In this document: one piece after another, positions 1-64,000 of the stretch | Layout of the letters: every line of letters begins with the position of its first letter | Numbering within the stretch: position 1 is the stretch's first letter | Source: a virus | Strand: one strand, 5' to 3' | DNA length: 64,000 bases | Virus record (IMG/VR): IMGVR_UViG_3300032286_001377 | Location: 1 to 64,000 of that record | Made by a program: the position numbers and the translations under genes | The notes under the pieces: generated by a model | The model's database searches: none | What the model was told of the DNA's origin: nothing | Seen by the model: the letters and a program-made list of their open reading frames with translations, nothing else

Positions 1-215
1 AGTGCCGGTAGGTCCAGTAGCACCGGCTGCACCAGCAGTGCCGGTAGGGCCAGTAGCACCGGCTGCACCAGCAGTGCCGGTAGGGCCAGTAGCACCGGCT
101 GCACCAGCAGTGCCGGTAGGGCCGGTAGCACCAGCTGAACCGACAGGGCCGGTAGCACCGGCTGCACCAGAAGCGCCGGTAGGTCCGGTAGGACCAGCCG
201 CTCCGGTAGGTCCAG
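1..215. repeat. 36-bp tandem repeat encoding collagen G-X-Y triplets
   Basis: The unit agtgccggtagg(t/g)ccagtagcaccggctgcaccagc occurs about three times near-exactly, then degenerates. Confidence 0.9.
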
Positions 216-1809
216 CAAGTGTAGAATTGACCCAAGCTGTACCATTCCAAACTAAAGTTTGATTAGGTAATATACTAAATATAGATACATCACTAATATC
301 ATCTAAAATTACAGACCCCATTGCTGTACTATGATCCAAAAGATCATGTCTAGCATCTGTAAGATATTGAGTATGGTCATCATCAGAAAGGCCTGTAAGA
401 GATCCGTGATCAGATACAGCAGTAGACGGTATCGAAGATGAAATAGAGTCTGCTCGTCTTATGTCAATAACAGAAACAAATTTAGATTTTGGAACATTAG
501 TATAAGTATTAGCTGTTTTAATAACTATTTTATAAAGAGGCCTGAACTCAAAAATAGGAAGCCCAGATAAATTCATTGAAGACCAATCAATACCTTCAGC
601 TGCACCTTGTGTATTGTATTGATCTTGTCCAAGGATACAAATAATCGGTTCGTTAAGATTATTTGTTGCTACGATCCATGAAATAGCAAACTTGTTATTA
701 CCAACATCAGGAGTTGTCCATGTGCCAGCTGTATCAAGGTTATATGTTATATGTGAAGTTCCAAACTTCATTGGATATTGTGTTGCCGTATCTTTTATCC
801 ACGCAGTACCAGAAAGGTAGAATACTGGAATATAAGCGCCACCCTGAAGCCTTTGTTGCCAAGTATTTACTACAGGAGTAGCAGAATGGGTTACGGATAT
901 TTTATAATCTTCATCATAAAATATCCCATTGGCAATGTCGATTTTTGCATCTGCATTTGATGAGCCAGTACCGATAATTGTATATCCGTTAGCCCCAAAA
1001 CCACTCGCAATAGCCGCACCGCGAGTCATATGTAGATACTCATGAGTTTGCCAGTCCATGGTCACACCATGGCGTTCATCTCCAAAGAAAAACATTTTTG
1101 CGGTGGGACTATACCAGTAGATGTAGCAAACTGGAACTTGATTGGCTAAATCAAAAAATGTTGTACCATAATTTAATACACCATTAACATCATAGTATAT
1201 GTAATATAAACCAGTAGTATTCGGTATTGTTACAGTTTCGGTTCCAGTCTTAATATACTGCAACCCTTTTGCCCAAAATTCATAATAACCAATAGTTGGC
1301 GCAATAGAAAATGTTCTATTAACTTCATTAAATGAAATATTACTTGTTCCATATGAAACGAAACCCATAGGTTCATTAGATGGAAGTGTTGTATTAACCC
1401 ACTCTGCACCATCGTATTTAAGAATTTGTCCAGCTACAGCACTAGATATAGAAACATCTATTGCATCATTTAATGCAAATGATGCCGATAAAAACTTTGT
1501 TCCATCAAACTTTAAAACGTGATCTATTACCGCACCAGTAGTATCAATTTCAATGCCATTTACAAATATACTATCAACATATACAGAACTAGGGAGACTT
1601 ACAGTGTAAGCTCCCGAAGTTTCTGTAACATTTATTTGATTTACTGTACCAGATATACTGGTTATAAGCTTAGAGCCGACAATACTTCCAGATGCATTCT
1701 TGTAGAAGAGTTTGCCATCACTATAATTTAATGCTAACTCACCAAATGCTAGAGAAGCAGGTGCAACCGCAGCTGTGCCAGAACGTTTTAACTGAATTAC
1801 ATTAGCCAT
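1..1809 (-). CDS. Collagen-repeat tail/head fibre protein (3' end runs off the window)
   Basis: Not in the ORF track. The ATG at 1809 follows RBS GAGGTG. The frame reads [37 protein letters not shown] (a common phage fibre N-terminus), contains [20 protein letters not shown] spacer motifs, and ends in G-X-Y repeats ([12 protein letters not shown])n. Confidence 0.85.
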
Positions 1810-1833
1810 TTACACCTCAGCGCATAAGATATA

Positions 1834-2208
1834 TCACTTCTTAATAGTAATTAAATCTTCTGGAATAATCCAAAGCTTGCAGATGGCATTTGGTTCAATA
1901 GTACCTTTAACTATTTCGCATCCATTACCACCTAAGTAGAAGACGCAATTACCACAAATCAATCCTTCTTTAATAAAAGGATTAACTTTCGCAGGTGCAT
2001 AGTGTGCGCCATTAGCTTTAGATGTTTGATCAAACATTCCGAATTCTTCAACAACACTTTCATAGTAATCATAAAGCGATTGCTGACGAGGGATCAATTT
2101 ATCTTTAGGCTCAGGATTATCTGAACTATCATCCATTGTATCTTCATCAGAAGAATCTTCTGGTGACTGAGGATTGCTATACTCACTAAGCCAATAATTA
2201 TTCATCAT
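1834..2208 (-). CDS. HiPIP-like 4-Cys (putative [4Fe-4S]) protein, paralog 1
   Basis: CGNCVFYLGGNGCEIVKGTIEPNAICKLW matches the HiPIP-type C-x2-C...C...C spacing; the N-terminus is acidic. Confidence 0.6.
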   Translation of the reverse strand: MMNNYWLSEYSNPQSPEDSSDEDTMDDSSDNPEPKDKLIPRQQSLYDYYESVVEEFGMFDQTSKANGAHYAPAKVNPFIKEGLICGNCVFYLGGNGCEIVKGTIEPNAICKLWIIPEDLITIKK

Positions 2209-2521
2209 CTGTCTTCTTTCTAACTATTCCATCAGGGATTGCAGCTAATCTACAATACCCATTAGGTTCGATAGTGGTAGCTACTATCTTGCAAACATTA
2301 TTCGATTCAAAGAAATAACAATTAGAACATTTAATACCAATTTCTAAGTTATCATTTTCCTCTGGAGAAACATAGCCAACCCATATCCCCTTGCCATCAC
2401 CATTAGCAAGTTTTCCATGACGAGAAACAATGCCTAGCATCGCATCAGCATACTCTTGTTCAGGTTGTGGTAGTTTATTTTCTAATGCTACCAGAAATTC
2501 TGCTAACCAATAATTATCCAT
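2198..2521 (-). CDS. HiPIP-like 4-Cys protein, paralog 2
   Basis: CSNCYFFESNNVCKIVATTIEPNGYC; RBS GGAGG; shares N-terminal NYWL and the TIEPN..C.L..IP motif with its neighbour. Confidence 0.6.
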   Translation of the reverse strand: MDNYWLAEFLVALENKLPQPEQEYADAMLGIVSRHGKLANGDGKGIWVGYVSPEENDNLEIGIKCSNCYFFESNNVCKIVATTIEPNGYCRLAAIPDGIVRKKTDDE

Positions 2522-2599
2522 AAAATTCCTCCGGAATCCTTGACTTCTGCACCTGTGTTAGGGGCTGACATATTATCTTCAAATCAAAAAAGATAATAT

Positions 2600-2607
2600 T
2601 ATAGTAA
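2600..2607 (-). promoter_or_regulatory. TTACTATA motif, putative phage late promoter
   Basis: The same 8-mer recurs intergenically at 11581, 12538 and 36134. Confidence 0.55.
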
Positions 2608-2611
2608 TAAA

Positions 2612-2809
2612 TTACTTAATACATCTTCTTGAACAAAACATAATTCCTTTTTCTTCATACACAATTCCTTTAGAAAAGGTTCTGTCACAAGATGGGCAAG
2701 AAAAAGTTTTACCACCCATACCTACATACATAATTGCTTTTCCAAGAAGAACTTTTACCTTAATAGGATCTTCTTTAACTGCTGTCTTACTTTGCTTCGG
2801 CTTACCCAT
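2612..2809 (-). CDS. Small Zn-finger protein (TRASH/FCS-like)
   Basis: CPSC...FCSRRC. Confidence 0.55.
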   Translation of the reverse strand: MGKPKQSKTAVKEDPIKVKVLLGKAIMYVGMGGKTFSCPSCDRTFSKGIVYEEKGIMFCSRRCIK

Positions 2810-3554
2810 TTAAATCTCCAATCATCTGCTGAACGAATCGTGGATACGTTTCGTCAATATCATAATATTTTAAAGGAAAACGATCAAAAGGATCTATTCC
2901 ATTATTAATTCTATACAAAATGTTCTCTATTGATTTGTATTCGTCACTATTATATTCTGTATGCGAAAAAGATTCTATCTTTTTAATAATCATCTCTAAA
3001 CTAGAAAAATAAGAGAAGTGCCAGCCTGCTTTAGGGATACGATTTAGATTAGCTTCACGCAACTGCTGTGGAGTACGAAACTTCAAATCTTTAACACGAA
3101 CGGCAACTGGTCTAGCACCCTCGTTACAATGATCGGGAACCTTCCAATTAAAACACCAAAAATACTGTGAGTTATCTAACTGAACAGGCATATCATACTC
3201 ATGAAGAGTAGCAACAACTGAGGGATTTATTATCTCATCAACATCAGAAATAATAACAATATCATTTTCATCAACAGACTTAAAATAATCAGACAAGGCG
3301 TTACGTTGAAATGCTTCCCTATCCCATGCTGACTCAAGACTATCAGGAAAAGTTATCTGCAATCTTATAATCTTAGGATAAAATTCATGCACCCACTCGT
3401 CGCAGTCATCTAAATAAAAAGGTTTAGAAATTCCTGTAAAAGTTTTTGCTGCCTCAACAATAACAAAAAAATCTACAACATCATTCATTTCATTTAAACG
3501 TATCTTTAGAATTTCTTTCTCATCAAAATAAGTGAAACAATCATATATTTTCAT
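2802..3554 (-). CDS. Glycosyltransferase family 17 (GnT-III-like)
   Basis: KIYDCFTYFDE..IL.IRLNE..DVVD.FVIVEA, W.RE..QRN, SDVDEI, GWHFSYF, KIESFSH motifs. Confidence 0.85.
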   Translation of the reverse strand: MKIYDCFTYFDEKEILKIRLNEMNDVVDFFVIVEAAKTFTGISKPFYLDDCDEWVHEFYPKIIRLQITFPDSLESAWDREAFQRNALSDYFKSVDENDIVIISDVDEIINPSVVATLHEYDMPVQLDNSQYFWCFNWKVPDHCNEGARPVAVRVKDLKFRTPQQLREANLNRIPKAGWHFSYFSSLEMIIKKIESFSHTEYNSDEYKSIENILYRINNGIDPFDRFPLKYYDIDETYPRFVQQMIGDLNG

Positions 3555-4035
3555 AAACTAAAACCTTTTCATTTCTAAACATACTATATCTTTTCACTTC
3601 TTTAATAAGATCATAACGAACCACATTAAAGTTTTCAACTTCTGAAGCCCAACTGCCTGGATTAACTATGAATCCAATCGAATTAGGTTTCATAACTTTT
3701 TTGATATTACCTACAATCTTTAAAGGATCACCAATATCTTCGACTTGGTAGTTAATAGATATAAATAGATCACAAAAATTTGCACCAAAGAAAGAATCAT
3801 TTTCCTTAATATACCAACTCTTTATCGCATCCGTTGGAGCATATTTTAATCCATCATATAAATGCTTAGGCTTCCAATTATTAGATTGGTTAGTGTGCAA
3901 CATATATGCACCAATAGAATGAGCGGGAGAATAAAGACACTCAAGTAACTCGGGACATTCTCCAAAAACAATTGTATTGTCTCTATTTGTAAATATATCT
4001 CTTATAATATGTGCTATAAAATTTACATCATACAT
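3541..4035 (-). CDS. Hypothetical protein, possibly a degenerate methyltransferase fold
   Basis: In the operon; the CDLFIS...IKKVMKPNSIGFIV segment resembles the C-terminal half of class I MTases. Confidence 0.4.
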   Translation of the reverse strand: MYDVNFIAHIIRDIFTNRDNTIVFGECPELLECLYSPAHSIGAYMLHTNQSNNWKPKHLYDGLKYAPTDAIKSWYIKENDSFFGANFCDLFISINYQVEDIGDPLKIVGNIKKVMKPNSIGFIVNPGSWASEVENFNVVRYDLIKEVKRYSMFRNEKVLVYENI

Positions 4036-4054
4036 TAATTAAACCTACTACTTG

Positions 4055-4594
4055 TCAGACTAAAGGCTTTCTAGCATCGACTTTCAACCATCCCCATTCA
4101 CTTCCACGTTTGACATCTTCTACAATAAAGTTCATTGATTCAAAATCATCAACTAACATTCTGTGAGTTAATCCAACGAAGTGGAAATCAAAAGGATTCA
4201 ACTGCTCTGCAAAGAAGATCTGTTGCATTCGTCTATCTCCTTCAAGGCAATCCCAAGATAGAATCTGCTGACATGCAAGAAGGAAATCTGGCACTTCGAT
4301 ACGAATAAGTCCACCAGGCTTAACAATTCTACACCACTCCTTTAAAACACTTTGATACTCTTTCCATGGAAAGTGCTCCAAGCATTCCGAATTATAAACT
4401 ATATCTGCGTAGTTATCAGGTAAATCAATTTTTCTAGCATCACATACTACATCAACTGGAACATGTCTCTTATTCACATGATCGTACAGTGGAGTTGGAT
4501 CAATATCTATATGAGTCCAATCCTCACCCAAATATGTTCTAGTTCCTATTACTACTTTAATTCCTTCACCCTGAGGTATTGTTTCTAATCTCAT
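4055..4594 (-). CDS. Class I SAM-dependent methyltransferase
   Basis: HIDID, CDARKIDLPDNYADIVYNSECLEH, EWCRIVKPGGLIRIEVPD. Confidence 0.8.
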   Translation of the reverse strand: MRLETIPQGEGIKVVIGTRTYLGEDWTHIDIDPTPLYDHVNKRHVPVDVVCDARKIDLPDNYADIVYNSECLEHFPWKEYQSVLKEWCRIVKPGGLIRIEVPDFLLACQQILSWDCLEGDRRMQQIFFAEQLNPFDFHFVGLTHRMLVDDFESMNFIVEDVKRGSEWGWLKVDARKPLV

Positions 4595-4602
4595 TATTTT
4601 TC

Positions 4603-5343
4603 CTATAGATCATCTTGTAATTGTAAAATTTTTCGTAATCTTTTATTATTTCTTAACATAGGAGCCGCTGTTGCGTGATTGCCTTGCTCAGGAAATAAAG
4701 TTACATTTTTAATACCAGACATTCTTCCTGAATGAAAGATGTCAACGGGTTCATCTTTTCCATAATATATTTCTATATTTGTTTTATCTGAAACCTGAAT
4801 AGCAGCAAGATCTGTATATCGCATTTCATTTTGATTGCACCATTTTAATTTATATAAATTCCCGTGTGCAAAACATTCTATTCCTTTAAGGAGTAAGGTT
4901 TGAGGATTAACTGCGACAACTAAATCAGCCTCACACAGTGTACCATAAAGAATGGCAGCAAAACCGCCAGAAGATACACCAAAAAAAAATGTTTTCTTAT
5001 GTTGAACTTTTGAAAGCAACTGCTTTATGCCAACTATTGTTGATTGAACATCAGTAGATAAACCTCTAACACCATTAAAATACCAAACATTACTTTGATC
5101 ACGAAGAAATATCGTACTAATGTTTTCTTTTTCCAGAGTTGAAACAAGTGCATATTTTGATTCGCCATCTAAATGTATTCCCATTCCACCAAAAGAAACT
5201 ATTACAGTATCTGTTCCTTTATCATCAATAATGTAATGTGGTATTTCTTGCTCAATGTTTTTACGAAAAGCCCAATCTTCAATTGGAAGATGTTCATTAA
5301 TGTCTCCAGAATATAACACTGGTTCAACTTTTCGTAATTCCAT
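4603..5343 (-). CDS. Alpha/beta hydrolase (esterase-like)
   Basis: Nucleophile elbow GVSSGG, VIVSFGG oxyanion region, later Asp and His (GNH). Confidence 0.7.
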   Translation of the reverse strand: MELRKVEPVLYSGDINEHLPIEDWAFRKNIEQEIPHYIIDDKGTDTVIVSFGGMGIHLDGESKYALVSTLEKENISTIFLRDQSNVWYFNGVRGLSTDVQSTIVGIKQLLSKVQHKKTFFFGVSSGGFAAILYGTLCEADLVVAVNPQTLLLKGIECFAHGNLYKLKWCNQNEMRYTDLAAIQVSDKTNIEIYYGKDEPVDIFHSGRMSGIKNVTLFPEQGNHATAAPMLRNNKRLRKILQLQDDL

Positions 5344-5358
5344 TTAGATCACTCTTTC

Positions 5359-5904
5359 TTAAGTTCTTAATGGCCACTTCGGCATATCAGTGAGCAGTAT
5401 GTTCTTAAGAGGCGGATTAGAACTATCCCTACTAGAGAGGACTGGGGCATCAAAACCCCAGTCCGCACCAATATGTTCATCGTCCCACGCTACACCAAGC
5501 TCATCTGCTTGATTATAGTAATTATCAACTAAATAAGTTAATATCACATCAGTCAAGGCAGAAAAACCGTGTGCAACACCGGGAGGAATATATACTCCAA
5601 TATTATTAGAAATATCTAAAGTCAAAGACGCATCGTAAGTCGGAGATCCTATTCTCATATCATAAAGATTAACTCTAGCTACACCCACTGGAACAAACCA
5701 GTAATCAGATTGATGTAAATGATAATGAAATCCAGCTAAAGAACCCTTTGATTTTCTTGAACAATTCATTTGAATTACTTCTCTAGCTCCTGGAATCCAT
5801 TCTCTACGATAAGACTCCATAAAAGAACCTCTATCATCACCGAAAGATGAAGGCTCAACTAAGAAACAATTCTCTATGTTAGTAGAGGAAACTTTTGCTC
5901 CCAT
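5359..5904 (-). CDS. rmlC: dTDP-4-dehydrorhamnose 3,5-epimerase
   Basis: FGDDRGSFMESY, QMNCSRK..GSL.GFHYH, DMRIGSPTY, YIPPGVAHGF, LSSRD. Confidence 0.9.
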   Translation of the reverse strand: MGAKVSSTNIENCFLVEPSSFGDDRGSFMESYRREWIPGAREVIQMNCSRKSKGSLAGFHYHLHQSDYWFVPVGVARVNLYDMRIGSPTYDASLTLDISNNIGVYIPPGVAHGFSALTDVILTYLVDNYYNQADELGVAWDDEHIGADWGFDAPVLSSRDSSNPPLKNILLTDMPKWPLRT

Positions 5905-6764
5905 TAAATGATTCGTCCTCTATACAAATGTTGCCAACGAGGAACTTTAATTAAATCAACTTCTCTACCTAATGCAGGGATAAAAATTGTTTCAGGATTA
6001 TCGTTAATTCCCTTAAGCTCTGGTTGTAACTGATACCACTCTTCCATGTAAATGGCTGACCAGTCTTCAAATCTTGTTACATTAGGACTATGATAAGTTA
6101 TTGAAGGTCCAACAAAATACTTGTTCCACTTGTTAACCCAGTTAACAACGCCTTGATTAATTCTTTCCTGCGATGCAGGATCGCGGCTACTTGTAGAATC
6201 ATGATGAACAACTACAGATGTATCTGCAACTATTCTCCATCCACCAAGTCTAATTCTAGTCTGGAAATCAACTTCCTCTTGATGACCTAAAGTAGTATCA
6301 AATCCACCAATTTCCTTATATCTTTGACGGTTTAAAATCCAACAAAAACCAACACCCCATAATATTTCTAGGTATCTAGGTCTTTCAATTGGATATGCCC
6401 CACCATTAGGAAATGCCATAGCTACTTCATGGTTAGATTCTAGATATGATGCCAATCTGGTGTCCCATCCATGGGTTGCAACATACGCATCATTATCTAA
6501 ATAGCCAACATTATTTGTTTCTGCCCATTCTAAAATTGTATTTACTGCACCAACGTATCCTAGATTTGTATCAAGGAACTTTGGAATAATTCTAGGATCT
6601 TCATTAGCATGACGATTGATAACGTCTTTAACTCCTGGATCAGTTGAGTTATTATCAACTACTAGAAAACGCCAATCAGATGTAGAATTAGCACGCATCT
6701 GAGTAAGCATTCTATCCAACTTAAGTGGATTATTATAACTTGCTGTACCCATATCTATTCTCAT
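5904..6764 (-). CDS. Glycosyltransferase family 2
   Basis: VVDNNSTD, NLGYVGAVN, LDND, IGGFD, EEVDFQTR. Confidence 0.85.
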   Translation of the reverse strand: MRIDMGTASYNNPLKLDRMLTQMRANSTSDWRFLVVDNNSTDPGVKDVINRHANEDPRIIPKFLDTNLGYVGAVNTILEWAETNNVGYLDNDAYVATHGWDTRLASYLESNHEVAMAFPNGGAYPIERPRYLEILWGVGFCWILNRQRYKEIGGFDTTLGHQEEVDFQTRIRLGGWRIVADTSVVVHHDSTSSRDPASQERINQGVVNWVNKWNKYFVGPSITYHSPNVTRFEDWSAIYMEEWYQLQPELKGINDNPETIFIPALGREVDLIKVPRWQHLYRGRII

Positions 6765-7498
6765 GGCTTAATCCACCATCCACTAGCCGGATCCTGAATA
6801 AATCCAACACTAGTTAAAAGAGGAGCCCATTCTGTCTGGTACTTATTATTCTCAGGAAGATGCATCGGGATAGAGTTACCGTGCTCAATGTCGCCAATGC
6901 CAAATGCATTCTGCGCAATAAAAGCACCATTTGGCTTTAAGCACTTGAAGACAGCCTTAACCCACTCATCTACATTAACAAGATGCTCAAAGAAATCAAG
7001 AGCAACAACTCCATCAAACTTCTTAGAACCCAAAGAAGGCTTCCAATTATCAGTAAATAAAGTTTTAATACCTAACTCTGGACGCAAAGAGAATCTATAC
7101 CCGGCAAAACCAGCAGTCTTGCCATCTTTCAAATCATGATAAGTGGCATTAAGTCCTTCTTCTGCCATTCTAATTGATAGAGTACCAATCCCATCTCCTA
7201 AAGATAAAACATTTAATCTATCCGTACCTTTAAACCCAAGTGTAATTCCTTCGCACATTCCTAGATAATTAAATCCTTCAGTAAGGTGATAGGCAGAAAG
7301 TTCCCAAATGTAAGCATCAGTGTTTCTGTACCAGTTAAGTAAAGAGTCTGGATTCGAAATGTCTGTATTATTAGATTGGAAATCCTGGGCAACTAGTGCA
7401 TGATTGTGATGAAATCCATCCAGCAATCTGCTTTTTGCTTCATTAAAACTTACGCCTAAATATGCCGAAATATTCTCGGCCATTGTATCAATATTCAT
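6761..7498 (-). CDS. Class I SAM-dependent methyltransferase
   Basis: VLSLGDGIG motif I, FDGVVALDFFEHL, LKPNGAF; start moved to the ATG at 7498, overlapping the rmlD stop region. Confidence 0.8.
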   Translation of the reverse strand: MNIDTMAENISAYLGVSFNEAKSRLLDGFHHNHALVAQDFQSNNTDISNPDSLLNWYRNTDAYIWELSAYHLTEGFNYLGMCEGITLGFKGTDRLNVLSLGDGIGTLSIRMAEEGLNATYHDLKDGKTAGFAGYRFSLRPELGIKTLFTDNWKPSLGSKKFDGVVALDFFEHLVNVDEWVKAVFKCLKPNGAFIAQNAFGIGDIEHGNSIPMHLPENNKYQTEWAPLLTSVGFIQDPASGWWIKP

Positions 7499-8369
7499 TT
7501 TTAATTTTACTCCATTCAATGTACGAATTAATTAATCCATCCTCATAAGAGGATTTATGTATAGCTGTATAATAATCCCAAGTGGTATCGTAAGGTCTTC
7601 TAGCTATGCCGGTAAAGTATTCATGAGAAACAGGTTGAATATTGACATTCAAAGACCCATATGAATAATACTTTGCATCAGCGGCTATTGAAAACCTAGA
7701 GCATCTAACTGGATTTCCTAAATGATTTATTTTAGATTTACTATTAGAACGCTCTCTCACTCGATCCCATAATATACTAGCACATTCTCCTGCAAAAATG
7801 GGCGAAAAGAATCTATCATTTACTTGAAGTTGATTATTCTTTTCAAAGATATCTTCTAAAGGATTCTTTCTACCAATTTCTTGAAAAGGTCTCACACCTA
7901 ATACAAAGGTAAGTCTATTTATTTCTGAATTTTCGATATCAAGTGCAATCAGCTCTGCACTTTTTTTATGTTTTCCATATTCAGTTATTGGATGAGGGGT
8001 ATCAAAAGGTTTGTATCTAGGATTATTGCCACTAAATACTCCTTGCGAACTGCATTGAATTAAATAGCTATCGTTTAAATCAACCCACCCAGCAAGATGA
8101 TTAACAAAATTGACATTAACATTCTCAAATAATTCAGGATTAGCTTCGACTATATCAACCCTATTTTCCCCAGCAAGATTGACAATAGCATCAGGTTTAA
8201 AATGATCAAGAAAATCTTTTGGATTATCAAAATCAACATCAAACCCAGTCCAACTACCAAAACTTTTTTTTCTAGTAAAAATAGGCTCAGCCCATTCTGG
8301 TGTAGATATTAACATGTGCTGACCAATAATTCCGCCAGCACCAAAGATAACAACTTTAATCTTACGCAT
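7488..8369 (-). CDS. rmlD: dTDP-4-dehydrorhamnose reductase-like SDR
   Basis: GAGGIIG, KPDAIVNLAG..VD..E, P.TEYGKHK (YxxxK), D.FFSP; true start at 8369 after RBS AAAGGA. The track's extension to 8498 runs through tRNAs. Confidence 0.8.
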   Translation of the reverse strand: MRKIKVVIFGAGGIIGQHMLISTPEWAEPIFTRKKSFGSWTGFDVDFDNPKDFLDHFKPDAIVNLAGENRVDIVEANPELFENVNVNFVNHLAGWVDLNDSYLIQCSSQGVFSGNNPRYKPFDTPHPITEYGKHKKSAELIALDIENSEINRLTFVLGVRPFQEIGRKNPLEDIFEKNNQLQVNDRFFSPIFAGECASILWDRVRERSNSKSKINHLGNPVRCSRFSIAADAKYYSYGSLNVNIQPVSHEYFTGIARRPYDTTWDYYTAIHKSSYEDGLINSYIEWSKIKNEY

Positions 8370-8386
8370 AAACCATCCTTTCTTAG

Positions 8387-8471
8387 CGGAAAGAATGGGA
8401 TTCGAACCCATGGAAGCTTTCACTTCACACGCTTTCCAGGCGTGCCGATTCGGCCACTCTCGCATCTTTCC
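8387..8471 (-). tRNA. tRNA-Ser(GGA)
   Basis: GGAAAGA acceptor stem, anticodon arm CACGC-CTGGAAA-GCGTG, long variable arm, GGTTCGAATCC T-loop, discriminator G, no encoded CCA. Confidence 0.93.
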
Positions 8472-8473
8472 AG

Positions 8474-8565
8474 CGGAGAGAGTGGGATTTGAACCCACGG
8501 ATGATCTATTAAACCATCGACATCTTAGCAGGATGTTCCATTAAACCTAGCTCTGGCATCTCTCC
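8474..8565 (-). tRNA. tRNA-Ser(GCT)
   Basis: GGAGAGA acceptor stem, anticodon arm ACATC-CTGCTAA-GATGT, long variable arm, GGTTCAAATCC T-loop, discriminator G, no encoded CCA. Confidence 0.93.
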
Positions 8566-8572
8566 GTGGATA

Positions 8573-8581
8573 ATTATATCA
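8573..8581 (-). promoter_or_regulatory. Extended -10 promoter for the tRNA/sugar operon
   Basis: TGATATAAT lies 7 nt upstream of the tRNA-Ser(GCT) 5' end. Confidence 0.55.
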
Positions 8582-8617
8582 AAAATATAACTAAAATGCC
8601 AAATAAACTAGGATATA

Positions 8618-9187
8618 TCAAAACTTAAATGACCAATAGGATAGTTTATGAATTTTTGGATTATAGTACTTTTTAGCATGAGGGACTTCAATAGGTTGAA
8701 AATGATGTGGATCACTTAAATCCCACCAAGTCATATAAAGACCAAACCATGGAGCGTAAGCTTGCATTAAATTACGATCAGATTGATATCCCATAAGATC
8801 TACAGCTAAACATTTACCTTGTGATGTAACCAAATCATGATAAGACATTCCAGGAGGAGCAATCGAAGTTTCCCCTGGATTTTTTTCCCAAAAAGAATAC
8901 GAGACACCTCTATTATCGGTGCCCTTCCATGCTACTGATTTCTTAGAAGGTCCTGAAACGCCATGATATCTTGACAAGAAGGTGCTTCTTTGGCTTTCGT
9001 ACGACCTATAGGTTGCCCCTAACCCAGCACTACCGCCAAAATCTATAAGAAGATTCAACATTGCAAAAATTCTTCTTGCAAACTCTGGATCTAGGTTTGT
9101 CCATTTATCAGAAGCAAAAAGTTCAGCACTAGTTACATTTTTCCATTTGCCACTATTTGTTCCAAGTTTATATATTCTTTCTGCCAT
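8618..9187 (-). CDS. M15-family Zn peptidase (endolysin-like, catalytic domain only)
   Basis: YRSYESQ, APPGMSYH, LAVD, DPHHFQ; paralog of the adjacent gene. Confidence 0.7.
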   Translation of the reverse strand: MAERIYKLGTNSGKWKNVTSAELFASDKWTNLDPEFARRIFAMLNLLIDFGGSAGLGATYRSYESQRSTFLSRYHGVSGPSKKSVAWKGTDNRGVSYSFWEKNPGETSIAPPGMSYHDLVTSQGKCLAVDLMGYQSDRNLMQAYAPWFGLYMTWWDLSDPHHFQPIEVPHAKKYYNPKIHKLSYWSFKF

Positions 9188-9200
9188 AATTATTATTTAA

Positions 9201-10019
9201 TTAATTAGCAATATTGGCCATCTGTTCAGCAAAAACTTTATATCTTGCTGCAGTCACGGGACCGTATATGCCATCAGCAGTAATCTTAAGAGTAAACTGC
9301 ATCCTAACGACAGCATCATGTGTCATAGGGCCAAACCATCCATCACACTTCGCTGTTTTAGGATACCATCCCCAAAACTGCATAATCTGCTGTAGTTTTG
9401 CAACCTCAGGACCAGTCATATTAATAGGCTTAACCAATCTCAACGTTGGCGCAGGAACTACAACAATAGGCTTCGGAGGCTTTGGAGTTGGTGTGATAGG
9501 AGTCCCGCCAAATACATGCAATGGGACCATATTCGCTTTAAAATTACGTCTACTATTAGGAATTTCTCCAGGCTGCAAGTGCCAAGGTTCACCATTAATG
9601 TCACCAAAATGACGAAGACCATATTTAGCTGCAAGCTTATCAGCATATAAGATATCACCAATCATATCAACAGCTAAGCAGTGCCCCTCAGGCGTGCATG
9701 GTTCGTGATAGCTAAGCCCTGGAGGTGCAGCATTAGCAACACCAGGTTTACGCTCCCAAAACTTTCCCTCCCAGAAAACATCACCAGTATAATCTGAATC
9801 ATCTTCTACAATATATCTACTCAGGAAAAGATTCCTTTGCGCATCGGTAGACCTCCAGCCACCACCAATACCAATATTTTTACCAGCAGCAATGCATTCA
9901 TCCATAAGTGCTAGAAGTCTACGTCTAAACTCTGGCTCAAATCTTAACCAAACACTCCAGCTCAAAAGCTGTTGACGAGTCATAGTTTTACCGGAATAAC
10001 CTGTCATATAAACGGACAT
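9201..10019 (-). CDS. Endolysin: M15 peptidase plus Pro linker plus peptidoglycan-binding domain
   Basis: WRSTDAQ, APPGLSYH, LAVD, EPWHLQ; C-terminal G.EV..LQ...DGWFGPMT..AV..Q....ADGIYGP.T; start at 10019 after RBS AGGAG. Confidence 0.85.
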   Translation of the reverse strand: MSVYMTGYSGKTMTRQQLLSWSVWLRFEPEFRRRLLALMDECIAAGKNIGIGGGWRSTDAQRNLFLSRYIVEDDSDYTGDVFWEGKFWERKPGVANAAPPGLSYHEPCTPEGHCLAVDMIGDILYADKLAAKYGLRHFGDINGEPWHLQPGEIPNSRRNFKANMVPLHVFGGTPITPTPKPPKPIVVVPAPTLRLVKPINMTGPEVAKLQQIMQFWGWYPKTAKCDGWFGPMTHDAVVRMQFTLKITADGIYGPVTAARYKVFAEQMANIAN

Positions 10020-10029
10020 CTTTTTTCTC

Positions 10030-10236
10030 CTACTTATTCTTTTTTTTCTTATTAATCTTAGATAATGTCTTAGCAAGATTCGCTTGCTTAACTGTCAACT
10101 TACTGTACTTAGAAGGGTTCGCAGTAACCTTAGAAGCCATAGCTGCAACAGAAACACCCTTCTTTTTTGCTTTTGCGGTGAAAGCACCAGGTCTTTTTAT
10201 AGCTCCCTGGATCCAATTCTTTTTTTTCTGAGCCAT
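10030..10236 (-). CDS. Small highly basic protein
   Basis: KKNWIQGAIKRPGAF...QANLAKTL; Lys-rich, coupled to its neighbours. Confidence 0.75.
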   Translation of the reverse strand: MAQKKKNWIQGAIKRPGAFTAKAKKKGVSVAAMASKVTANPSKYSKLTVKQANLAKTLSKINKKKKNK

Positions 10237-10520
10237 TACTTCTTTCCTTTTCTATTGCTAAATGTTGAAACATTTTTTGGGGGTTGACCTTTAGTTCCTT
10301 TTCTCGGGGTACCAGAAGACCTTTTTCTTTGAACTGCAGACTTGCGCTGCGAACTACTCATAGAGTTAGCTTTCGCGACTGGCACACATTTTGCATATCC
10401 ACTACCATTAGCGCCAGATGTTCCACACGATTGCCACTTACCATTTTTTTTAGGAGCACCAATATTTACCCACTTCTGATTAAACCATTTGGTTAAACCA
10501 ACACCTTTAGGTCCAGCCAT
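10236..10520 (-). CDS. Small basic protein
   Basis: GLTKWFNQKWVNI...C...KCVP..KA. Confidence 0.75.
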   Translation of the reverse strand: MAGPKGVGLTKWFNQKWVNIGAPKKNGKWQSCGTSGANGSGYAKCVPVAKANSMSSSQRKSAVQRKRSSGTPRKGTKGQPPKNVSTFSNRKGKK

Positions 10521-10522
10521 TA

Positions 10523-10699
10523 TTATTTCTTTCCAGACTTTTTAGTGCTTATAGTTTTCCACGTTCCTCCAGAAGCTTTATATTTTTTTGCTGCCCACGC
10601 ATTTGCATAGGCCGAAGGGTAAACATCAAACTTGGATTTAGCTTGCGACTTAACGCGAGACCAAAGAGCCGGATTTTTAGGAACATTTTTTTTAACCAT
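10523..10699 (-). CDS. Small basic protein (58 aa)
   Basis: Not in the track: MVKKNVPKNPALWSRVKSQAKSKFDVYPSAYANAWAAKKYKASGGTWKTISTKKSGKK, with RBS AGGAG. Confidence 0.8.
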   Translation of the reverse strand: MVKKNVPKNPALWSRVKSQAKSKFDVYPSAYANAWAAKKYKASGGTWKTISTKKSGKK

Positions 10700-10744
10700 T
10701 TATCTCTTACTCCTAATTGAATATATTCTAATTAATAGAATTTA

Positions 10745-10852
10745 TCACATCATCTTCTTCTTTTTAGCTGATCCCATCTTCTTAGGGGCAGCCATCTTCT
10801 TTGCTGAACCCATCTTCTTATAGGATCCCATCTTCTTAGCCTTCTTCATCAT
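10745..10852 (-). CDS. 35-aa Lys/Met-rich repeat peptide
   Basis: Not in the track: MMKKAKKMGSYKKMGSAKKMAAPKKMGSAKKKKMM, with strong RBS GGAGGTG and an 18-bp repeat unit. Confidence 0.7.
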   Translation of the reverse strand: MMKKAKKMGSYKKMGSAKKMAAPKKMGSAKKKKMM

Positions 10853-10864
10853 ATTAAACACCTC

Positions 10865-11152
10865 CTACCATTTCACTTTATTACTCCAATATGCTGCGGA
10901 CATTTTGCCCTTAGCAATATTATCGGCGTGTCGCGCCTTAAATGACTCCCTACGCTTACGATATGATTCCGACTCTCCCTCTTTTTTGGGAGAACCAGAA
11001 ACACCTTGTTGGCCAAATCTAATAGTCTTAACCTTATCTCCAGACTTCGCAACAACGATATGTGACTTAGTTGGATGATTAGGAGTGCGCTTTGGTTTAT
11101 TAAACCCGCTTACTCCCGCCCTTGCGAGTCTTGGATCTTTTCTTGCTGCCAT
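10865..11152 (-). CDS. Small basic protein
   Basis: GFNKPKRTPNHPTKSHIVVAK.GD.VKTIRFGQQG...RRESFKARH...SAAYWS..VKW. Confidence 0.8.
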   Translation of the reverse strand: MAARKDPRLARAGVSGFNKPKRTPNHPTKSHIVVAKSGDKVKTIRFGQQGVSGSPKKEGESESYRKRRESFKARHADNIAKGKMSAAYWSNKVKW

Positions 11153-11243
11153 TAGATTTACTTCCTTTAATTTCTAAACCTTTTAAAAAATTATTAGTTC
11201 CCATTCTAGGACCTGGTACATAAGTATTCTTTTTAGAACTCAT
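11100..11243 (-). CDS. Possible small basic peptide
   Basis: MSSKKNTYVPGPRMGTNNFLKG...; overlaps the next gene by 53 bp, so uncertain. Confidence 0.4.
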   Translation of the reverse strand: MSSKKNTYVPGPRMGTNNFLKGLEIKGSKSNGSKKRSKTRKGGSKRV

Positions 11244-11259
11244 ATTAAATTTTCTATGG

Positions 11260-11436
11260 TTACTTCTTTTTCTTTTTCTTAAGTCTTGCTGCAGAAGACA
11301 GTGCAATAGCGATAGCTTGCTTCTTAGACTTTACTACTGGTCCACCCTTACCTGAATGTAAGCCACCTTTTTTAAATTCGTCCATAACAGAAACAATTTT
11401 TTTCTGTCTAGCTGTTGCTTTCTTTTTAGCTGGCAC
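11260..11436 (-). CDS. Small basic protein (DUF6496-like)
   Basis: Not in the track: GTG start, MPAKKKATARQKKIVSVMDEFKKGGLHSGKGGPVVKSKKQAIAIALSSAARLKKKKKK. Confidence 0.75.
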   Translation of the reverse strand: MPAKKKATARQKKIVSVMDEFKKGGLHSGKGGPVVKSKKQAIAIALSSAARLKKKKKK

Positions 11437-11442
11437 AACAAC

Positions 11443-11553
11443 TCACTTACCCTGTTGAGGTGGAGGAGTTTTTTTAAGATCCTGAACATTAATGAAAGAA
11501 TCTTTAATAGTTTTAAGATAATTGTTATCTTTCTTAGAACCTTTATCAGCCAT
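11443..11553 (-). CDS. 36-aa basic peptide
   Basis: Not in the track: MADKGSKKDNNYLKTIKDSFINVQDLKKTPPPQQGK, RBS AGGAG, directly after the TTACTATA motif. Confidence 0.65.
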   Translation of the reverse strand: MADKGSKKDNNYLKTIKDSFINVQDLKKTPPPQQGK

Positions 11554-11580
11554 ATACACTCCTATACTTGAATATATATT

Positions 11581-11588
11581 TATAGTAA
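11581..11588 (-). promoter_or_regulatory. TTACTATA motif, putative phage late promoter
   Basis: Sits just after a terminator and ahead of the basic-protein/endolysin cluster. Confidence 0.6.
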
Positions 11589-11599
11589 CCCTCAAATGC

Positions 11600-11623
11600 A
11601 AAAAGAGAGGCGTAAGCCTCTCT
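11600..11623 (-). terminator. Rho-independent terminator
   Basis: AGAGAGGC-TTAC-GCCTCTCT followed by TTTT. Confidence 0.8.
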
Positions 11624-11650
11624 CAATGCTATATCTATATTTTTAAGAAA

Positions 11651-11974
11651 TCAATCTTTAACAGGAGGAGTTGCCTTCTTTGCTGGAGCTTTCTTAGTTG
11701 TAGCTTTCGGTCTGCCTGGCTTCTTTTTTGGCTCGTCAAACACCTCTTTAACTACAGGTGCCTCAGAAATTATTAACTCAACTGAATCTTTCTCAATCTT
11801 TACTTGTGAAGTCAAATCTTTTTCTGGCTCAATTATTACATTGATAACATTCTTATCATCAATATCGTGGCCACCAATTTTCTGTGCTTCATCAAGAGCA
11901 ATAGGATTATTAACAAATTTATCAACATATATTAAATATAATTTATTTTTAAGTTTTTTAATTGAATTAAACAT
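11651..11974 (-). CDS. Hypothetical protein with basic C-terminal tail
   Basis: Ends KKKPGRPKATTKKAPAKKAT (AT-hook/histone-like); likely start MFNSIKK. Confidence 0.6.
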   Translation of the reverse strand: MFNSIKKLKNKLYLIYVDKFVNNPIALDEAQKIGGHDIDDKNVINVIIEPEKDLTSQVKIEKDSVELIISEAPVVKEVFDEPKKKPGRPKATTKKAPAKKATPPVKD

Positions 11975-12503
11975 TTTTTTCCTCATTGTTTTCAATAGGC
12001 TTAATAAGCTTAAGTGTACTAGTTATATGATTTGATAATTTAGAATCTATACAACTAACTTTACTTTCTAAGCTATCAACTTTTTCGTCTATATGATTAT
12101 AGAGACTTAAAACTCTTGTGTCAAGTCTTTCACCCAAAGTATGAATTCTATCTTCAATAACATTAAATTGACTTAATATACCCTGCGGTTCCTGTAACTT
12201 CGTTGGCATAGAATCCCACTGTTCTTTCCATGTGACCAAACCCCTAACAGTGTCATAAGTAGATGCAACCATATCAAAAAGTCTATCTTGACCAGGTTTT
12301 CTGTGATTAACTGCATCATTGACTTCGGCAGAATGTTTAGCGCTAGATCTCGCATGCTTTTGTGCCATATAGCTAAAAAAACCAGTTAATATAACACCGC
12401 TTGCAGATATTAGAGCAAGTATAATAACAACAATAGGTGAATCAGAAGTGGTGGTAGCTTGACTAGTTGTGGTGGTTGCAAAAACTGCTAGAGAATTTAA
12501 CAT
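11967..12503 (-). CDS. Membrane protein with one TM helix and a coiled coil
   Basis: IVVIILALISASGVILTGFFSYM TM segment; heptad-like C-terminus. Confidence 0.6.
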   Translation of the reverse strand: MLNSLAVFATTTTSQATTTSDSPIVVIILALISASGVILTGFFSYMAQKHARSSAKHSAEVNDAVNHRKPGQDRLFDMVASTYDTVRGLVTWKEQWDSMPTKLQEPQGILSQFNVIEDRIHTLGERLDTRVLSLYNHIDEKVDSLESKVSCIDSKLSNHITSTLKLIKPIENNEEKNV

Positions 12504-12537
12504 AATTATATCGCCCAGATGTGTTAAATCGTGACAA

Positions 12538-12545
12538 TATAGTAA
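12538..12545 (-). promoter_or_regulatory. TTACTATA motif, putative phage late promoter
   Basis: Intergenic, about 35 bp upstream of the ATG at 12503. Confidence 0.55.
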
Positions 12546-12559
12546 TGTTTTTTAAACAA

Positions 12560-12883
12560 TTAATTACCCTGCTGAGCTTCTTTAATTAAATTATATCTTT
12601 CACCAGTCTCTTTAGCCATTAGAGAAAAGGCATAGGTAGCTGCATCATGGATAGCCTCTTTTAATTCTCCTTTATCTTCGTATGAAAATCCATCTAAAGG
12701 CAAAGTTATACCTGCATACACGTCGATATTCTCATAATTTCCGATATTAATTTTTCTATTTACTCCACAAATAAAAATCGGAGCTGAAGAAGTTGACAAT
12801 ATTTCACTACTCAAATTTGTTACCACCTGATCTAAAGGAGAATCTAATGATTGTTCCATTGCTGTTTTACTTATCTTAGGCAT
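12560..12883 (-). CDS. Hypothetical phage protein
   Basis: Coupled ORF containing a KINIGNYENID motif. Confidence 0.6.
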   Translation of the reverse strand: MPKISKTAMEQSLDSPLDQVVTNLSSEILSTSSAPIFICGVNRKINIGNYENIDVYAGITLPLDGFSYEDKGELKEAIHDAATYAFSLMAKETGERYNLIKEAQQGN

Positions 12884-13661
12884 AGATGCCCATCATTTCA
12901 TTAACTATATTAATAGTTTCCTTAGTTTGCTGAGCGATTGTTAAATTATCTGTATCAATAATAGCAGACGCCATTTCTTTAATCGTTTCAATTTGCTGCT
13001 CTGACTTGTGATTCTTTTGTTCAGCGGTCATATGTACTCCATCTCTATCAAGGATTCTAGAATCCCTAACTTCCTCAGAAGCATCGAAGCAAATCAGAAT
13101 TCCATTATCTTGATTTAAGATGAACTGAGCCTCATTTACAAATCTTACATCAGAGATTATAACACAAAAAGGATTTGACTCGTTATACATTGAGTCATTC
13201 CTAATGTATTCTCTATATAATTTATGTGACTTAGCAATAGCCCATCTAGCAAAACAATCTTCATCTACTTCTCTACAAACATCGCCAGCTTTCTGCAAGA
13301 AGGATCTAGGCTTAATATCTTCCGGATTAAATGGAAGAGAATAAATATCTTTCACAATATTAATTAATACATCATAGTCTGGAACATTCCCAATTGGGGA
13401 ACCGCCAAATAGATCATATATTACACTATGCAGGGAATATAATTGTCTTTCTCTTTCCCTAAGCCCACGTATATTCTTTTTAGCTGAAGCCATTTCATAC
13501 AATGGAAGAGCAAAGAATATATGATCCCAAGTAATACCATTTGAAATTGTATTGATCTGCGCTCTGGGTACAAGAGTTTCCGCTACAGATGTTTTACCTG
13601 TAGCTGCTGCTCCAGCTAAACCTAAAATAATTGGTTGATTTGGATCTATTATTTTCTTCAT
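12876..13661 (-). CDS. Deoxynucleoside monophosphate kinase
   Basis: ILGLAGAAATGKTS P-loop, FALPL, PRSFLQKAG, IISDVRFVNE, HKSE. Confidence 0.85.
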   Translation of the reverse strand: MKKIIDPNQPIILGLAGAAATGKTSVAETLVPRAQINTISNGITWDHIFFALPLYEMASAKKNIRGLRERERQLYSLHSVIYDLFGGSPIGNVPDYDVLINIVKDIYSLPFNPEDIKPRSFLQKAGDVCREVDEDCFARWAIAKSHKLYREYIRNDSMYNESNPFCVIISDVRFVNEAQFILNQDNGILICFDASEEVRDSRILDRDGVHMTAEQKNHKSEQQIETIKEMASAIIDTDNLTIAQQTKETINIVNEMMGIYA

Positions 13662-13677
13662 ATTAATATTACACCAT

Positions 13678-14118
13678 TCATTGTTTGTTAATATTATCTT
13701 TACGTTGTTCTAATTCATCTAAAAATGTATTTGCTAAGAAATCTGCTTCCCAAACAAAACTTCTATTAACCTGAACTACTCTAAAATTAAATTCAGATCT
13801 TATTTCTTCGATTGTCATCAAAAGTGGTATTAAAGAATCATTCTTACATTTCCATTTACCACTAATATGATTTGCTACTACTGCAGAATCTGTATAAATA
13901 ATTGGATCATACAAATCGCCCATTGAACATATAAGTAGACCTGCAATTACAGCTTCATATTCTGCTTCATTATTTGTTCTAGGGCCTAGACCTCTAGCGA
14001 ATTGGGCTATCTTCTTTCTATTTTTATAGACCACTGTAGCACATGAAGCTTCGCCAAATTTCTTCTGGCCCTGACCCCTAGATGCTCCATCGCAAAAAAC
14101 TTCTATATTCATAGCCAT
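13678..14118 (-). CDS. rnhA: Ribonuclease HI
   Basis: FCDGASRG, TNNEAEYEAVIAGL, YTDS, ADFLAN. Confidence 0.9.
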   Translation of the reverse strand: MAMNIEVFCDGASRGQGQKKFGEASCATVVYKNRKKIAQFARGLGPRTNNEAEYEAVIAGLLICSMGDLYDPIIYTDSAVVANHISGKWKCKNDSLIPLLMTIEEIRSEFNFRVVQVNRSFVWEADFLANTFLDELEQRKDNINKQ

Positions 14119-14327
14119 CAATCAATCTTCACGTTGTACTCAACGCCCTGATTCTCTACAGTAGATAATATTCTTTTAAATTGATTTTGCGAACTAACTT
14201 GTATAGTTCTATTTAAAAGATATCTTTCTCCCTTATAAACAACCTGTGTTGGAAAATTTAAATTATCTCTAGTGTCAGAATAAAATTCTTTTGAAGACTT
14301 AGTATTTTTATAGTGAGCAATAAACAT
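14118..14327 (-). CDS. Hypothetical protein
   Basis: Start MFIAHY after RBS AAGGA; TGATG coupling to RNase H. Confidence 0.6.
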   Translation of the reverse strand: MFIAHYKNTKSSKEFYSDTRDNLNFPTQVVYKGERYLLNRTIQVSSQNQFKRILSTVENQGVEYNVKID

Positions 14328-14334
14328 AAAATCC

Positions 14335-14850
14335 TTAATATGTACTAAAATCAGATTCCATATATGCACCTTTTTCTTCTCTGAAAGAGGCTATTTGCAT
14401 AGACTGAATCTTATCCATAAGTTTTCTAGCTGACTCAGAAGCAATTCTGGCAGAAGTCTCAAGAGATTCAGCCAGACTGACAATAGCATCACATGTAACT
14501 AGAGCAGTATATTCTTCTTCTGCTGCAGAGATTGCTGAAGCTTCTCTTTCTGCTTCATTTTTTCCAACTCTATTAGCTTTATAAACTTTCTTATAATTAC
14601 CTTCGATTATTTTAAATTGTGCTCTAGCAATTCCAGCGAATCTTGCTGCACGCCCGTATACATTCGACGTACGAGCGACTAATGAGGCAATCTTATCAAG
14701 ACCAAGATCGATAACATCAGTCTCTGGTATCTCTACAAAGTAGTTACTTTGACTATCCATTCTACTATATGCATCAATAACTTCTCTAAGTTGTGGTCCT
14801 AGGAAATCTTTTAATAAGTCTTGCAATTTCTCCATTGATTGGAGGTTCAT
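14335..14850 (-). CDS. Hypothetical helical/coiled-coil protein
   Basis: Ala-rich long helices, between the sigma factor and RNase H. Confidence 0.6.
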   Translation of the reverse strand: MNLQSMEKLQDLLKDFLGPQLREVIDAYSRMDSQSNYFVEIPETDVIDLGLDKIASLVARTSNVYGRAARFAGIARAQFKIIEGNYKKVYKANRVGKNEAEREASAISAAEEEYTALVTCDAIVSLAESLETSARIASESARKLMDKIQSMQIASFREEKGAYMESDFSTY

Positions 14851-14851
14851 A

Positions 14852-15697
14852 TCATTTCTCCATCTTAATAAGTGAAGTAAATTCTATCATATCTAACTCT
14901 AGAATTGCATCTTTAATCTTGTTTTTAATTTTTGAAAGGTGTTCACGTACTGTATTTGGATGTTCATTTATTTTCTGCGATATTTCGCTAGACCTTTGCC
15001 CATCTACAAATCTCCATTTTAAAAGCTGTCGCTCTTGTACACTAAGTCTATCAAAAGGAATCATATTCTTTTCGCCAAGGACCCAAAACTCATCTATCTT
15101 TTCGGCAGCAAGTAGTTGCTCGATACTATACTCTACAGGATCTGCTTTAAATCCTATCACAAAATTCTCATCGCTTTCATCCATAGTTGCATCATCGGCT
15201 AATAATGGAAAAGTTTTTCTTCCAAGCTGATCAATTAAGAATACATCCACGTTCTTTTTTAACAGATAAAAGAAATAACTGTACAAGAAACCACTAAAAG
15301 GGATAGGACCCTTTCTCTCATATCTTGTTATACATTGAAAGAAGGTCATATGGACTGTCTGTCTAATATCTTCTTCATCACAATATCTTTTAGTCATATA
15401 ATGTATACCTCTCATGCATTCATTGATATGTTTCAATTGTGTATTATTCATTTTATTTTTCATTAACGCAAAACGTACAAATGGATCTTTTATAAAAAGA
15501 GAAATAAATCTTCTAATATCATAATCATTTAAATTAAACTTTCCATGATGCAATAATGAAACATACTTAGTTAAAAAATTATGGAAAACATTTAACAACT
15601 CTTCTTGAGATTTCTTCATTCCTCTTTTTGCGTCAGCTATAAGAGCCTGCATCTCTTCTTCTTCAAGAGAATAATATTGCTCCTTGAAACTACTCAT
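14852..15697 (-). CDS. Phage sigma-70-like factor
   Basis: Region 2-like (EEDIRQTVHMTFFQCITRYE...FSGFLY) and region 4 HTH (LSVQERQLLKWRF.DG....EIS......NTVREHL). Confidence 0.75.
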   Translation of the reverse strand: MSSFKEQYYSLEEEEMQALIADAKRGMKKSQEELLNVFHNFLTKYVSLLHHGKFNLNDYDIRRFISLFIKDPFVRFALMKNKMNNTQLKHINECMRGIHYMTKRYCDEEDIRQTVHMTFFQCITRYERKGPIPFSGFLYSYFFYLLKKNVDVFLIDQLGRKTFPLLADDATMDESDENFVIGFKADPVEYSIEQLLAAEKIDEFWVLGEKNMIPFDRLSVQERQLLKWRFVDGQRSSEISQKINEHPNTVREHLSKIKNKIKDAILELDMIEFTSLIKMEK

Positions 15698-16260
15698 TTT
15701 TTCCCTTCCCAATTTATAAGATATTTACTGTACGAATCTCTTATATCTTCGTAGAAGACGATATTGGGAACTTCTAAATCAGCCATAAAATTTTTAGCTT
15801 CATTGGAATACTTACTTATCACACAAGTCATTGAACTAAATTCTTCTGGAAAATATCTCTTAAATCTTTTAAGTTTAATTTTACTTTTATCATCTAAATA
15901 ACCTTTTATTTCCAACCATTCATCATGAGCTGGAAAATAAAAATCAGGAGTGTAACCCTTTGTTCCTCTCTTTATCGGGAAAGGAAAAACTGTAGGTTCA
16001 AATTGATATTCTATTTTATATATATGTAATACTCTTACAAAATTAGCTTCCCAACTTGAACGAACATTTAAATCTATATCTTTTCTATATCCAGTTCTAG
16101 TATGCTGAAAAGCGTTACCTGCTTTTCTTTTAAGAATACCATCGTTCTCTTCTATGCCTTTGTCGATTTGTCGATTTAAAATGTTATTCAAATTAGGATG
16201 TTTTTTATAAGGAGATTTTTCCAAAAAAAAGTCCATAGAATTTGTTATATTGAGATCCAT
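15694..16260 (-). CDS. PD-(D/E)XK endonuclease (resolvase-like)
   Basis: RSSWEANF...I.Y.FEP, YTPDFY, WLEIKG. Confidence 0.75.
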   Translation of the reverse strand: MDLNITNSMDFFLEKSPYKKHPNLNNILNRQIDKGIEENDGILKRKAGNAFQHTRTGYRKDIDLNVRSSWEANFVRVLHIYKIEYQFEPTVFPFPIKRGTKGYTPDFYFPAHDEWLEIKGYLDDKSKIKLKRFKRYFPEEFSSMTCVISKYSNEAKNFMADLEVPNIVFYEDIRDSYSKYLINWEGKK

Positions 16261-16293
16261 TCTGGTATCCTGTCAAACTATAATGCTTCAAGT

Positions 16294-16322
16294 ATTATAC
16301 ACCAGTTAATAAAATTGTTCAA
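16294..16322 (-). promoter_or_regulatory. Sigma70-type promoter
   Basis: TTGAAC-N17-TATAAT upstream of the nuclease/sigma operon. Confidence 0.7.
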
Positions 16323-16327
16323 ATCAT

Positions 16328-16356
16328 TTGACAACATAACACGAAAGAGATAACAT
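16328..16356 (+). promoter_or_regulatory. Sigma70-type promoter, divergent
   Basis: TTGACA-N17-TAACAT; an ATG lies 7 nt after the -10. Confidence 0.7.
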
Positions 16357-16363
16357 ACAAGCC

Positions 16364-16537
16364 ATGAACACACTTAACACCCTCACGAACAGCATCCTCC
16401 AGTCAATCAACGAAGAGATTATTGATGATCTTGTAAACCTTGGTTTTGATCACGAGGAAGCAGTAAAAGTTGTAACCGAGTATGATGGATTTGATTTCGT
16501 TACAGATGCGATGGACAATCCTTCAGATTTATTCTGA
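16364..16537 (+). CDS. 57-aa acidic protein, leaderless; the only credible plus-strand gene
   Basis: Not in the track: MNTLNTLTNSILQSINEEIIDDLVNLGFDHEEAVKVVTEYDGFDFVTDAMDNPSDLF. It fills the gap between its own promoter and terminator. Confidence 0.8.
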   Translation: MNTLNTLTNSILQSINEEIIDDLVNLGFDHEEAVKVVTEYDGFDFVTDAMDNPSDLF

Positions 16538-16556
16538 TTTAATATAAATACCTAAC

Positions 16557-16587
16557 AAAGGGCCGGGGGTTAATCCCCCGGCTTTTT
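16557..16587. terminator. Terminator between convergent genes
   Basis: GCCGGGGG-TTAAT-CCCCCGGC then TTTTT on plus; a short A run on the other side. Confidence 0.85.
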
Positions 16588-16588
16588 G

Positions 16589-17383
16589 CTATCTATTCCT
16601 ATTCCTGTTTCTAAAAGCTCCAATCCCACATGCGCCAGAGCTTGCATGATCGCAGTAAGAACAAATTCTTCCATTAGAAGTTGGAGTAAAGTTAGTGTCA
16701 TTAATAATTTTATTAATATTATCAATTACTTTTTGTTTAACTAATTCAATTTCATCTGGAGAAAATGTGTGACCTTTTCTTTTTCCAGATCGAAGGTAAT
16801 AAAGTTCTGCATGAACTTCTTTATCCTTAAAAAGATTTGCAGCTGCAAGGGCGTATATACCGAGCTGTAAATTATTTGGAACCTCTTTAAGAGAGACTTC
16901 CCACTTACCGGTTTTATAGTCGATGATATTTACCCTATTTCCAATAATATCAACTCGATCAATAAAACCTCTTATTCTATAGGAGCCAATAACTAAATCA
17001 AATGACATTTCTTTATCAAAGATATTAAATGATTTATCACTATGCTCATCGTAAAATTCATCAAGAATAGCCCTACCGACTTGTATAAGATCGTTAGGAA
17101 TCCTATTATCAGGATCCCATTCTGGAATTATTTTTTCATACTCATCTTTTAGTTCATCTAAAAGAAGTTCTTTATCATTATCTAAAATATTTTCCAATAC
17201 TTCATGAACAATATTTCCCAAAACGGCGGGCGGATTGAACTGCCTAGGTTCTTTTAACACATAAGAATAAAAGTACTTCGCAGCACAAGAGTTATATGTA
17301 TCTATTCTTGAATAAGAAAAATCAACTAGTGCTAACTTTTCTAAATCAGATAGATGTTCAAAATTTTTAACATCAATACTCAA
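16589..17383 (-). CDS. RecB/Cas4-like PD-(D/E)XK exonuclease with Fe-S Cys motif
   Basis: FSYSRIDTY.SC, GNIVHEVLE, GFIDRVD, IIDYKTG, QLGIYA, CSYC.....C. Confidence 0.85.
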   Translation of the reverse strand: MSIDVKNFEHLSDLEKLALVDFSYSRIDTYNSCAAKYFYSYVLKEPRQFNPPAVLGNIVHEVLENILDNDKELLLDELKDEYEKIIPEWDPDNRIPNDLIQVGRAILDEFYDEHSDKSFNIFDKEMSFDLVIGSYRIRGFIDRVDIIGNRVNIIDYKTGKWEVSLKEVPNNLQLGIYALAAANLFKDKEVHAELYYLRSGKRKGHTFSPDEIELVKQKVIDNINKIINDTNFTPTSNGRICSYCDHASSGACGIGAFRNRNRNR

Positions 17384-17394
17384 AACATCTCCAG

Positions 17395-17556
17395 TTACTC
17401 ATTTGGATCGAAAATTAAATCTCCATTTTCGTCATATTCTCTACCAAGTTCATCCATTGAATGACGATTGTATTTATTAAAAAACCATCCTTCAGCAATG
17501 GGTGTCCATCCTGTATCTCCTAACTCCATAAAATCATCTTGATTATTAGGCGACAT
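17395..17556 (-). CDS. Small acidic hypothetical protein (53 aa)
   Basis: Not in the track: MSPNNQDDFMELGDTGWTPIAEGWF...DENGDLIFDPNE, RBS GGAGG. Confidence 0.7.
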   Translation of the reverse strand: MSPNNQDDFMELGDTGWTPIAEGWFFNKYNRHSMDELGREYDENGDLIFDPNE

Positions 17557-17773
17557 ATTTACCTCCAATAGATATTTTTACTTCATCATATTTTTCTATA
17601 TTCAAATAAAAATCAATGACTGTTTTAATATCTTCAAGTTCTTCTTTTGTTGCATAAAAACCTACACATCCAGACTGAATAAAAATTTTATCATTATAAG
17701 TAAAAGTTCCATCTGAATATTCAGTTAGTTTAATGTTGTTCTTTTCAACAGTTCCATTAATATAGTTATACAT
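17546..17773 (-). CDS. Hypothetical protein
   Basis: Start MYNYING after RBS AGGAG. Confidence 0.6.
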   Translation of the reverse strand: MYNYINGTVEKNNIKLTEYSDGTFTYNDKIFIQSGCVGFYATKEELEDIKTVIDFYLNIEKYDEVKISIGGKYVA

Positions 17774-17781
17774 TTTATCTC

Positions 17782-18141
17782 CTAATAAAAAGTAATAGGA
17801 TCCCAATTAGGATCATCCATTTTTTCACGCATATCTGCCACATACGAATCCCAATCTCTTTCATCTTCTGAGACTTTTTCGTATTTAACTTCACCCTTAT
17901 ATGGATTCGATCTAAACTTGGTAATAATTAATCTTCCTTCTTGCGTTCTCCACCTAAGAGTTCCATTCTTGCAATCGCAGAAGTCATCATCATCAGATTG
18001 AATAACTAATTTAGGGTCGAATCTTCCACTGCAACCCTGACATTTAGAATATCTTCCTTTATCCTGACATCTATTGCAGGACCAACAGAAGGACCAGCAG
18101 GGCTTTTCTGCGGGATTGACTGTAGGATATTGACCAGACAT
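17782..18141 (-). CDS. Cys-rich metal-binding protein
   Basis: CWSFCWSCNRC...CQGC...CDC; TAATG-coupled to dnaE. Confidence 0.65.
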   Translation of the reverse strand: MSGQYPTVNPAEKPCWSFCWSCNRCQDKGRYSKCQGCSGRFDPKLVIQSDDDDFCDCKNGTLRWRTQEGRLIITKFRSNPYKGEVKYEKVSEDERDWDSYVADMREKMDDPNWDPITFY

Positions 18142-21100
18142 TACATCTCCAATTCTATTAATTCTCTTATTGTTGCCTCTATTTTTGAAGAGGCGCTTAC
18201 GTTAAACTTATAAATAATTTTATGTTTACCAGCTTTAGATTGAAGTAAAACCGGTTTATCACCTTTTGAATTATTAATTATATCATATATTTTTTCCAAA
18301 GTTTTAAAACTTGTATTATCTTTAATATCAATGATTATTGCCTTACCTGCAGAAAATAGATGGGCATCGATTTTTTCATAATCATTAAGAAATATTTTAG
18401 GTACGGAGTTTTCTTCATCACCGTCTTTAGTTAAGACTCCAGATATAACAACTGCACTACCAGGAGATAGATCTTCTTCAGGTATATTTTGAGCTGACTT
18501 TGGAAACACAATTACCTCTACGTCAGATCCAATATCTTCTACAGTAAACTTATACATTTTCTGACCCTTTTTGGTCATCATTGACTTAAAGGAAGTAATG
18601 ATTCCTCCAACTTTTACATTAATCCCTGTCTGCATTTCGTTAAGATCAAGCATCTCTGCAGAAATCTTCTTAGATATAACATCCCAAATGCCCATTACTG
18701 GGTGATTGGTAACATATATGCCAAGCTCTTCTTTTTCTTTCTCTAGAATATTCAATTCTTCTAGGCGAGTGAAGGATTCAGAATTATCAGGAATCAATTC
18801 GTCAAAAGCTCCTGCATAAGCCAAGTGTTCAATAGTTGTTTTCTTAAGAATTACAGGATCACATCTTCTAAAGAAATCATTGATGCCTATATACGGATCA
18901 GCTTTATCTCTACCATTGACAATTGCATCAGCGATAGAAGATCCAATGCCGCTAATTGCGGATAACCCAAAGATAATTGAGTTATTATTATATACTTCGA
19001 AATCTATTCCAGAATAATTGATTGAAGGCGGAAGAACATTAATGTTCAACTTTCTACAATCATATAAATACAGTGACTGCTTTTCCTTGTTCCCCACAAC
19101 AGAAGACATAAGTGCAGCCATATATTCTATAGTATAATTCGTTTTCAAGTATGCCGTTATATAACTGACCATTGCATAACTGGCTGCGTGTGCTCTGTTG
19201 AATCCATATCCACCAAAGTATTCAATCTCTGAGAATATTTTATTAGCCAAAGTCTCAGTGATATTAGAATTCTTAATGCATCCATCAACAAACATTGAAC
19301 GCATTTTGGGGATTTTCTCCATCTGTTTTTTACCAATGACCTTACGTAGATCATCTGCTTCAGCCGATGTAAATCCAGCCAATTCTCTAGCAACACCTAA
19401 AACGTCTTCCTGATAAAGCATAATGCCCAGCGAAGGTGCTAGAACTTTTTCTAACTTCGGATGCTCGTATTTTACTTTACTCTTACCATTTTTTCTATCA
19501 ATATATTGTTTATCCATTCCTGAACCCATTGGACCTGGACGATATAGAGAGATCAAAGCCATGATATCTTCGATAGTTCTAGGCTGGATTGCCAACATCA
19601 TGTTTCGCATACCAGAAGATTCCAACTGAAAAACACCAACACTATTCCCTTTGCATAACTCATCAAATGTTTTTGAATCATCCAGGGGGACTTTGTCAAT
19701 GTCAATAGTTATGCCTCTGTGCTTTTCAATCAACGCTAAACACGAATCAATAACACCCAAGTTTCTTAAGCCTAAAAAGTCAATCTTCAATAGACCACAC
19801 TGCTCAACGCGACCCATATCCCACTGAGTCACAATTGGATTATCCGCACCTTTTTTCATGACTGGCAAATAGTTAATGAGTTCTTCTCGCGAAATTACTA
19901 CACCAGCAGCGTGTATCCCTGTCTGACGTACAATTCCTTCCAATCCAAAGGCCGCATCAATAATCTCTTTGCCTTTATCACTATCTTTATAGGCCGATTG
20001 AAACTCCTCAACCTGCATGCATTCAGCAAGATCTTTAGATACACCAAGAACAGGGGGAGGAACCAGTTTAGCTATCGAGTCACCATCAATAAAATCATAT
20101 CCAAGCGCTCTAGCCGCATCACGAATAGACTGTCTCGCACCAGTTCGATTAAAGGTACAAATATGGGCTACATGATCTTCACCATATTTGGTACGAGCAT
20201 AGTTGATAACTTCATCCCTATATCTATCATCAAAGTCCAAGTCAATATCAGGCATGGACTTTCTGCCTTCAACTAAGAATCTTTCAAACATCAATCCAAA
20301 TTTAATTGGATCTAGGTTAGTGATCTTAAAAGCATACGACAGAATGCTGCCAGCAGCAGACCCTCTACCCCATCCGACTCTAATACTATTATTTTTAGCC
20401 CACTGAACCAGATCAGATACCACTAGGAAGTACTCTGGAAAACCCATATCTTTCACAACACGTAGCTCATAGTTAGCACGATCTACAATATGTTCAGGTA
20501 ACGGATTTCCATATCTTTCTTTGAGACCCTCCCAAGCTAGTCGCTCAAAATAATCTATTGAATTTTCATTCGTTGGTATTGGAAAGTTTGGAAAATAGTG
20601 ATCACCAAAGTTAAGATCGACATCTATCATGTCACAAATAGACATACTATTTCTAAGCCATTGTTCATCAAATATTTTTGCCATCTCGTCATATGATTGA
20701 AGATAAAAATTATCTCCACTAAACGAAAATCTATTCTCGGTATGAATATTGCAGTTCGTTGCAACACAGAGCATTATGTCATGCGCACGGGCGTCTGCCT
20801 GGTGCACATAATGACAATCACCGGTAGGAACAACTGGGGCTCCAATAATTGAAGCTATTTTCACAAGATCATTGAACACCTTATTTTGTTCGGCTAAGCC
20901 ATGATTCTGCACTTCGATAAAGTAATTATCTTTGCCGACGATATCTTGCATAGTCTTAGCTGACTTGAGAGCAAAGTCGAAATCATTTCTTAAAAGAGCC
21001 TGAGATATCTCCCCATTAAGGCATCCAGATAAAACTATGATTCCATCACTATGTTCTGAAATTAACTGGTGATCAATTCTAGGCTTCACGTAGTAGCCTT

Positions 21101-21464
21101 CTAGGTATGATCTAGAAGACATTTTAATAATGTTTTTATAGCCAACATTGTTTTTAGCTAGAATAGTTAAATGATATGGACCACGTTGTTCCCATTCGTT
21201 CTTAGCTGGACCTGATCTTTCTTCTTCATCTCTATCAAATCTAGATTTTCTAGCTTGATAAAACTCTGAGCCAAGGATTGGCTTAACACCAGTAGCTTTA
21301 CCTGCGTCATAGAAATCGAGCCAAGAATGAATATTGCCATGATCAGTAGACGCCAAACCTTTCATCCCAAGTTTAGCTGCTCTTTCTAGATACTGTTCAA
21401 TGTCTCCATGCCCATCAAGCATGGAGAACACTGTATGGTTATGTAGGTTAGTCCAGTTTTTCAT
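18141..21464 (-). CDS. dnaE: DNA polymerase III alpha subunit
   Basis: PHP domain (LHNHTVFSMLDG, TDHG, DCHY), GRGSAAGS, MPDIDLDF, GIHAAGVVI, KIDFLGLRNL, FNRAHA, OB-fold; no intein. Confidence 0.97.
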   Translation of the reverse strand: MKNWTNLHNHTVFSMLDGHGDIEQYLERAAKLGMKGLASTDHGNIHSWLDFYDAGKATGVKPILGSEFYQARKSRFDRDEEERSGPAKNEWEQRGPYHLTILAKNNVGYKNIIKMSSRSYLEGYYVKPRIDHQLISEHSDGIIVLSGCLNGEISQALLRNDFDFALKSAKTMQDIVGKDNYFIEVQNHGLAEQNKVFNDLVKIASIIGAPVVPTGDCHYVHQADARAHDIMLCVATNCNIHTENRFSFSGDNFYLQSYDEMAKIFDEQWLRNSMSICDMIDVDLNFGDHYFPNFPIPTNENSIDYFERLAWEGLKERYGNPLPEHIVDRANYELRVVKDMGFPEYFLVVSDLVQWAKNNSIRVGWGRGSAAGSILSYAFKITNLDPIKFGLMFERFLVEGRKSMPDIDLDFDDRYRDEVINYARTKYGEDHVAHICTFNRTGARQSIRDAARALGYDFIDGDSIAKLVPPPVLGVSKDLAECMQVEEFQSAYKDSDKGKEIIDAAFGLEGIVRQTGIHAAGVVISREELINYLPVMKKGADNPIVTQWDMGRVEQCGLLKIDFLGLRNLGVIDSCLALIEKHRGITIDIDKVPLDDSKTFDELCKGNSVGVFQLESSGMRNMMLAIQPRTIEDIMALISLYRPGPMGSGMDKQYIDRKNGKSKVKYEHPKLEKVLAPSLGIMLYQEDVLGVARELAGFTSAEADDLRKVIGKKQMEKIPKMRSMFVDGCIKNSNITETLANKIFSEIEYFGGYGFNRAHAASYAMVSYITAYLKTNYTIEYMAALMSSVVGNKEKQSLYLYDCRKLNINVLPPSINYSGIDFEVYNNNSIIFGLSAISGIGSSIADAIVNGRDKADPYIGINDFFRRCDPVILKKTTIEHLAYAGAFDELIPDNSESFTRLEELNILEKEKEELGIYVTNHPVMGIWDVISKKISAEMLDLNEMQTGINVKVGGIITSFKSMMTKKGQKMYKFTVEDIGSDVEVIVFPKSAQNIPEEDLSPGSAVVISGVLTKDGDEENSVPKIFLNDYEKIDAHLFSAGKAIIIDIKDNTSFKTLEKIYDIINNSKGDKPVLLQSKAGKHKIIYKFNVSASSKIEATIRELIELEM

Positions 21465-21664
21465 CCAATGCCTCTAGAACGATCTGAGCCATCCAATGCC
21501 TCATTGCGAATTTCTCTATATGCAATAATGACTACGCCACCACAATACTTGCACGGCACTGGTTTGCCAGCTTGCGCAAAAGGACTATTCATCATATATC
21601 TTTCTGGTTGATCTGACTTACACTCAGAACAAACCCCTACAACATCATCTGTATTTTCAATCAT
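21461..21664 (-). CDS. Zn-ribbon protein
   Basis: CSEC...CKYC. Confidence 0.6.
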   Translation of the reverse strand: MIENTDDVVGVCSECKSDQPERYMMNSPFAQAGKPVPCKYCGGVVIIAYREIRNEALDGSDRSRGIG

Positions 21665-22862
21665 TTTTCACCCCCTTAGTTATACTCTTGTATGCAAAAC
21701 GGATTGGCGAAGGAGATGACTCTTCTTCTGATTCAACATATTTATTTCCTATCTTAATCCATTTTTTCTTTTTATCTAAATGACACTGACCACAACCAAC
21801 ACCTGCTACATTAGCTCTTTCGCAAGTGTATGGTCTTCCGCCAATACCAAGTTGGCGACGACGAATCCAATCATTAATGTGGCTATTACTTTTTTCAACA
21901 TTATAATCTTCACAATTAGATAATATCTTATGAAGCAACTGAATTGATTCGTCTGTATACGTTAAGATCGAACATAGGAAAAGTCTAGCTTCATGATCTA
22001 ACCATTTCTTTTCTATTGCCTGCTTCCACAAACCCTTGATTGCTGGACAACTTTCTAGCAATCTTTCTTCTGTAAATTCCTTATCCTTGTCTTCGATATC
22101 TTTAAATACAGAAGATCCATGTTTATTGAAATAGGCTAAAAAATCTTTGGACTTTTCTTTTTCAATCTCAAGATTATATGTGAACTCCCTAAACCATTGA
22201 TTTGCATTAGGGTTAAAAATCTGGTCTTCAACAACATTCTCGCGTCGAATCTCACAGTACTCCTGAATAGAAGAACAATCATTAACAAGCATATCTTTTG
22301 GAATAAGATTTTTGTATAGTCCAGTAGATTGATGCCTACTTCCCTCAAGTCTCCACATCCTACGTGCATCATAAACGCTAAAATCTAAAGAAGTTAGATT
22401 AAGATCATCCTTAATAGTATTTGCAATAAAGCGAAAAATGTTAGGAAGATTATTAGAAGGATTAATTCCTAACGCTATCGGTTCACACTCAACATGAAAT
22501 CCTTTTTTACCTGTAAAATAAATAAGGATAGCAGAATCGGGAATGAATTTGGATAAATAAAAATATAGTTTTGTACATTCGTAATATGATACTTCTATGT
22601 TTTCATTATCAATGTCAAAGTATAAAGGTCCAAGTCTGACTGCCTCATTAATATCTTCATCTACATTGTAATTCCACACTGAAGTATATAGACCTGTATT
22701 GTTATTTTCATTTCTAAATTTTTCAATATCATTAACATCCATAAGATATGGCATATCGCCATTCTTAATTCGGACCACCTTGTCAAACTTTGATACATAC
22801 TTGGCGACTTCTACATACTTCCATGAAGAAAGATATTTACTTTTTTCGGTGGGTGGTTTCAT
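21657..22862 (-). CDS. Archaeo-eukaryotic primase with PriL-like Cys-containing C-terminal domain
   Basis: LYFDID, FTGKKGFH, D.SVY..RR.WRL.GS; C-terminal CPAI...LDHEARLFL...PYTC...CGQC. Confidence 0.75.
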   Translation of the reverse strand: MKPPTEKSKYLSSWKYVEVAKYVSKFDKVVRIKNGDMPYLMDVNDIEKFRNENNNTGLYTSVWNYNVDEDINEAVRLGPLYFDIDNENIEVSYYECTKLYFYLSKFIPDSAILIYFTGKKGFHVECEPIALGINPSNNLPNIFRFIANTIKDDLNLTSLDFSVYDARRMWRLEGSRHQSTGLYKNLIPKDMLVNDCSSIQEYCEIRRENVVEDQIFNPNANQWFREFTYNLEIEKEKSKDFLAYFNKHGSSVFKDIEDKDKEFTEERLLESCPAIKGLWKQAIEKKWLDHEARLFLCSILTYTDESIQLLHKILSNCEDYNVEKSNSHINDWIRRRQLGIGGRPYTCERANVAGVGCGQCHLDKKKKWIKIGNKYVESEEESSPSPIRFAYKSITKGVKND

Positions 22863-23047
22863 AATATTTTCTTTTTGGTGTCTTTATCTTCTAGGCTACA
22901 AATACTTATCTTACTTGAAAGATTGAAGTCTTCTGCATGAGTTCTATAATAGATTGATTCTTTTATGATCTGCTCTAGATTAGAGATGATATGGATTCTT
23001 TTAGCAATCTTTAGATCAGTATTTAGATCAATCTCGCCATTTGTCAT
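22859..23047 (-). CDS. Hypothetical protein
   Basis: Probable start MTNGEID; fills the gap between the HD protein and the primase. Confidence 0.45.
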   Translation of the reverse strand: MTNGEIDLNTDLKIAKRIHIISNLEQIIKESIYYRTHAEDFNLSSKISICSLEDKDTKKKIL

Positions 23048-23705
23048 TGATAAGTTCGCTATCTTCGATGTATGAATGTATTTTACTGGCAATATTATCC
23101 GCAATATGGACAATATAATCCATATAGGTAATTGGATAAGTCTCTGGAACTGGCGACCATGGACCAAGATGGCATCGAATTAATCTTAGAATAGTCTGCA
23201 TTGTATCTTCTGATATAAAAAGAGAAGATGACATACTATCTGATCCAAATTCTTTATCATATCTTTGACAGTCTACTACAAATTGATTTACTGTATAGGG
23301 ATGCATGGGATCATAATGGAAAGACCCTACATCTTCAGACGCTATACCTTTTGTTATATCATGCAGCAGGCATGCTGCAAGGATTATATCACGTTCGTCA
23401 GCAGAGAGAGTATAAGAATCTACCATAGTATTAGCTACACGAGTAACTCTTTTTGTATGAAGAACATTACCACCTTCACCATGTTCGTCTTTAGGGTGAT
23501 ACTTGCCAGAAAAACTTGATGGAATAATCCAAAAGAGATCTGCTTTTAATAAAATTGAACGAACAAAAGATTTAATAGTATCATCTGAGATCAATTCAAT
23601 TTCTGGCAAAAGTGGTTGAAGGATTTCATTTTCTTGATCAAGAATATCTTTTTTATTTTCTACAAGAATTTGATCTAAAAGATTTTTTTTAGTCATTTTT
23701 ACCAA
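23028..23705 (-). CDS. HD-domain phosphohydrolase
   Basis: SGKYH, LHTKRV, LLHDITK, CHLGPW, VHIAD. Confidence 0.85.
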   Translation of the reverse strand: MVKMTKKNLLDQILVENKKDILDQENEILQPLLPEIELISDDTIKSFVRSILLKADLFWIIPSSFSGKYHPKDEHGEGGNVLHTKRVTRVANTMVDSYTLSADERDIILAACLLHDITKGIASEDVGSFHYDPMHPYTVNQFVVDCQRYDKEFGSDSMSSSLFISEDTMQTILRLIRCHLGPWSPVPETYPITYMDYIVHIADNIASKIHSYIEDSELINDKWRD

Positions 23706-24485
23706 TCACTTAGGTTGATATTTCCAATTTTTACACTGATCATCAAAAGGACATTTCTTACAATAAGAAGTCAATCCTCTTCGGGGCATATATGTTTCTT
23801 TAGTATATATTGTATCACACCAATATTCTAATGAATCTATGTCTTCTGAAGAAATGTCATACTCAATAAAATCTAATTTATTAGATAACAGATCTATATA
23901 TCCAAACTTTGTTTCAGCCAACCTAGCTGGATGGCGATGCTTGAAACCTGCATACATTACAGAAAAATCTGTTTGATATAAATAACTATAATTTGATTTA
24001 TAGTTAAATAAAAATTTGACAACATAATTATTGTTATCTTTTCTATATATTAAATCAAACTTTTCTTCTATTTTAATATTCTTATTAAGCACCGCAACAA
24101 AGTCATCACTTATAGCCAAAGGGATAAGCTCAATATCAGAATACATTTCGTAAAAATTTAGCAGGATATTCGCAGCCTTAGTTGTGAGGCTAGACATATT
24201 TCCGTACGCACTTTCATGCTGTTCTGTGATGATGTCATAGTGGTCAGTGTTTTTAGGAAACCATATCTTCTCCCATCTATTTAAAAGAGAAGAATAAGAC
24301 GGCGTTATACCAGCCTGCTTTTTATACCAAAAGAAATATAAAATACTTTTAATACTTGATTCAAATTTAATTGTATATATATCTCTTGAATATATTTTCT
24401 CAGGAAGCTTATCATTATACCTATAATCGTACAATCTTTCGCATGTTTGGAAATCTTTAATTCCATTTACTGTTAAACTTAACAT
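23706..24485 (-). CDS. Cas4/RecB-like Fe-S protein, nuclease motif apparently degenerate
   Basis: N-terminal FQTC..Y and C-terminal CKKCPFDDQC retained; FDLIY...YVVKFLF stands where (D/E)xK is expected. Confidence 0.65.
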   Translation of the reverse strand: MLSLTVNGIKDFQTCERLYDYRYNDKLPEKIYSRDIYTIKFESSIKSILYFFWYKKQAGITPSYSSLLNRWEKIWFPKNTDHYDIITEQHESAYGNMSSLTTKAANILLNFYEMYSDIELIPLAISDDFVAVLNKNIKIEEKFDLIYRKDNNNYVVKFLFNYKSNYSYLYQTDFSVMYAGFKHRHPARLAETKFGYIDLLSNKLDFIEYDISSEDIDSLEYWCDTIYTKETYMPRRGLTSYCKKCPFDDQCKNWKYQPK

Positions 24486-25948
24486 TAATCAAATCCTTCA
24501 CCATTTAAAAGTTGGGTGAGATCTGAAATCTCACTATACGACGAAGATGATACCACTTCATAATCTTCGTATATCTTTTTAGAATCCACATATCTCACCA
24601 GCGGAGGGTCATATACAAATGCAGATCCGGTTATTCTATTCTTAGGTATCTGAAGCTGCATTATATTTTCATCTTCAGTCTCATCGTTAGATGCTAATCT
24701 TTTCTCTGTAATAAAAATGGTCACAGCACACTTCTGCTGAATAGCCAAAGAGCCACCAGTATCAGACTGCTGTACTACTTCACGTTTTTCTTTCATTCTA
24801 TTTGAGTTCTCTTGCGCAGTAATAATTAATACACAGTTCATATCTCTTGCAAGTTTTTCCAACTTGACCATCATCTCTTCAAATTCGCCCCATCGTGGTT
24901 TACCTTTACCACTACCACGAGTAAACATTGATTGGATGGTATCTATAATCACAATATCAGGCATCTTGCTGCTATCGCCAATGAGGTCTCTTAGCCAAAA
25001 TTCAAGATCTTCAAAGTATGGCGTCTCAGGATCGTGACGAATCATCAATCGATCACCCCACTCTTCTAACTTAGACTTAAAAATACCAAGATAATAATCT
25101 TTCTGCTCTTTGGACCAATTATCAGACTCCGCATAAACGTTATGCCCAATAATCTGTGTCATTAAAATTCTTTCCCAATGCCCAAGGGCCTCTTCGAAAT
25201 TTACATAAAGAACTCTAAATCCAGTATCCAACCAATGATTGGCTAGACACTTGGCGAACGTGCTCTTACCTTTACCAGATGGGGCTATAATTGCGTGTAC
25301 AGCGCCACGGAAGAAGCCACCATCCTCAGTATAGCCCATCGCCTTGTTGAGTGCTTTAAACTGCGTAGGAACGAAATCAGGGATGTCTAGTAGGCTAGAC
25401 GCTCTAGAAATAATATCTAGACCTGTAGTTAACTTACTAAATGGGTCATACTTTAATTGATTCTCAAGATCTTTAATTTGAGAAGTTAAAATATTTATTC
25501 TATCTACATCATCTTGAGATTTAAGGCCTTTCTTATTTACAAGAATCTGTAACTCTTGCAAATAATTCAGCTGCTTTCTCTTATTAGCTTTATGTTTAAC
25601 TAACTCTAGTACTGACTCTTTATTTGAAGTCTCTACCTTAATTATGATATCCAACATGATAGAAACACCAGCTGCACCACCTAATGCATCATAAATGTCA
25701 GTCTCAGAAGAAAGCCATGACTTAAATGCTATAGGATCAACTTGCGGTAAGTTAGTAGACCTATAAAAGGATAAGAGAGCCCCGTAGAATTCATGTATAC
25801 CTTTTTCTCCATGGATGATTCCAACAATCTCTTGAGAAAGATTTTGATTAAAAAACTCTATCGCTCCAGGTTCATTCATGCATAGTGAAAAGATCTGATA
25901 CTCTAAAGGTATCTCATGTGTTTCTTTTACATCATCAAGAATCATCAA
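24485..25948 (-). CDS. dnaB: DnaB-like replicative helicase
   Basis: APSGKGKST Walker A, LYVNFEE, VIIDTIQ Walker B, IITAQEN, KNR. Confidence 0.85.
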   Translation of the reverse strand: MMILDDVKETHEIPLEYQIFSLCMNEPGAIEFFNQNLSQEIVGIIHGEKGIHEFYGALLSFYRSTNLPQVDPIAFKSWLSSETDIYDALGGAAGVSIMLDIIIKVETSNKESVLELVKHKANKRKQLNYLQELQILVNKKGLKSQDDVDRINILTSQIKDLENQLKYDPFSKLTTGLDIISRASSLLDIPDFVPTQFKALNKAMGYTEDGGFFRGAVHAIIAPSGKGKSTFAKCLANHWLDTGFRVLYVNFEEALGHWERILMTQIIGHNVYAESDNWSKEQKDYYLGIFKSKLEEWGDRLMIRHDPETPYFEDLEFWLRDLIGDSSKMPDIVIIDTIQSMFTRGSGKGKPRWGEFEEMMVKLEKLARDMNCVLIITAQENSNRMKEKREVVQQSDTGGSLAIQQKCAVTIFITEKRLASNDETEDENIMQLQIPKNRITGSAFVYDPPLVRYVDSKKIYEDYEVVSSSSYSEISDLTQLLNGEGFD

Positions 25949-26576
25949 ACTTATTTCCTTTTATTCTCTTGTAGAGACTTCTTTTATATTCAGAATTACG
26001 TTTCTTCATACTCTGATAATACTCAGATGAAGTAACGCTTTTCTTAGGGACCTTAAGTTGCTCAGGTGGAGAGCTTTTAATTCCATCCAAGATTCTATCA
26101 CAAACACTATTCTCATTCAGAGCATCATTGTATCGAAATACAATCAATACAATATCATTATCCTTACACCACTGTGCTTTTTTAACATCTCGTTTTTGCG
26201 CTTCTTCAAATTCATATTTTGAATCAAAAAATCTGCCAGTATAAAAGAAATGTTGACGCCCATGGAACTCAATAGCAAGCTTGTAAGCTGGACAATAGAT
26301 ATCTAGCTTAAGCTTATCTCCAATGTGATACTCATTGATTATCTCTTCGCCAGGGATCAACTTCTTTAAAAGAAGAGTTAAAGCTGTTTGACCTCTAGAC
26401 ATTTTACGTCTAGAGGTCTTAAGCCAATTCAATCCCATTGAATTAATTTTCTTATTCACTTCATTGATATCAACATTTAATTCTTTTGCGATATCTGAAA
26501 TTGAAAGATTTGTATCAAATAAAAGATCTATTAAGAATTCGGTGTCGTCATCTTCTAGTCTTTTATGTTTTTTCAT
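25935..26576 (-). CDS. HTH plus Vsr/DUF559-like endonuclease
   Basis: N-terminal LSISDIAKELNV HTH; LKLDIY, LAIEFHGRQH, RD..K..WC....IVLIVFRY. Confidence 0.7.
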   Translation of the reverse strand: MKKHKRLEDDDTEFLIDLLFDTNLSISDIAKELNVDINEVNKKINSMGLNWLKTSRRKMSRGQTALTLLLKKLIPGEEIINEYHIGDKLKLDIYCPAYKLAIEFHGRQHFFYTGRFFDSKYEFEEAQKRDVKKAQWCKDNDIVLIVFRYNDALNENSVCDRILDGIKSSPPEQLKVPKKSVTSSEYYQSMKKRNSEYKRSLYKRIKGNKFDDS

Positions 26577-26577
26577 A

Positions 26578-27204
26578 TCAAAGCGAACTCTTATAAAGGT
26601 TTAAAGTTTTACCAAAATCTACAACTGACATATTTAGATTTTCCCATATCTTAGGTAGGAGTGCAAGACCGAAAATTCCACAATCAAGAATACAATAGTC
26701 TACACCACCATCAAACTCTGTCAACTGAGAATATACTGAATCAAGTCTATCGTAATGATTCGAATAGGGAACATTGATGACATGAGTATTATAACCTAAA
26801 TGTTTTTGAACTAGTTTCTTATCATGAAATGAAATAGTTACTGTCTTACTTTCCTTAAAGAAAAAGTCTAATACAGTGTTGTACACTTCTCTATTATTCA
26901 TGTAATAATATTCAAAAATATTTGAATAATAATACTCTACATTTTTATTTAAACCAATTTTAAAATGTTTCCCAGCATCAATGTCAGACATTAAGGTATG
27001 AGAAATAGCTTTCATTACTCTTTTATCTGAATTCTTTAAAGAAGAAATAACATTCTTCGCAAAGAAATTTGGAAAAGAATTTTCACTATTCTTACTTAAA
27101 CCAACTATTGATGATTTGGGAACATTAATATAGCTAAACTTTTCATGACCTTGAAGAGCCTTTGTTACATTAATTAGTGATTGAGTTGGATTTAAAAATG
27201 ACAT
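26578..27204 (-). CDS. Putative GT-D-fold glycosyltransferase-like protein
   Basis: C-terminal INVP...YD...DYCILDCGIFGLAL...I......VVDFGK resembles the GT-D/DUF1792 C-terminus. Confidence 0.5.
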   Translation of the reverse strand: MSFLNPTQSLINVTKALQGHEKFSYINVPKSSIVGLSKNSENSFPNFFAKNVISSLKNSDKRVMKAISHTLMSDIDAGKHFKIGLNKNVEYYYSNIFEYYYMNNREVYNTVLDFFFKESKTVTISFHDKKLVQKHLGYNTHVINVPYSNHYDRLDSVYSQLTEFDGGVDYCILDCGIFGLALLPKIWENLNMSVVDFGKTLNLYKSSL

Positions 27205-27897
27205 TTAGACTCCAAATACTCCCCAGTCAATTAAGACTGGATTAGGATCCATTATTGAATTGATATGTTCCAACTGATGGAATTCTCCACCATCTAGATT
27301 TGAATAACGCTCAAATTTAGAACGCTTATCTTCATCTCTAGTGTAGCCAAGATGCTGCATTACTAAACCGGAATTTTCCCAATAGTTTCTAGCACGGATC
27401 CAATCACCAACATAAGTTGGCTCTGAGCCACATGCAAGTTTTCTATTAGCAAAACCGCCATTATCAATGTATCTAAATATTCTAGAACTATTATTTGGAG
27501 TCCATAACTTATCTACACGATATTGAGTTTCATTCCACATATGATAAAAACGAACATTCACAACGTCGAACGGTGAACTCTCAAGAACTTTTCTAATCGG
27601 TTCTTCACCTGTATGAAAAAGCTTTTCATCGCAGTCAATTGCAATAATCCAGTCTCCTGTTTTAGCAAATTTCTGCAAATTGCTCCAAGCAAATGCTCTA
27701 AGTTGACCTTCGTGTTCAGTAAACATTGGTCTAGAAGTCTGAAATACTTCTGCATACTTAGAAGCTATTTCTAAAGTATCATCTTCTGATCCATCATCCG
27801 TAAAAATTACTTTATCAACTTGAGTTGATATTCTTTGCAACACATCTTCTAAAAATCTAGAAGATTCATTTCTTCCAATCATCTGAGCGTAAATCAT
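27205..27897 (-). CDS. Glycosyltransferase family 2-like
   Basis: RNE, FTDDGSEDDT, WIIAIDCDE (DxD), HLGY. Confidence 0.8.
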   Translation of the reverse strand: MIYAQMIGRNESSRFLEDVLQRISTQVDKVIFTDDGSEDDTLEIASKYAEVFQTSRPMFTEHEGQLRAFAWSNLQKFAKTGDWIIAIDCDEKLFHTGEEPIRKVLESSPFDVVNVRFYHMWNETQYRVDKLWTPNNSSRIFRYIDNGGFANRKLACGSEPTYVGDWIRARNYWENSGLVMQHLGYTRDEDKRSKFERYSNLDGGEFHQLEHINSIMDPNPVLIDWGVFGV

Positions 27898-27909
27898 TTA
27901 CTTCTCCTT

Positions 27910-27950
27910 AAAAAGGGAGGCGTGAGGGGAGCAAATTTCCCCTCACGCCT
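27910..27950 (-). terminator. 13-bp hairpin / terminator
   Basis: AGGCGTGAGGGGA-7nt-TCCCCTCACGCCT then CCCTTTTT. Confidence 0.7.
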
Positions 27951-27971
27951 TATATACCAATAGTACTAATT

Positions 27972-28163
27972 TCAGCCAATAAGCTGTTCACGAGCCTGCG
28001 AAGCAGAAATGCGCTCTACTTCTACATCCTTGAAAACGACTTCTCCAGGCACATTTGCATTACGACGATTACTCATAGCAATCTTCTCAGCATCAGCCTT
28101 ATTGTTAGCCTTTACAATGGTGGTGCTGGTTACTGCAAAATACTTGAACTTGTTGTCTGACAT
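27972..28163 (-). CDS. Small hypothetical protein
   Basis: VKANNKADAEKIA motif; RBS GAGAGG. Confidence 0.65.
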   Translation of the reverse strand: MSDNKFKYFAVTSTTIVKANNKADAEKIAMSNRRNANVPGEVVFKDVEVERISASQAREQLIG

Positions 28164-28178
28164 TTTTGACCTCTCTTG

Positions 28179-28583
28179 TCAATTTGATGGATAATTTGTC
28201 GATAGATATTCTATAGCATCTTGCATAGAGGATGCAAGTTTAGTTGCCATATATTGTAGATAAACTCTGGTTTTATTTTTGTCACAGCAAAAAACAACAG
28301 CTGGTTGCCCATTCATCTTTGCCCAAGCTAATTCAAAATCAGTTCCAACATATGCCCTATCAGGAAGCATATATTCGACTAAAAGTAAATCAGCTCTTCT
28401 TTGTAAGAAAAGATTTTTTTCAACTATCTCTTCAGGAGTTTCATAACCTGTATCAACAATAGTTGTAGGATCTAATACATCATATCCAGCTAAGTGTAAA
28501 CTATGGGTTGCTACTTTACGCCAAGCTATTCCGTATTCCTCTACACCTTCAATGGCTCCAGATAAAAAAACTTTAAGAGACAT
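28179..28583 (-). CDS. Nucleoside 2-deoxyribosyltransferase / dNMP N-glycosidase-like
   Basis: KVFLSGAI, WR, VLDP, ADLLLV, GTDFELAWA (catalytic Glu position). Confidence 0.75.
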   Translation of the reverse strand: MSLKVFLSGAIEGVEEYGIAWRKVATHSLHLAGYDVLDPTTIVDTGYETPEEIVEKNLFLQRRADLLLVEYMLPDRAYVGTDFELAWAKMNGQPAVVFCCDKNKTRVYLQYMATKLASSMQDAIEYLSTNYPSN

Positions 28584-28587
28584 CTTC

Positions 28588-28950
28588 TTATCTTTTCTCT
28601 CCAAAATATGGTTTAGCCATATTAGATTCAATCATGTCCATATTAAGACAATCTAAACCTTTAAGATCATATACTTCAGCTAATACTCTGCCATACTTTT
28701 CTGTTTTATCTTTAAAAGTTTTAATTTTAATCTCATAACCTCGCTTATCAAACCAGGATTTAACATACTCTTTAGCTTCAAGCCCAAGTTTCTTTTCTTC
28801 TAAGTTAGAAGTCCTAGACTCAGCAGCATTGATTCCATTTAGTCTGACTCGCATACAATGCCATACATCAAAACCTAAATCGACATCAATATCTAGAGTG
28901 TCACCATCAATAACTTTTACTACTTTAGCCTTATACCAATAAAGTTCCAT
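28588..28950 (-). CDS. Thermonuclease (SNase-like)
   Basis: KVIDGDT, RVRLNGINAAE, KYGRVLA. Confidence 0.85.
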   Translation of the reverse strand: MELYWYKAKVVKVIDGDTLDIDVDLGFDVWHCMRVRLNGINAAESRTSNLEEKKLGLEAKEYVKSWFDKRGYEIKIKTFKDKTEKYGRVLAEVYDLKGLDCLNMDMIESNMAKPYFGEKR

Positions 28951-28953
28951 TAT

Positions 28954-29757
28954 TTAATCTCTTTCAATCCCCATGTAATCGCATGCTTTTCTAAAAATCT
29001 CTCTACTTATAGGAAAGTATGAATCGGCTTCACTAAAACCTTCTCCAGGCTTTGGGGACGAAGCGTGCCAGCTATGGCCAATAGACACAGAGCCATCATA
29101 TACAATATTATACCCCAAATGACGAGCAAAATATGAACACCAAGTCTCTTCGTAATAATGGGGAGTTGGCAGAAATGCTCCTGTAGCATCTGGATAAAGC
29201 TCTCTATACTTTTCGTTATTCATAAGAGCATTCCAGACATCTCTTCTAATAAAGTAGGCTGATCCAGATACAGTAACACAATCTACTCTATCTCTATACA
29301 TTACATCTGATGGATCATATTCTCTCCACCCTCTATGTCTTGGCTCAAGATTAGTTCCTATAATTCCAGCGTGAGTAATAAAACCGTTTTCATCACGTTG
29401 CTTTGGCCCTAGAATATGAATATCTGGATTCTCTTCAAAAATCCTATTTATCTTAAAAAGATCTGAACTTGTCATCCATACATCTGCATTGAGTAATGCA
29501 ATTACATCGCCATTAGAATGTGCTGCAAGCTGATTGCATGCCGCTGAATATCCAATATTTTCATTTTTAAACGCCGCAGCTATCTGGTATTTGAAACCCT
29601 CATCCTGCAACCACTCTAAAGTATCGTCAGTAGAACCATTGTCAGAAATATAAAGATTCCAAGACTTAGGAACTTGATGAATATCACTATGAAGTGTATC
29701 TAAAAATCTAGACAGTAATGGTCTAGTATTGTAGTTGATTATACATAAATCTATCAT
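28954..29757 (-). CDS. Glycosyltransferase family 2
   Basis: IINYN, DNGSTDDT, NIGYSAACN, LLNAD, VSGS, YYEET. Confidence 0.85.
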   Translation of the reverse strand: MIDLCIINYNTRPLLSRFLDTLHSDIHQVPKSWNLYISDNGSTDDTLEWLQDEGFKYQIAAAFKNENIGYSAACNQLAAHSNGDVIALLNADVWMTSSDLFKINRIFEENPDIHILGPKQRDENGFITHAGIIGTNLEPRHRGWREYDPSDVMYRDRVDCVTVSGSAYFIRRDVWNALMNNEKYRELYPDATGAFLPTPHYYEETWCSYFARHLGYNIVYDGSVSIGHSWHASSPKPGEGFSEADSYFPISREIFRKACDYMGIERD

Positions 29758-30014
29758 TTATTAACCTTTGAAATAAGTAAATTAAATGCTTCATCGGCAT
29801 CTAATCCATGATCAACGAGCATAATAAACTTTCTATTAACCTCTAATAAACTATCAGTATCAAAGAACTCAATAAATCTATTAAGGTATTGATCTAAGTT
29901 TTGATTATACTCAAATTTTTCTAACATCTTAATATAATGCTTTCTTAATAGGAGAAAACATACGAAAGCAGATCCTGCTATAACAAACTTACCAGTCTTC
30001 ATACTCGTCATCAC
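29754..30014 (-). CDS. Hypothetical protein with N-terminal hydrophobic segment
   Basis: Coupled ORF. Confidence 0.55.
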   Translation of the reverse strand: MMTSMKTGKFVIAGSAFVCFLLLRKHYIKMLEKFEYNQNLDQYLNRFIEFFDTDSLLEVNRKFIMLVDHGLDADEAFNLLISKVNK

Positions 30015-30222
30015 TAAGGAAGTTATTCTCTTCGGACTGATATCTGATAGAATCAGCTATATCTCTAAATGCTTGTGCGTCAGATTCATTATCTTGCTCT
30101 GTTGACAAAAAATCATACGTAGCTGCTATGTGCATAAAAATATCATAGCTCATAGCTACTGCTGTCTCACCTGGAACAAGCTTGATATTAAGCTTTTTTC
30201 TATTCAATTGTTTCTTGCTCAT
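29989..30222 (-). CDS. Hypothetical protein
   Basis: Coupled ORF with an acidic C-terminus. Confidence 0.6.
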   Translation of the reverse strand: MSKKQLNRKKLNIKLVPGETAVAMSYDIFMHIAATYDFLSTEQDNESDAQAFRDIADSIRYQSEENNFLSDDEYEDW

Positions 30223-30418
30223 TGTTTTCTTTCTCTTCTATCTTATGTAAACAAATATTATCATTTTCTGGTTCAAATGTTATAAAGAAGATATTTTTAT
30301 CTTCAGCGGTAAGACCCTCAGGAGGTGGGCTATCAACTGCTATCTTCTTAGTTGAGGAACCATATATCTGACTGTGATTTTTATATACCACAATATAATT
30401 AAGCTTTGAGGCTGGCAC
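30200..30418 (-). CDS. Hypothetical protein
   Basis: Coupled ORF, GTG start. Confidence 0.55.
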   Translation of the reverse strand: MPASKLNYIVVYKNHSQIYGSSTKKIAVDSPPPEGLTAEDKNIFFITFEPENDNICLHKIEEKENNEQETIE

Positions 30419-30875
30419 TTGATACCTTATACGTTCTTATATTAGATGCGGATAAAAAGCTTTCAACTTCATTCCAATTAGAATATGCTGAGTCTTCAAT
30501 GTAATAAACATGCTTAACAGTTGAATTAGCTATTAGTTTAGCACATGAGAAACATGGTGGTCCATTAACATATAACTTTGTAGGACGAGCAGAGTAATCG
30601 GAATGCAACAAGGCATTGGCTTCTGCGTGGATTGCAATACAGTTATCATAGTTACTGCCATTTGGAGAGCCCTGAATAGCCCTAGGACAGCCTCCATCAT
30701 TACAATGGACAGAACCTCTAGGTCCACCATTATAACCAAAACCAACAACATGCCCTAAATCATCTATTAAGATAGAGCCATATTGGCGCTTGGAACACGT
30801 AGCAAAAATTTCAGATATACTTAAACATAGTTTCATATATTGAACATCTTTTGATGTTATTGTATAGATATTCAT
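30399..30875 (-). CDS. dCMP deaminase
   Basis: GYNG.P.G..HC, IHAEANAL, PCFSCAKLI. Confidence 0.9.
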   Translation of the reverse strand: MNIYTITSKDVQYMKLCLSISEIFATCSKRQYGSILIDDLGHVVGFGYNGGPRGSVHCNDGGCPRAIQGSPNGSNYDNCIAIHAEANALLHSDYSARPTKLYVNGPPCFSCAKLIANSTVKHVYYIEDSAYSNWNEVESFLSASNIRTYKVSSASLKA

Positions 30876-31030
30876 AGCACTATTAAACCAGCTATTGCCG
30901 ATGAAAGAATAGCAACTAGGACTGATATATATCTAATAGATTTAGTTTTATTATTAATATTTAAAACATGCATAGCGCATGTCCAATTAATTAATATTAC
31001 AAATATAAAAATCTTTAATGCATTGTCCAT
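30872..31030 (-). CDS. Small two-TM membrane protein (52 aa)
   Basis: Not in the track: MDNALKIFIFVILINWTCAMHVLN...ISVLVAILSSAIAGLIVL; ATGA overlap with the dCMP deaminase start. Confidence 0.6.
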   Translation of the reverse strand: MDNALKIFIFVILINWTCAMHVLNINNKTKSIRYISVLVAILSSAIAGLIVL

Positions 31031-31031
31031 A

Positions 31032-31712
31032 TCAACCTACTAAAAGTTCCATTGAAATAGGGAATTTATCTTTAACTAGTTCTTTTACTGCTTTAGCATA
31101 TTCTTGAATTTCAACTTGAGAATCTTCAGCGAGTCTCTGATTCAAGAACAGCATTACAGACTGAAGACTAGCTGACCATCTATAATTCACATACATCCCA
31201 TATGCCGGAAGAAATAGTCTCGCCTGCTCTGCAGCAACGCCGTCAGCCATAGCTTGCTCGTATAATGTTACTCCTTCAGAATAATAGCGAATAAGATCTT
31301 CACTTAAACTAAACTGAAGTGAATCACTTACTGGAGCACCAGATCCCTGCTTTTTATGTTCAGGAGCAGAACGCCAAATATCAGGAGTATAGAACTCTGG
31401 ATCCTGAGTTACATAACGACGACTTGACTCATTCCAGCCATCCATTGCGTGGTCACTACCTACAATATACTTCCAATGCTGACGAGCAACCATAAGTGGA
31501 GCTTTGAATTCAAAACTCATAAACGCATGACGAAATGGTGACATGTGATTTTCTCTAACCAAAAACTTGATAAGTCTCTCATCTGCTTCAGTGAGTTCAT
31601 CTGACTCCTTAGCAAAGGATGCTCTTGCGGCATTAACTACACTTAAATCAGACCCCATCACATCTACTAGTCGAACATATCCATTATCTAATACTTCAAT
31701 CATTTCACTCAT
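31032..31712 (-). CDS. thyX: FAD-dependent thymidylate synthase
   Basis: VVNAARAS, HMSPF, ARQHWKY, WNESSRRY, EQARLFLP, QVEIQEYA. Confidence 0.92.
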   Translation of the reverse strand: MSEMIEVLDNGYVRLVDVMGSDLSVVNAARASFAKESDELTEADERLIKFLVRENHMSPFRHAFMSFEFKAPLMVARQHWKYIVGSDHAMDGWNESSRRYVTQDPEFYTPDIWRSAPEHKKQGSGAPVSDSLQFSLSEDLIRYYSEGVTLYEQAMADGVAAEQARLFLPAYGMYVNYRWSASLQSVMLFLNQRLAEDSQVEIQEYAKAVKELVKDKFPISMELLVG

Positions 31713-32055
31713 CTTCTTCTCCTTCAAGATCATCTTCATCATCATCAAATCCTTCAACATAGTATTCTACCATGCATTCGTTGAAGTCTTCTGAAATCTT
31801 ATAAATTGACGTAAGAAGATTATGATAGATTGAGTCATTTTCAAAAATGAAATCTTCTCCCATGAGTTGACCCATCATTATTTCTGATATATTAGAAATA
31901 ACATCTGTCAAAGACTGCTGGATAAGCAGAAGTTCTTTAGCATTTATACGAACTTTAGCTTCAAAATTTTCACTAATATCTTTTAACTCTTCGGAGCTAA
32001 CCATTTCAGTAAAAATCTTTTCAAAGTCTTTATTTTCATTATTTTCGTTTGACAT
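31705..32055 (-). CDS. Acidic hypothetical protein
   Basis: D/E-rich; between nrdJ and thyX. Confidence 0.6.
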   Translation of the reverse strand: MSNENNENKDFEKIFTEMVSSEELKDISENFEAKVRINAKELLLIQQSLTDVISNISEIMMGQLMGEDFIFENDSIYHNLLTSIYKISEDFNECMVEYYVEGFDDDEDDLEGEEDE

Positions 32056-32061
32056 TTTTTC

Positions 32062-34176
32062 CTATTGTTTAGCGTTTTCTTTCACAAACTTTATTTCGCA
32101 ACTATCTGTTGTACAGTAGTTTTCGCCAATTGCATCGGCTGCCAACCCAGCATACACTCCAGTAAGATCAATTGGAAGTATATTTAGAGAAATTTGATTA
32201 TATTCTTCTTCTGAGATCTGAGTATACGGCATTTGGGGATATGTAAAGTTTCCCTGAGGTAAGAATGATACAGTCTTGAGTTGTCCATCATACATATGAA
32301 GAACAGTTCCGACATGATCTTTTTCTGTTTCTGAATCAAACGAAATTGTTACAGACACCGAATTATCTGACCAGTATCTTTGTGCTGCAGCGGCTAAAGC
32401 CATTTTCTCAAAGATTGTCACATCTTTCTCTGATCTAAGTGCATCAGATTTTATCGGAAAGAACACAACAGATGTTGTAGCAGGAGACTCTGATGCGGGC
32501 TCCACTCTATAATTTGCCATTCTAAAGAGCGGTAACATTGGATCATCATTAGAGAATCTAATTGCTCTCATGAAGTATTGGCCACCAGGAGTCCAGTGAA
32601 CACCAGGAGATTCTCCTGCAAGGATAGAAACGGTACCAGAAGGCTTTACCGTAGTTGTTTTAATTGACTCACGAATACCAAGCCATTCGGAATAGATATT
32701 ATCATATCTTTGAACAGTTAAATAACCTTGATCTAGCCACTCTCTTAAAGTTGGCATGCCGACTCGATCTGCAAAGTTTGCGACACCAGAAACTGAAGTT
32801 CCAATTCTTCTATTTCTTTGCATAATTGCATTTGTCTCCTCCCAGTGAGTAGGAAGAAGTGTCACAGTCTTAGCATATAAATAGGCAAACTTTAAAGTTC
32901 TCTTAAAGTCATCTAAAGAATCATGTCTATTAAGATAAGTCTCCACTAGTGTGCAGCATTCGTAAGATTCTAGAGACTGCTCTGCGCAAGGATTATATCC
33001 AGCTACACGCCAATCTTTATTGTTTGGAGCATCAGCCAATCTTCCATACTTACGCGACATGTCCATCCAGATAACACCTGGTTCACCATTTCTAGCAATA
33101 CCATCAACTATCTCAGAAAGATCTGAACCAACAGAAACCTCTACTGAGTTATTTGACATCCAGCCCCAACCAGGAGAATTTGGATCGTATGAATTTCTCT
33201 CAGGAAAACGGTCAGCATTCTTAAGATTCAGGAAATTATCATCGTCCAATCTTCCAATAAGTAACTCTGCAGATCTGCGCACATTACCAGATACAACACA
33301 TACTCCAATCGTATTGCCAATATCTGCAATATCTACTCTAGTGAGCTTTTCTCCCGCTCTCCCATCAAACATCTTTCTAATATGATCATGAAGTTTAATC
33401 AGAGGATCTGCACCAGCGGCTGTGCCTCCAAAAGTTTTAATCGGAGTTCCAGCTGGACGAATTTCAGAATAGTCAAAAACAACTGGATTTTGATCAGGCT
33501 TCAAATATGAATTTATTAACTGAACAGTTGAGTTAACCCAGCCCTCACGAGAATCTTCTATATTCTCAACAATTGTGGGCCTACTTGATTCGTAGATGAC
33601 AAAATCTTTATCAGCACCTTTGTCATCAAACCCAACGCCAACACCCAACATCGATGCTTCCATAAGGAAACCAAATGGCTTAGCTGGATTATTTTTTGTC
33701 ATTTCAGCTGTACTTACAAAAGCACAATTCTGAAGTGCTGCAGAGTTCTTCTGAACCATAACAATTGGAGTTCCCATTACCCACAGTCCACGGCCAGGAG
33801 GAGTCCACTTAAGATTAAATAGACGATCAAAAGCCTCTCTTGCTGATGACTGAGCCTTGATATCATTCCAAGGTAATCTACTCTTTTTGCAATGCTCTTT
33901 TTGCAGAGAGTACATTCCGTTAATCACTCTCTCACAAACATCGACCCAAGTTTCTTTTGTGCCATCATCTTTTAATCTAGAATAGGTACGCAAAAATGTT
34001 ATTTCACCTACAGAGTTACCAGCTGCGTCAGCATAACCGAAGGGGCTTTTTTTGGTTCTATAAGAATCAACAAAGTCTTCATTCAATTTGAATACTGTTG
34101 CAGATGTTATCTTAAAATAGTTTGTACTCACTTTATCTGCAGAAATTGAAATACTACCGACATTGTTGTCATCCAT
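32062..34176 (-). CDS. nrdJ: Class II (B12-dependent) ribonucleoside-triphosphate reductase, monomeric type
   Basis: RTYSR, PPGRGLW, LQNC, GVGVGF, GNVRRSA, YNPCAEQSL, TVKPSGT, C-terminal CTTDSC. Confidence 0.93.
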   Translation of the reverse strand: MDDNNVGSISISADKVSTNYFKITSATVFKLNEDFVDSYRTKKSPFGYADAAGNSVGEITFLRTYSRLKDDGTKETWVDVCERVINGMYSLQKEHCKKSRLPWNDIKAQSSAREAFDRLFNLKWTPPGRGLWVMGTPIVMVQKNSAALQNCAFVSTAEMTKNNPAKPFGFLMEASMLGVGVGFDDKGADKDFVIYESSRPTIVENIEDSREGWVNSTVQLINSYLKPDQNPVVFDYSEIRPAGTPIKTFGGTAAGADPLIKLHDHIRKMFDGRAGEKLTRVDIADIGNTIGVCVVSGNVRRSAELLIGRLDDDNFLNLKNADRFPERNSYDPNSPGWGWMSNNSVEVSVGSDLSEIVDGIARNGEPGVIWMDMSRKYGRLADAPNNKDWRVAGYNPCAEQSLESYECCTLVETYLNRHDSLDDFKRTLKFAYLYAKTVTLLPTHWEETNAIMQRNRRIGTSVSGVANFADRVGMPTLREWLDQGYLTVQRYDNIYSEWLGIRESIKTTTVKPSGTVSILAGESPGVHWTPGGQYFMRAIRFSNDDPMLPLFRMANYRVEPASESPATTSVVFFPIKSDALRSEKDVTIFEKMALAAAAQRYWSDNSVSVTISFDSETEKDHVGTVLHMYDGQLKTVSFLPQGNFTYPQMPYTQISEEEYNQISLNILPIDLTGVYAGLAADAIGENYCTTDSCEIKFVKENAKQ

Positions 34177-34870
34177 TACTAGCTCCTAGTTTTCTAATAT
34201 ACTTTTGATTTGTTTTATTTAGTTCCGCTGTTTTAATTTTAACTATTTGATCCATCGAATAAACTTTATGAACCTGCTTCTCAAAGAAGTATCCACTTCT
34301 CCAATTCAATACCTTATCTATATTTAATTTATGATTGATAAACATATTACAGATAACCGCACCACCGTACGCTCTAACAAGGTTTATCAATTTTTTCTCA
34401 AGTGATTCATCTATTCCATCAATCTGACTGCTGTTAGCTTTATCGTGAAGCCAGTTATATGCTTGACGAGTTATCGGTGAAACATCAATAGGATCAATAA
34501 CTCCAATGCTGAGTATGTTATTCCGACTTTCTGAAATAATTATATCTTCTTTAATTACCGTTAACAACATGTCGAACCAATCGTTTTCATGAAACTCTTT
34601 CCAACCAGTACACCAAAATAAAAGATTGCTTACTGGATCTGGTATCGAAGTTTTTTTCACTAACGGAAGGAGCACTGCACAAGAGATTGCTCTCTTGACA
34701 TGCTCTACTGCCAGGTTCTTATCTTTAAACTTGTTCATTGCATTGGAGAACAAGTCATCAATATGTTTAGCCCAATTACTTTCTCCAACATATAGATCTA
34801 AATATTTCTTAGAAACAGTTCCAGGAAGAGATCCTGATGTAACTGCAGTTTTCATATCTTCGGCTAACAC
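34169..34870 (-). CDS. Hypothetical protein
   Basis: 233-aa ORF, first gene of the nucleotide operon; RBS AAGGA. Confidence 0.65.
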   Translation of the reverse strand: MLAEDMKTAVTSGSLPGTVSKKYLDLYVGESNWAKHIDDLFSNAMNKFKDKNLAVEHVKRAISCAVLLPLVKKTSIPDPVSNLLFWCTGWKEFHENDWFDMLLTVIKEDIIISESRNNILSIGVIDPIDVSPITRQAYNWLHDKANSSQIDGIDESLEKKLINLVRAYGGAVICNMFINHKLNIDKVLNWRSGYFFEKQVHKVYSMDQIVKIKTAELNKTNQKYIRKLGASNG

Positions 34871-34933
34871 ACTTAATCCTTTAAAATGATTTATAAATCT
34901 GATAAAAGGTATATACTTACCCCTAGAATAGAT

Positions 34934-34970
34934 AAACCCCGCCCTAAGGCGGGGCCATCTACTGCTGGCC
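34934..34970 (-). terminator. Terminator-like hairpin overlapped by a second hairpin
   Basis: GGCCA-8nt-TGGCC overlaps CCCCGCC-TTAG-GGCGGGG-TTTAT. Confidence 0.6.
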
Positions 34971-34979
34971 TATACGTGT

Positions 34980-35008
34980 ATTATACCACGTACTGGTCAA
35001 GCTGTCAG
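34980..35008 (-). promoter_or_regulatory. Sigma70-type promoter with extended -10
   Basis: CTGACA-N17-TATAAT, with TGG preceding the -10. Confidence 0.7.
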
Positions 35009-35016
35009 ATTATTAT

Positions 35017-35217
35017 TCAACTCTTTAAAAAGGCAGCACTTTCTGGATCTCCAACCTTGGAAGCGGCGATTCCTTTAATCGCAGCGATAACCGCTGCGGC
35101 TGCGGCAACACCTGCAGACTTTAAAGATGACACATCAGTAATAACAAAAACGGCAAGGAAAGCCTGTACAGCTGTCCAAAAAGTTCTTTCAATTATATCT
35201 TTAGTCAATTTACTCAT
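35017..35217 (-). CDS. Holin, r1t-like
   Basis: IERTFWTAVQAFLAV...AAAVIAAIKGIAA..VGDP.SA. Confidence 0.75.
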   Translation of the reverse strand: MSKLTKDIIERTFWTAVQAFLAVFVITDVSSLKSAGVAAAAAVIAAIKGIAASKVGDPESAAFLKS

Positions 35218-35229
35218 ATATTTTTCCTT

Positions 35230-35517
35230 TTAGTTTTGAAATAATTTTCTAAGCGACTTCTCTATAAGAAGATGAAAGGTTAAACCTAACCACACTCCGA
35301 CTGTAATACTTCCAATAATAGGTTTTTCTGTTGTTCTCCAAAAGAATTTTGTTAATGTTTCAATTCTTTTGGTTTTTATAGCATACGCATCGTATGCCAC
35401 TACCCCTACAACAATCGCCAACCAACCTAAAAATCCACTCAAAGATGTTTTCTCAAGGATGAGCGGTTCATCAATTAGGTCAGAGAGCGCGCGCCGAAGG
35501 GAGACCTCTGTACTCAT
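35230..35517 (-). CDS. Membrane protein with two TM segments
   Basis: GWLAIVVGVVAYD...ETLT...VWLGLTFHLL; next to the holin. Confidence 0.6.
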   Translation of the reverse strand: MSTEVSLRRALSDLIDEPLILEKTSLSGFLGWLAIVVGVVAYDAYAIKTKRIETLTKFFWRTTEKPIIGSITVGVWLGLTFHLLIEKSLRKLFQN

Positions 35518-36103
35518 TTACTTTATTTTTTCCATAAGCGTTATTGTATCCAACAGGTAGGCCCTGTCCGTATCCACTAGTAAATACTGTAGTGCTTGTT
35601 ACACCATGGAATTCTTCGGGAATAAAATATCCAAATGAGCTAGCAACACCAGCTGAACCATATGCTCTAACTCCATGGCCAACATTAGTCATAACATCAG
35701 CAGATGGGACACCATCAAACTTAAAGTTACTGTATAGCGAATAACGACTTACAGCATTTGCGTCATGACCATATCCACTGGTGAAAGCTGCAGCTCCAGC
35801 AAGTCCTTTGTATTCAAGGGGGCGATATCTTGAACCGGTATACTTAGAGCCATTTTGGAATGTCCCAGAAAGAGGGTGAACATAAAGAACTGTACCGTTA
35901 AAGATTTGCGAAAGCAGTCTGTTACCAGGATACTTTCCAGTACCTGGGATGTAGTTATTGTCAGGCGCACCATCTAATACGTGAGATGTGCTCCAGTTCT
36001 CCCAAAAAGAATACTTACCAACAGTCCCCTTATAGGGGTGAACCATTCCGGCGGTAGTCCGTCCCTTCAGAACTGGTCTAGGCCCTACATAAAAAGTTGC
36101 CAT
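35480..36103 (-). CDS. Gly/Tyr-rich putative virion protein
   Basis: Internal repeats (EYKGL/EYRGL, FTSGYG twice); RBS AAGGAG; TTACTATA upstream. Confidence 0.55.
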   Translation of the reverse strand: MATFYVGPRPVLKGRTTAGMVHPYKGTVGKYSFWENWSTSHVLDGAPDNNYIPGTGKYPGNRLLSQIFNGTVLYVHPLSGTFQNGSKYTGSRYRPLEYKGLAGAAAFTSGYGHDANAVSRYSLYSNFKFDGVPSADVMTNVGHGVRAYGSAGVASSFGYFIPEEFHGVTSTTVFTSGYGQGLPVGYNNAYGKNKVNEYRGLPSARAL

Positions 36104-36133
36104 CTTATTTCTCCTTATTAGAAATCATATGAA

Positions 36134-36141
36134 TATAGTAA
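36134..36141 (-). promoter_or_regulatory. TTACTATA motif, putative phage late promoter
   Basis: Intergenic, about 30 bp upstream of the ATG at 36103. Confidence 0.6.
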
Positions 36142-36161
36142 TTTTAATTTATGGTTTTAAC

Positions 36162-37415
36162 TTAAATATATTCAATAATTAAATCACTCAAAACCGGAGG
36201 AGTTTTATCATCTAGCATATTTAAAGTAATTTCAATCCAAACAGCGTTTGATGCACCAGGGTTAGAAGTAGTATAAACACCAGCATCACTGTAAATCACC
36301 CTATAAGAAAATGCGGTTGACAAAAGACTCTGAGGAACATTGTAAATTTTTGGTGTAACATTAGTAATCTGAGAAATAACATCACCATTCGTTGGTGAAA
36401 ATTTAATAATAGTTTTACCAGAAGTCAAATATTTATCATATCTAATATCAAGATCAGATAGACCATAAGTATAAACATATTTGCTTAGCTCTTGGAAATA
36501 ATTTCTCTGTATAAATTTTATTCTGATAGCTGTTATATCTAACTCAGAAAAAACGAAAGCCAATGGAGGAGAATTTCTTATAGCATCTGCCGCAACAACA
36601 TCCCAGCCACCAGGGGGAACCTTTCCTATTGCAGATAATTCACCATCATAATATCCAAATCTGTTTAATGGAAGCCATCCATCGCCGGAGTTAAGACCAG
36701 GATTCTGCTTAGTGGTATATTCAACAGATAAAATATCGGTACCAAAAGTAGGGTATGGATTAAATTTAATCATATTAGTTTTTGCCGAACCGGATGACTC
36801 ATTCGGCACTTTTATATAAAGCCACATTTGAGCCCCTGCTGGAGAACTACTAGAGGAAATAATATTTCTTTTCCATATCTTCTCTGGTGAGTCCAATATC
36901 GCATTATAAATTGGAGTAGTATCAATTACTGCACCAGATGTGTCAACACCAGGAAGATTATTTTCAACCTTAGCTTTAAAGAAGTCAGGTATTATCTGTC
37001 CCGCATTGGCGCTAGAAAACTTTAATTTACTAAAAGAACTACTAGCAACTTTTGGTAAAGTAATAATATTATAAATAGGATCAAAACTTAAAAGATCTGT
37101 TGTAGAAACAGCAAAAGATGTATTCACAAAAGAAGAATAGTCTAACTGACTAAAAGAATGAATAGATATTACATTTGAAGCGGACTCTAAAGCTTGAATT
37201 CTGTCATCTAAATCTTTGATAGCTGCAGCAAGAAATTGGTGATCTTTTAATACTCTTTCAAAAGCTTGAGAAAGCTTATTATCAATGATATCACTCTTGT
37301 TATATAGATATACTAAATCTTTATAATTCTCTTCGATACGCGCATTGTAATCTGAGCTTTCTACTGGACCATTATATTGATAGTCTCGTTTTTTAGTATT
37401 TAAAATTTCACTCAT
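36162..37415 (-). CDS. Tail/baseplate structural protein
   Basis: N-terminal YNGPVESSDYN plus coiled coil; C-terminal PPVLSDLIIEY is similar to the ends of neighbouring proteins. Confidence 0.6.
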   Translation of the reverse strand: MSEILNTKKRDYQYNGPVESSDYNARIEENYKDLVYLYNKSDIIDNKLSQAFERVLKDHQFLAAAIKDLDDRIQALESASNVISIHSFSQLDYSSFVNTSFAVSTTDLLSFDPIYNIITLPKVASSSFSKLKFSSANAGQIIPDFFKAKVENNLPGVDTSGAVIDTTPIYNAILDSPEKIWKRNIISSSSSPAGAQMWLYIKVPNESSGSAKTNMIKFNPYPTFGTDILSVEYTTKQNPGLNSGDGWLPLNRFGYYDGELSAIGKVPPGGWDVVAADAIRNSPPLAFVFSELDITAIRIKFIQRNYFQELSKYVYTYGLSDLDIRYDKYLTSGKTIIKFSPTNGDVISQITNVTPKIYNVPQSLLSTAFSYRVIYSDAGVYTTSNPGASNAVWIEITLNMLDDKTPPVLSDLIIEYI

Positions 37416-40400
37416 TTACAATCCACTCTCTAGTCTTTGTACTGTTTTAAGTATTCTAGCAAGTTGAGCACTCAATTTATTCATTGTATCAACTTTAACA
37501 ATAGTACCATTCAATTGGTAGTAATTAGCAATTTCCTGTATTTCATCTTGAGTTAAAGCTCTTCTCCAAATAGCAGCACCGAAGAACTCAAAATCAACTC
37601 CAGATGTAACATCAGATCTTGCCCCAACCCTTAAAGGATAAGAGTTGGCTAAAGATCCTACGGAAACATCGGTAGCTTTATTATCAAAAGTTCCATTAAC
37701 ATACACACTAAATGAATCAGAAGTTACATCATGAACAAAAATATAATTAGTCGCATTCTCGATAAAAGTTTTACTTGGAGTAGTAGTAGATCCGCCAACT
37801 TGACCTGAAAGGTTACCTTTAACATTCAACATAACAGAATTATCTGACGCATTAGTCATTATTTCATATCCGGGATTAGTTTGATTATCACCTTTACTGA
37901 GAAGTCTTGAGTATCCCGCTATATTATTCCAAAATCTAGCTGAAAAGAAAATTGTATAAGAATCTTTTATACCGAAATCTAGAAGAGAATTATCTGGAGT
38001 TTCTAACCAAGTGGTTCCACCACCCATCAATAGTGTTGGACGAGTAACAGCAACTGTTTTCTTATTAGTATTAGATCTAACAATAGCTCCTGCTTGAGTT
38101 GGATTAGCTGCATCTAAATAAAATACTGCCTCCTTCAAAAGTGCAGTAGAAGCGGCCGTTATTGTGCCAGAATAGTGAGCATTGATTAATGCTACCTCTG
38201 CTGTCGATAAAGCTTTTCTAAAAATAAGACCTGCATAGAATTCAAAGTCTTGATAGTTAGAAAGCGAAGCTCCACCATTCACGCCAATTCGGACAGTATT
38301 CCCATTGGACAAGTTTCCAATAGTTGTTGTAGGTGAAGTGGCGCTAAACGTATTGTTAGAAAATGTTTTAATTGTGTTATTAGATCTATTAACTATTCCA
38401 CCAAACACACTAAAGGCTCCAGCAGTTACTGCAGGTCCCGTCTGGTTAGCTGCATTAGTTCCATCTCCAATAAAAAATCCAGGACTTACAGATGTAGTAT
38501 CATTAGAAAGGCTCCATCCCTGAGCTGCTGCACCTCCGCCCTTGCAAATATATCTACCATAACTTGCAGCAGTCCCCCACTGCCTCACCACTGCTACAAC
38601 AGAAACAGATTCAGTGTAGCTGAAATCTAGATTAGCATTATCTGCTATTTCCATATAGCTATTAGAACCAAAGAGCCAACATGGACGGCAAACAGCTACT
38701 GTCTTTTTACCACTAGTTCCTCTAGTAATTGTTACCGTAATATTATTTGCTGACTCAGTAAAAGTAGATTGAACAGTAGAGGATAAACTGGTAGCAAAGT
38801 TAATATCAAAAACTTTTGTTCCGCCTATACCATTTCGCCAAATAGCTCTATAAAATTTACCTGCGGCTACAGTATTTGCATTTCCACCAATAACCACACC
38901 TGGAGATGATGCTAAAACCGGAAATGCAGTAACACCAAGCTGAGAAACAGTTGAACCTAATTGAACCCAAGAAGTCGGCTCTGTAGTCTGATCCTCTGCA
39001 TAATAAAACTTTAAATCATGTCCACCTAAACCATTATCGACATCTATAGTGACTTTAAGCCAATAAGCTTTGCCGTCAACAAAGTTTCCAGGGACAGTAG
39101 ATTCTCTTGCCATCAAAGTAGAGTTTGACCCAGTTGGAAACCATTTTAAAAGAAGCTTTCCAACACCTGTTACCATAAATGTAAAACCACGGTTAGGGTC
39201 AGTGGATTCTCTTTCTATCAAAGTATGATTTAAACCACTAGTCCAATCATCTATCGCAACCCTACAAACTAATTCCATATCACCAGTAACATTAAATGCG
39301 GCATTAAAAGCTACATCCGCACGATTACCTGAAACTCCTGGAATATATAAATAATTCTCACCCGTATGAGCCAACCATTTCGGATCCGTAGTTGATGTTG
39401 AATTTGCAGTAATAGCGGCAGTATTATCTGGACCAAAAGTTGCTCCTGGACGAGCATTTAAAACCGCTCCTCCAGAACCTAGATTTTGCAAGTATAATGG
39501 TTTATCAACGCTATTCTTTGTGACTGTAGGTAAATCTATTATTTTTTGAGATCCACTAGAAATTGCTTTAGTAAAATTAACATCAGAAACTGTAGCTCCA
39601 CCAATACCATTTCTGACAATAGTTCTAAATACTTTTCCAGCAAAAGGTCCAGTATTAGAGTTTACGTTTCCTATTCCATAGATTCCACCTATTTCGAGGA
39701 AACTTGTATTAGGAGAAATTGAAGTAATGTTTGCGGTAGTTACAGGACCACCTATTTGAGTCCAAACTGTTGGCTCATCAACTTGATCTTCAGCATAATA
39801 AAAGCATACATCATTTCCACCAGTGCCATTATCTACATCTACAGTAACTTTAATCCAATATGTAGTCTTATCCACAAATGGAGGTATAGATGGACTAGAT
39901 TTAGAAAGAAGTGAACCACCAGCACCATCGGGAGCAATTCTAACATTTAGTCTTCCTGTATCAAGAATAGATAACGCAAAAGATCTCTGATTAGCATAAG
40001 GTCCAGTTGCATGTGTATTATACTTACCAAAAAAATACTGCTCAGTTGCTGGCGTCCAATCATCCGCGGCAACCCTGCAAACAAATTCAATATCTCTATT
40101 TCTTTCAATGCGAGCATTATTTAAAATACCAACTGAATACGCATTAAAAGAAGACTCCATGAATGAAGAGCAGAATTGTAGCTGTCTAGTAAAGTTAACA
40201 TTTACTACTTCAGATCCACCTATCCCATTTTTAATAATAACATTAAAAATCTTACCGCTAAAGGCATCAGCTGCGCCGCTATAATATGCGCCTATCGCCA
40301 ACTGCTCAGAGTTTACACCAAGACTAATATTACCAGTGCTATTTCCTGATCCTGAAATAGTAGAACCTATTTGAATCCATGTAGTTGGCTCAGAAGGTTG

Positions 40401-43400
40401 ATCTGGTGCCCAATAGAACTTAGCATTGCAACCAGTAGTTAAATCTACAGTATCGATTGCAGCCCTAACCCAACAAGGCTTACCTAGTAAAACTCCAGCT
40501 GCAGCATATGTAACGTCTCCAGTTAGAGACGAAACAAGTGATCCATCAGAAAATCTAAAAACTGGAAAACCAGAATTATTTACGAATAACTGATAACCAC
40601 CCATAACAGATGAACCAGATCCTTTACTTACAAAAGCCTGGGAAGCAGCAAACGTATTAAATTGCACCCGTGCGCAAATATCAATATTTCTTTCTCTCTC
40701 AATTCTAGAACCAGAACCAACCATTGTTACAGTCATAGCATTAGATGAAGACTCTACAAAAGAGCTAGAGAACTGTATTAGTCTAGTAAAATCTACATCA
40801 AGTACTTTAGTTCCGTTTATGCCGTTTCTAACTATTGCTCTAAAATATCTCCCGCCCATAGGGGAATATAGTGATGGGGCACCATTTGTTCCAATACCAA
40901 TACCAAAGGGTTGTACACTGGTATTTAAATTTCCAGTAGTATTTCCAAAAGATGTACCAATAGTTATCCATTGTGCTGCTGTTGGCTCAGCTTCTTGATC
41001 TGGGCAATAATAGAATATAACATCACCAGAAGTTGCGTTTCTTGTCGCTTTTAACCAGAGTGGAGTACCACCAACTGTTGGCCTACCAGTAGTCCAGTTT
41101 ACTGATGCGAAAAAGTTTGTAAGACTCGTTGGCGTCAATCCAAGTGCTAATGCATTAGACGTAATATACCAGTAATATTGCTGTCCATATCCCTTACCCA
41201 TAAGAATAACCGGTGAAGATGGTGACCAAACTTTTGGCGCTATCTTACAAACAAGTTCTAAATCTCCAGTAATATTTAACGCAGCATTGTCTGGCAACGT
41301 GGCGTAATTATCATAACGGAAAGTCACAGTGGTAGCAGACATAGCTGCAAGTGTTCCATTATTAATTGTTACTGTTGTTCCAGAAAGATTAGTGATAAAA
41401 GTATTTTCTGCAATAAAACCAGTAGCCATAACGCGCTGGCCTATAAAAAGATTAGAACTGCTGGCTACAACAATTGTAGTAGCGCCTACTGTAGCCTGTG
41501 TAGCTGTAGTAGTGATGGTAGTCGCATCTTGATACATATATGTAGTTCCATCAACAATCCTTGCTGCAGAACCAGTAACTGAAACTACTTTACCAGTTGA
41601 TTCTGTGAAAGATGTGGTCCCAATTCCCACTGAACCAAAGTTTGCATTAAAAACTGTTGTTCCATTAATTCCATCTTTAACTATAGCGTTATAAAATTTT
41701 CCTGCAGACATTTGAGTACCGCCATTTACGCCACTGCCAATATAAAGATTAGCACTTGTAGGGTCTATCGTTGAAGCCGCACCAGGAGGACTTGTATTTA
41801 TAAGTGTCCATTGTGCAAGAGTTGGCTCTGCTGTTTGCGTTGAATAATAAAAGGATGCTTGGCTCGTAGCGACCGAAACTGCACATCTTAACCAACCAGC
41901 TTGACCATTCGTAAAAGGTGGTGCACCTGTAGCAGTGATCACTGTTTGTCCACCAGTAGTCCACCAAACAAATTCTGGAAATCCGCTCCCTGTATTGTTA
42001 ATACGGAAAGAGTAAGCTGCGCTACTAAGGCTCCTTTTTGCTACAAGACCTTGATAGTCTAATGAAGATTTCCAGTTATCTAATGCTACCCTAACAATAA
42101 TATCGATATCACCAGCAATATTTAATGTCGATACACTTGGCGTAGATGCATAATTTCCAGAAGTACCAGGAAGGCTCAAAAATTTACTACCCTCGGTACC
42201 TAAAATATCTAACTCGCAACTAGTTCCAATACCTTCATTACGAAAGTACATAGTCGTAGATGTGAAAGCGGCAATCGTGGGATTGCTAATTGTTATAGTC
42301 GTTCCAGAAACATTAGTGACAAAAGTATTATCAGGAATAGACCCACTCAATATCGCTCGTTGCCCGACGACAATTCCGGTTGCACTAGTTACAACAATTG
42401 TAGAAGAACCAACCGTAGCCTGAGTTCCTGTAGCTTGAATCAAACCATTAAATACGTCAGTTACATAAGCATAACTATTTGGACTAGTTAATCCAGATCC
42501 AAACATATAAGTTGATCCATCAACTATTTGAGCTGATTGAGAACTAAGAATTACAGAATGTCCAGTAGAGCTAGTAAAAGATCTAGCTCCAATAGCGGCT
42601 TTAGTAAAATCAACATCTAAAACTGTTGGTCCATCAATTCCATTTTTCAATATTCCACGATAGATTTTTCCAGCCATTCTTTCGCCACCGGAGTACCCTG
42701 CGCTTTGTGTACCTGCGCCGAAACCAACGATAAATCCAGATGCCGTTGCCGCACCAATGTATCCAACAGAAGATCCAATTGAAATCCAATTAGAAGGATA
42801 AGATGTACTATCTGGTGCATAATAAAATCTCACAATACCCGTACTAGCTTCACGTGTTACTCTTAACCAAACAGTTTGACCATCACTTGGCCTTCCTGCA
42901 GCTGTAGTCCAAGTTATACCAATAGACCTTAATGTGCCACCACCCATAAAGTAAAATCCAACATTAGACGAAGAGGCAGAAAGCCAAAATTCTCCAGCAT
43001 ATCCTTTGCTCATTATGATCTGATTAGCTGGATAAGAGTTCCAGTTATCTAATGCTACACGACAAATTACTTCAATATTACCAGTAATTTTTAGCTCTGG
43101 AGAATCTGGAACATAAGCATAAGAGAATCCTGGACCTCTTGCTACTGAGAGAAAATGTTCGCTTTCAACACCTAAAATATTTAGACTATCATCAAAAGGA
43201 ACAGAAGCGTAGTTACCAGAAATTCCTGGAGTATACAAATAGTTTTCGCCAGAATGACCTAATAATACTGGCGAACCATTATATGTTGCATTTAAAGCCG
43301 CACCTCCCCACCCCTTATTTTGCATAACCGTTTCTCCAACGGTAGATTTATCTACATCCAACCAATACACAGCGTCACTAAATACAGAAAGATCATCACG

Positions 43401-43685
43401 CATAAAAAGACTGACATCACTAACATCATAACTTAAACCATCATTCAATAATGATGCCGCAGTAATGTCATCTATGTCACCAATAAAAAGCTTGACATCT
43501 TCAAGGATAGAAGAATCAATAGAATCAAGTTGATTTTTAATTCTAGTCAAATCCAACTTTAAAAAATTTGTTTCAGCGTTCTCTAATTCACTACTTCTTG
43601 GTCCGCGATATTTCATTCTATTTACTTGGAAAAGTGGTTCTTTAAATCTTTCCACTTTATCTTGATTTGTAAATGTTTTTGACAT
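37416..43685 (-). CDS. Large tail fibre / receptor-binding protein with multiple LamG/ConA-like domains
   Basis: Repeated (D/N)IE..CRVA.D.W...GK.YR.I..NGI.G..V.DV.F units and DFEF..A.I.R.AL ends. Confidence 0.75.
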   Translation of the reverse strand: MSKTFTNQDKVERFKEPLFQVNRMKYRGPRSSELENAETNFLKLDLTRIKNQLDSIDSSILEDVKLFIGDIDDITAASLLNDGLSYDVSDVSLFMRDDLSVFSDAVYWLDVDKSTVGETVMQNKGWGGAALNATYNGSPVLLGHSGENYLYTPGISGNYASVPFDDSLNILGVESEHFLSVARGPGFSYAYVPDSPELKITGNIEVICRVALDNWNSYPANQIIMSKGYAGEFWLSASSSNVGFYFMGGGTLRSIGITWTTAAGRPSDGQTVWLRVTREASTGIVRFYYAPDSTSYPSNWISIGSSVGYIGAATASGFIVGFGAGTQSAGYSGGERMAGKIYRGILKNGIDGPTVLDVDFTKAAIGARSFTSSTGHSVILSSQSAQIVDGSTYMFGSGLTSPNSYAYVTDVFNGLIQATGTQATVGSSTIVVTSATGIVVGQRAILSGSIPDNTFVTNVSGTTITISNPTIAAFTSTTMYFRNEGIGTSCELDILGTEGSKFLSLPGTSGNYASTPSVSTLNIAGDIDIIVRVALDNWKSSLDYQGLVAKRSLSSAAYSFRINNTGSGFPEFVWWTTGGQTVITATGAPPFTNGQAGWLRCAVSVATSQASFYYSTQTAEPTLAQWTLINTSPPGAASTIDPTSANLYIGSGVNGGTQMSAGKFYNAIVKDGINGTTVFNANFGSVGIGTTSFTESTGKVVSVTGSAARIVDGTTYMYQDATTITTTATQATVGATTIVVASSSNLFIGQRVMATGFIAENTFITNLSGTTVTINNGTLAAMSATTVTFRYDNYATLPDNAALNITGDLELVCKIAPKVWSPSSPVILMGKGYGQQYYWYITSNALALGLTPTSLTNFFASVNWTTGRPTVGGTPLWLKATRNATSGDVIFYYCPDQEAEPTAAQWITIGTSFGNTTGNLNTSVQPFGIGIGTNGAPSLYSPMGGRYFRAIVRNGINGTKVLDVDFTRLIQFSSSFVESSSNAMTVTMVGSGSRIERERNIDICARVQFNTFAASQAFVSKGSGSSVMGGYQLFVNNSGFPVFRFSDGSLVSSLTGDVTYAAAGVLLGKPCWVRAAIDTVDLTTGCNAKFYWAPDQPSEPTTWIQIGSTISGSGNSTGNISLGVNSEQLAIGAYYSGAADAFSGKIFNVIIKNGIGGSEVVNVNFTRQLQFCSSFMESSFNAYSVGILNNARIERNRDIEFVCRVAADDWTPATEQYFFGKYNTHATGPYANQRSFALSILDTGRLNVRIAPDGAGGSLLSKSSPSIPPFVDKTTYWIKVTVDVDNGTGGNDVCFYYAEDQVDEPTVWTQIGGPVTTANITSISPNTSFLEIGGIYGIGNVNSNTGPFAGKVFRTIVRNGIGGATVSDVNFTKAISSGSQKIIDLPTVTKNSVDKPLYLQNLGSGGAVLNARPGATFGPDNTAAITANSTSTTDPKWLAHTGENYLYIPGVSGNRADVAFNAAFNVTGDMELVCRVAIDDWTSGLNHTLIERESTDPNRGFTFMVTGVGKLLLKWFPTGSNSTLMARESTVPGNFVDGKAYWLKVTIDVDNGLGGHDLKFYYAEDQTTEPTSWVQLGSTVSQLGVTAFPVLASSPGVVIGGNANTVAAGKFYRAIWRNGIGGTKVFDINFATSLSSTVQSTFTESANNITVTITRGTSGKKTVAVCRPCWLFGSNSYMEIADNANLDFSYTESVSVVAVVRQWGTAASYGRYICKGGGAAAQGWSLSNDTTSVSPGFFIGDGTNAANQTGPAVTAGAFSVFGGIVNRSNNTIKTFSNNTFSATSPTTTIGNLSNGNTVRIGVNGGASLSNYQDFEFYAGLIFRKALSTAEVALINAHYSGTITAASTALLKEAVFYLDAANPTQAGAIVRSNTNKKTVAVTRPTLLMGGGTTWLETPDNSLLDFGIKDSYTIFFSARFWNNIAGYSRLLSKGDNQTNPGYEIMTNASDNSVMLNVKGNLSGQVGGSTTTPSKTFIENATNYIFVHDVTSDSFSVYVNGTFDNKATDVSVGSLANSYPLRVGARSDVTSGVDFEFFGAAIWRRALTQDEIQEIANYYQLNGTIVKVDTMNKLSAQLARILKTVQRLESGL

Positions 43686-43694
43686 TCTACCTCT

Positions 43695-45836
43695 TTACGA
43701 TACATCGTTATGTTTAAATTTAATTCTTATTGCGTCCAAGATAGGAGTTTGAAGTGGATTAGAGTATCTATTAAAATCTACACGATATCTAACAGCACTA
43801 ACTTCCTGAGACTTATCTGAATAGTACTTCAAAATACTTCTTTTAGAAATTTCTTTTGAAGCCAAAAGATATTTAGAACCATAAAATGAATCTATAGTGA
43901 AAACATTTAAACTTGAATCAACTTTATTTCTAAATTCAATAGGATCTAAATATGAAAAATATTCCATAAATACTGTACCATAATCAAACAAGTTTGCTCC
44001 AACCATTAGATCTAGACTTACTCGGTCATTAGAACTATTATCATAAGCAAAAGTTATAGTATTAATACCTTTAACAAATTTCCATTCTAATCTAGAAACC
44101 GTTTGTCCAGATGGAAGCTCGCCAATAATTGTACCATTTAAATATATAGAAAGATTAAAAGTACCAATTTTAGTAATAGTATGAGATACAGTTCTTTCCT
44201 CACTTGATAAAAGCTTAGTTTCAATTAATTCAGAACAAGGGCCAGAAAAAGCTGAAGTAAAAGATGACGAATAATTTGTAAAAATAGTTTTTCTTAATTC
44301 TAAATATGTTGAATCATTAATAATCTCAGCCCAACCCTGTAAAGAATTTGACAAATTCGAACTAACACTACTAAGCGATGGAATTGAATAAGATTGAAAA
44401 TTATTCAGACCAGAAATAACATAAGGTTGCAAATATGTAGTCGTATCACTCAAAGACGCCACACGATATGCCTCCCTATCCGAAAAAGGTAAAGTAATAG
44501 GATTTAATTCGTTTGCATTAGGTGAGGTATTATTAAGTGGAATCAAAACATAATCAACATCGAGGGTATCATCAGCTATATCTATATATTCAGAAACTGC
44601 ACTAGAACCAACTAGTGAAACTACATTTGGGATTGCTCCCGCATCAGAACTACTAGGCTCAATTGGTATCCAACTAAAATCATACACCCCGACAGCTGAC
44701 TCTGAGTCGACTGCAACATAATAAGATAAACTTGTACCTGAAACAGTTTGCTGCTTAGCGTCAAGTGCAACTGAACTAATAGATAGTAAACTATTATCGG
44801 AAATCGGAATAGATATAGGCTTGGATATTAACGTAGCTCTTTCATCGTAGTAATCTGCACCGATAGAAAGCTCTCTAAAACCAAACGTATAAACATATGG
44901 TGCAGTAGTGCTTTGCACTACTTTGTCTGGTTCTTCTTTATATAAAGTCAAATAGATTGCACTATATGAATCATTAGGTAACAAAAATGCAAATCTATTA
45001 TAATCTTCCTTAGAAGTTTTGCTACGTATAACTTCTGGTTTATCAGCAGAAACTGGAACAGCTTTCATAAAAATAGAACAAGGGGATTGGCTTAAAATTG
45101 AACCCTGTATTTTAGATATACTAAATCCAGTATTAATTGGAATATTAAAAGTAATAGAAGCTATACCTGGAGCATCAGAAGTGTGATCGTGAGACCAATA
45201 GGTGTCATTTAGCCCATCAAAAACGGCATCAAAGTTAGATACAGTAGTTGGACCATATACGATTGAATTATTAAACGTTACAGTAGCTTTCACATTAGAT
45301 AAAATCATTGATTTAGTTGTTATCTGATTAGATATTTCCGAAGTAACTTTTGGAATAGTCACATGATTATTAATAATATCAACAAACGCAGAAGTTTTTT
45401 CTAGATCAATAAAAGTTGTATTAGAAAAATTTTCTAAATAAGAATAGAAAAATCCGTCAGAGTTTGCATTGGCGAAAAGAAGTTGATCTATTTTAGATTC
45501 AATTTCTTTTCTTTTAGCTCTTAAATTATCAAGCTTCATATTCAAAGCATTAACGACAGAAAAAATTTGTTCATTATTTTCCATTACACAATCATACAAT
45601 GTTTCTAAATTCAATAAAGTATTTATCATCACCTCATTTAAAGCATGATGGCTAACAGTATTAGTGGACTGTATCCTATCTACATCAATTGAAACTGGTT
45701 CGCCTAATTTGTTATAAGAAAAATATTGATTATAAAGTTTTTTAATTTCATGATCAGATGGCTTATTTCCCGTAGAATAAAATAACTTATAAATATTATA
45801 GAGAAATTTTCTTTTTTGAACTGTTGAAATATTCAT
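43695..45836 (-). CDS. Tail/baseplate structural protein
   Basis: Beta-rich; C-terminal TPILDAIRIKF is shared with neighbours. Confidence 0.6.
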   Translation of the reverse strand: MNISTVQKRKFLYNIYKLFYSTGNKPSDHEIKKLYNQYFSYNKLGEPVSIDVDRIQSTNTVSHHALNEVMINTLLNLETLYDCVMENNEQIFSVVNALNMKLDNLRAKRKEIESKIDQLLFANANSDGFFYSYLENFSNTTFIDLEKTSAFVDIINNHVTIPKVTSEISNQITTKSMILSNVKATVTFNNSIVYGPTTVSNFDAVFDGLNDTYWSHDHTSDAPGIASITFNIPINTGFSISKIQGSILSQSPCSIFMKAVPVSADKPEVIRSKTSKEDYNRFAFLLPNDSYSAIYLTLYKEEPDKVVQSTTAPYVYTFGFRELSIGADYYDERATLISKPISIPISDNSLLSISSVALDAKQQTVSGTSLSYYVAVDSESAVGVYDFSWIPIEPSSSDAGAIPNVVSLVGSSAVSEYIDIADDTLDVDYVLIPLNNTSPNANELNPITLPFSDREAYRVASLSDTTTYLQPYVISGLNNFQSYSIPSLSSVSSNLSNSLQGWAEIINDSTYLELRKTIFTNYSSSFTSAFSGPCSELIETKLLSSEERTVSHTITKIGTFNLSIYLNGTIIGELPSGQTVSRLEWKFVKGINTITFAYDNSSNDRVSLDLMVGANLFDYGTVFMEYFSYLDPIEFRNKVDSSLNVFTIDSFYGSKYLLASKEISKRSILKYYSDKSQEVSAVRYRVDFNRYSNPLQTPILDAIRIKFKHNDVS

Positions 45837-48037
45837 CTCTTTTTTACCTTTGCTATCAATTTATAAGAATAAACTACAGGAGTAATATTATAATTTCTAT
45901 CTTTAAACATTTGTATCTTAACTTTTACCGAGTTTATTTCAGTTGGAACTTCTGGATAATTGATATACGCAACACCTGGTATTTGATAGTTTATCGGGAT
46001 ATTTTTATTAAAAACCAAAACTTCAGCTATACCATTAGCTGATAGCTGAACAGGAGAAATTTGAATCCAGCTAGAATCATTAACTGATATAAAATAATTT
46101 AAAATTACTTTATCACTATATGAATTATCTACATTAGTTTCAGAAGAAATCATCAAAGATTCAATAGGAGTATCAAAATTATAAGAAGTAGAAACAACTT
46201 CTGCAGCATCTGCGTATGTTTCGTATGTAAAAGAAATATCTCTAATACCAATAGATTTCCTTTTTGCTTTATATAGCTCCTTTTCTAATGTGATTGGAAC
46301 AGAATAGCCAAGCACTTGAGTGACAGCAGTGTAAGTTACAGGCTCTATAACAATATCGCTAAATCTATATGTATTATACCCTGTAGTTGCCGTTCCATTA
46401 GGAAGACTGGCAAGATAGCTATTTACTGAAGCTAAATCATCAACAAGTTCTGCGGAACTAGGCGCATACTTTGCCGAACCAGCTAACTGAACATCGCCTG
46501 CAGATGGCTCAAACAAAGAGGCTGTATCAGGAACCCAAACAAATGATCTATTACTTCCACTTCCAATAAAATTATAAAAGTAAACTTTTGTTGAATTAGG
46601 CGAACCATTAACATAAGTTTTCATACTGATAGCATAAGCATCATATCTGACTGGCTTTTTCTTTAATCTAACTCTAACAACTTTAGAAATTCTATCTTTA
46701 TCTTTAAACTCATTAGGATTAGTTATCTGCGGAACAAGCGAATATTTATCATACTCAATTAACTCATAAACATCCGAACTAAACGCGCTCGGATTAAATC
46801 TAGATAAACCATAAAATGGAGAATCAATGCCTTGATTTGTTTGATAATTAGGCTTCCAATACGCATGAAGAATATCTACATCTTGATAAGCGTCTTGCTC
46901 AATGCTGACTTCAAACTTCAAAACTCTTAATTCAGAAAATCTAATTGTTGCTTTATTATAAAAATAATTATTTGCTATTTGCAAATTAAGCGGAGAAAAA
47001 GAAGAACCGACATATATCGTACCATTAAGAACTTCAGTAACATCACCATTTTGAAGAGTAGCTTTAACTGAAGTAACCTTGATTAAGCCCGTTGATCCAA
47101 AATAAGGTAAAATTGTAAAAGTATTAGCTAAGGTTGGTGCACCACATTCAAAGATCAAACTAAGCTTAACAGGATTAGACATATCAAAAGAGGACCAATC
47201 AATAAGTTCTCCTTCCGTTTTTCCAGCTACAACTTTTCTATTAGAAAGATAACCAAACTCATCATTTGATATGACAGCGCTATTAACAGCAGCGTTGCTT
47301 GACCTGTCAACATTAATTGCATCATACTCGAAATAAGTTAAAGGATTCTCATCACCTATTCCAGAAAGAGAAGCCAAAGTTCTGTTTGATTTATATATAT
47401 ATTCATAAACTTCTGTCTGATCTGAATTGACAGACTTAACTACCTGATGATTATTTCCAAGAAACCCATTAGATACAGACTGATTAATCTTTATAGACCT
47501 AGGAGACCAAGGTCTAATTCTTGATATCGGTAGTGTAAAAGATCCATTCTCAATATTGGGATTCATCCCAACAGGAATCAAACTTACATTTACTTGATCC
47601 TGATTATCAAAAGAATCACCCAAATAAACCAGATCATCAGCTGGTGCTTGAGAATACATTTGCAAAATTTTAGCTTTAGAAGAAATTCTTTCTAAATAAT
47701 TTTTCTCAGCTTCTATTTCTTGTACAAAAAGATTATACGCATTAACAGTCTTAGCATTCAAATAGTCTAACTGCTTAGATACAAGCGCAAAATCATTTCC
47801 AACAGATGCAGAAAAGGAATTATATTTACTAGATGTAGGAGGCTCTCCCTTTATATAAGGGACAAATTGAGTAACAGGACCTCCTACTGTCTCATATATA
47901 TCTGAGACAAGTTTTTTATATTCTTCAATTTTTTGTTGATTAGTTGCAAATTGATTTCTAACTTCTTTTGAAAAATAGTCTCTTACCTTTAAGTAAACTT
48001 GATCATAGGTTAAAGTATTGGAAGATATTTGAGTCAT
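45833..48037 (-). CDS. Tail/baseplate structural protein
   Basis: Same layout as neighbours (helical N-terminus, DSFDN, IGIRDI, C-terminal TPVVYSYKL). Confidence 0.6.
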   Translation of the reverse strand: MTQISSNTLTYDQVYLKVRDYFSKEVRNQFATNQQKIEEYKKLVSDIYETVGGPVTQFVPYIKGEPPTSSKYNSFSASVGNDFALVSKQLDYLNAKTVNAYNLFVQEIEAEKNYLERISSKAKILQMYSQAPADDLVYLGDSFDNQDQVNVSLIPVGMNPNIENGSFTLPISRIRPWSPRSIKINQSVSNGFLGNNHQVVKSVNSDQTEVYEYIYKSNRTLASLSGIGDENPLTYFEYDAINVDRSSNAAVNSAVISNDEFGYLSNRKVVAGKTEGELIDWSSFDMSNPVKLSLIFECGAPTLANTFTILPYFGSTGLIKVTSVKATLQNGDVTEVLNGTIYVGSSFSPLNLQIANNYFYNKATIRFSELRVLKFEVSIEQDAYQDVDILHAYWKPNYQTNQGIDSPFYGLSRFNPSAFSSDVYELIEYDKYSLVPQITNPNEFKDKDRISKVVRVRLKKKPVRYDAYAISMKTYVNGSPNSTKVYFYNFIGSGSNRSFVWVPDTASLFEPSAGDVQLAGSAKYAPSSAELVDDLASVNSYLASLPNGTATTGYNTYRFSDIVIEPVTYTAVTQVLGYSVPITLEKELYKAKRKSIGIRDISFTYETYADAAEVVSTSYNFDTPIESLMISSETNVDNSYSDKVILNYFISVNDSSWIQISPVQLSANGIAEVLVFNKNIPINYQIPGVAYINYPEVPTEINSVKVKIQMFKDRNYNITPVVYSYKLIAKVKKR

Positions 48038-48053
48038 TGAATTCCTATCCTAA

Positions 48054-50666
48054 TCAAACTTTTGAAATATAATTAAGTTTATCATAATATGGATCAAAGT
48101 AAGTTGTTTTCATTTTTAACAAAACTGAATCAGCTCTACCAGGTATGTCTAAATTAAGTATATTTTTTCTCATAATAAATCTAAATCTTAAACTATATGG
48201 AACATACTCATAATATACTGTAAAAGATGAATTTAAAGCTTTGTTAAAAGTAATGTTTTTTCCATTTTGAAAGAATTGAACCACATTAGAAGAAGTAGAA
48301 AATCCTGTATCTTGAGCAGAATTTGTATAATTTGTTAAATTTGTAGCAAAACTTCCATCAGACAATTTGATTTTAATTGGGCTATATCCAGATGCGTTAT
48401 CCGATTGGAATATAGTACCAAAATATTTATCGTATCTAGAGTTCTCTGCAAACGTTTTATTAATATACGGTGTAAAATCTAACGCAATCGTAGCATCAGA
48501 ATTTGTTCTACTAAAAATTTGTCCTAGTCCATTATTATTTCTATATTGCTTAATTGATTCATTGTAAAGATTTCTTTTAACAAAATCTAATTCATAAGGA
48601 TTATATATTGACGAATCAATTTCATAATAAACGCAAAATATGCTGTTCCCAGAATAAACTGACTCTTCGGTGAGTTTTAATTTTCCATTTGAAACACTAT
48701 AAGAATATTTAGATGGATTAACAATCATTCCATCTTTATACAACAATATAGAATCAGGCCTTGGAGGAAATCTTAATGCTGAAGTAAGATCTGTTATATC
48801 AAAAAAAATAATTTCTGAATCTATTATTGTCTGATTATTAAAAGCTAAAGGAATCCAATCTGACTCTAAGCTAGGAAAATCACTATTGGAAACTGATAAT
48901 TCATATGATGTTAAATTTTTTAAATCATAATTAGTATCAGTAGATAGATTGGAATTTGCTAATTCAACTTTTGCCTTAACACCTAAGATCTGTCCATCTG
49001 TAGGAATTTTTTTACTTATAAAACAAGCCTTATATGTATTAGATGCATTAGTATTAATAAAATCAATAGACTTCAACGAGAAAGAATATTCATAAGAATC
49101 AGATGGTTCATTGACCAACAAGTTCTTAATAGCATTAACAACTGTACCACTTCCGATATTGCCACTATAAAACTGGTGACGTGGATCATCAATTGAAGTA
49201 GTCTCTCTGTTAGCCAAAAACCCTGGATGATCCATAAAGATTGAACGCATACTAGTTGAATTAGAATTAATAAAAAAGTTAGAATTAAATATTCTAGTAT
49301 CTGCACCAACTGCAGACATCATATTTTTAATAAGATCTATAAAAATAGGAGAATTTATAAAAAGTGGATTATCTTCTTTTGAAAAAGAGGAAGATTTAAA
49401 TAACTCATTTTTAACTTTTGTAGCATAGGCGTGAAGTTCCTGAGGAAACCTGTATGAATAATATTCTATATCTTTTGTTTTATTCTGCTTGATTCCATCA
49501 ATAGAAAAGTTTCTATTAAAATACCAATATGACATATCTTGTATCTTACTAAAAGATTCTCTTCTTTCTTTCAATCTCTGCCCAACAAAAGAGTTTAAAA
49601 CCTTAGAATTTAATTCTGATACTACAGCATCTTTCTTAGCACGCGAGTAAGTTGATTGATTAAATATAAAAATAATCTTATTAACAACACTTTTCTCAAA
49701 ACTGAACTCAATAGAACTAGATAAAACTTTACTAGAATTTAAAAGAAGCTTATAAGATGCTGAAGAATTAGCTCCAGCTGCGTAATTCGTTACTGGATTA
49801 AAAACAACTACCTGCAAAAGCTGAAAATCATTACCAAGATTAGGATTAAATTTTATTGTATCCATCTCAATAGATGAGTTAAATTCAACTTCAACTGCTG
49901 TCTGCGCTCCTTTGATTGACGAAACATCGTAATTAAAATATTCAGAATACTTACTCAATAAGGCATCAAGGACTATAGGACTCTTTACTGTCACGCTCCA
50001 AGAATCGAACAGGTTGTCATTAAAAAGATTTTTAAAATCACTATCATTTGTTATGTATGATGAATAATTATTTTCAATTTTAATTGATTTAATTGCCCTA
50101 ATAACATTAATGTCAGACTGTGCCGATCCTATCTTAAGTGTTCCGCTCTTAGAGTCAATGAAGGCTCCGCCGTTAGCTGGAAAGTTAACACTATCTCTAT
50201 CTACTAAAGGTAGATCATATCCATCATATTTGTAATCACTAGAATTATTATCAAATTTCTCTAAATAGTTTGCATTATATAAATCATCTTTGCCTGATAT
50301 AAATTCATAATTATCAATAAATAATTGAAGATTTTGAATATCATTTTCAACTTTTTCAATCTCTGAACCCAATATAGATACCATTGAATCTAAAACTATA
50401 CTATTGGCATTTGCAGCATTATATAGCTGTTTCATCCTTGCAGAAGAATCTCGAAAAAGATCAACAATCGCTTCCTTACGAAGAGGTCCATCTGCAATAA
50501 CTTGAGAAGTAGAAAAATCATTGAATCTAGAACTACCAGCTAACTTTGACATTAAAGAAGTAAAGTCAGCTTTATCTACTTTCATCTCATTGATAAGTTG
50601 TGAAACTTTTACTCTACTTGATCCGAAAAATGTGTTAATTGAATTGTTCAATGTGGTGTTCAGCAT
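48054..50666 (-). CDS. Tail/baseplate structural protein
   Basis: Same layout (EKFDN, YSFSLKSI, ISKKI); likely start MLNTTL at 50666. Confidence 0.6.
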   Translation of the reverse strand: MLNTTLNNSINTFFGSSRVKVSQLINEMKVDKADFTSLMSKLAGSSRFNDFSTSQVIADGPLRKEAIVDLFRDSSARMKQLYNAANANSIVLDSMVSILGSEIEKVENDIQNLQLFIDNYEFISGKDDLYNANYLEKFDNNSSDYKYDGYDLPLVDRDSVNFPANGGAFIDSKSGTLKIGSAQSDINVIRAIKSIKIENNYSSYITNDSDFKNLFNDNLFDSWSVTVKSPIVLDALLSKYSEYFNYDVSSIKGAQTAVEVEFNSSIEMDTIKFNPNLGNDFQLLQVVVFNPVTNYAAGANSSASYKLLLNSSKVLSSSIEFSFEKSVVNKIIFIFNQSTYSRAKKDAVVSELNSKVLNSFVGQRLKERRESFSKIQDMSYWYFNRNFSIDGIKQNKTKDIEYYSYRFPQELHAYATKVKNELFKSSSFSKEDNPLFINSPIFIDLIKNMMSAVGADTRIFNSNFFINSNSTSMRSIFMDHPGFLANRETTSIDDPRHQFYSGNIGSGTVVNAIKNLLVNEPSDSYEYSFSLKSIDFINTNASNTYKACFISKKIPTDGQILGVKAKVELANSNLSTDTNYDLKNLTSYELSVSNSDFPSLESDWIPLAFNNQTIIDSEIIFFDITDLTSALRFPPRPDSILLYKDGMIVNPSKYSYSVSNGKLKLTEESVYSGNSIFCVYYEIDSSIYNPYELDFVKRNLYNESIKQYRNNNGLGQIFSRTNSDATIALDFTPYINKTFAENSRYDKYFGTIFQSDNASGYSPIKIKLSDGSFATNLTNYTNSAQDTGFSTSSNVVQFFQNGKNITFNKALNSSFTVYYEYVPYSLRFRFIMRKNILNLDIPGRADSVLLKMKTTYFDPYYDKLNYISKV

Positions 50667-50667
50667 A

Positions 50668-53600
50668 TCAGTTCCAACTATTTCCATCCATATCTTGGAG
50701 TTCGTAAGCTATACCAGCAGTAAGGTTATTAGAAATTATTTGATAAATTTCTTTTTCATCCAAGAAATTATCTTTAACTTCTTTAGGAATCCTAATTATC
50801 ACATAGCCTCCCTTAGTATAAGCCTCACCAGATGGTGGATAAACATCCCAATGTGATAGTACCCCACTTATTGAGTCTTGCAACTCACTATTTGGACGGT
50901 CACCAGTAACCCCGCCTCCTCTTAACCTTACATCGGTTAAGTCTGGGACCTGCTTATACGGATTGCTTGTAACATATACAATAGCTATCGGTAACGCAAA
51001 AGGATCAAAAATAGAAGATCTACTATCAAAGATCCTTTCATCATAAGTAAAATTCAAAACAGATGTATAAATATAATCTGAAACACGAAGTTTATCAGAT
51101 GATACACTATAGTTATTTGATCCAGAATTAGAAGTATTATTTTTATAAATAACTTTCGGCATGAGGTAAACATACAGTGGCTGATCAAAATCTATAATAT
51201 CAGAATTCAATAAAGGATTAAGGGGGATAGGATTTCCATTTACCTGTTTAACTAAATTATATTTAGAAGCGCTAACATAAGAGACTTTAATTAAAGAAGA
51301 ACCAGAAGGAACAATAGGTGTTCTAAATTGAATAATTCCAGTTTCTGAATCAATATCTTTAATATTGTACTTACTTACCTCAACCCAAGGAGAAATGGAA
51401 GATTCTCTAGTATATACATTAATTTCCTGCCTAATGACACCAGCTGTGTTGTCAAAGTTATCAGTAGGATACCAAGCGTTCATTAGTGGAGTTCTTCTCA
51501 GGCGAATTGATCTTTCATCCAGAATAACTGGAGTCTCATCGCTCACATCATAAAATCCATTACCATAAATATTGGACCAAGAAGACCTTAGATCTGATTC
51601 AGTTGTATACAATGCTGTCAAATCTTGACCCATATATTCTTTCTTCCAATCAAACCAGCTACGCTTATTTGAAATATTAATAGTTTTCCAGAAGCTGCCA
51701 CTTGAAACCGGTAATTCCCATACATCAAACTTTGAAATATCTGGATCTAAATTACCAACTCTAATTGAAGTAGAGTTATTCATCTTTACAGAAAAAATTG
51801 GATATATAGCTTTAAGAGGTAAATTAACTGGCTTAAAAAGCGTAGAAGTTTTAGGGCCTATAAAATCATTACTGTTTTTAGTGTTTCCATCAGCATCGAT
51901 AGCACACACGGAAATAAATATATTGCTAGGACCACGATCTATATATTCTAGATATAACATTGTTTTACCTAAAATCTCTTTTTTAGAAACATCGTAAAAT
52001 CCGTATATTAAACCTTCTTTTTCCAATTTATTAGATACACTTAAAGTTCCATACCTAGCATCAATTTCTGATCTAAATTTTATATTAATTGAATCTATAG
52101 AATTTAATATATCAGAAGAAGTTGGAAATCCAAAATGCGCACCACTAGAATCACATAAAAGAAGTATACCATCAGTAATATCAACTGTATTAGTATTACT
52201 TGGATATAGTCTATTAGCAAGATTCTTTAATCTAAATCCAGAACTAAGTTTGTTAACTTTAACATGCGCACCAGTTGTAGCATAATAAGAAACTGATGTA
52301 TTAGCACTAATAATGAGACCATTATTACTTAAAGAAATAGTTGAAGTAGACAAAGATTTGCCCGCATCATTCACCAATACAACTGATCCAGAAGTATATG
52401 TTAACTTTACTCTTTTATTTCTATTTGTGAAATCAAAAGATGAATCATATTTAAAAGATAACTCGTATGAACCATTACTATAGTCTGCCTTATCAAGAGA
52501 TATAGGAGAACTTAAAGTTGGACGCAAAACCTGTCCATTAGGAAATGGAGACCCTCTATCTATATTCCCCTGATAATCACAACCTATATATAGATCGGTA
52601 ATATATGAACTTGTTGATGGTAAGTTGCTAGTAGAATATTCTTTTGTAAATGGAGTAGAAACATTTATTCCTCTAAACGTATCCGTAACAGTCACCTTAG
52701 CTAAAGCCCATATATCATATGTGTCAACAACAGTAGTCGGAACATTAGATCCTGGAGTAGTAACAGTTTCCAATAGTTCACCATCAACTTGAATAGATGC
52801 AATAGAAAAACCTTCGGCATAACCGTAACCAGGTAAGCCTTTACCTCTAATCTCTATCCACATATAGCGAGCTTTGTCGGCATTTATTCCATTTAGAGAA
52901 AGCTCCACCTGACCATTAACAGCCTCTCTGTTTGGTGCAAAGTTAGTTGTTTTAAAAATATCTTGATAATTTAAATCAGAATATCCATATTGATTAATAG
53001 AAAAGTCTTTCCAAGCGACAGCACTACTTGCTTTGATGATTATTTTATGAACTTTTTTAATCTTAGAAGGAACTTTAAAGAAAATAAAATCTTCAGCTTG
53101 ATTAGGGCCGTTAAATCCAGAAAAACTTATTTTCTTATAAGTCTTAGTTCCTATCTCCGACACTAATCCAATAGTATCAGTTGCATTAATGTACTTAACT
53201 ACACTTGCAGTGCTTGGATTTCCGGCAGCCCATGCTTTAAGATCATTATATCTACTAAGATTAGAAATCTTTAATTTTTTCCAAAAGAATGCCAAAAATG
53301 ATTTAGTTTCGCTATCGACTGTTCCATCCAAATATCTTTGATTACCACTTACCTGAAACTGTTTAACTGCAGCTGCAGTCTTCGCTCCATATAAGCCATC
53401 AATTTTCACACTAATACCCAACGCTGCAGCTACAGTATACTGAATATATTTAACATACTCGTGAGACATTCCAGACTTCCAAAGTCTTGCATCTTTGTGT
53501 ATATCAATATCTCCAGAATACAAATACGCATTAAAAGAGCTCTTAGAAGAGGTTGCTTTCAACTTCAAATCATCAATTGTTGAAATAAAATCTTCACAAT

Positions 53601-56175
53601 TAATTGTCGTTCTTACATAGTGAGTACTAGAAGTTGGAGGAGTCGTAACATAGGTGACCGTTTTCCTTTTAGCTGTACCCTTCACTACCATATCAAAGTT
53701 TAAGTTAACCTTCGCATCAAGGAATGGGCTTTCCTCACTACCTACAGAGTATGAATAACTGCTATATAAATCAAAAGGATATGATTTAAAAGAACTTAAA
53801 ATGTTTAATTTATCATTTAAAACTTTTGTATTAGAAGAACTTATCGTCTTATCAATAATAGCATACGGACCAATCCCATCAGGAATAGTTAAAGTAGGTG
53901 ACTCCTTCGTTGTATATGCGAATGGTTTAATGTTATTATCATCAATTTTGAAAAGATAATAAGAACTAGCAATATTATCATTCTCACTAGAAAAATTAGA
54001 AGTGTCAATTTTAGTAGCATTAGATATCTCTACATCTGGATTAGTGACTTCAATAAAAAATTCTACCTTAGAAGTATTGAACCCAAAAACTTTATCTTTA
54101 TGATGCTCTGGAAGTACAGACGACAATCCATTTTTATAAAAAGAATCTAAAGAATTAACAGATATCAAGTCTATACCAAGTTGATCCATATTAGGAATAT
54201 CTTTAAAATATTTAGATTTTTCATCTGCAAGAAGTACATCTTGACTCATAACCCAAGATGAATTCCAATCAGAAACATAATTAAAAAGAGAACTTTTAAT
54301 ATCTTTAACTCTACTCGCACTTATTCTACAGTAAGCTGCATAAGAAGCTATATTATACAATAGCTTAAATGGACCTTCAACTATGCCTGGATAAATGTTT
54401 GCTCCAAAAGTAATACTAGAATCAGTAGACCCAACATTCTCGTCAACAACAATATCAGTTCCATCTATATTGTATATATCATTACAATAAGATAAAAGAG
54501 GAAAAGTTATAGCAATTATATTGCCCTTTACAAGCTCAGAGGCATTAGGTGACATAACAGGAATTATCAATCCAAGACTGGATGTCGAACTAGAACTAGT
54601 TCCACCTTTTATAAAAGAGTTACCGGCAGGATATCCAGTAAATTTCATATAACTTTTATATGTATTTGAACTAATAAATTTATTAGATCCAAAAATTCCA
54701 TAATAATCTTTTTCAAATAAATCAGGATCCGATCTAAGATCCCATCCACCATTTTTATTCGGATCAATTAAAACACTTGAGTCATTAATTTCCGTATAAG
54801 AACAGCGAGTAAGTGTTTTATTCAAATTTATATTAACACCGAGCAGCCCGGGATCAGCCCCATTCGATAGATCTAATAGTATTGTGCCATTATTTTTAGT
54901 GAATTCATGAATCTTTCTAGCTTGGGCAGATGTTATATTTGAAATAGGTGACCAAACAACAAAATCAAATTCATTTAAATTTAAATCATCAGAGTCTATA
55001 TCCAATTTCCAATAGCTTGCTTTTTTCTTATCCGGATTGGGACCAGATTCATTGATTGGATTTATAAATCTATATTGTGTTAAATTAAATGGAGAATTAT
55101 TTAATCTGTTAAAAACATATGGATTACAAGTAACATTCGTTTCGCCTGATTTTGAACTATATAAAACAGCAACCTTGAAAGTTTTGGCAATTATATTATG
55201 AATAGAATCGTATTCTGAACTATTATTTATTTCATTTAAATTAATAGAATTCTTAGTTCTAGCAATAAGTCTCCAGTTAAAAACCTCAAAATTTCGATTA
55301 TCATCTAAACCTTTTGCTGGAGTAACTATTTGATACCCATTTTCTACTCTTTGACCAGAGATTAAATCAGAATATTTTTGATTAATTTTTTTAACAGCAA
55401 ACTTGTTATCATTTCTATAATTAGGATCTATAACAAAAGCTTCTTCTGGAACATCCTGAAATAATTGAACAGAATTAATTGACTCCTGATAATTTATTTG
55501 CATATTAAAAGAGTTACCCCTAGCATCGCATTCAACCTTATCGTAGATAAGTTTTAATCCACTAGGAGCAGTGCCATCTAAAAGAACAATTATCCTACAT
55601 GGGAGTTCAGGTCTATTATAATTGATGCTAGTTTTAAATGGTTCTAAAAGTATTCTATATTTCCTTCTACCAGTATTAGAATCAACATAGTCGTTACCAT
55701 TTCTATCTACAACTTTTATCTTAATATTATTAAACTTTTCAGGAGTTTCATATTGCTTTAAAGAAGTAAAGGTAAACGCATAGGATACTACGGTGAAAAA
55801 TCTACTTATATAATAATTATGAACAAAATCGTTTGGATTTACAGAACCAATATCTACTGCTCCAGTTGTAGTTGCTTTACTCATAAAAATATTTGAAATA
55901 CTAACATTATCACTATTAAAAGTATAGCTACCATCAAGCGTTCTAAGAAATCCAAGCTCGTCCGCATAAGCCAAAAATGCTTCATTGTCAGACTGAACAA
56001 ATGTACTTCTATTTTCTAAAATAGTTTCTGATAAATCAACCATAACAACATTATTGGATGGAGAAATTTCTTTAGTAGAAAACCAAGATAAACCGATAGA
56101 TCCACTTGGTACCGTATTACCAATTTTAAAAGCTTTTTCTTTTAAACCTGATGTTATGTTTACAAATTTTTCCAT
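50668..56175 (-). CDS. Large baseplate/tail protein with internal peptidoglycan-binding domain
   Basis: VKYIQ...IDGLYGAKTAAAVKQFQ...DGTVDSET (PG_binding_1-like); C-terminal DVRLRGGG...GYVIIRIP. Confidence 0.65.
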   Translation of the reverse strand: MEKFVNITSGLKEKAFKIGNTVPSGSIGLSWFSTKEISPSNNVVMVDLSETILENRSTFVQSDNEAFLAYADELGFLRTLDGSYTFNSDNVSISNIFMSKATTTGAVDIGSVNPNDFVHNYYISRFFTVVSYAFTFTSLKQYETPEKFNNIKIKVVDRNGNDYVDSNTGRRKYRILLEPFKTSINYNRPELPCRIIVLLDGTAPSGLKLIYDKVECDARGNSFNMQINYQESINSVQLFQDVPEEAFVIDPNYRNDNKFAVKKINQKYSDLISGQRVENGYQIVTPAKGLDDNRNFEVFNWRLIARTKNSINLNEINNSSEYDSIHNIIAKTFKVAVLYSSKSGETNVTCNPYVFNRLNNSPFNLTQYRFINPINESGPNPDKKKASYWKLDIDSDDLNLNEFDFVVWSPISNITSAQARKIHEFTKNNGTILLDLSNGADPGLLGVNINLNKTLTRCSYTEINDSSVLIDPNKNGGWDLRSDPDLFEKDYYGIFGSNKFISSNTYKSYMKFTGYPAGNSFIKGGTSSSSTSSLGLIIPVMSPNASELVKGNIIAITFPLLSYCNDIYNIDGTDIVVDENVGSTDSSITFGANIYPGIVEGPFKLLYNIASYAAYCRISASRVKDIKSSLFNYVSDWNSSWVMSQDVLLADEKSKYFKDIPNMDQLGIDLISVNSLDSFYKNGLSSVLPEHHKDKVFGFNTSKVEFFIEVTNPDVEISNATKIDTSNFSSENDNIASSYYLFKIDDNNIKPFAYTTKESPTLTIPDGIGPYAIIDKTISSSNTKVLNDKLNILSSFKSYPFDLYSSYSYSVGSEESPFLDAKVNLNFDMVVKGTAKRKTVTYVTTPPTSSTHYVRTTINCEDFISTIDDLKLKATSSKSSFNAYLYSGDIDIHKDARLWKSGMSHEYVKYIQYTVAAALGISVKIDGLYGAKTAAAVKQFQVSGNQRYLDGTVDSETKSFLAFFWKKLKISNLSRYNDLKAWAAGNPSTASVVKYINATDTIGLVSEIGTKTYKKISFSGFNGPNQAEDFIFFKVPSKIKKVHKIIIKASSAVAWKDFSINQYGYSDLNYQDIFKTTNFAPNREAVNGQVELSLNGINADKARYMWIEIRGKGLPGYGYAEGFSIASIQVDGELLETVTTPGSNVPTTVVDTYDIWALAKVTVTDTFRGINVSTPFTKEYSTSNLPSTSSYITDLYIGCDYQGNIDRGSPFPNGQVLRPTLSSPISLDKADYSNGSYELSFKYDSSFDFTNRNKRVKLTYTSGSVVLVNDAGKSLSTSTISLSNNGLIISANTSVSYYATTGAHVKVNKLSSGFRLKNLANRLYPSNTNTVDITDGILLLCDSSGAHFGFPTSSDILNSIDSINIKFRSEIDARYGTLSVSNKLEKEGLIYGFYDVSKKEILGKTMLYLEYIDRGPSNIFISVCAIDADGNTKNSNDFIGPKTSTLFKPVNLPLKAIYPIFSVKMNNSTSIRVGNLDPDISKFDVWELPVSSGSFWKTINISNKRSWFDWKKEYMGQDLTALYTTESDLRSSWSNIYGNGFYDVSDETPVILDERSIRLRRTPLMNAWYPTDNFDNTAGVIRQEINVYTRESSISPWVEVSKYNIKDIDSETGIIQFRTPIVPSGSSLIKVSYVSASKYNLVKQVNGNPIPLNPLLNSDIIDFDQPLYVYLMPKVIYKNNTSNSGSNNYSVSSDKLRVSDYIYTSVLNFTYDERIFDSRSSIFDPFALPIAIVYVTSNPYKQVPDLTDVRLRGGGVTGDRPNSELQDSISGVLSHWDVYPPSGEAYTKGGYVIIRIPKEVKDNFLDEKEIYQIISNNLTAGIAYELQDMDGNSWN

Positions 56176-56176
56176 T

Positions 56177-59100
56177 TTATTCTTCCCCAGAATCTGGACG
56201 TATATTGCTGTAATTAACTATATAATTTGGAGTAGTTCCAAAGAGTCCCATCTGATACTGTTGTAGTCTATTTAAAGGAACCCAAGATGGAGGAATCCAA
56301 TTTGGAGTACTGTTAACCGAGTAAACATCAATGCTATTATAATGCTTAACAACAAAATTTGGAGTAGCAATAGGATTAGAATTCAACTGCGTTGCTGGCA
56401 TAAAAGCCGAAGGCAATGCTGAAGCTTCGTTCGCATAGTGTATATTGTCATATTTTTCATTCCAATAAGCTATATCACCAGTTATAGTAATGTTAGAAGC
56501 CAAAACAGTTTCCCCTAATGCAGCCAGTTTTGTCTGTATCTGGTTTGCTGTTTCATTTATTTCAACGGAAACAAACCATATTCCTGGATCACTTGCATCG
56601 CTATAGCTATTTATAGTTTCAAAAATATTAAAATATCCATTTGAGTCAGTTTGAGTATACGAGTAGCTTGCAGTGTTGAAAAGGTCATAGAGAGTTCTAG
56701 CTTTTCTATATTTGATAGCAACAGAAGCCAATAGTGGATTATCTTTCCAATAAATTTTTCCAACTATTGCAAGCTTGCTAATTCCATCTGTATCTACAGT
56801 AAATCTAAGTGGAGCCGCTTTAACTTTAAGATCAAAGGTTTTATCACGTATAATCTTATATGTTAACTGCTGAGAATAGCCTTGAGTCATACTATTGGCC
56901 GAGCTATTAGGAGTGCTGTTGGATAGCCCATTGGGTGTAGCAGAGCCGATTCCAGAAATATTAATTGTTCCACTAGAAGTTGTTGACAATATAGAACCAT
57001 TATATCTAACAGTTGTTTTAGCAAAACCATTATCATTAGTTGTCACATAAGGATCTGCTACCAAAATATCATTGCCACTAATATAGAAAGTTTGACCTGG
57101 TTTTAAGTTTCCATTTGTATCATAAGAGATAATAGATAGGTACATTAAATCATTAGAGGAATCAGTAATAAAATTGGGAGACAGATAAGCGGAGATTGAA
57201 CTGAAATTGAACTCATCTTTGGTAAGATAAACATATCCTTCACTAATTGGTGAGTCAATCTGACTTAAATTCAATCCACTATCAATAAAGTTATCCTTAT
57301 ATGAATTCTCATAAGTCACATAATAATATGAATTAGTTGAAGGCGTTGTACTAAAGTACGCTTTGGACTGGTAGTCATCTATTGAACTATTATAAACATC
57401 ATTCTCAACGTAGAATGCATCATTCACATAATAAACAACTTCATATTCTCTATCTACAACAGATGGAGTTGCCTGACTAAAAGGCGAAATAACATTCGTA
57501 CTGGAAGATAAGTTGCTAAATAACCGCTTACCAGTATATACATCAGTGACTGAAGCATTCTTGATATTTTGGTAAGACAGATAAAGAGAATTACTCTTTC
57601 GACCCAAAACTGTTTCCGTATTATAGAATGATCCATTACCTGGAGTAGATGAGTCCTCGAATACAAGATTTCTATACTCCTTACCTCCAACATTAGCGAT
57701 AATGGGTGCACCTTTTCTTGGAGAATTTGGTAGAGTTAAATCAAAGAATCTTCCATTATATGTTGCTGTCTCAGGATTAACATAAATGTATTGATCTTTT
57801 TCCTTAATATAAATCCAACCAGCATTAACGCCTAATCTATAATCATTTCGTCTAACTTCATCTGCTTCTGAATATATATCAACTTCAACATTATTTAAGT
57901 CACTATCACCCAAACTAGGAACTATACCATCTACCAGATATTCTTTAACTATTTTAATTTCTTGATCAGTTAAAACTCTTCTCCATATTGCCACGGCAGC
58001 CAATTCCATATCAGCATATCCTGAGTTGTTATAATACTGAGAGCCAATAGTCAGAGGAGTGTTACTGCTTAAAGTCCCTATAGTTGAGTCTGTAGCAGGG
58101 ACGCCCATTGTTGTATTAGCGTAAACATAGGTAGTGTCTTTTGAAACATTTCTTATACCAGTATGTGCCATTAGTGACCCAGCAACATAACCTGGGTTAG
58201 ATGCCCCTCCAGAACCACCTGCGCCTGATACGAAGTTTAGAGCAGCTACGCCAGTGTTTGCTTTAGAGAGGTAGTATCCACCAGTCGGATCCCACTTCAT
58301 AATAAAGCGTTGATCTGTTGCAGGCACTGACCAAGATCTTGCTACAGCCATAAGTGTAAATGAATCATTTAAACCGAAGTTCACAAGGTCATTATTGGGA
58401 ATAATAAAATAATCTGCCGCACCAGCGTCTGCGCCAAAAATCCAAACAGATCTACCACCATTAGCCTTAGATGGCATAACTACCATTCTACGACCAGTAG
58501 TTCCTCTATTCATAGTTACTAATTGGCCGGTATTGCAAGTAAAACTAACCTGTGCCGGATAAGTGATTGAATCAAAGTCAACATCTAAAACTGGATTACC
58601 AGCAAAAGAATCTGTATTCCAAATTTTTGCCCGATAATACTTTCCCTCAGGTCCAGCTAAGCCCGTATTAGAAGCTGCTATATAATTAAACGCAGCGTTC
58701 GAACGCAAAGACAATGCCGTACCACCAGGGTTAGCTGTTACAACAGTATCAAAAAGTGTCCAGTTTACGCCATCTAATGAAGTATAAAATTTCACGGTAT
58801 GCTGGAAAGTTGTATTGTTTATTGTGAGGGTAGCGCCAAACCACGCCTTAGTTCCAATTGGAATATTATGACCCTTAGTGGCGTAAACTAAACGAGAAGT
58901 TGTATCCGCACTAGAGGTGTAAGAGAAAAACATATTAGGACCAGGGGGTGTGCCTCCATTAAATCCTATTGAGTAGTTAGTAACCGAACTATCTACGCCC
59001 GATTGTCTCTTTCCTATAAGAGCTTTAGGACTAGCTACATATGTCTCAAAAGGTCTAATCTGCACGGCTAATGCAATATTGCCAGTAATATCAGTAGACG

Positions 59101-62100
59101 ACCCCACTGCTGATGGTATTGTGGCACCATTAGTGCCAGCTGAGATACTAGGTTGATAGAAATACCCTTTGTCCTCAACATCCAATAAGGTTGGATCAGT
59201 GTTAATCACATTGGTGCCATTAATCGTTACGACACTCTTATATATTGAATCTTCATTGAACTCAATTGTCCAATCTTTTTGCTTAGAAAAATCTGCATCA
59301 AAGACGGTAGGACCACCAATTCCGCCACGAATAATGACTCTATACAAAGAGCCATTAATTACACCGGCACCGCTGTCACGAGATCCAATTTCCAAATTAC
59401 CCGTTGATGCAGGTAACGAAACTGTTGGATTTAAAGTTGTTGTTCCAACTAATATCCAAGAATTCGGCTCTAAATCTTGACTTGAATAATTAGCATAAAA
59501 ATTAACAATACCTGTACTTCTAACTCTAGTAATTTTTATCCACTGAGTTTTTCCAGCGATGATAGCTCCACTATATGTATCTATCTCTGACCAAAAACTT
59601 CCAGTCCAATATCCAAATTTAACCTTACTAGGATCTGGATTAGCAAGAAGGACCCTATATGCTCCACTCTTTGAGAGAATGCTAACATCTGAAGTTAATG
59701 TATTTAAGTTTAATTTGAAAACTATTTCAATATCACCAGTAACATCAAGTCCATTATGATCATAAACACCTGCATAGTTGGATGTAATTCCAGGAAGATT
59801 AAGTGCACCATTTCGAATATGTGCTGAGCCAACATAAGACATAGAGCCAACCTGTGCGTCTAATACTGTGCCACCAGTACCAAGGTTGCTTATCATCTGA
59901 GCATTAAATGAAGCCGACTTAGCGTCTAGGTAGAGGACCGCATCTTTAAGTGGCGTAACCTTATGGCTCAATGAATTAGGATCTGCGGCAAAAGCTGTAT
60001 TCAAATCAGAAACAATTGCATCATTGCTATAGGTAAAAGAATCTATATAGTTAGGTGTAGTATTGAATTTAACCGAATCTACAATATAAGGAGTTGCAGC
60101 AGCTAGACCAAATGAGTTTCTATTTAAAGTAACTGTTTCTAAAAATTTATCTTCCAACAAGAATGAATTATTATATTCTTCCTCGTTCTTAAATACTCTA
60201 TTATTTTCGTCCAAGAAACCATAGAAGGTATTAGGTGCGGTTTCTGCTTCAAAATGTTCATAATTAGTTCTAACAAAAGGATATAAAACGCTATCTTTTG
60301 TATAGACATCAATATAATAAGGAGTAGATGAGAAGTTGATAGTAGCTTGATCAAAATAATCAGGACTTGCACTAACAGCTCCAGATAGATTACGAGGCTG
60401 CCATAAAATATTTGGAGAAGAAGGCACCAAATAGGTATCATCACTAATCGGATCTGTCGAATAGCCACCAGTAGCCTCAACATTTGAAGAGCTACCATAT
60501 GTAGGATATGATTTAATTTTATTAGGAGAAATAAATAAATACTGCGGAGTCGCCTTTTGATGCTTTAAAACTGTTTGCTTAACAAGTTCTTCTATTTGAA
60601 TAAGCGCATTAGAAACTCCGCCAACATTTAAAGTATTTGGAGTATTTAAAGCAATAGTGCCTTTATAAGTGTCAGAATTAAAAGACGCCTGCTTAGTTAC
60701 GTAAACATTTGAACCTAAATACAGACCCGCATTATATCTATCCAGATTAGGGGTAGACAAAGTCATCGTTGTACCAATTGTTGGATTAGATTTCCATATA
60801 GGTGTAGAACGACTAAAGTCTATCTTATAATTACCAACTGAAAGATTAGTATATGTTGGACTAACGCCTGTTGTAGTTAATGACCTTCCAAAAATAACAT
60901 TAATTGAAGCGGCCTCTGCAATATTAATGCTATTCTGCTTAGAAGTCCTTGTTGAATTGTAGTATCTCTGATTGAAAACCTTATCCCTGAATTCTAATTC
61001 AGCCAAAGTCATCCCTTGCTGATCAAATATTGGGATATAAGTGTACTCAGGGCTTGTTGGACTATTGGAAAGAAATTGATTACCTACAATAAAATCACTT
61101 CTATTATTATAGTTTAAATTTGCATAGAATGTAGATGGTGTAGCATAGTTGCCGTGGTTAGGCATGCTGATCTCATACACGACACCTGCTTGAACCTTTG
61201 ACGAATCATAATCTGCAACTGTAGCAAGATAATTGAAATACCAAGTATAATCTACTACTACTGGAGCATAAATTGTATTCGTGCTAATTGCTTTAAATCC
61301 AGAAATTTTAATGTTTCCAGAAAAAGAAACGGTTGAAGCTTCAGCTGGATATATGTCCACCATCGCATCATCAAAGTCTCCAACTCCAGGCTGATAAAAT
61401 GAACCCAATGGACTTGAAGCCTCATCATATACAGCTGGAATTCGAGAAACGCCCTCGCCATTTAACCCGGCATAATCCCAAAGTCCTTCATCCCACTTTA
61501 CATAGCCAATGTTAGATGGATATTTAAAGTTGAGATCTTCAACTAACTGTCTGAACTGCTGGGTGGGTTGTCCTGCATCAGTGAAATATGGTGTAGAGTT
61601 TTCAATATCTGATATCTCTAATATTTCTGGAGTCGCACCTGAGTAATCTGAATTTGGAGTAGCGCCATATGCTCTCCAAATGTCTAACTCTCGCCGCAGA
61701 GTACGCTTAAGAGCCTCATTTGATACCCCCGGCATATTTTTAGTTACATCTAAAATCCTTTTCTTATAATTAGAGTTAGATTCTAAATAAAGTCTTGGCA
61801 AGCTGACTCTTGCGCCAAACTCGTCAAAGTCATTAAAAATATTAATTGCTTCTTGGGTATATGAAATATCATTGACTTTAAGAGATGAAAACTGACGAAG
61901 AGTAAAAAGCTGTCTATCAACAGGACTATAATAGAAAGAATAATCGGTTGATCTACCATCCATTAGATCTGCGAAAGATCCAACCCTGGCAAGCTGGACA
62001 CTATCTCCTGATATTAAATTTATATTTTGAGGCACATTATATGCAACAAACATCCACGCAGTCATATCTTCATCTGCGCTAGCTATAAAAGAATCAATTG

Positions 62101-62851
62101 AATTTAATTCAACATCTGACTGATAATCGTCAAGACTTTCTTGTAGAATTGCAGTCAAAAACTTTCCACCAACAGACTGTGGAATAGCTAAAGAAGGAGT
62201 AGCAGGTTCGACAGAATCTTCAAAGATAGAAGTCCAGCTCGGAAATCTTTTTAATACGCTTCTAACAGAAGAGGAAATAACAGGTGAAACTGGATCATAA
62301 ATTCCAACTTCTAAATAGAACAATAAACCAACTGAACTTAAATCAACATCTTGAGTAAAAATCTCTAGTTCAATCTTAACAAACGGTTTTGCATTCTTGA
62401 TAAAAACAATATTAGAATCTGAAGAAACAGAAGATCTTAACCAGGGTCCAGCACTTGAATCGGATTCATAAAAGCTTATAGTAAAAGAAGGAACAATCAC
62501 ACCTGGAAGATTAGTGAAAGTATGACGATATGTAAGAATATCTATCCTGGAAGTAGTGTCAATAAATCTTCTCAATGAAGGAGTAGCTGGTTCGTAAATA
62601 ACCTCACCAACATCTGTCTTATGAGTAACATTAGAACTATACGGAGTTGCATGAATTCCAGTGTAAGACGGTGAAGTTACTTCAGTCCCAACATATGTTC
62701 TATCCCCTATAAGATTAAGACCATAAGCTGATCTGCTATAGGAATAGTTTTTAAATTGTGAATTTGAATATAGGTTAATAGGATTACTAGTCCAAATATT
62801 ATTTGATTTACTAAAATCTGAACTTTTAAGCAGTAATAAATATTGCTTCAT
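56177..62851 (-). CDS. Large baseplate/tail protein with inserted LamG-like cassette
   Basis: Baseplate-like FDEFG...L.RLYLESN..YKKRIL; an internal ~670-aa cassette homologous to the 37416..43685 protein; many xTP motifs. Confidence 0.65.
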   Translation of the reverse strand: MKQYLLLLKSSDFSKSNNIWTSNPINLYSNSQFKNYSYSRSAYGLNLIGDRTYVGTEVTSPSYTGIHATPYSSNVTHKTDVGEVIYEPATPSLRRFIDTTSRIDILTYRHTFTNLPGVIVPSFTISFYESDSSAGPWLRSSVSSDSNIVFIKNAKPFVKIELEIFTQDVDLSSVGLLFYLEVGIYDPVSPVISSSVRSVLKRFPSWTSIFEDSVEPATPSLAIPQSVGGKFLTAILQESLDDYQSDVELNSIDSFIASADEDMTAWMFVAYNVPQNINLISGDSVQLARVGSFADLMDGRSTDYSFYYSPVDRQLFTLRQFSSLKVNDISYTQEAINIFNDFDEFGARVSLPRLYLESNSNYKKRILDVTKNMPGVSNEALKRTLRRELDIWRAYGATPNSDYSGATPEILEISDIENSTPYFTDAGQPTQQFRQLVEDLNFKYPSNIGYVKWDEGLWDYAGLNGEGVSRIPAVYDEASSPLGSFYQPGVGDFDDAMVDIYPAEASTVSFSGNIKISGFKAISTNTIYAPVVVDYTWYFNYLATVADYDSSKVQAGVVYEISMPNHGNYATPSTFYANLNYNNRSDFIVGNQFLSNSPTSPEYTYIPIFDQQGMTLAELEFRDKVFNQRYYNSTRTSKQNSINIAEAASINVIFGRSLTTTGVSPTYTNLSVGNYKIDFSRSTPIWKSNPTIGTTMTLSTPNLDRYNAGLYLGSNVYVTKQASFNSDTYKGTIALNTPNTLNVGGVSNALIQIEELVKQTVLKHQKATPQYLFISPNKIKSYPTYGSSSNVEATGGYSTDPISDDTYLVPSSPNILWQPRNLSGAVSASPDYFDQATINFSSTPYYIDVYTKDSVLYPFVRTNYEHFEAETAPNTFYGFLDENNRVFKNEEEYNNSFLLEDKFLETVTLNRNSFGLAAATPYIVDSVKFNTTPNYIDSFTYSNDAIVSDLNTAFAADPNSLSHKVTPLKDAVLYLDAKSASFNAQMISNLGTGGTVLDAQVGSMSYVGSAHIRNGALNLPGITSNYAGVYDHNGLDVTGDIEIVFKLNLNTLTSDVSILSKSGAYRVLLANPDPSKVKFGYWTGSFWSEIDTYSGAIIAGKTQWIKITRVRSTGIVNFYANYSSQDLEPNSWILVGTTTLNPTVSLPASTGNLEIGSRDSGAGVINGSLYRVIIRGGIGGPTVFDADFSKQKDWTIEFNEDSIYKSVVTINGTNVINTDPTLLDVEDKGYFYQPSISAGTNGATIPSAVGSSTDITGNIALAVQIRPFETYVASPKALIGKRQSGVDSSVTNYSIGFNGGTPPGPNMFFSYTSSADTTSRLVYATKGHNIPIGTKAWFGATLTINNTTFQHTVKFYTSLDGVNWTLFDTVVTANPGGTALSLRSNAAFNYIAASNTGLAGPEGKYYRAKIWNTDSFAGNPVLDVDFDSITYPAQVSFTCNTGQLVTMNRGTTGRRMVVMPSKANGGRSVWIFGADAGAADYFIIPNNDLVNFGLNDSFTLMAVARSWSVPATDQRFIMKWDPTGGYYLSKANTGVAALNFVSGAGGSGGASNPGYVAGSLMAHTGIRNVSKDTTYVYANTTMGVPATDSTIGTLSSNTPLTIGSQYYNNSGYADMELAAVAIWRRVLTDQEIKIVKEYLVDGIVPSLGDSDLNNVEVDIYSEADEVRRNDYRLGVNAGWIYIKEKDQYIYVNPETATYNGRFFDLTLPNSPRKGAPIIANVGGKEYRNLVFEDSSTPGNGSFYNTETVLGRKSNSLYLSYQNIKNASVTDVYTGKRLFSNLSSSTNVISPFSQATPSVVDREYEVVYYVNDAFYVENDVYNSSIDDYQSKAYFSTTPSTNSYYYVTYENSYKDNFIDSGLNLSQIDSPISEGYVYLTKDEFNFSSISAYLSPNFITDSSNDLMYLSIISYDTNGNLKPGQTFYISGNDILVADPYVTTNDNGFAKTTVRYNGSILSTTSSGTINISGIGSATPNGLSNSTPNSSANSMTQGYSQQLTYKIIRDKTFDLKVKAAPLRFTVDTDGISKLAIVGKIYWKDNPLLASVAIKYRKARTLYDLFNTASYSYTQTDSNGYFNIFETINSYSDASDPGIWFVSVEINETANQIQTKLAALGETVLASNITITGDIAYWNEKYDNIHYANEASALPSAFMPATQLNSNPIATPNFVVKHYNSIDVYSVNSTPNWIPPSWVPLNRLQQYQMGLFGTTPNYIVNYSNIRPDSGEE

Positions 62852-62866
62852 CTATAATCCTTTAAA

Positions 62867-64000
62867 TTAATCTAACCAAATTGAATACTCTGAAGTAACA
62901 CCTTGCTCAGGGTGAATGTACATTAAATGTTGAGATGGACGACTCATTGAATTAAAATACTCTTGAGCATACGTATTATAACTTTCTGGGGACCCAGAAA
63001 CTCTCAAAACAGTAGTACCAATAGACATTTTAAAACTCTGATGATAGTGACCCATGAAAACATCATCAAAATGCTCGGGGATGGCACCATCTTTCCATCC
63101 AAAGATTCTTTTATAGTAACCACTGACAGAGCTAGGATGAGGTAATTGATCCCCATGGATTAAAAGTGTTTTATAATTACCTATCGCATCCACTGCATAC
63201 CAATTTCTTTCTCCTCTTCCATCAGGAATGTTGAAAGTTATTCTAGGTTCTTTTGTGAAAATTAAATTGACAATCTTATATAAGAGCCTATCCATATTAG
63301 TTTCAGGATCATACTGTCGCCTATTTCTTCCACCTACTGAACCATGGTTGCCAATCACCCCAGTAACATGAACATGTTCGAAGTTCTCTAACGCAGTACT
63401 TAAAAAGTTGCCTAATATTTCAGGACCATTAACACCAACTTGACGATACAAGCCAGAATCAATAAGATGACTCTGACCAGGAAAAATTTCTTCACCCTCA
63501 ACAATATCGCCTAACAGCCAAACATGTAAATCATTTACAGGATGATGAGCTCTTTGAATCTCAGTGATCTCTAATAATTTTTCAGTATATTGCTCAATTC
63601 TCTGGGCAGCTACTTCAGAATTGTAATCAGGAGTAACTTTCCCCAGTTGCCAATCAGCAAAAACTGCAACAGCTGTCTCTGAAGCTTTTGAACTTTTTGG
63701 AAAAGAAGGTCTTTTAATCTTAGGCAGATCAAAATTACTAAACGCATCAAACGCTGCACGATACACTGCAAAAGAAGCTTCTGTATTTACGTTCTTATAA
63801 CGATCTGCCAATCTGCCAAGTCTTTTATTCTCTGCTCTAAGAAAATCAACAGTAGAAACTTCTTTAATATCCGCTTCAACTAGATCTTCTTGATCAATTT
63901 CATCAGCCCACTTTTCTAGAACATAGGCCCTATCTTCGTTAGACGCACCTTCTTCAATTGAGGAAAGTGAATCTAATAAATCACCAACACCATCTAAACC
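62867..64000 (-). CDS. Calcineurin-like metallophosphoesterase (5' end beyond the window)
   Basis: ADWQLG, LGDIVEG, GNHG, IHGD, MGHYH; the frame stays open from 63811 to the window edge. Confidence 0.8.
   Translation of the reverse strand, partial: GLDGVGDLLDSLSSIEEGASNEDRAYVLEKWADEIDQEDLVEADIKEVSTVDFLRAENKRLGRLADRYKNVNTEASFAVYRAAFDAFSNFDLPKIKRPSFPKSSKASETAVAVFADWQLGKVTPDYNSEVAAQRIEQYTEKLLEITEIQRAHHPVNDLHVWLLGDIVEGEEIFPGQSHLIDSGLYRQVGVNGPEILGNFLSTALENFEHVHVTGVIGNHGSVGGRNRRQYDPETNMDRLLYKIVNLIFTKEPRITFNIPDGRGERNWYAVDAIGNYKTLLIHGDQLPHPSSVSGYYKRIFGWKDGAIPEHFDDVFMGHYHQSFKMSIGTTVLRVSGSPESYNTYAQEYFNSMSRPSQHLMYIHPEQGVTSEYSIWLD

Follow-up and report, generated by a model that had tools for sequence, protein, structure and literature searches.

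The minus-strand open reading frame at positions 37416-43685 of the window (the whole stretch of DNA analysed, the first 64,000 nucleotides of the IMG/VR virus record IMGVR_UViG_3300032286_001377) is intact, and its 2089-aa product, P0001, is probably a long form of a conserved virion-module protein of about 130 aa, one loop of which would hold a nested array of LamG-like domains with two discontinuous A-type domains among them (Table 1). An array of ~1,960 aa would sit between host residues 98 and 2061. Its jelly-roll domains, of the LamG/pentraxin fold, are of two types, A (six copies) and B (two copies, Laminin_G_3), and two 68-aa beta modules accompany them. In unit X (hairpin 145-172, C-half 1197-1373), the loop after the hairpin would contain u1 and the whole of unit Y, and in Y (hairpin 392-497, C-half 1000-1196) the equivalent loop would contain u2 and u3, the modules M1 and M2 being further insertions, within hairpins. 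Nesting would thus go up to five levels deep: host, X, Y, u3 and M2. The most plausible reading of the orphan half-units in P0001 is that each is one half of a discontinuous LamG-like domain.

Table 1. Features of the P0001 gene, with window positions; residue numbers (res) are those of P0001 unless another protein or the model is named
Feature	Position	Strand	Description
Whole gene, P0001	37416..43685	-	proposed layout host{ X( u1, Y[M1]( u2, u3[M2] ) ), u6, B1, B2 }
Host N-module	43392..43685	-	res 1-98; shares 60% identity with res 1-97 of short form P0049 (130 aa)
X-N, putative opening half of X	43170..43376	-	res 104-172; lead strands (DAVYWLD, QNKGWGG..) and orphan hairpin 145-172 ending LNILG
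u1, complete contiguous A unit	42513..43169	-	res 173-391; hairpin 174-202, C-half 202-362, closing strands 364-391
Y-N, orphan hairpin of Y	42195..42512	-	res 392-497 (TYMF.. 392-420; ..ELDILG 491-496), interrupted by M1
M1, 68-aa TQATVG beta module inserted in Y hairpin	42222..42425	-	res 421-488
u2, complete A unit	41544..42194	-	res 498-714; model 139-354 superposes on whole pentraxin/LNS domains
u3, complete A unit with M2 in its hairpin	40689..41543	-	res 715-999; model 347-640 superposes on whole pentraxins
M2, TQATVG module in u3 hairpin	41298-41501	-	res 729-796
Y-C, putative closing half of Y	40098..40688	-	res 1000-1196; hairpin-less C-half (RERNIDICARV..) and closing strands
X-C, putative closing half of X	39567..40097	-	res 1197-1373; C-half without a hairpin (RDIEFVCRV..); predicted partner of the X-N hairpin
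u6, contiguous A unit with own lead (LQNLGSGG..)	38700..39506	-	res 1394-1662; closest paralog of both X halves
B1, Laminin_G_3-type domain	38160..38699	-	res 1663-1842
B1-B2 linker with AVFYLD strand and KKT	38055..38159	-	res 1843-1877; same linker between all tandem B domains of relatives
B2, Laminin_G_3 domain	37509..38054	-	res 1878-2059
Host C-tail (TIVKVDTMNKLSAQLARILKTVQRLESGL)	37419..37505	-	res 2061-2089; 52% identical to res 102-130 of P0049

The initial annotation of this gene had described repeats that are bracketed rather than tandem, and this is supported by the bracket grammar, the matching of paralogs, the predicted complementation of X-N and X-C and a deletion control. All the motifs on which that description was built lie in the ORF where it had placed them: DAVYWLD at residue 104 (window position 43376), QNKGWGG at 122 (43322), LNILG at 168 (43184) and ELDILG at 491 (42215) on the N-terminal side; RERNIDIC at 997 (40697), RNRDIEF at 1195 (40103) and LQNLGSGG at 1399 (39491) in mid-protein; and EAVFYLD at 1852 (38132), KKTVAVTRP at 1875 (38063) and IWRRALT at 2039 (37571) towards the C-terminus. 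The two TQATVG modules are likewise present, and the N-terminus of ~97 aa and C-terminus of ~28 aa that it had set apart are real, conserved modules.

Self-BLAST of the whole of P0001 gave the identity match alone and fragments were used instead; together with purpose-built HMMs, they located six C-halves of ~165 aa (at residues 202, 525, 807, 999, 1197 and 1468) and the two Laminin_G_3-type domains. An A-type unit starts with a 28-aa hairpin (H; strands 1-2), continues with a C-half of 165 aa (C) and ends in closing strands that span 30 aa (S). Neither the hairpin at residues 145-172 nor that at 392-420/491-497 has its own C-half next to it; a new unit follows each of them, and the C-halves at 999 and 1197 have no hairpin and come directly after the closing strands of the preceding unit. 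Written with HMM tokens and junction motifs, the layout of P0001-P0004 is (()(()()))()BB. By the same tokens and motifs, the host segments of P0001 are separated by complete domains, u2 and u3 being complete folds.

This bracketed layout is real and not a product of chance, as it recurs in 41 complete relatives with orphan elements. We examined 179 members of the family, and in every one of the 41 complete proteins that carry any orphan element the orphan hairpins equal the hairpin-less C-halves in number and stand in nested order, in six architectures: (()), (()()), (()()()), (()(()())), ((()())()) and (()(()(()()))). About 135 members are plain tandem arrays (beads-on-a-string) and have neither orphan hairpins nor hairpin-less C-halves; nesting is confined to the sub-family around P0001. 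A first automatic count scored 10-15 of 48 proteins as unbalanced; on inspection these were proteins with divergent hairpins that the 28-aa HMM had missed, or truncated ones (P0039, P0053), with no true exceptions. Among cultured phages, megablast of the gene region found no match and tblastn found single-unit similarity only. The same pattern bears on the view that P0001 is an ordinary tandem array with uneven strands, where no domain is discontinuous, the accessory hairpins of u1 and u2 are packed locally and the units at 999 and 1197 are functional jelly rolls without strands 1-2. Fragment BLAST gives it some footing, as the left part can be read as copies of hairpin plus unit (168-491 resembles 492-797) and the right part as copies of C-half plus closing strands (808-999 resembles 1000-1197); however, it leaves unexplained why extra and missing hairpins are equal and ordered in 41 of 41 complete nest-bearing relatives of six architectures, and we consider it unlikely.

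Structure prediction points the same way. The AF2 model of residues 360-1200 has a mean pLDDT of 84.7 and a pTM of 0.81, and VIA-align superposed the H, C and S segments of u2 and u3 onto whole pentraxin, laminin-G and LNS chains (~1-205) with Z of 15-18.9 and rmsd of 2.4-3.3 Å, aligning 163-194 residues, nearly the full target chain, at 8-15% sequence identity. Both units are thus predicted to have a jelly-roll beta-sandwich fold of the LamG/pentraxin type. Because whole pentraxin/LNS chains superpose including the hairpin, the latter would be integral to the fold and a hairpin-less C-half would be two strands short, which argues against a tandem array, where such units would have to be complete. 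A sequence search of the PDB found no relative. The six A units fall below the Pfam threshold for PF13385, match phrog_5313 and are weakly related to the B units.

For the outer split unit, the predicted complex of X-C (1188-1400) with X-N (98-175) reached an ipSAE of 0.78, against 0.00 for the best of three controls, a mark attained by 58 of 80 solved complexes and 2 of 110 mismatched pairs (rough counts, with a custom alignment). The runs share at least 52% of contacts and the partner has a pLDDT of 41-46. In the predicted interface, hairpin 147-172 faces residues 1325-1334, 1344-1353 and 1366-1373, strand 149-154 running antiparallel to 1347-1353, and the lead 98-146 lies outside its confident part. 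The prediction supports X-N as the segment that completes X-C; as a test it speaks of compatibility and not of specificity, because split-domain halves tend to pass by likeness to solved LamG structures, and a cousin hairpin may pass too. Paralogy adds to this. The best paralog of X-N is the N-part of u6 (52 bits) and that of X-C is the u6 C-half (130 bits; runner-up 82), in both cases reciprocally, and therefore the two halves, 1,025 residues apart, would descend from one u6-like unit. The predicted docking and the common paralog both count against a plain tandem array.

A hairpin could also be supplied in trans, the orphan hairpins of one chain completing the C-halves of another, so that the nest would serve oligomerisation by strand exchange, which might suit a virion fibre of several chains. 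Oligomeric fibres are widespread in phages, and the balanced counts and the predicted interface between hairpin and C-half fit trans as well as cis. Nevertheless, complementation in trans would not demand that openers lie upstream of closers in nested order, yet this order is invariant; the AF2 monomer of residues 360-1200 is confident as a single chain; and the junctions have linkers of zero length, as expected of insertion into a loop. We regard it as quite unlikely, and retain pairing within one chain.

The inner nest is less secure. When residues 360-1000 were folded without Y-C, block pLDDT at the Y hairpin fell from 79 to 61 and from 72 to 62 and at ELDILG from 78 to 56, that of M1 rose and u2 and u3 were unchanged; with 10-22 pLDDT points, this drop is modest. 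Even after the removal the prediction retains the hairpin strands (pLDDT ~61), which speaks for a tandem array, as does the lack of a VIA-align row spanning a domain from Y-N to Y-C (model 33..838), in a set of rows that shows each PDB entry's best domain only, all of them u2 or u3. Y-C has no single clear closest paralog. We infer that Y-N completes Y-C, and that the hairpins of X and Y pair in nested rather than crossed fashion; nested and crossed pairing fit the sequence equally.

The protein that hosts the array is known in an almost empty state. Residues 1-97 of P0049 match residues 1-98 of P0001 with an E of 8e-38, and its residues 102-130 match 2061-2089 with an E of 1e-6. Six such short forms are known, with only 4-23 residues at the site of the array, and they bear out the expectation, voiced with the initial annotation, that homologues of ~130 aa lacking the insert would be found. 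On three related phage contigs (L010, L011 and L012) the ORF, of 130-131 aa, lies between homologues of the 713-aa and 417-aa neighbours, the same syntenic slot; the genes of the block around it share 33-70% identity with those of the window. The N-module and C-tail also occur together in long forms with differing arrays. As judged from sequence, uninterrupted homologues include the short forms for the host and the contiguous u6 for X, in a family that is mostly plain tandem. A scan of viral contigs for the short form found none, and the 130-aa host had no convincing match in Pfam, PHROGs or the ESM Atlas, beyond a weak one of P0050 to phrog_19670 (E 0.013).

The bracketed repeats, the split LamG-like units and the ~130-aa homologues of the earlier interpretation are supported; its outer LamG domain and permuted copy are not. 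In that fuller version, the array was enclosed by one LamG domain, with DAVYWLD..QNKGWGG at its start and KKTVAVTRP...IWRRALT at its end, and a circularly permuted second copy (LQNLGSGG to AVFYLD) was inserted in it. The strands DAVYWLD (104) and EAVFYLD (1852) are indeed similar, and P0005 and P0007 have a B-type lead (AVFWAD..RKTVAVTRPVLLFG) that stops where an A unit starts, with a B core further on that begins at profile position 10, so that B-type domains may be split elsewhere in the family. Nevertheless, the comparison with relatives makes an enclosing LamG domain highly improbable here. B2 covers the B profile completely and follows the linker typical of every tandem B in relatives, an AVFWID-type strand being found in every B-B linker of BB, BBB and BBBB arrays; the AVFYLD of the supposed copy is this linker strand. 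Relatives of ~1320 aa have the same terminal BB without any N-terminal DAVYWLD strand. A DAVYWLD-type strand with an NLGxGG lead opens A-unit arrays in general, and heads plain contiguous A units in P0005, P0007, P0010 and a 2224-aa neighbour. QNKGWGG.. and LQNLGSGG.. are homologous leads of A-type and not B-type units, namely X and u6 (121-217 resembles 1399-1483). The true enclosing element thus appears to be the N-terminal module with the C-tail, and not a LamG domain. With Pfam, the whole of P0001 scores 32.8 bits against PF13385 (cut-off 27.6) in two stretches, the best at residues 1889-2050, in B2; above the gathering score, it belongs with the Laminin_G_3/ConA-like lectin-glucanase superfamily.

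How the nest grew may be read, in part, from the internal similarities. Self-insertion, the mechanism first proposed, is one option, but two matched tandem duplications, one for each of the similar pairs (168-491 with 492-797, 808-999 with 1000-1197), fit better and would have given rise to the second nesting level. In the tree of C-halves many outer closers group together, and the tree is too noisy for dating nests; that of the host module fits the short forms as ancestral or as secondary losses of the insert. With slightly more confidence than doubt, we propose that the loop of the virion protein acts as a socket in which a LamG cassette grows according to a bracket grammar, units or entire nests being placed in the loop behind strands 1-2 of a sister unit, with at most five levels here and 0-3 split units among close relatives, and both array ends returning to one anchoring point. 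If so, this would be a general and evolvable phage route to compact multivalent adhesins, and a natural model for the origin of recursive homotypic domain insertion, apparently by matched pairs of tandem duplications through unbalanced intermediates.

The neighbours of P0001 match PHROG families of 'virion structural protein', one with a lysozyme-like segment, and show distant similarity to virion proteins of Bacillus phage 0305phi8-36; a Pfam search of seven of them found nothing. By these matches, P0001 appears to be encoded in a tail/baseplate structural module. Its fold matches in BFVD are phage structural proteins with multiple ConA-like domains and a putative adhesin, and a search for catalytic or known receptor-binding signatures in P0001 found none. 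On the virion, the array may form a compact, branched and multivalent adhesin that binds glycans, with both ends at one anchoring point. A role as a receptor-binding fibre is conceivable, the nested topology arguing for a compact branched body over a linear fibre.

Domain insertion is common, and recursive self-insertion within one family is documented mainly for SI3 of cyanobacterial RNA polymerase; our literature search turned up no description of phage proteins with LamG domains nested in one another. The nested LamG array in P0001 is apparently a rare recursive build of a probable multivalent adhesin in which two domains are split open. It comes with a rich comparative series (the 130-aa host free of any insert in syntenic sister phages, relatives with plain tandem arrays, one to three split levels, right- and left-branching nests) that makes testable the evolution of nests, the folding of discontinuous beta-sandwiches and the gain to a virion adhesin. 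Adjacent termini, compactness and mechanical or proteolytic robustness are candidate benefits of nesting. For annotation, 'half' LamG matches or orphan strands in giant phage proteins may be halves of split domains and not decayed repeats.

With regard to known systems, the P0001 units resemble, in sequence and fold, the LamG-like arrays of PHROG 5313 and of tailed-phage structural proteins and putative adhesins with several concanavalin A-like lectin/glucanase domains; the BFVD matches include proteins of uncultured Caudovirales, a putative adhesin of Pseudomonas phage PaBG and a structural protein of Cellulophaga phage phi17:2. That family is largely beads-on-a-string, and the P0001 sub-family is set apart by its nests. 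Pentraxins (CRP, SAP, PTX3), laminin LG modules and neurexin LNS domains have their fold in common with u2 and u3 at low sequence identity, but the known examples are contiguous domains. The clearest precedent for a Russian-doll protein made from one domain family is the SI3 insertion in the beta' subunit (RpoC2) of cyanobacterial RNA polymerase, with recursively nested sandwich-barrel hybrid motif (SBHM) domains up to six levels deep (PMC13114784 and references therein). Both have homologous domains recursively inserted in an A1-B1-C-B2-A2 pattern, and single hosts with several inserts. SI3, however, has the SBHM fold and belongs to a cellular enzyme, whereas P0001 is a phage virion protein with the LamG/pentraxin jelly roll; and, unlike SI3, its nest lies in a loop of an unrelated 130-aa host that is insert-free in sister phages, and its depth varies between close relatives.

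The 2089-aa protein P0001 is the product of a virion-module gene and has LamG/pentraxin folds in a socket-and-insert architecture, in which the LamG-type units are probably nested one within another. The gene is a single intact ORF on an IMG/VR viral contig of 115.5 kb with an estimated completeness of 55%, and all the large genes surrounding it lie on the same strand. Its neighbours match PHROG families labelled "virion structural protein"; a lysozyme-like segment is present in one, and one shows distant similarity to Bacillus phage 0305phi8-36 and Moorella phage MTATph1 virion proteins. Cultured phages gave nothing beyond single-unit similarity to P0001. The gene is real and conserved, since orthologues with the same layout occur in metagenomes (P0002, P0003 and P0004, with 80%, 55% and 52% identity). 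G+C content is higher in the array (0.386-0.397, window 38000-42000) than in the structural genes on either side (0.308-0.334, 36000-38000 and 44000-46000), which may reflect the array's Gly/Ala/Thr/Ser-rich composition or else a foreign origin.

Insert-less homologues of about 130 aa, anticipated in the initial annotation, were found among shorter proteins using residues 1-100 as query: P0049 and P0050 (130 aa each) and P0051 (149 aa). Residues 1-97 of P0049 align with the N-module of P0001 (60% identity, E 8e-38) and residues 102-130 with its C-tail (52%, E 1e-6), just four residues lying between both parts. On three freshwater or marine JGI metagenome contigs (L010, L011 and L012) an ORF of 130-131 aa sits exactly between the 713-aa and 417-aa neighbour homologues. 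These contigs share with window 31000-56000 at least 12 collinear genes (33-70% protein identity), from a 1835-aa protein to ribonucleotide reductase and past it, and the sole gross difference is the 130-aa gene in place of the 2089-aa one. N-module and C-tail also occur together in long forms with very different arrays (P0001-5, P0007, P0010), and other family members lack the two alike. Short forms, synteny and module co-occurrence together indicate that P0001 is a 130-aa virion-module protein carrying an array of ~1,960 aa in one loop. Most long forms group in a tree of the host module, which does not settle between ancestral short forms and losses. No recognisable family was found for the 130-aa host. 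Two neighbours, of 734 and 417 aa, show weak N-terminal likeness to the host N-module, and P0050 weakly matches phrog_19670, the family of the 417-aa protein; judging from these alignments, such proteins may have a common N-terminal helical attachment module.

Features of P0001, its neighbours and relatives (res, protein residues; window, nucleotide positions)
Feature	Location	Length	Description
P0001	window 37416-43685 (-)	2089 aa	
Host N-module	res 1-98		
Host C-tail	res 2061-2089		
X-N	res 145-172 (lead from 104)		hairpin of probable outer split A-type unit X
X-C	res 1197-1373		C-part of X
Y-N	res 392-497		hairpin of probable inner split A-type unit Y; holds M1
Y-C	res 1000-1196		C-part of Y
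H		28 aa	hairpin, G.NYLY.PG.SGNYA.VP....LNI.G
C		165 aa	C-half, D.E..CRV..W ... GK.Y..I..NGI.G..V.DV.F
S		~30 aa	closing strands, SF.ES.G..V.V.GSA.RI
M		68 aa	TQATVG module
B		181 aa	domain; sole part of P0001 reaching the Pfam Laminin_G_3 threshold
417-aa neighbour	window 36162-37415 (-)	417 aa	res 13-65 weakly like host N-module, E 0.37
734-aa neighbour	window 45833-48037 (-)	734 aa	res 32-109 weakly like host N-module, E 0.001
Baseplate-like neighbour	window 56177-62851 (-)	2224 aa	un-nested LamG cassette at res ~960-1640 (about window 57930-59970)
P0040	G000:C1 ~98-102 kb, beyond the window	1197 aa	nest (()()) at res 61-694
P0005	res 2373-3054		putative split B-type domain
P0007	res 2187-2861		putative split B-type domain
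P0010	res 257-287, 1199-1297		small beta modules (..V.I.G......NG.F.I..)

Every repeat motif quoted in the initial annotation is present at the position it reported. The elements were resolved by fragment self-BLAST and purpose-built HMMs iterated on 48 homologues, and their order in P0001 is lead-H, H C S, h [M1] ..ELDILG, H C S, h [M2] H' C S, then C S, C, lead-H C S', B, linker, B. After each of the hairpins at 145-172 and 392-497 comes a new unit in place of a C-half, and the C-halves at 999 and 1197 abut the preceding S with zero residues between (RIERERNIDICARV, RIERNRDIEFVCRV). With H written as an opening and C as a closing bracket, P0001 reads (()(()()))()BB.

This bracketing extends to the relatives. 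We scanned the 48 first homologues and 131 further representatives of the 2,900 found by exhaustive search at E<=1e-3. Plain tandem arrays, free of orphan hairpins and of hairpin-less C-halves, make up about 135 of these proteins. Orphan elements are carried by 43, and in each of the 41 complete ones the two kinds match in number and nest correctly; P0039 and P0053, which make up the remainder, are truncated. Proteins "unbalanced" by automatic counting contained, on inspection, divergent hairpins overlooked by the short HMM. Nest-bearing relatives are of six kinds: (()) in P0060; (()()) in about 17 proteins of ~1320 aa and in P0040; (()()()) in P0005, P0012, P0056 and P0068; (()(()())) in P0001-4, P0019 and P0041; ((()())()) in P0052; and (()(()(()()))) in P0023 and the truncated P0053. 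That P0001 is likewise a plain tandem array, with some hairpins extra and others missing, would leave the balanced and nested counts without a reason, and we regard it as unlikely. The genome that encodes P0001 also holds a third paralog, P0040 (loci L002, L003, L005, L007), with a single-level nest and then an unrelated tail of ~500 aa. In P0010 small beta modules lie within C-halves, one of which is broken into two HMM matches; they mark another point at which this fold takes insertions.

An AF2 model of residues 360-1200 (41-row alignment) reached a mean pLDDT of 84.7 and pTM of 0.81. Using VIA-align, complete pentraxin, laminin-LG and neurexin-LNS chains superpose on model residues 139-354 (contiguous unit u2, H+C+S) and 347-640 (u3, with M2 looped out), with Z 15-18.9, rmsd 2.4-3.3 A, 163-194 residues aligned and target start residues 1-4. 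Therefore these units have a LamG/pentraxin jelly-roll fold in the order H-C-S, the hairpin providing the first strands, and a hairpin-less C-half is incomplete. For the discontinuous Y domain VIA-align, which covers only the best-fitting domain per PDB entry, gave no superposition. When residues 360-1000 were refolded from the same alignment rows with Y-C removed, block pLDDT fell from 79 to 61 and from 72 to 62 in the Y hairpin (model residues 31-40 and 41-50) and from 78 to 56 at ELDILG (131-140), M1 blocks rose by 7-22 points, and u2 and u3 stayed the same. In these models the effect is modest and site-specific, in the direction that nesting predicts.

The outer unit was predicted as a complex of X-C (1188-1400) and X-N (98-175), both taken from alignment A2. 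Three runs gave ipSAE 0.80, 0.78 and 0.78, the best of three controls 0.00; among solved complexes 58 of 80 score this high, and among mismatched pairs 2 of 110, a rough benchmark only as our own alignment was used. Runs agreed in at least 52% of contacts, with partner pLDDT of just 41-46. The confident interface joins hairpin residues 147-164/167-172 to 1196-1199, 1206-1208, 1325-1334, 1344-1353 and 1366-1373, strand 149-154 running antiparallel to 1347-1353 (the GKVFRTI strand); the lead 98-146 (DAVYWLD..QNKGWGG) had no confident placement. Because they resemble LamG domains of solved structure, the halves of a split domain are prone to pass such a test, and the hairpin of a related unit might do so as well, so the result speaks for compatibility, not specificity. 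Pairing of such halves in trans, driving oligomerisation, seems to us rather improbable.

Paralogy within P0001 connects the separated halves. The contiguous unit u6 supplies the closest paralogs of both X halves, reciprocally: its N-part for X-N (52 bits, 41% over 70 aa) and its C-half for X-C (130 bits, runner-up 82). Thus halves that lie 1,025 residues apart stem from a single u6-like unit. The nearest match to Y-N is the u3 N-part (50% over 36 aa), and Y-C had no clear favourite among the other units. Residues 168-491 resemble 492-797 (39-45% identity), and 808-999 resemble 1000-1197 (40-44%), which suggests two tandem duplications. These would have converted a (()()) ancestor into (()(()())), one duplication without its partner giving an unbalanced intermediate.

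The initial annotation also placed the whole array within an outer LamG domain, opening at DAVYWLD..QNKGWGG and closing at KKTVAVTRP..IWRRALT, with a circularly permuted copy inserted. The DAVYWLD-type strand with NLGxGG lead is a generic start of A arrays: in P0005, P0007 and P0010 it leads into A units that are plain and contiguous, and it opens the ()()B cassette of the 2224-aa neighbour. The A-type units X and u6 have homologous leads, QNKGWGG.. and LQNLGSGG.. respectively. Each linker between B domains contains an AVFWID-type strand, whether the array is BB, BBB or BBBB, B2 aligns with the entire B profile, and the ~1320-aa relatives have the same terminal BB yet are without the N-terminal DAVYWLD strand. 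Such a shell and permuted copy are not supported by these comparisons, and an additional outer LamG domain in P0001 is very improbable, though the idea is not absurd for the family because a B-type domain may be split in P0005 and P0007. In both, a B lead (AVFWAD..RKTVAVTRPVLLFG) stops short before an A unit and B, and the later B core begins at profile position 10, behind a shortened linker (AVLWIDANL). In the neighbour's cassette a lead (DAVLYLD..NLGTGG) is followed by a pair of contiguous A units and a single B domain; therefore domains of the LamG-type family have been inserted into two virion proteins of this phage.

Since each insert returns the chain to its exit point, we expect the array to form a compact and branched body rather than a linear fibre, its two ends lying together at the 130-aa anchor. 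The BFVD neighbours are multi-ConA-like phage structural proteins and one "putative adhesin". We give about even chances to the array being exposed on the tail or baseplate as a multivalent adhesin that probably binds glycans.

About 20% of multidomain proteins contain a domain insertion, and recursive homotypic nesting is known from the SI3 region of RpoC2 in cyanobacteria (PMC13114784). Our literature search returned no report of such nesting for LamG domains or phage virion proteins. The comparative series presented here is unusually complete, ranging from the host without an insert through plain arrays to proteins with one, two or three split levels.
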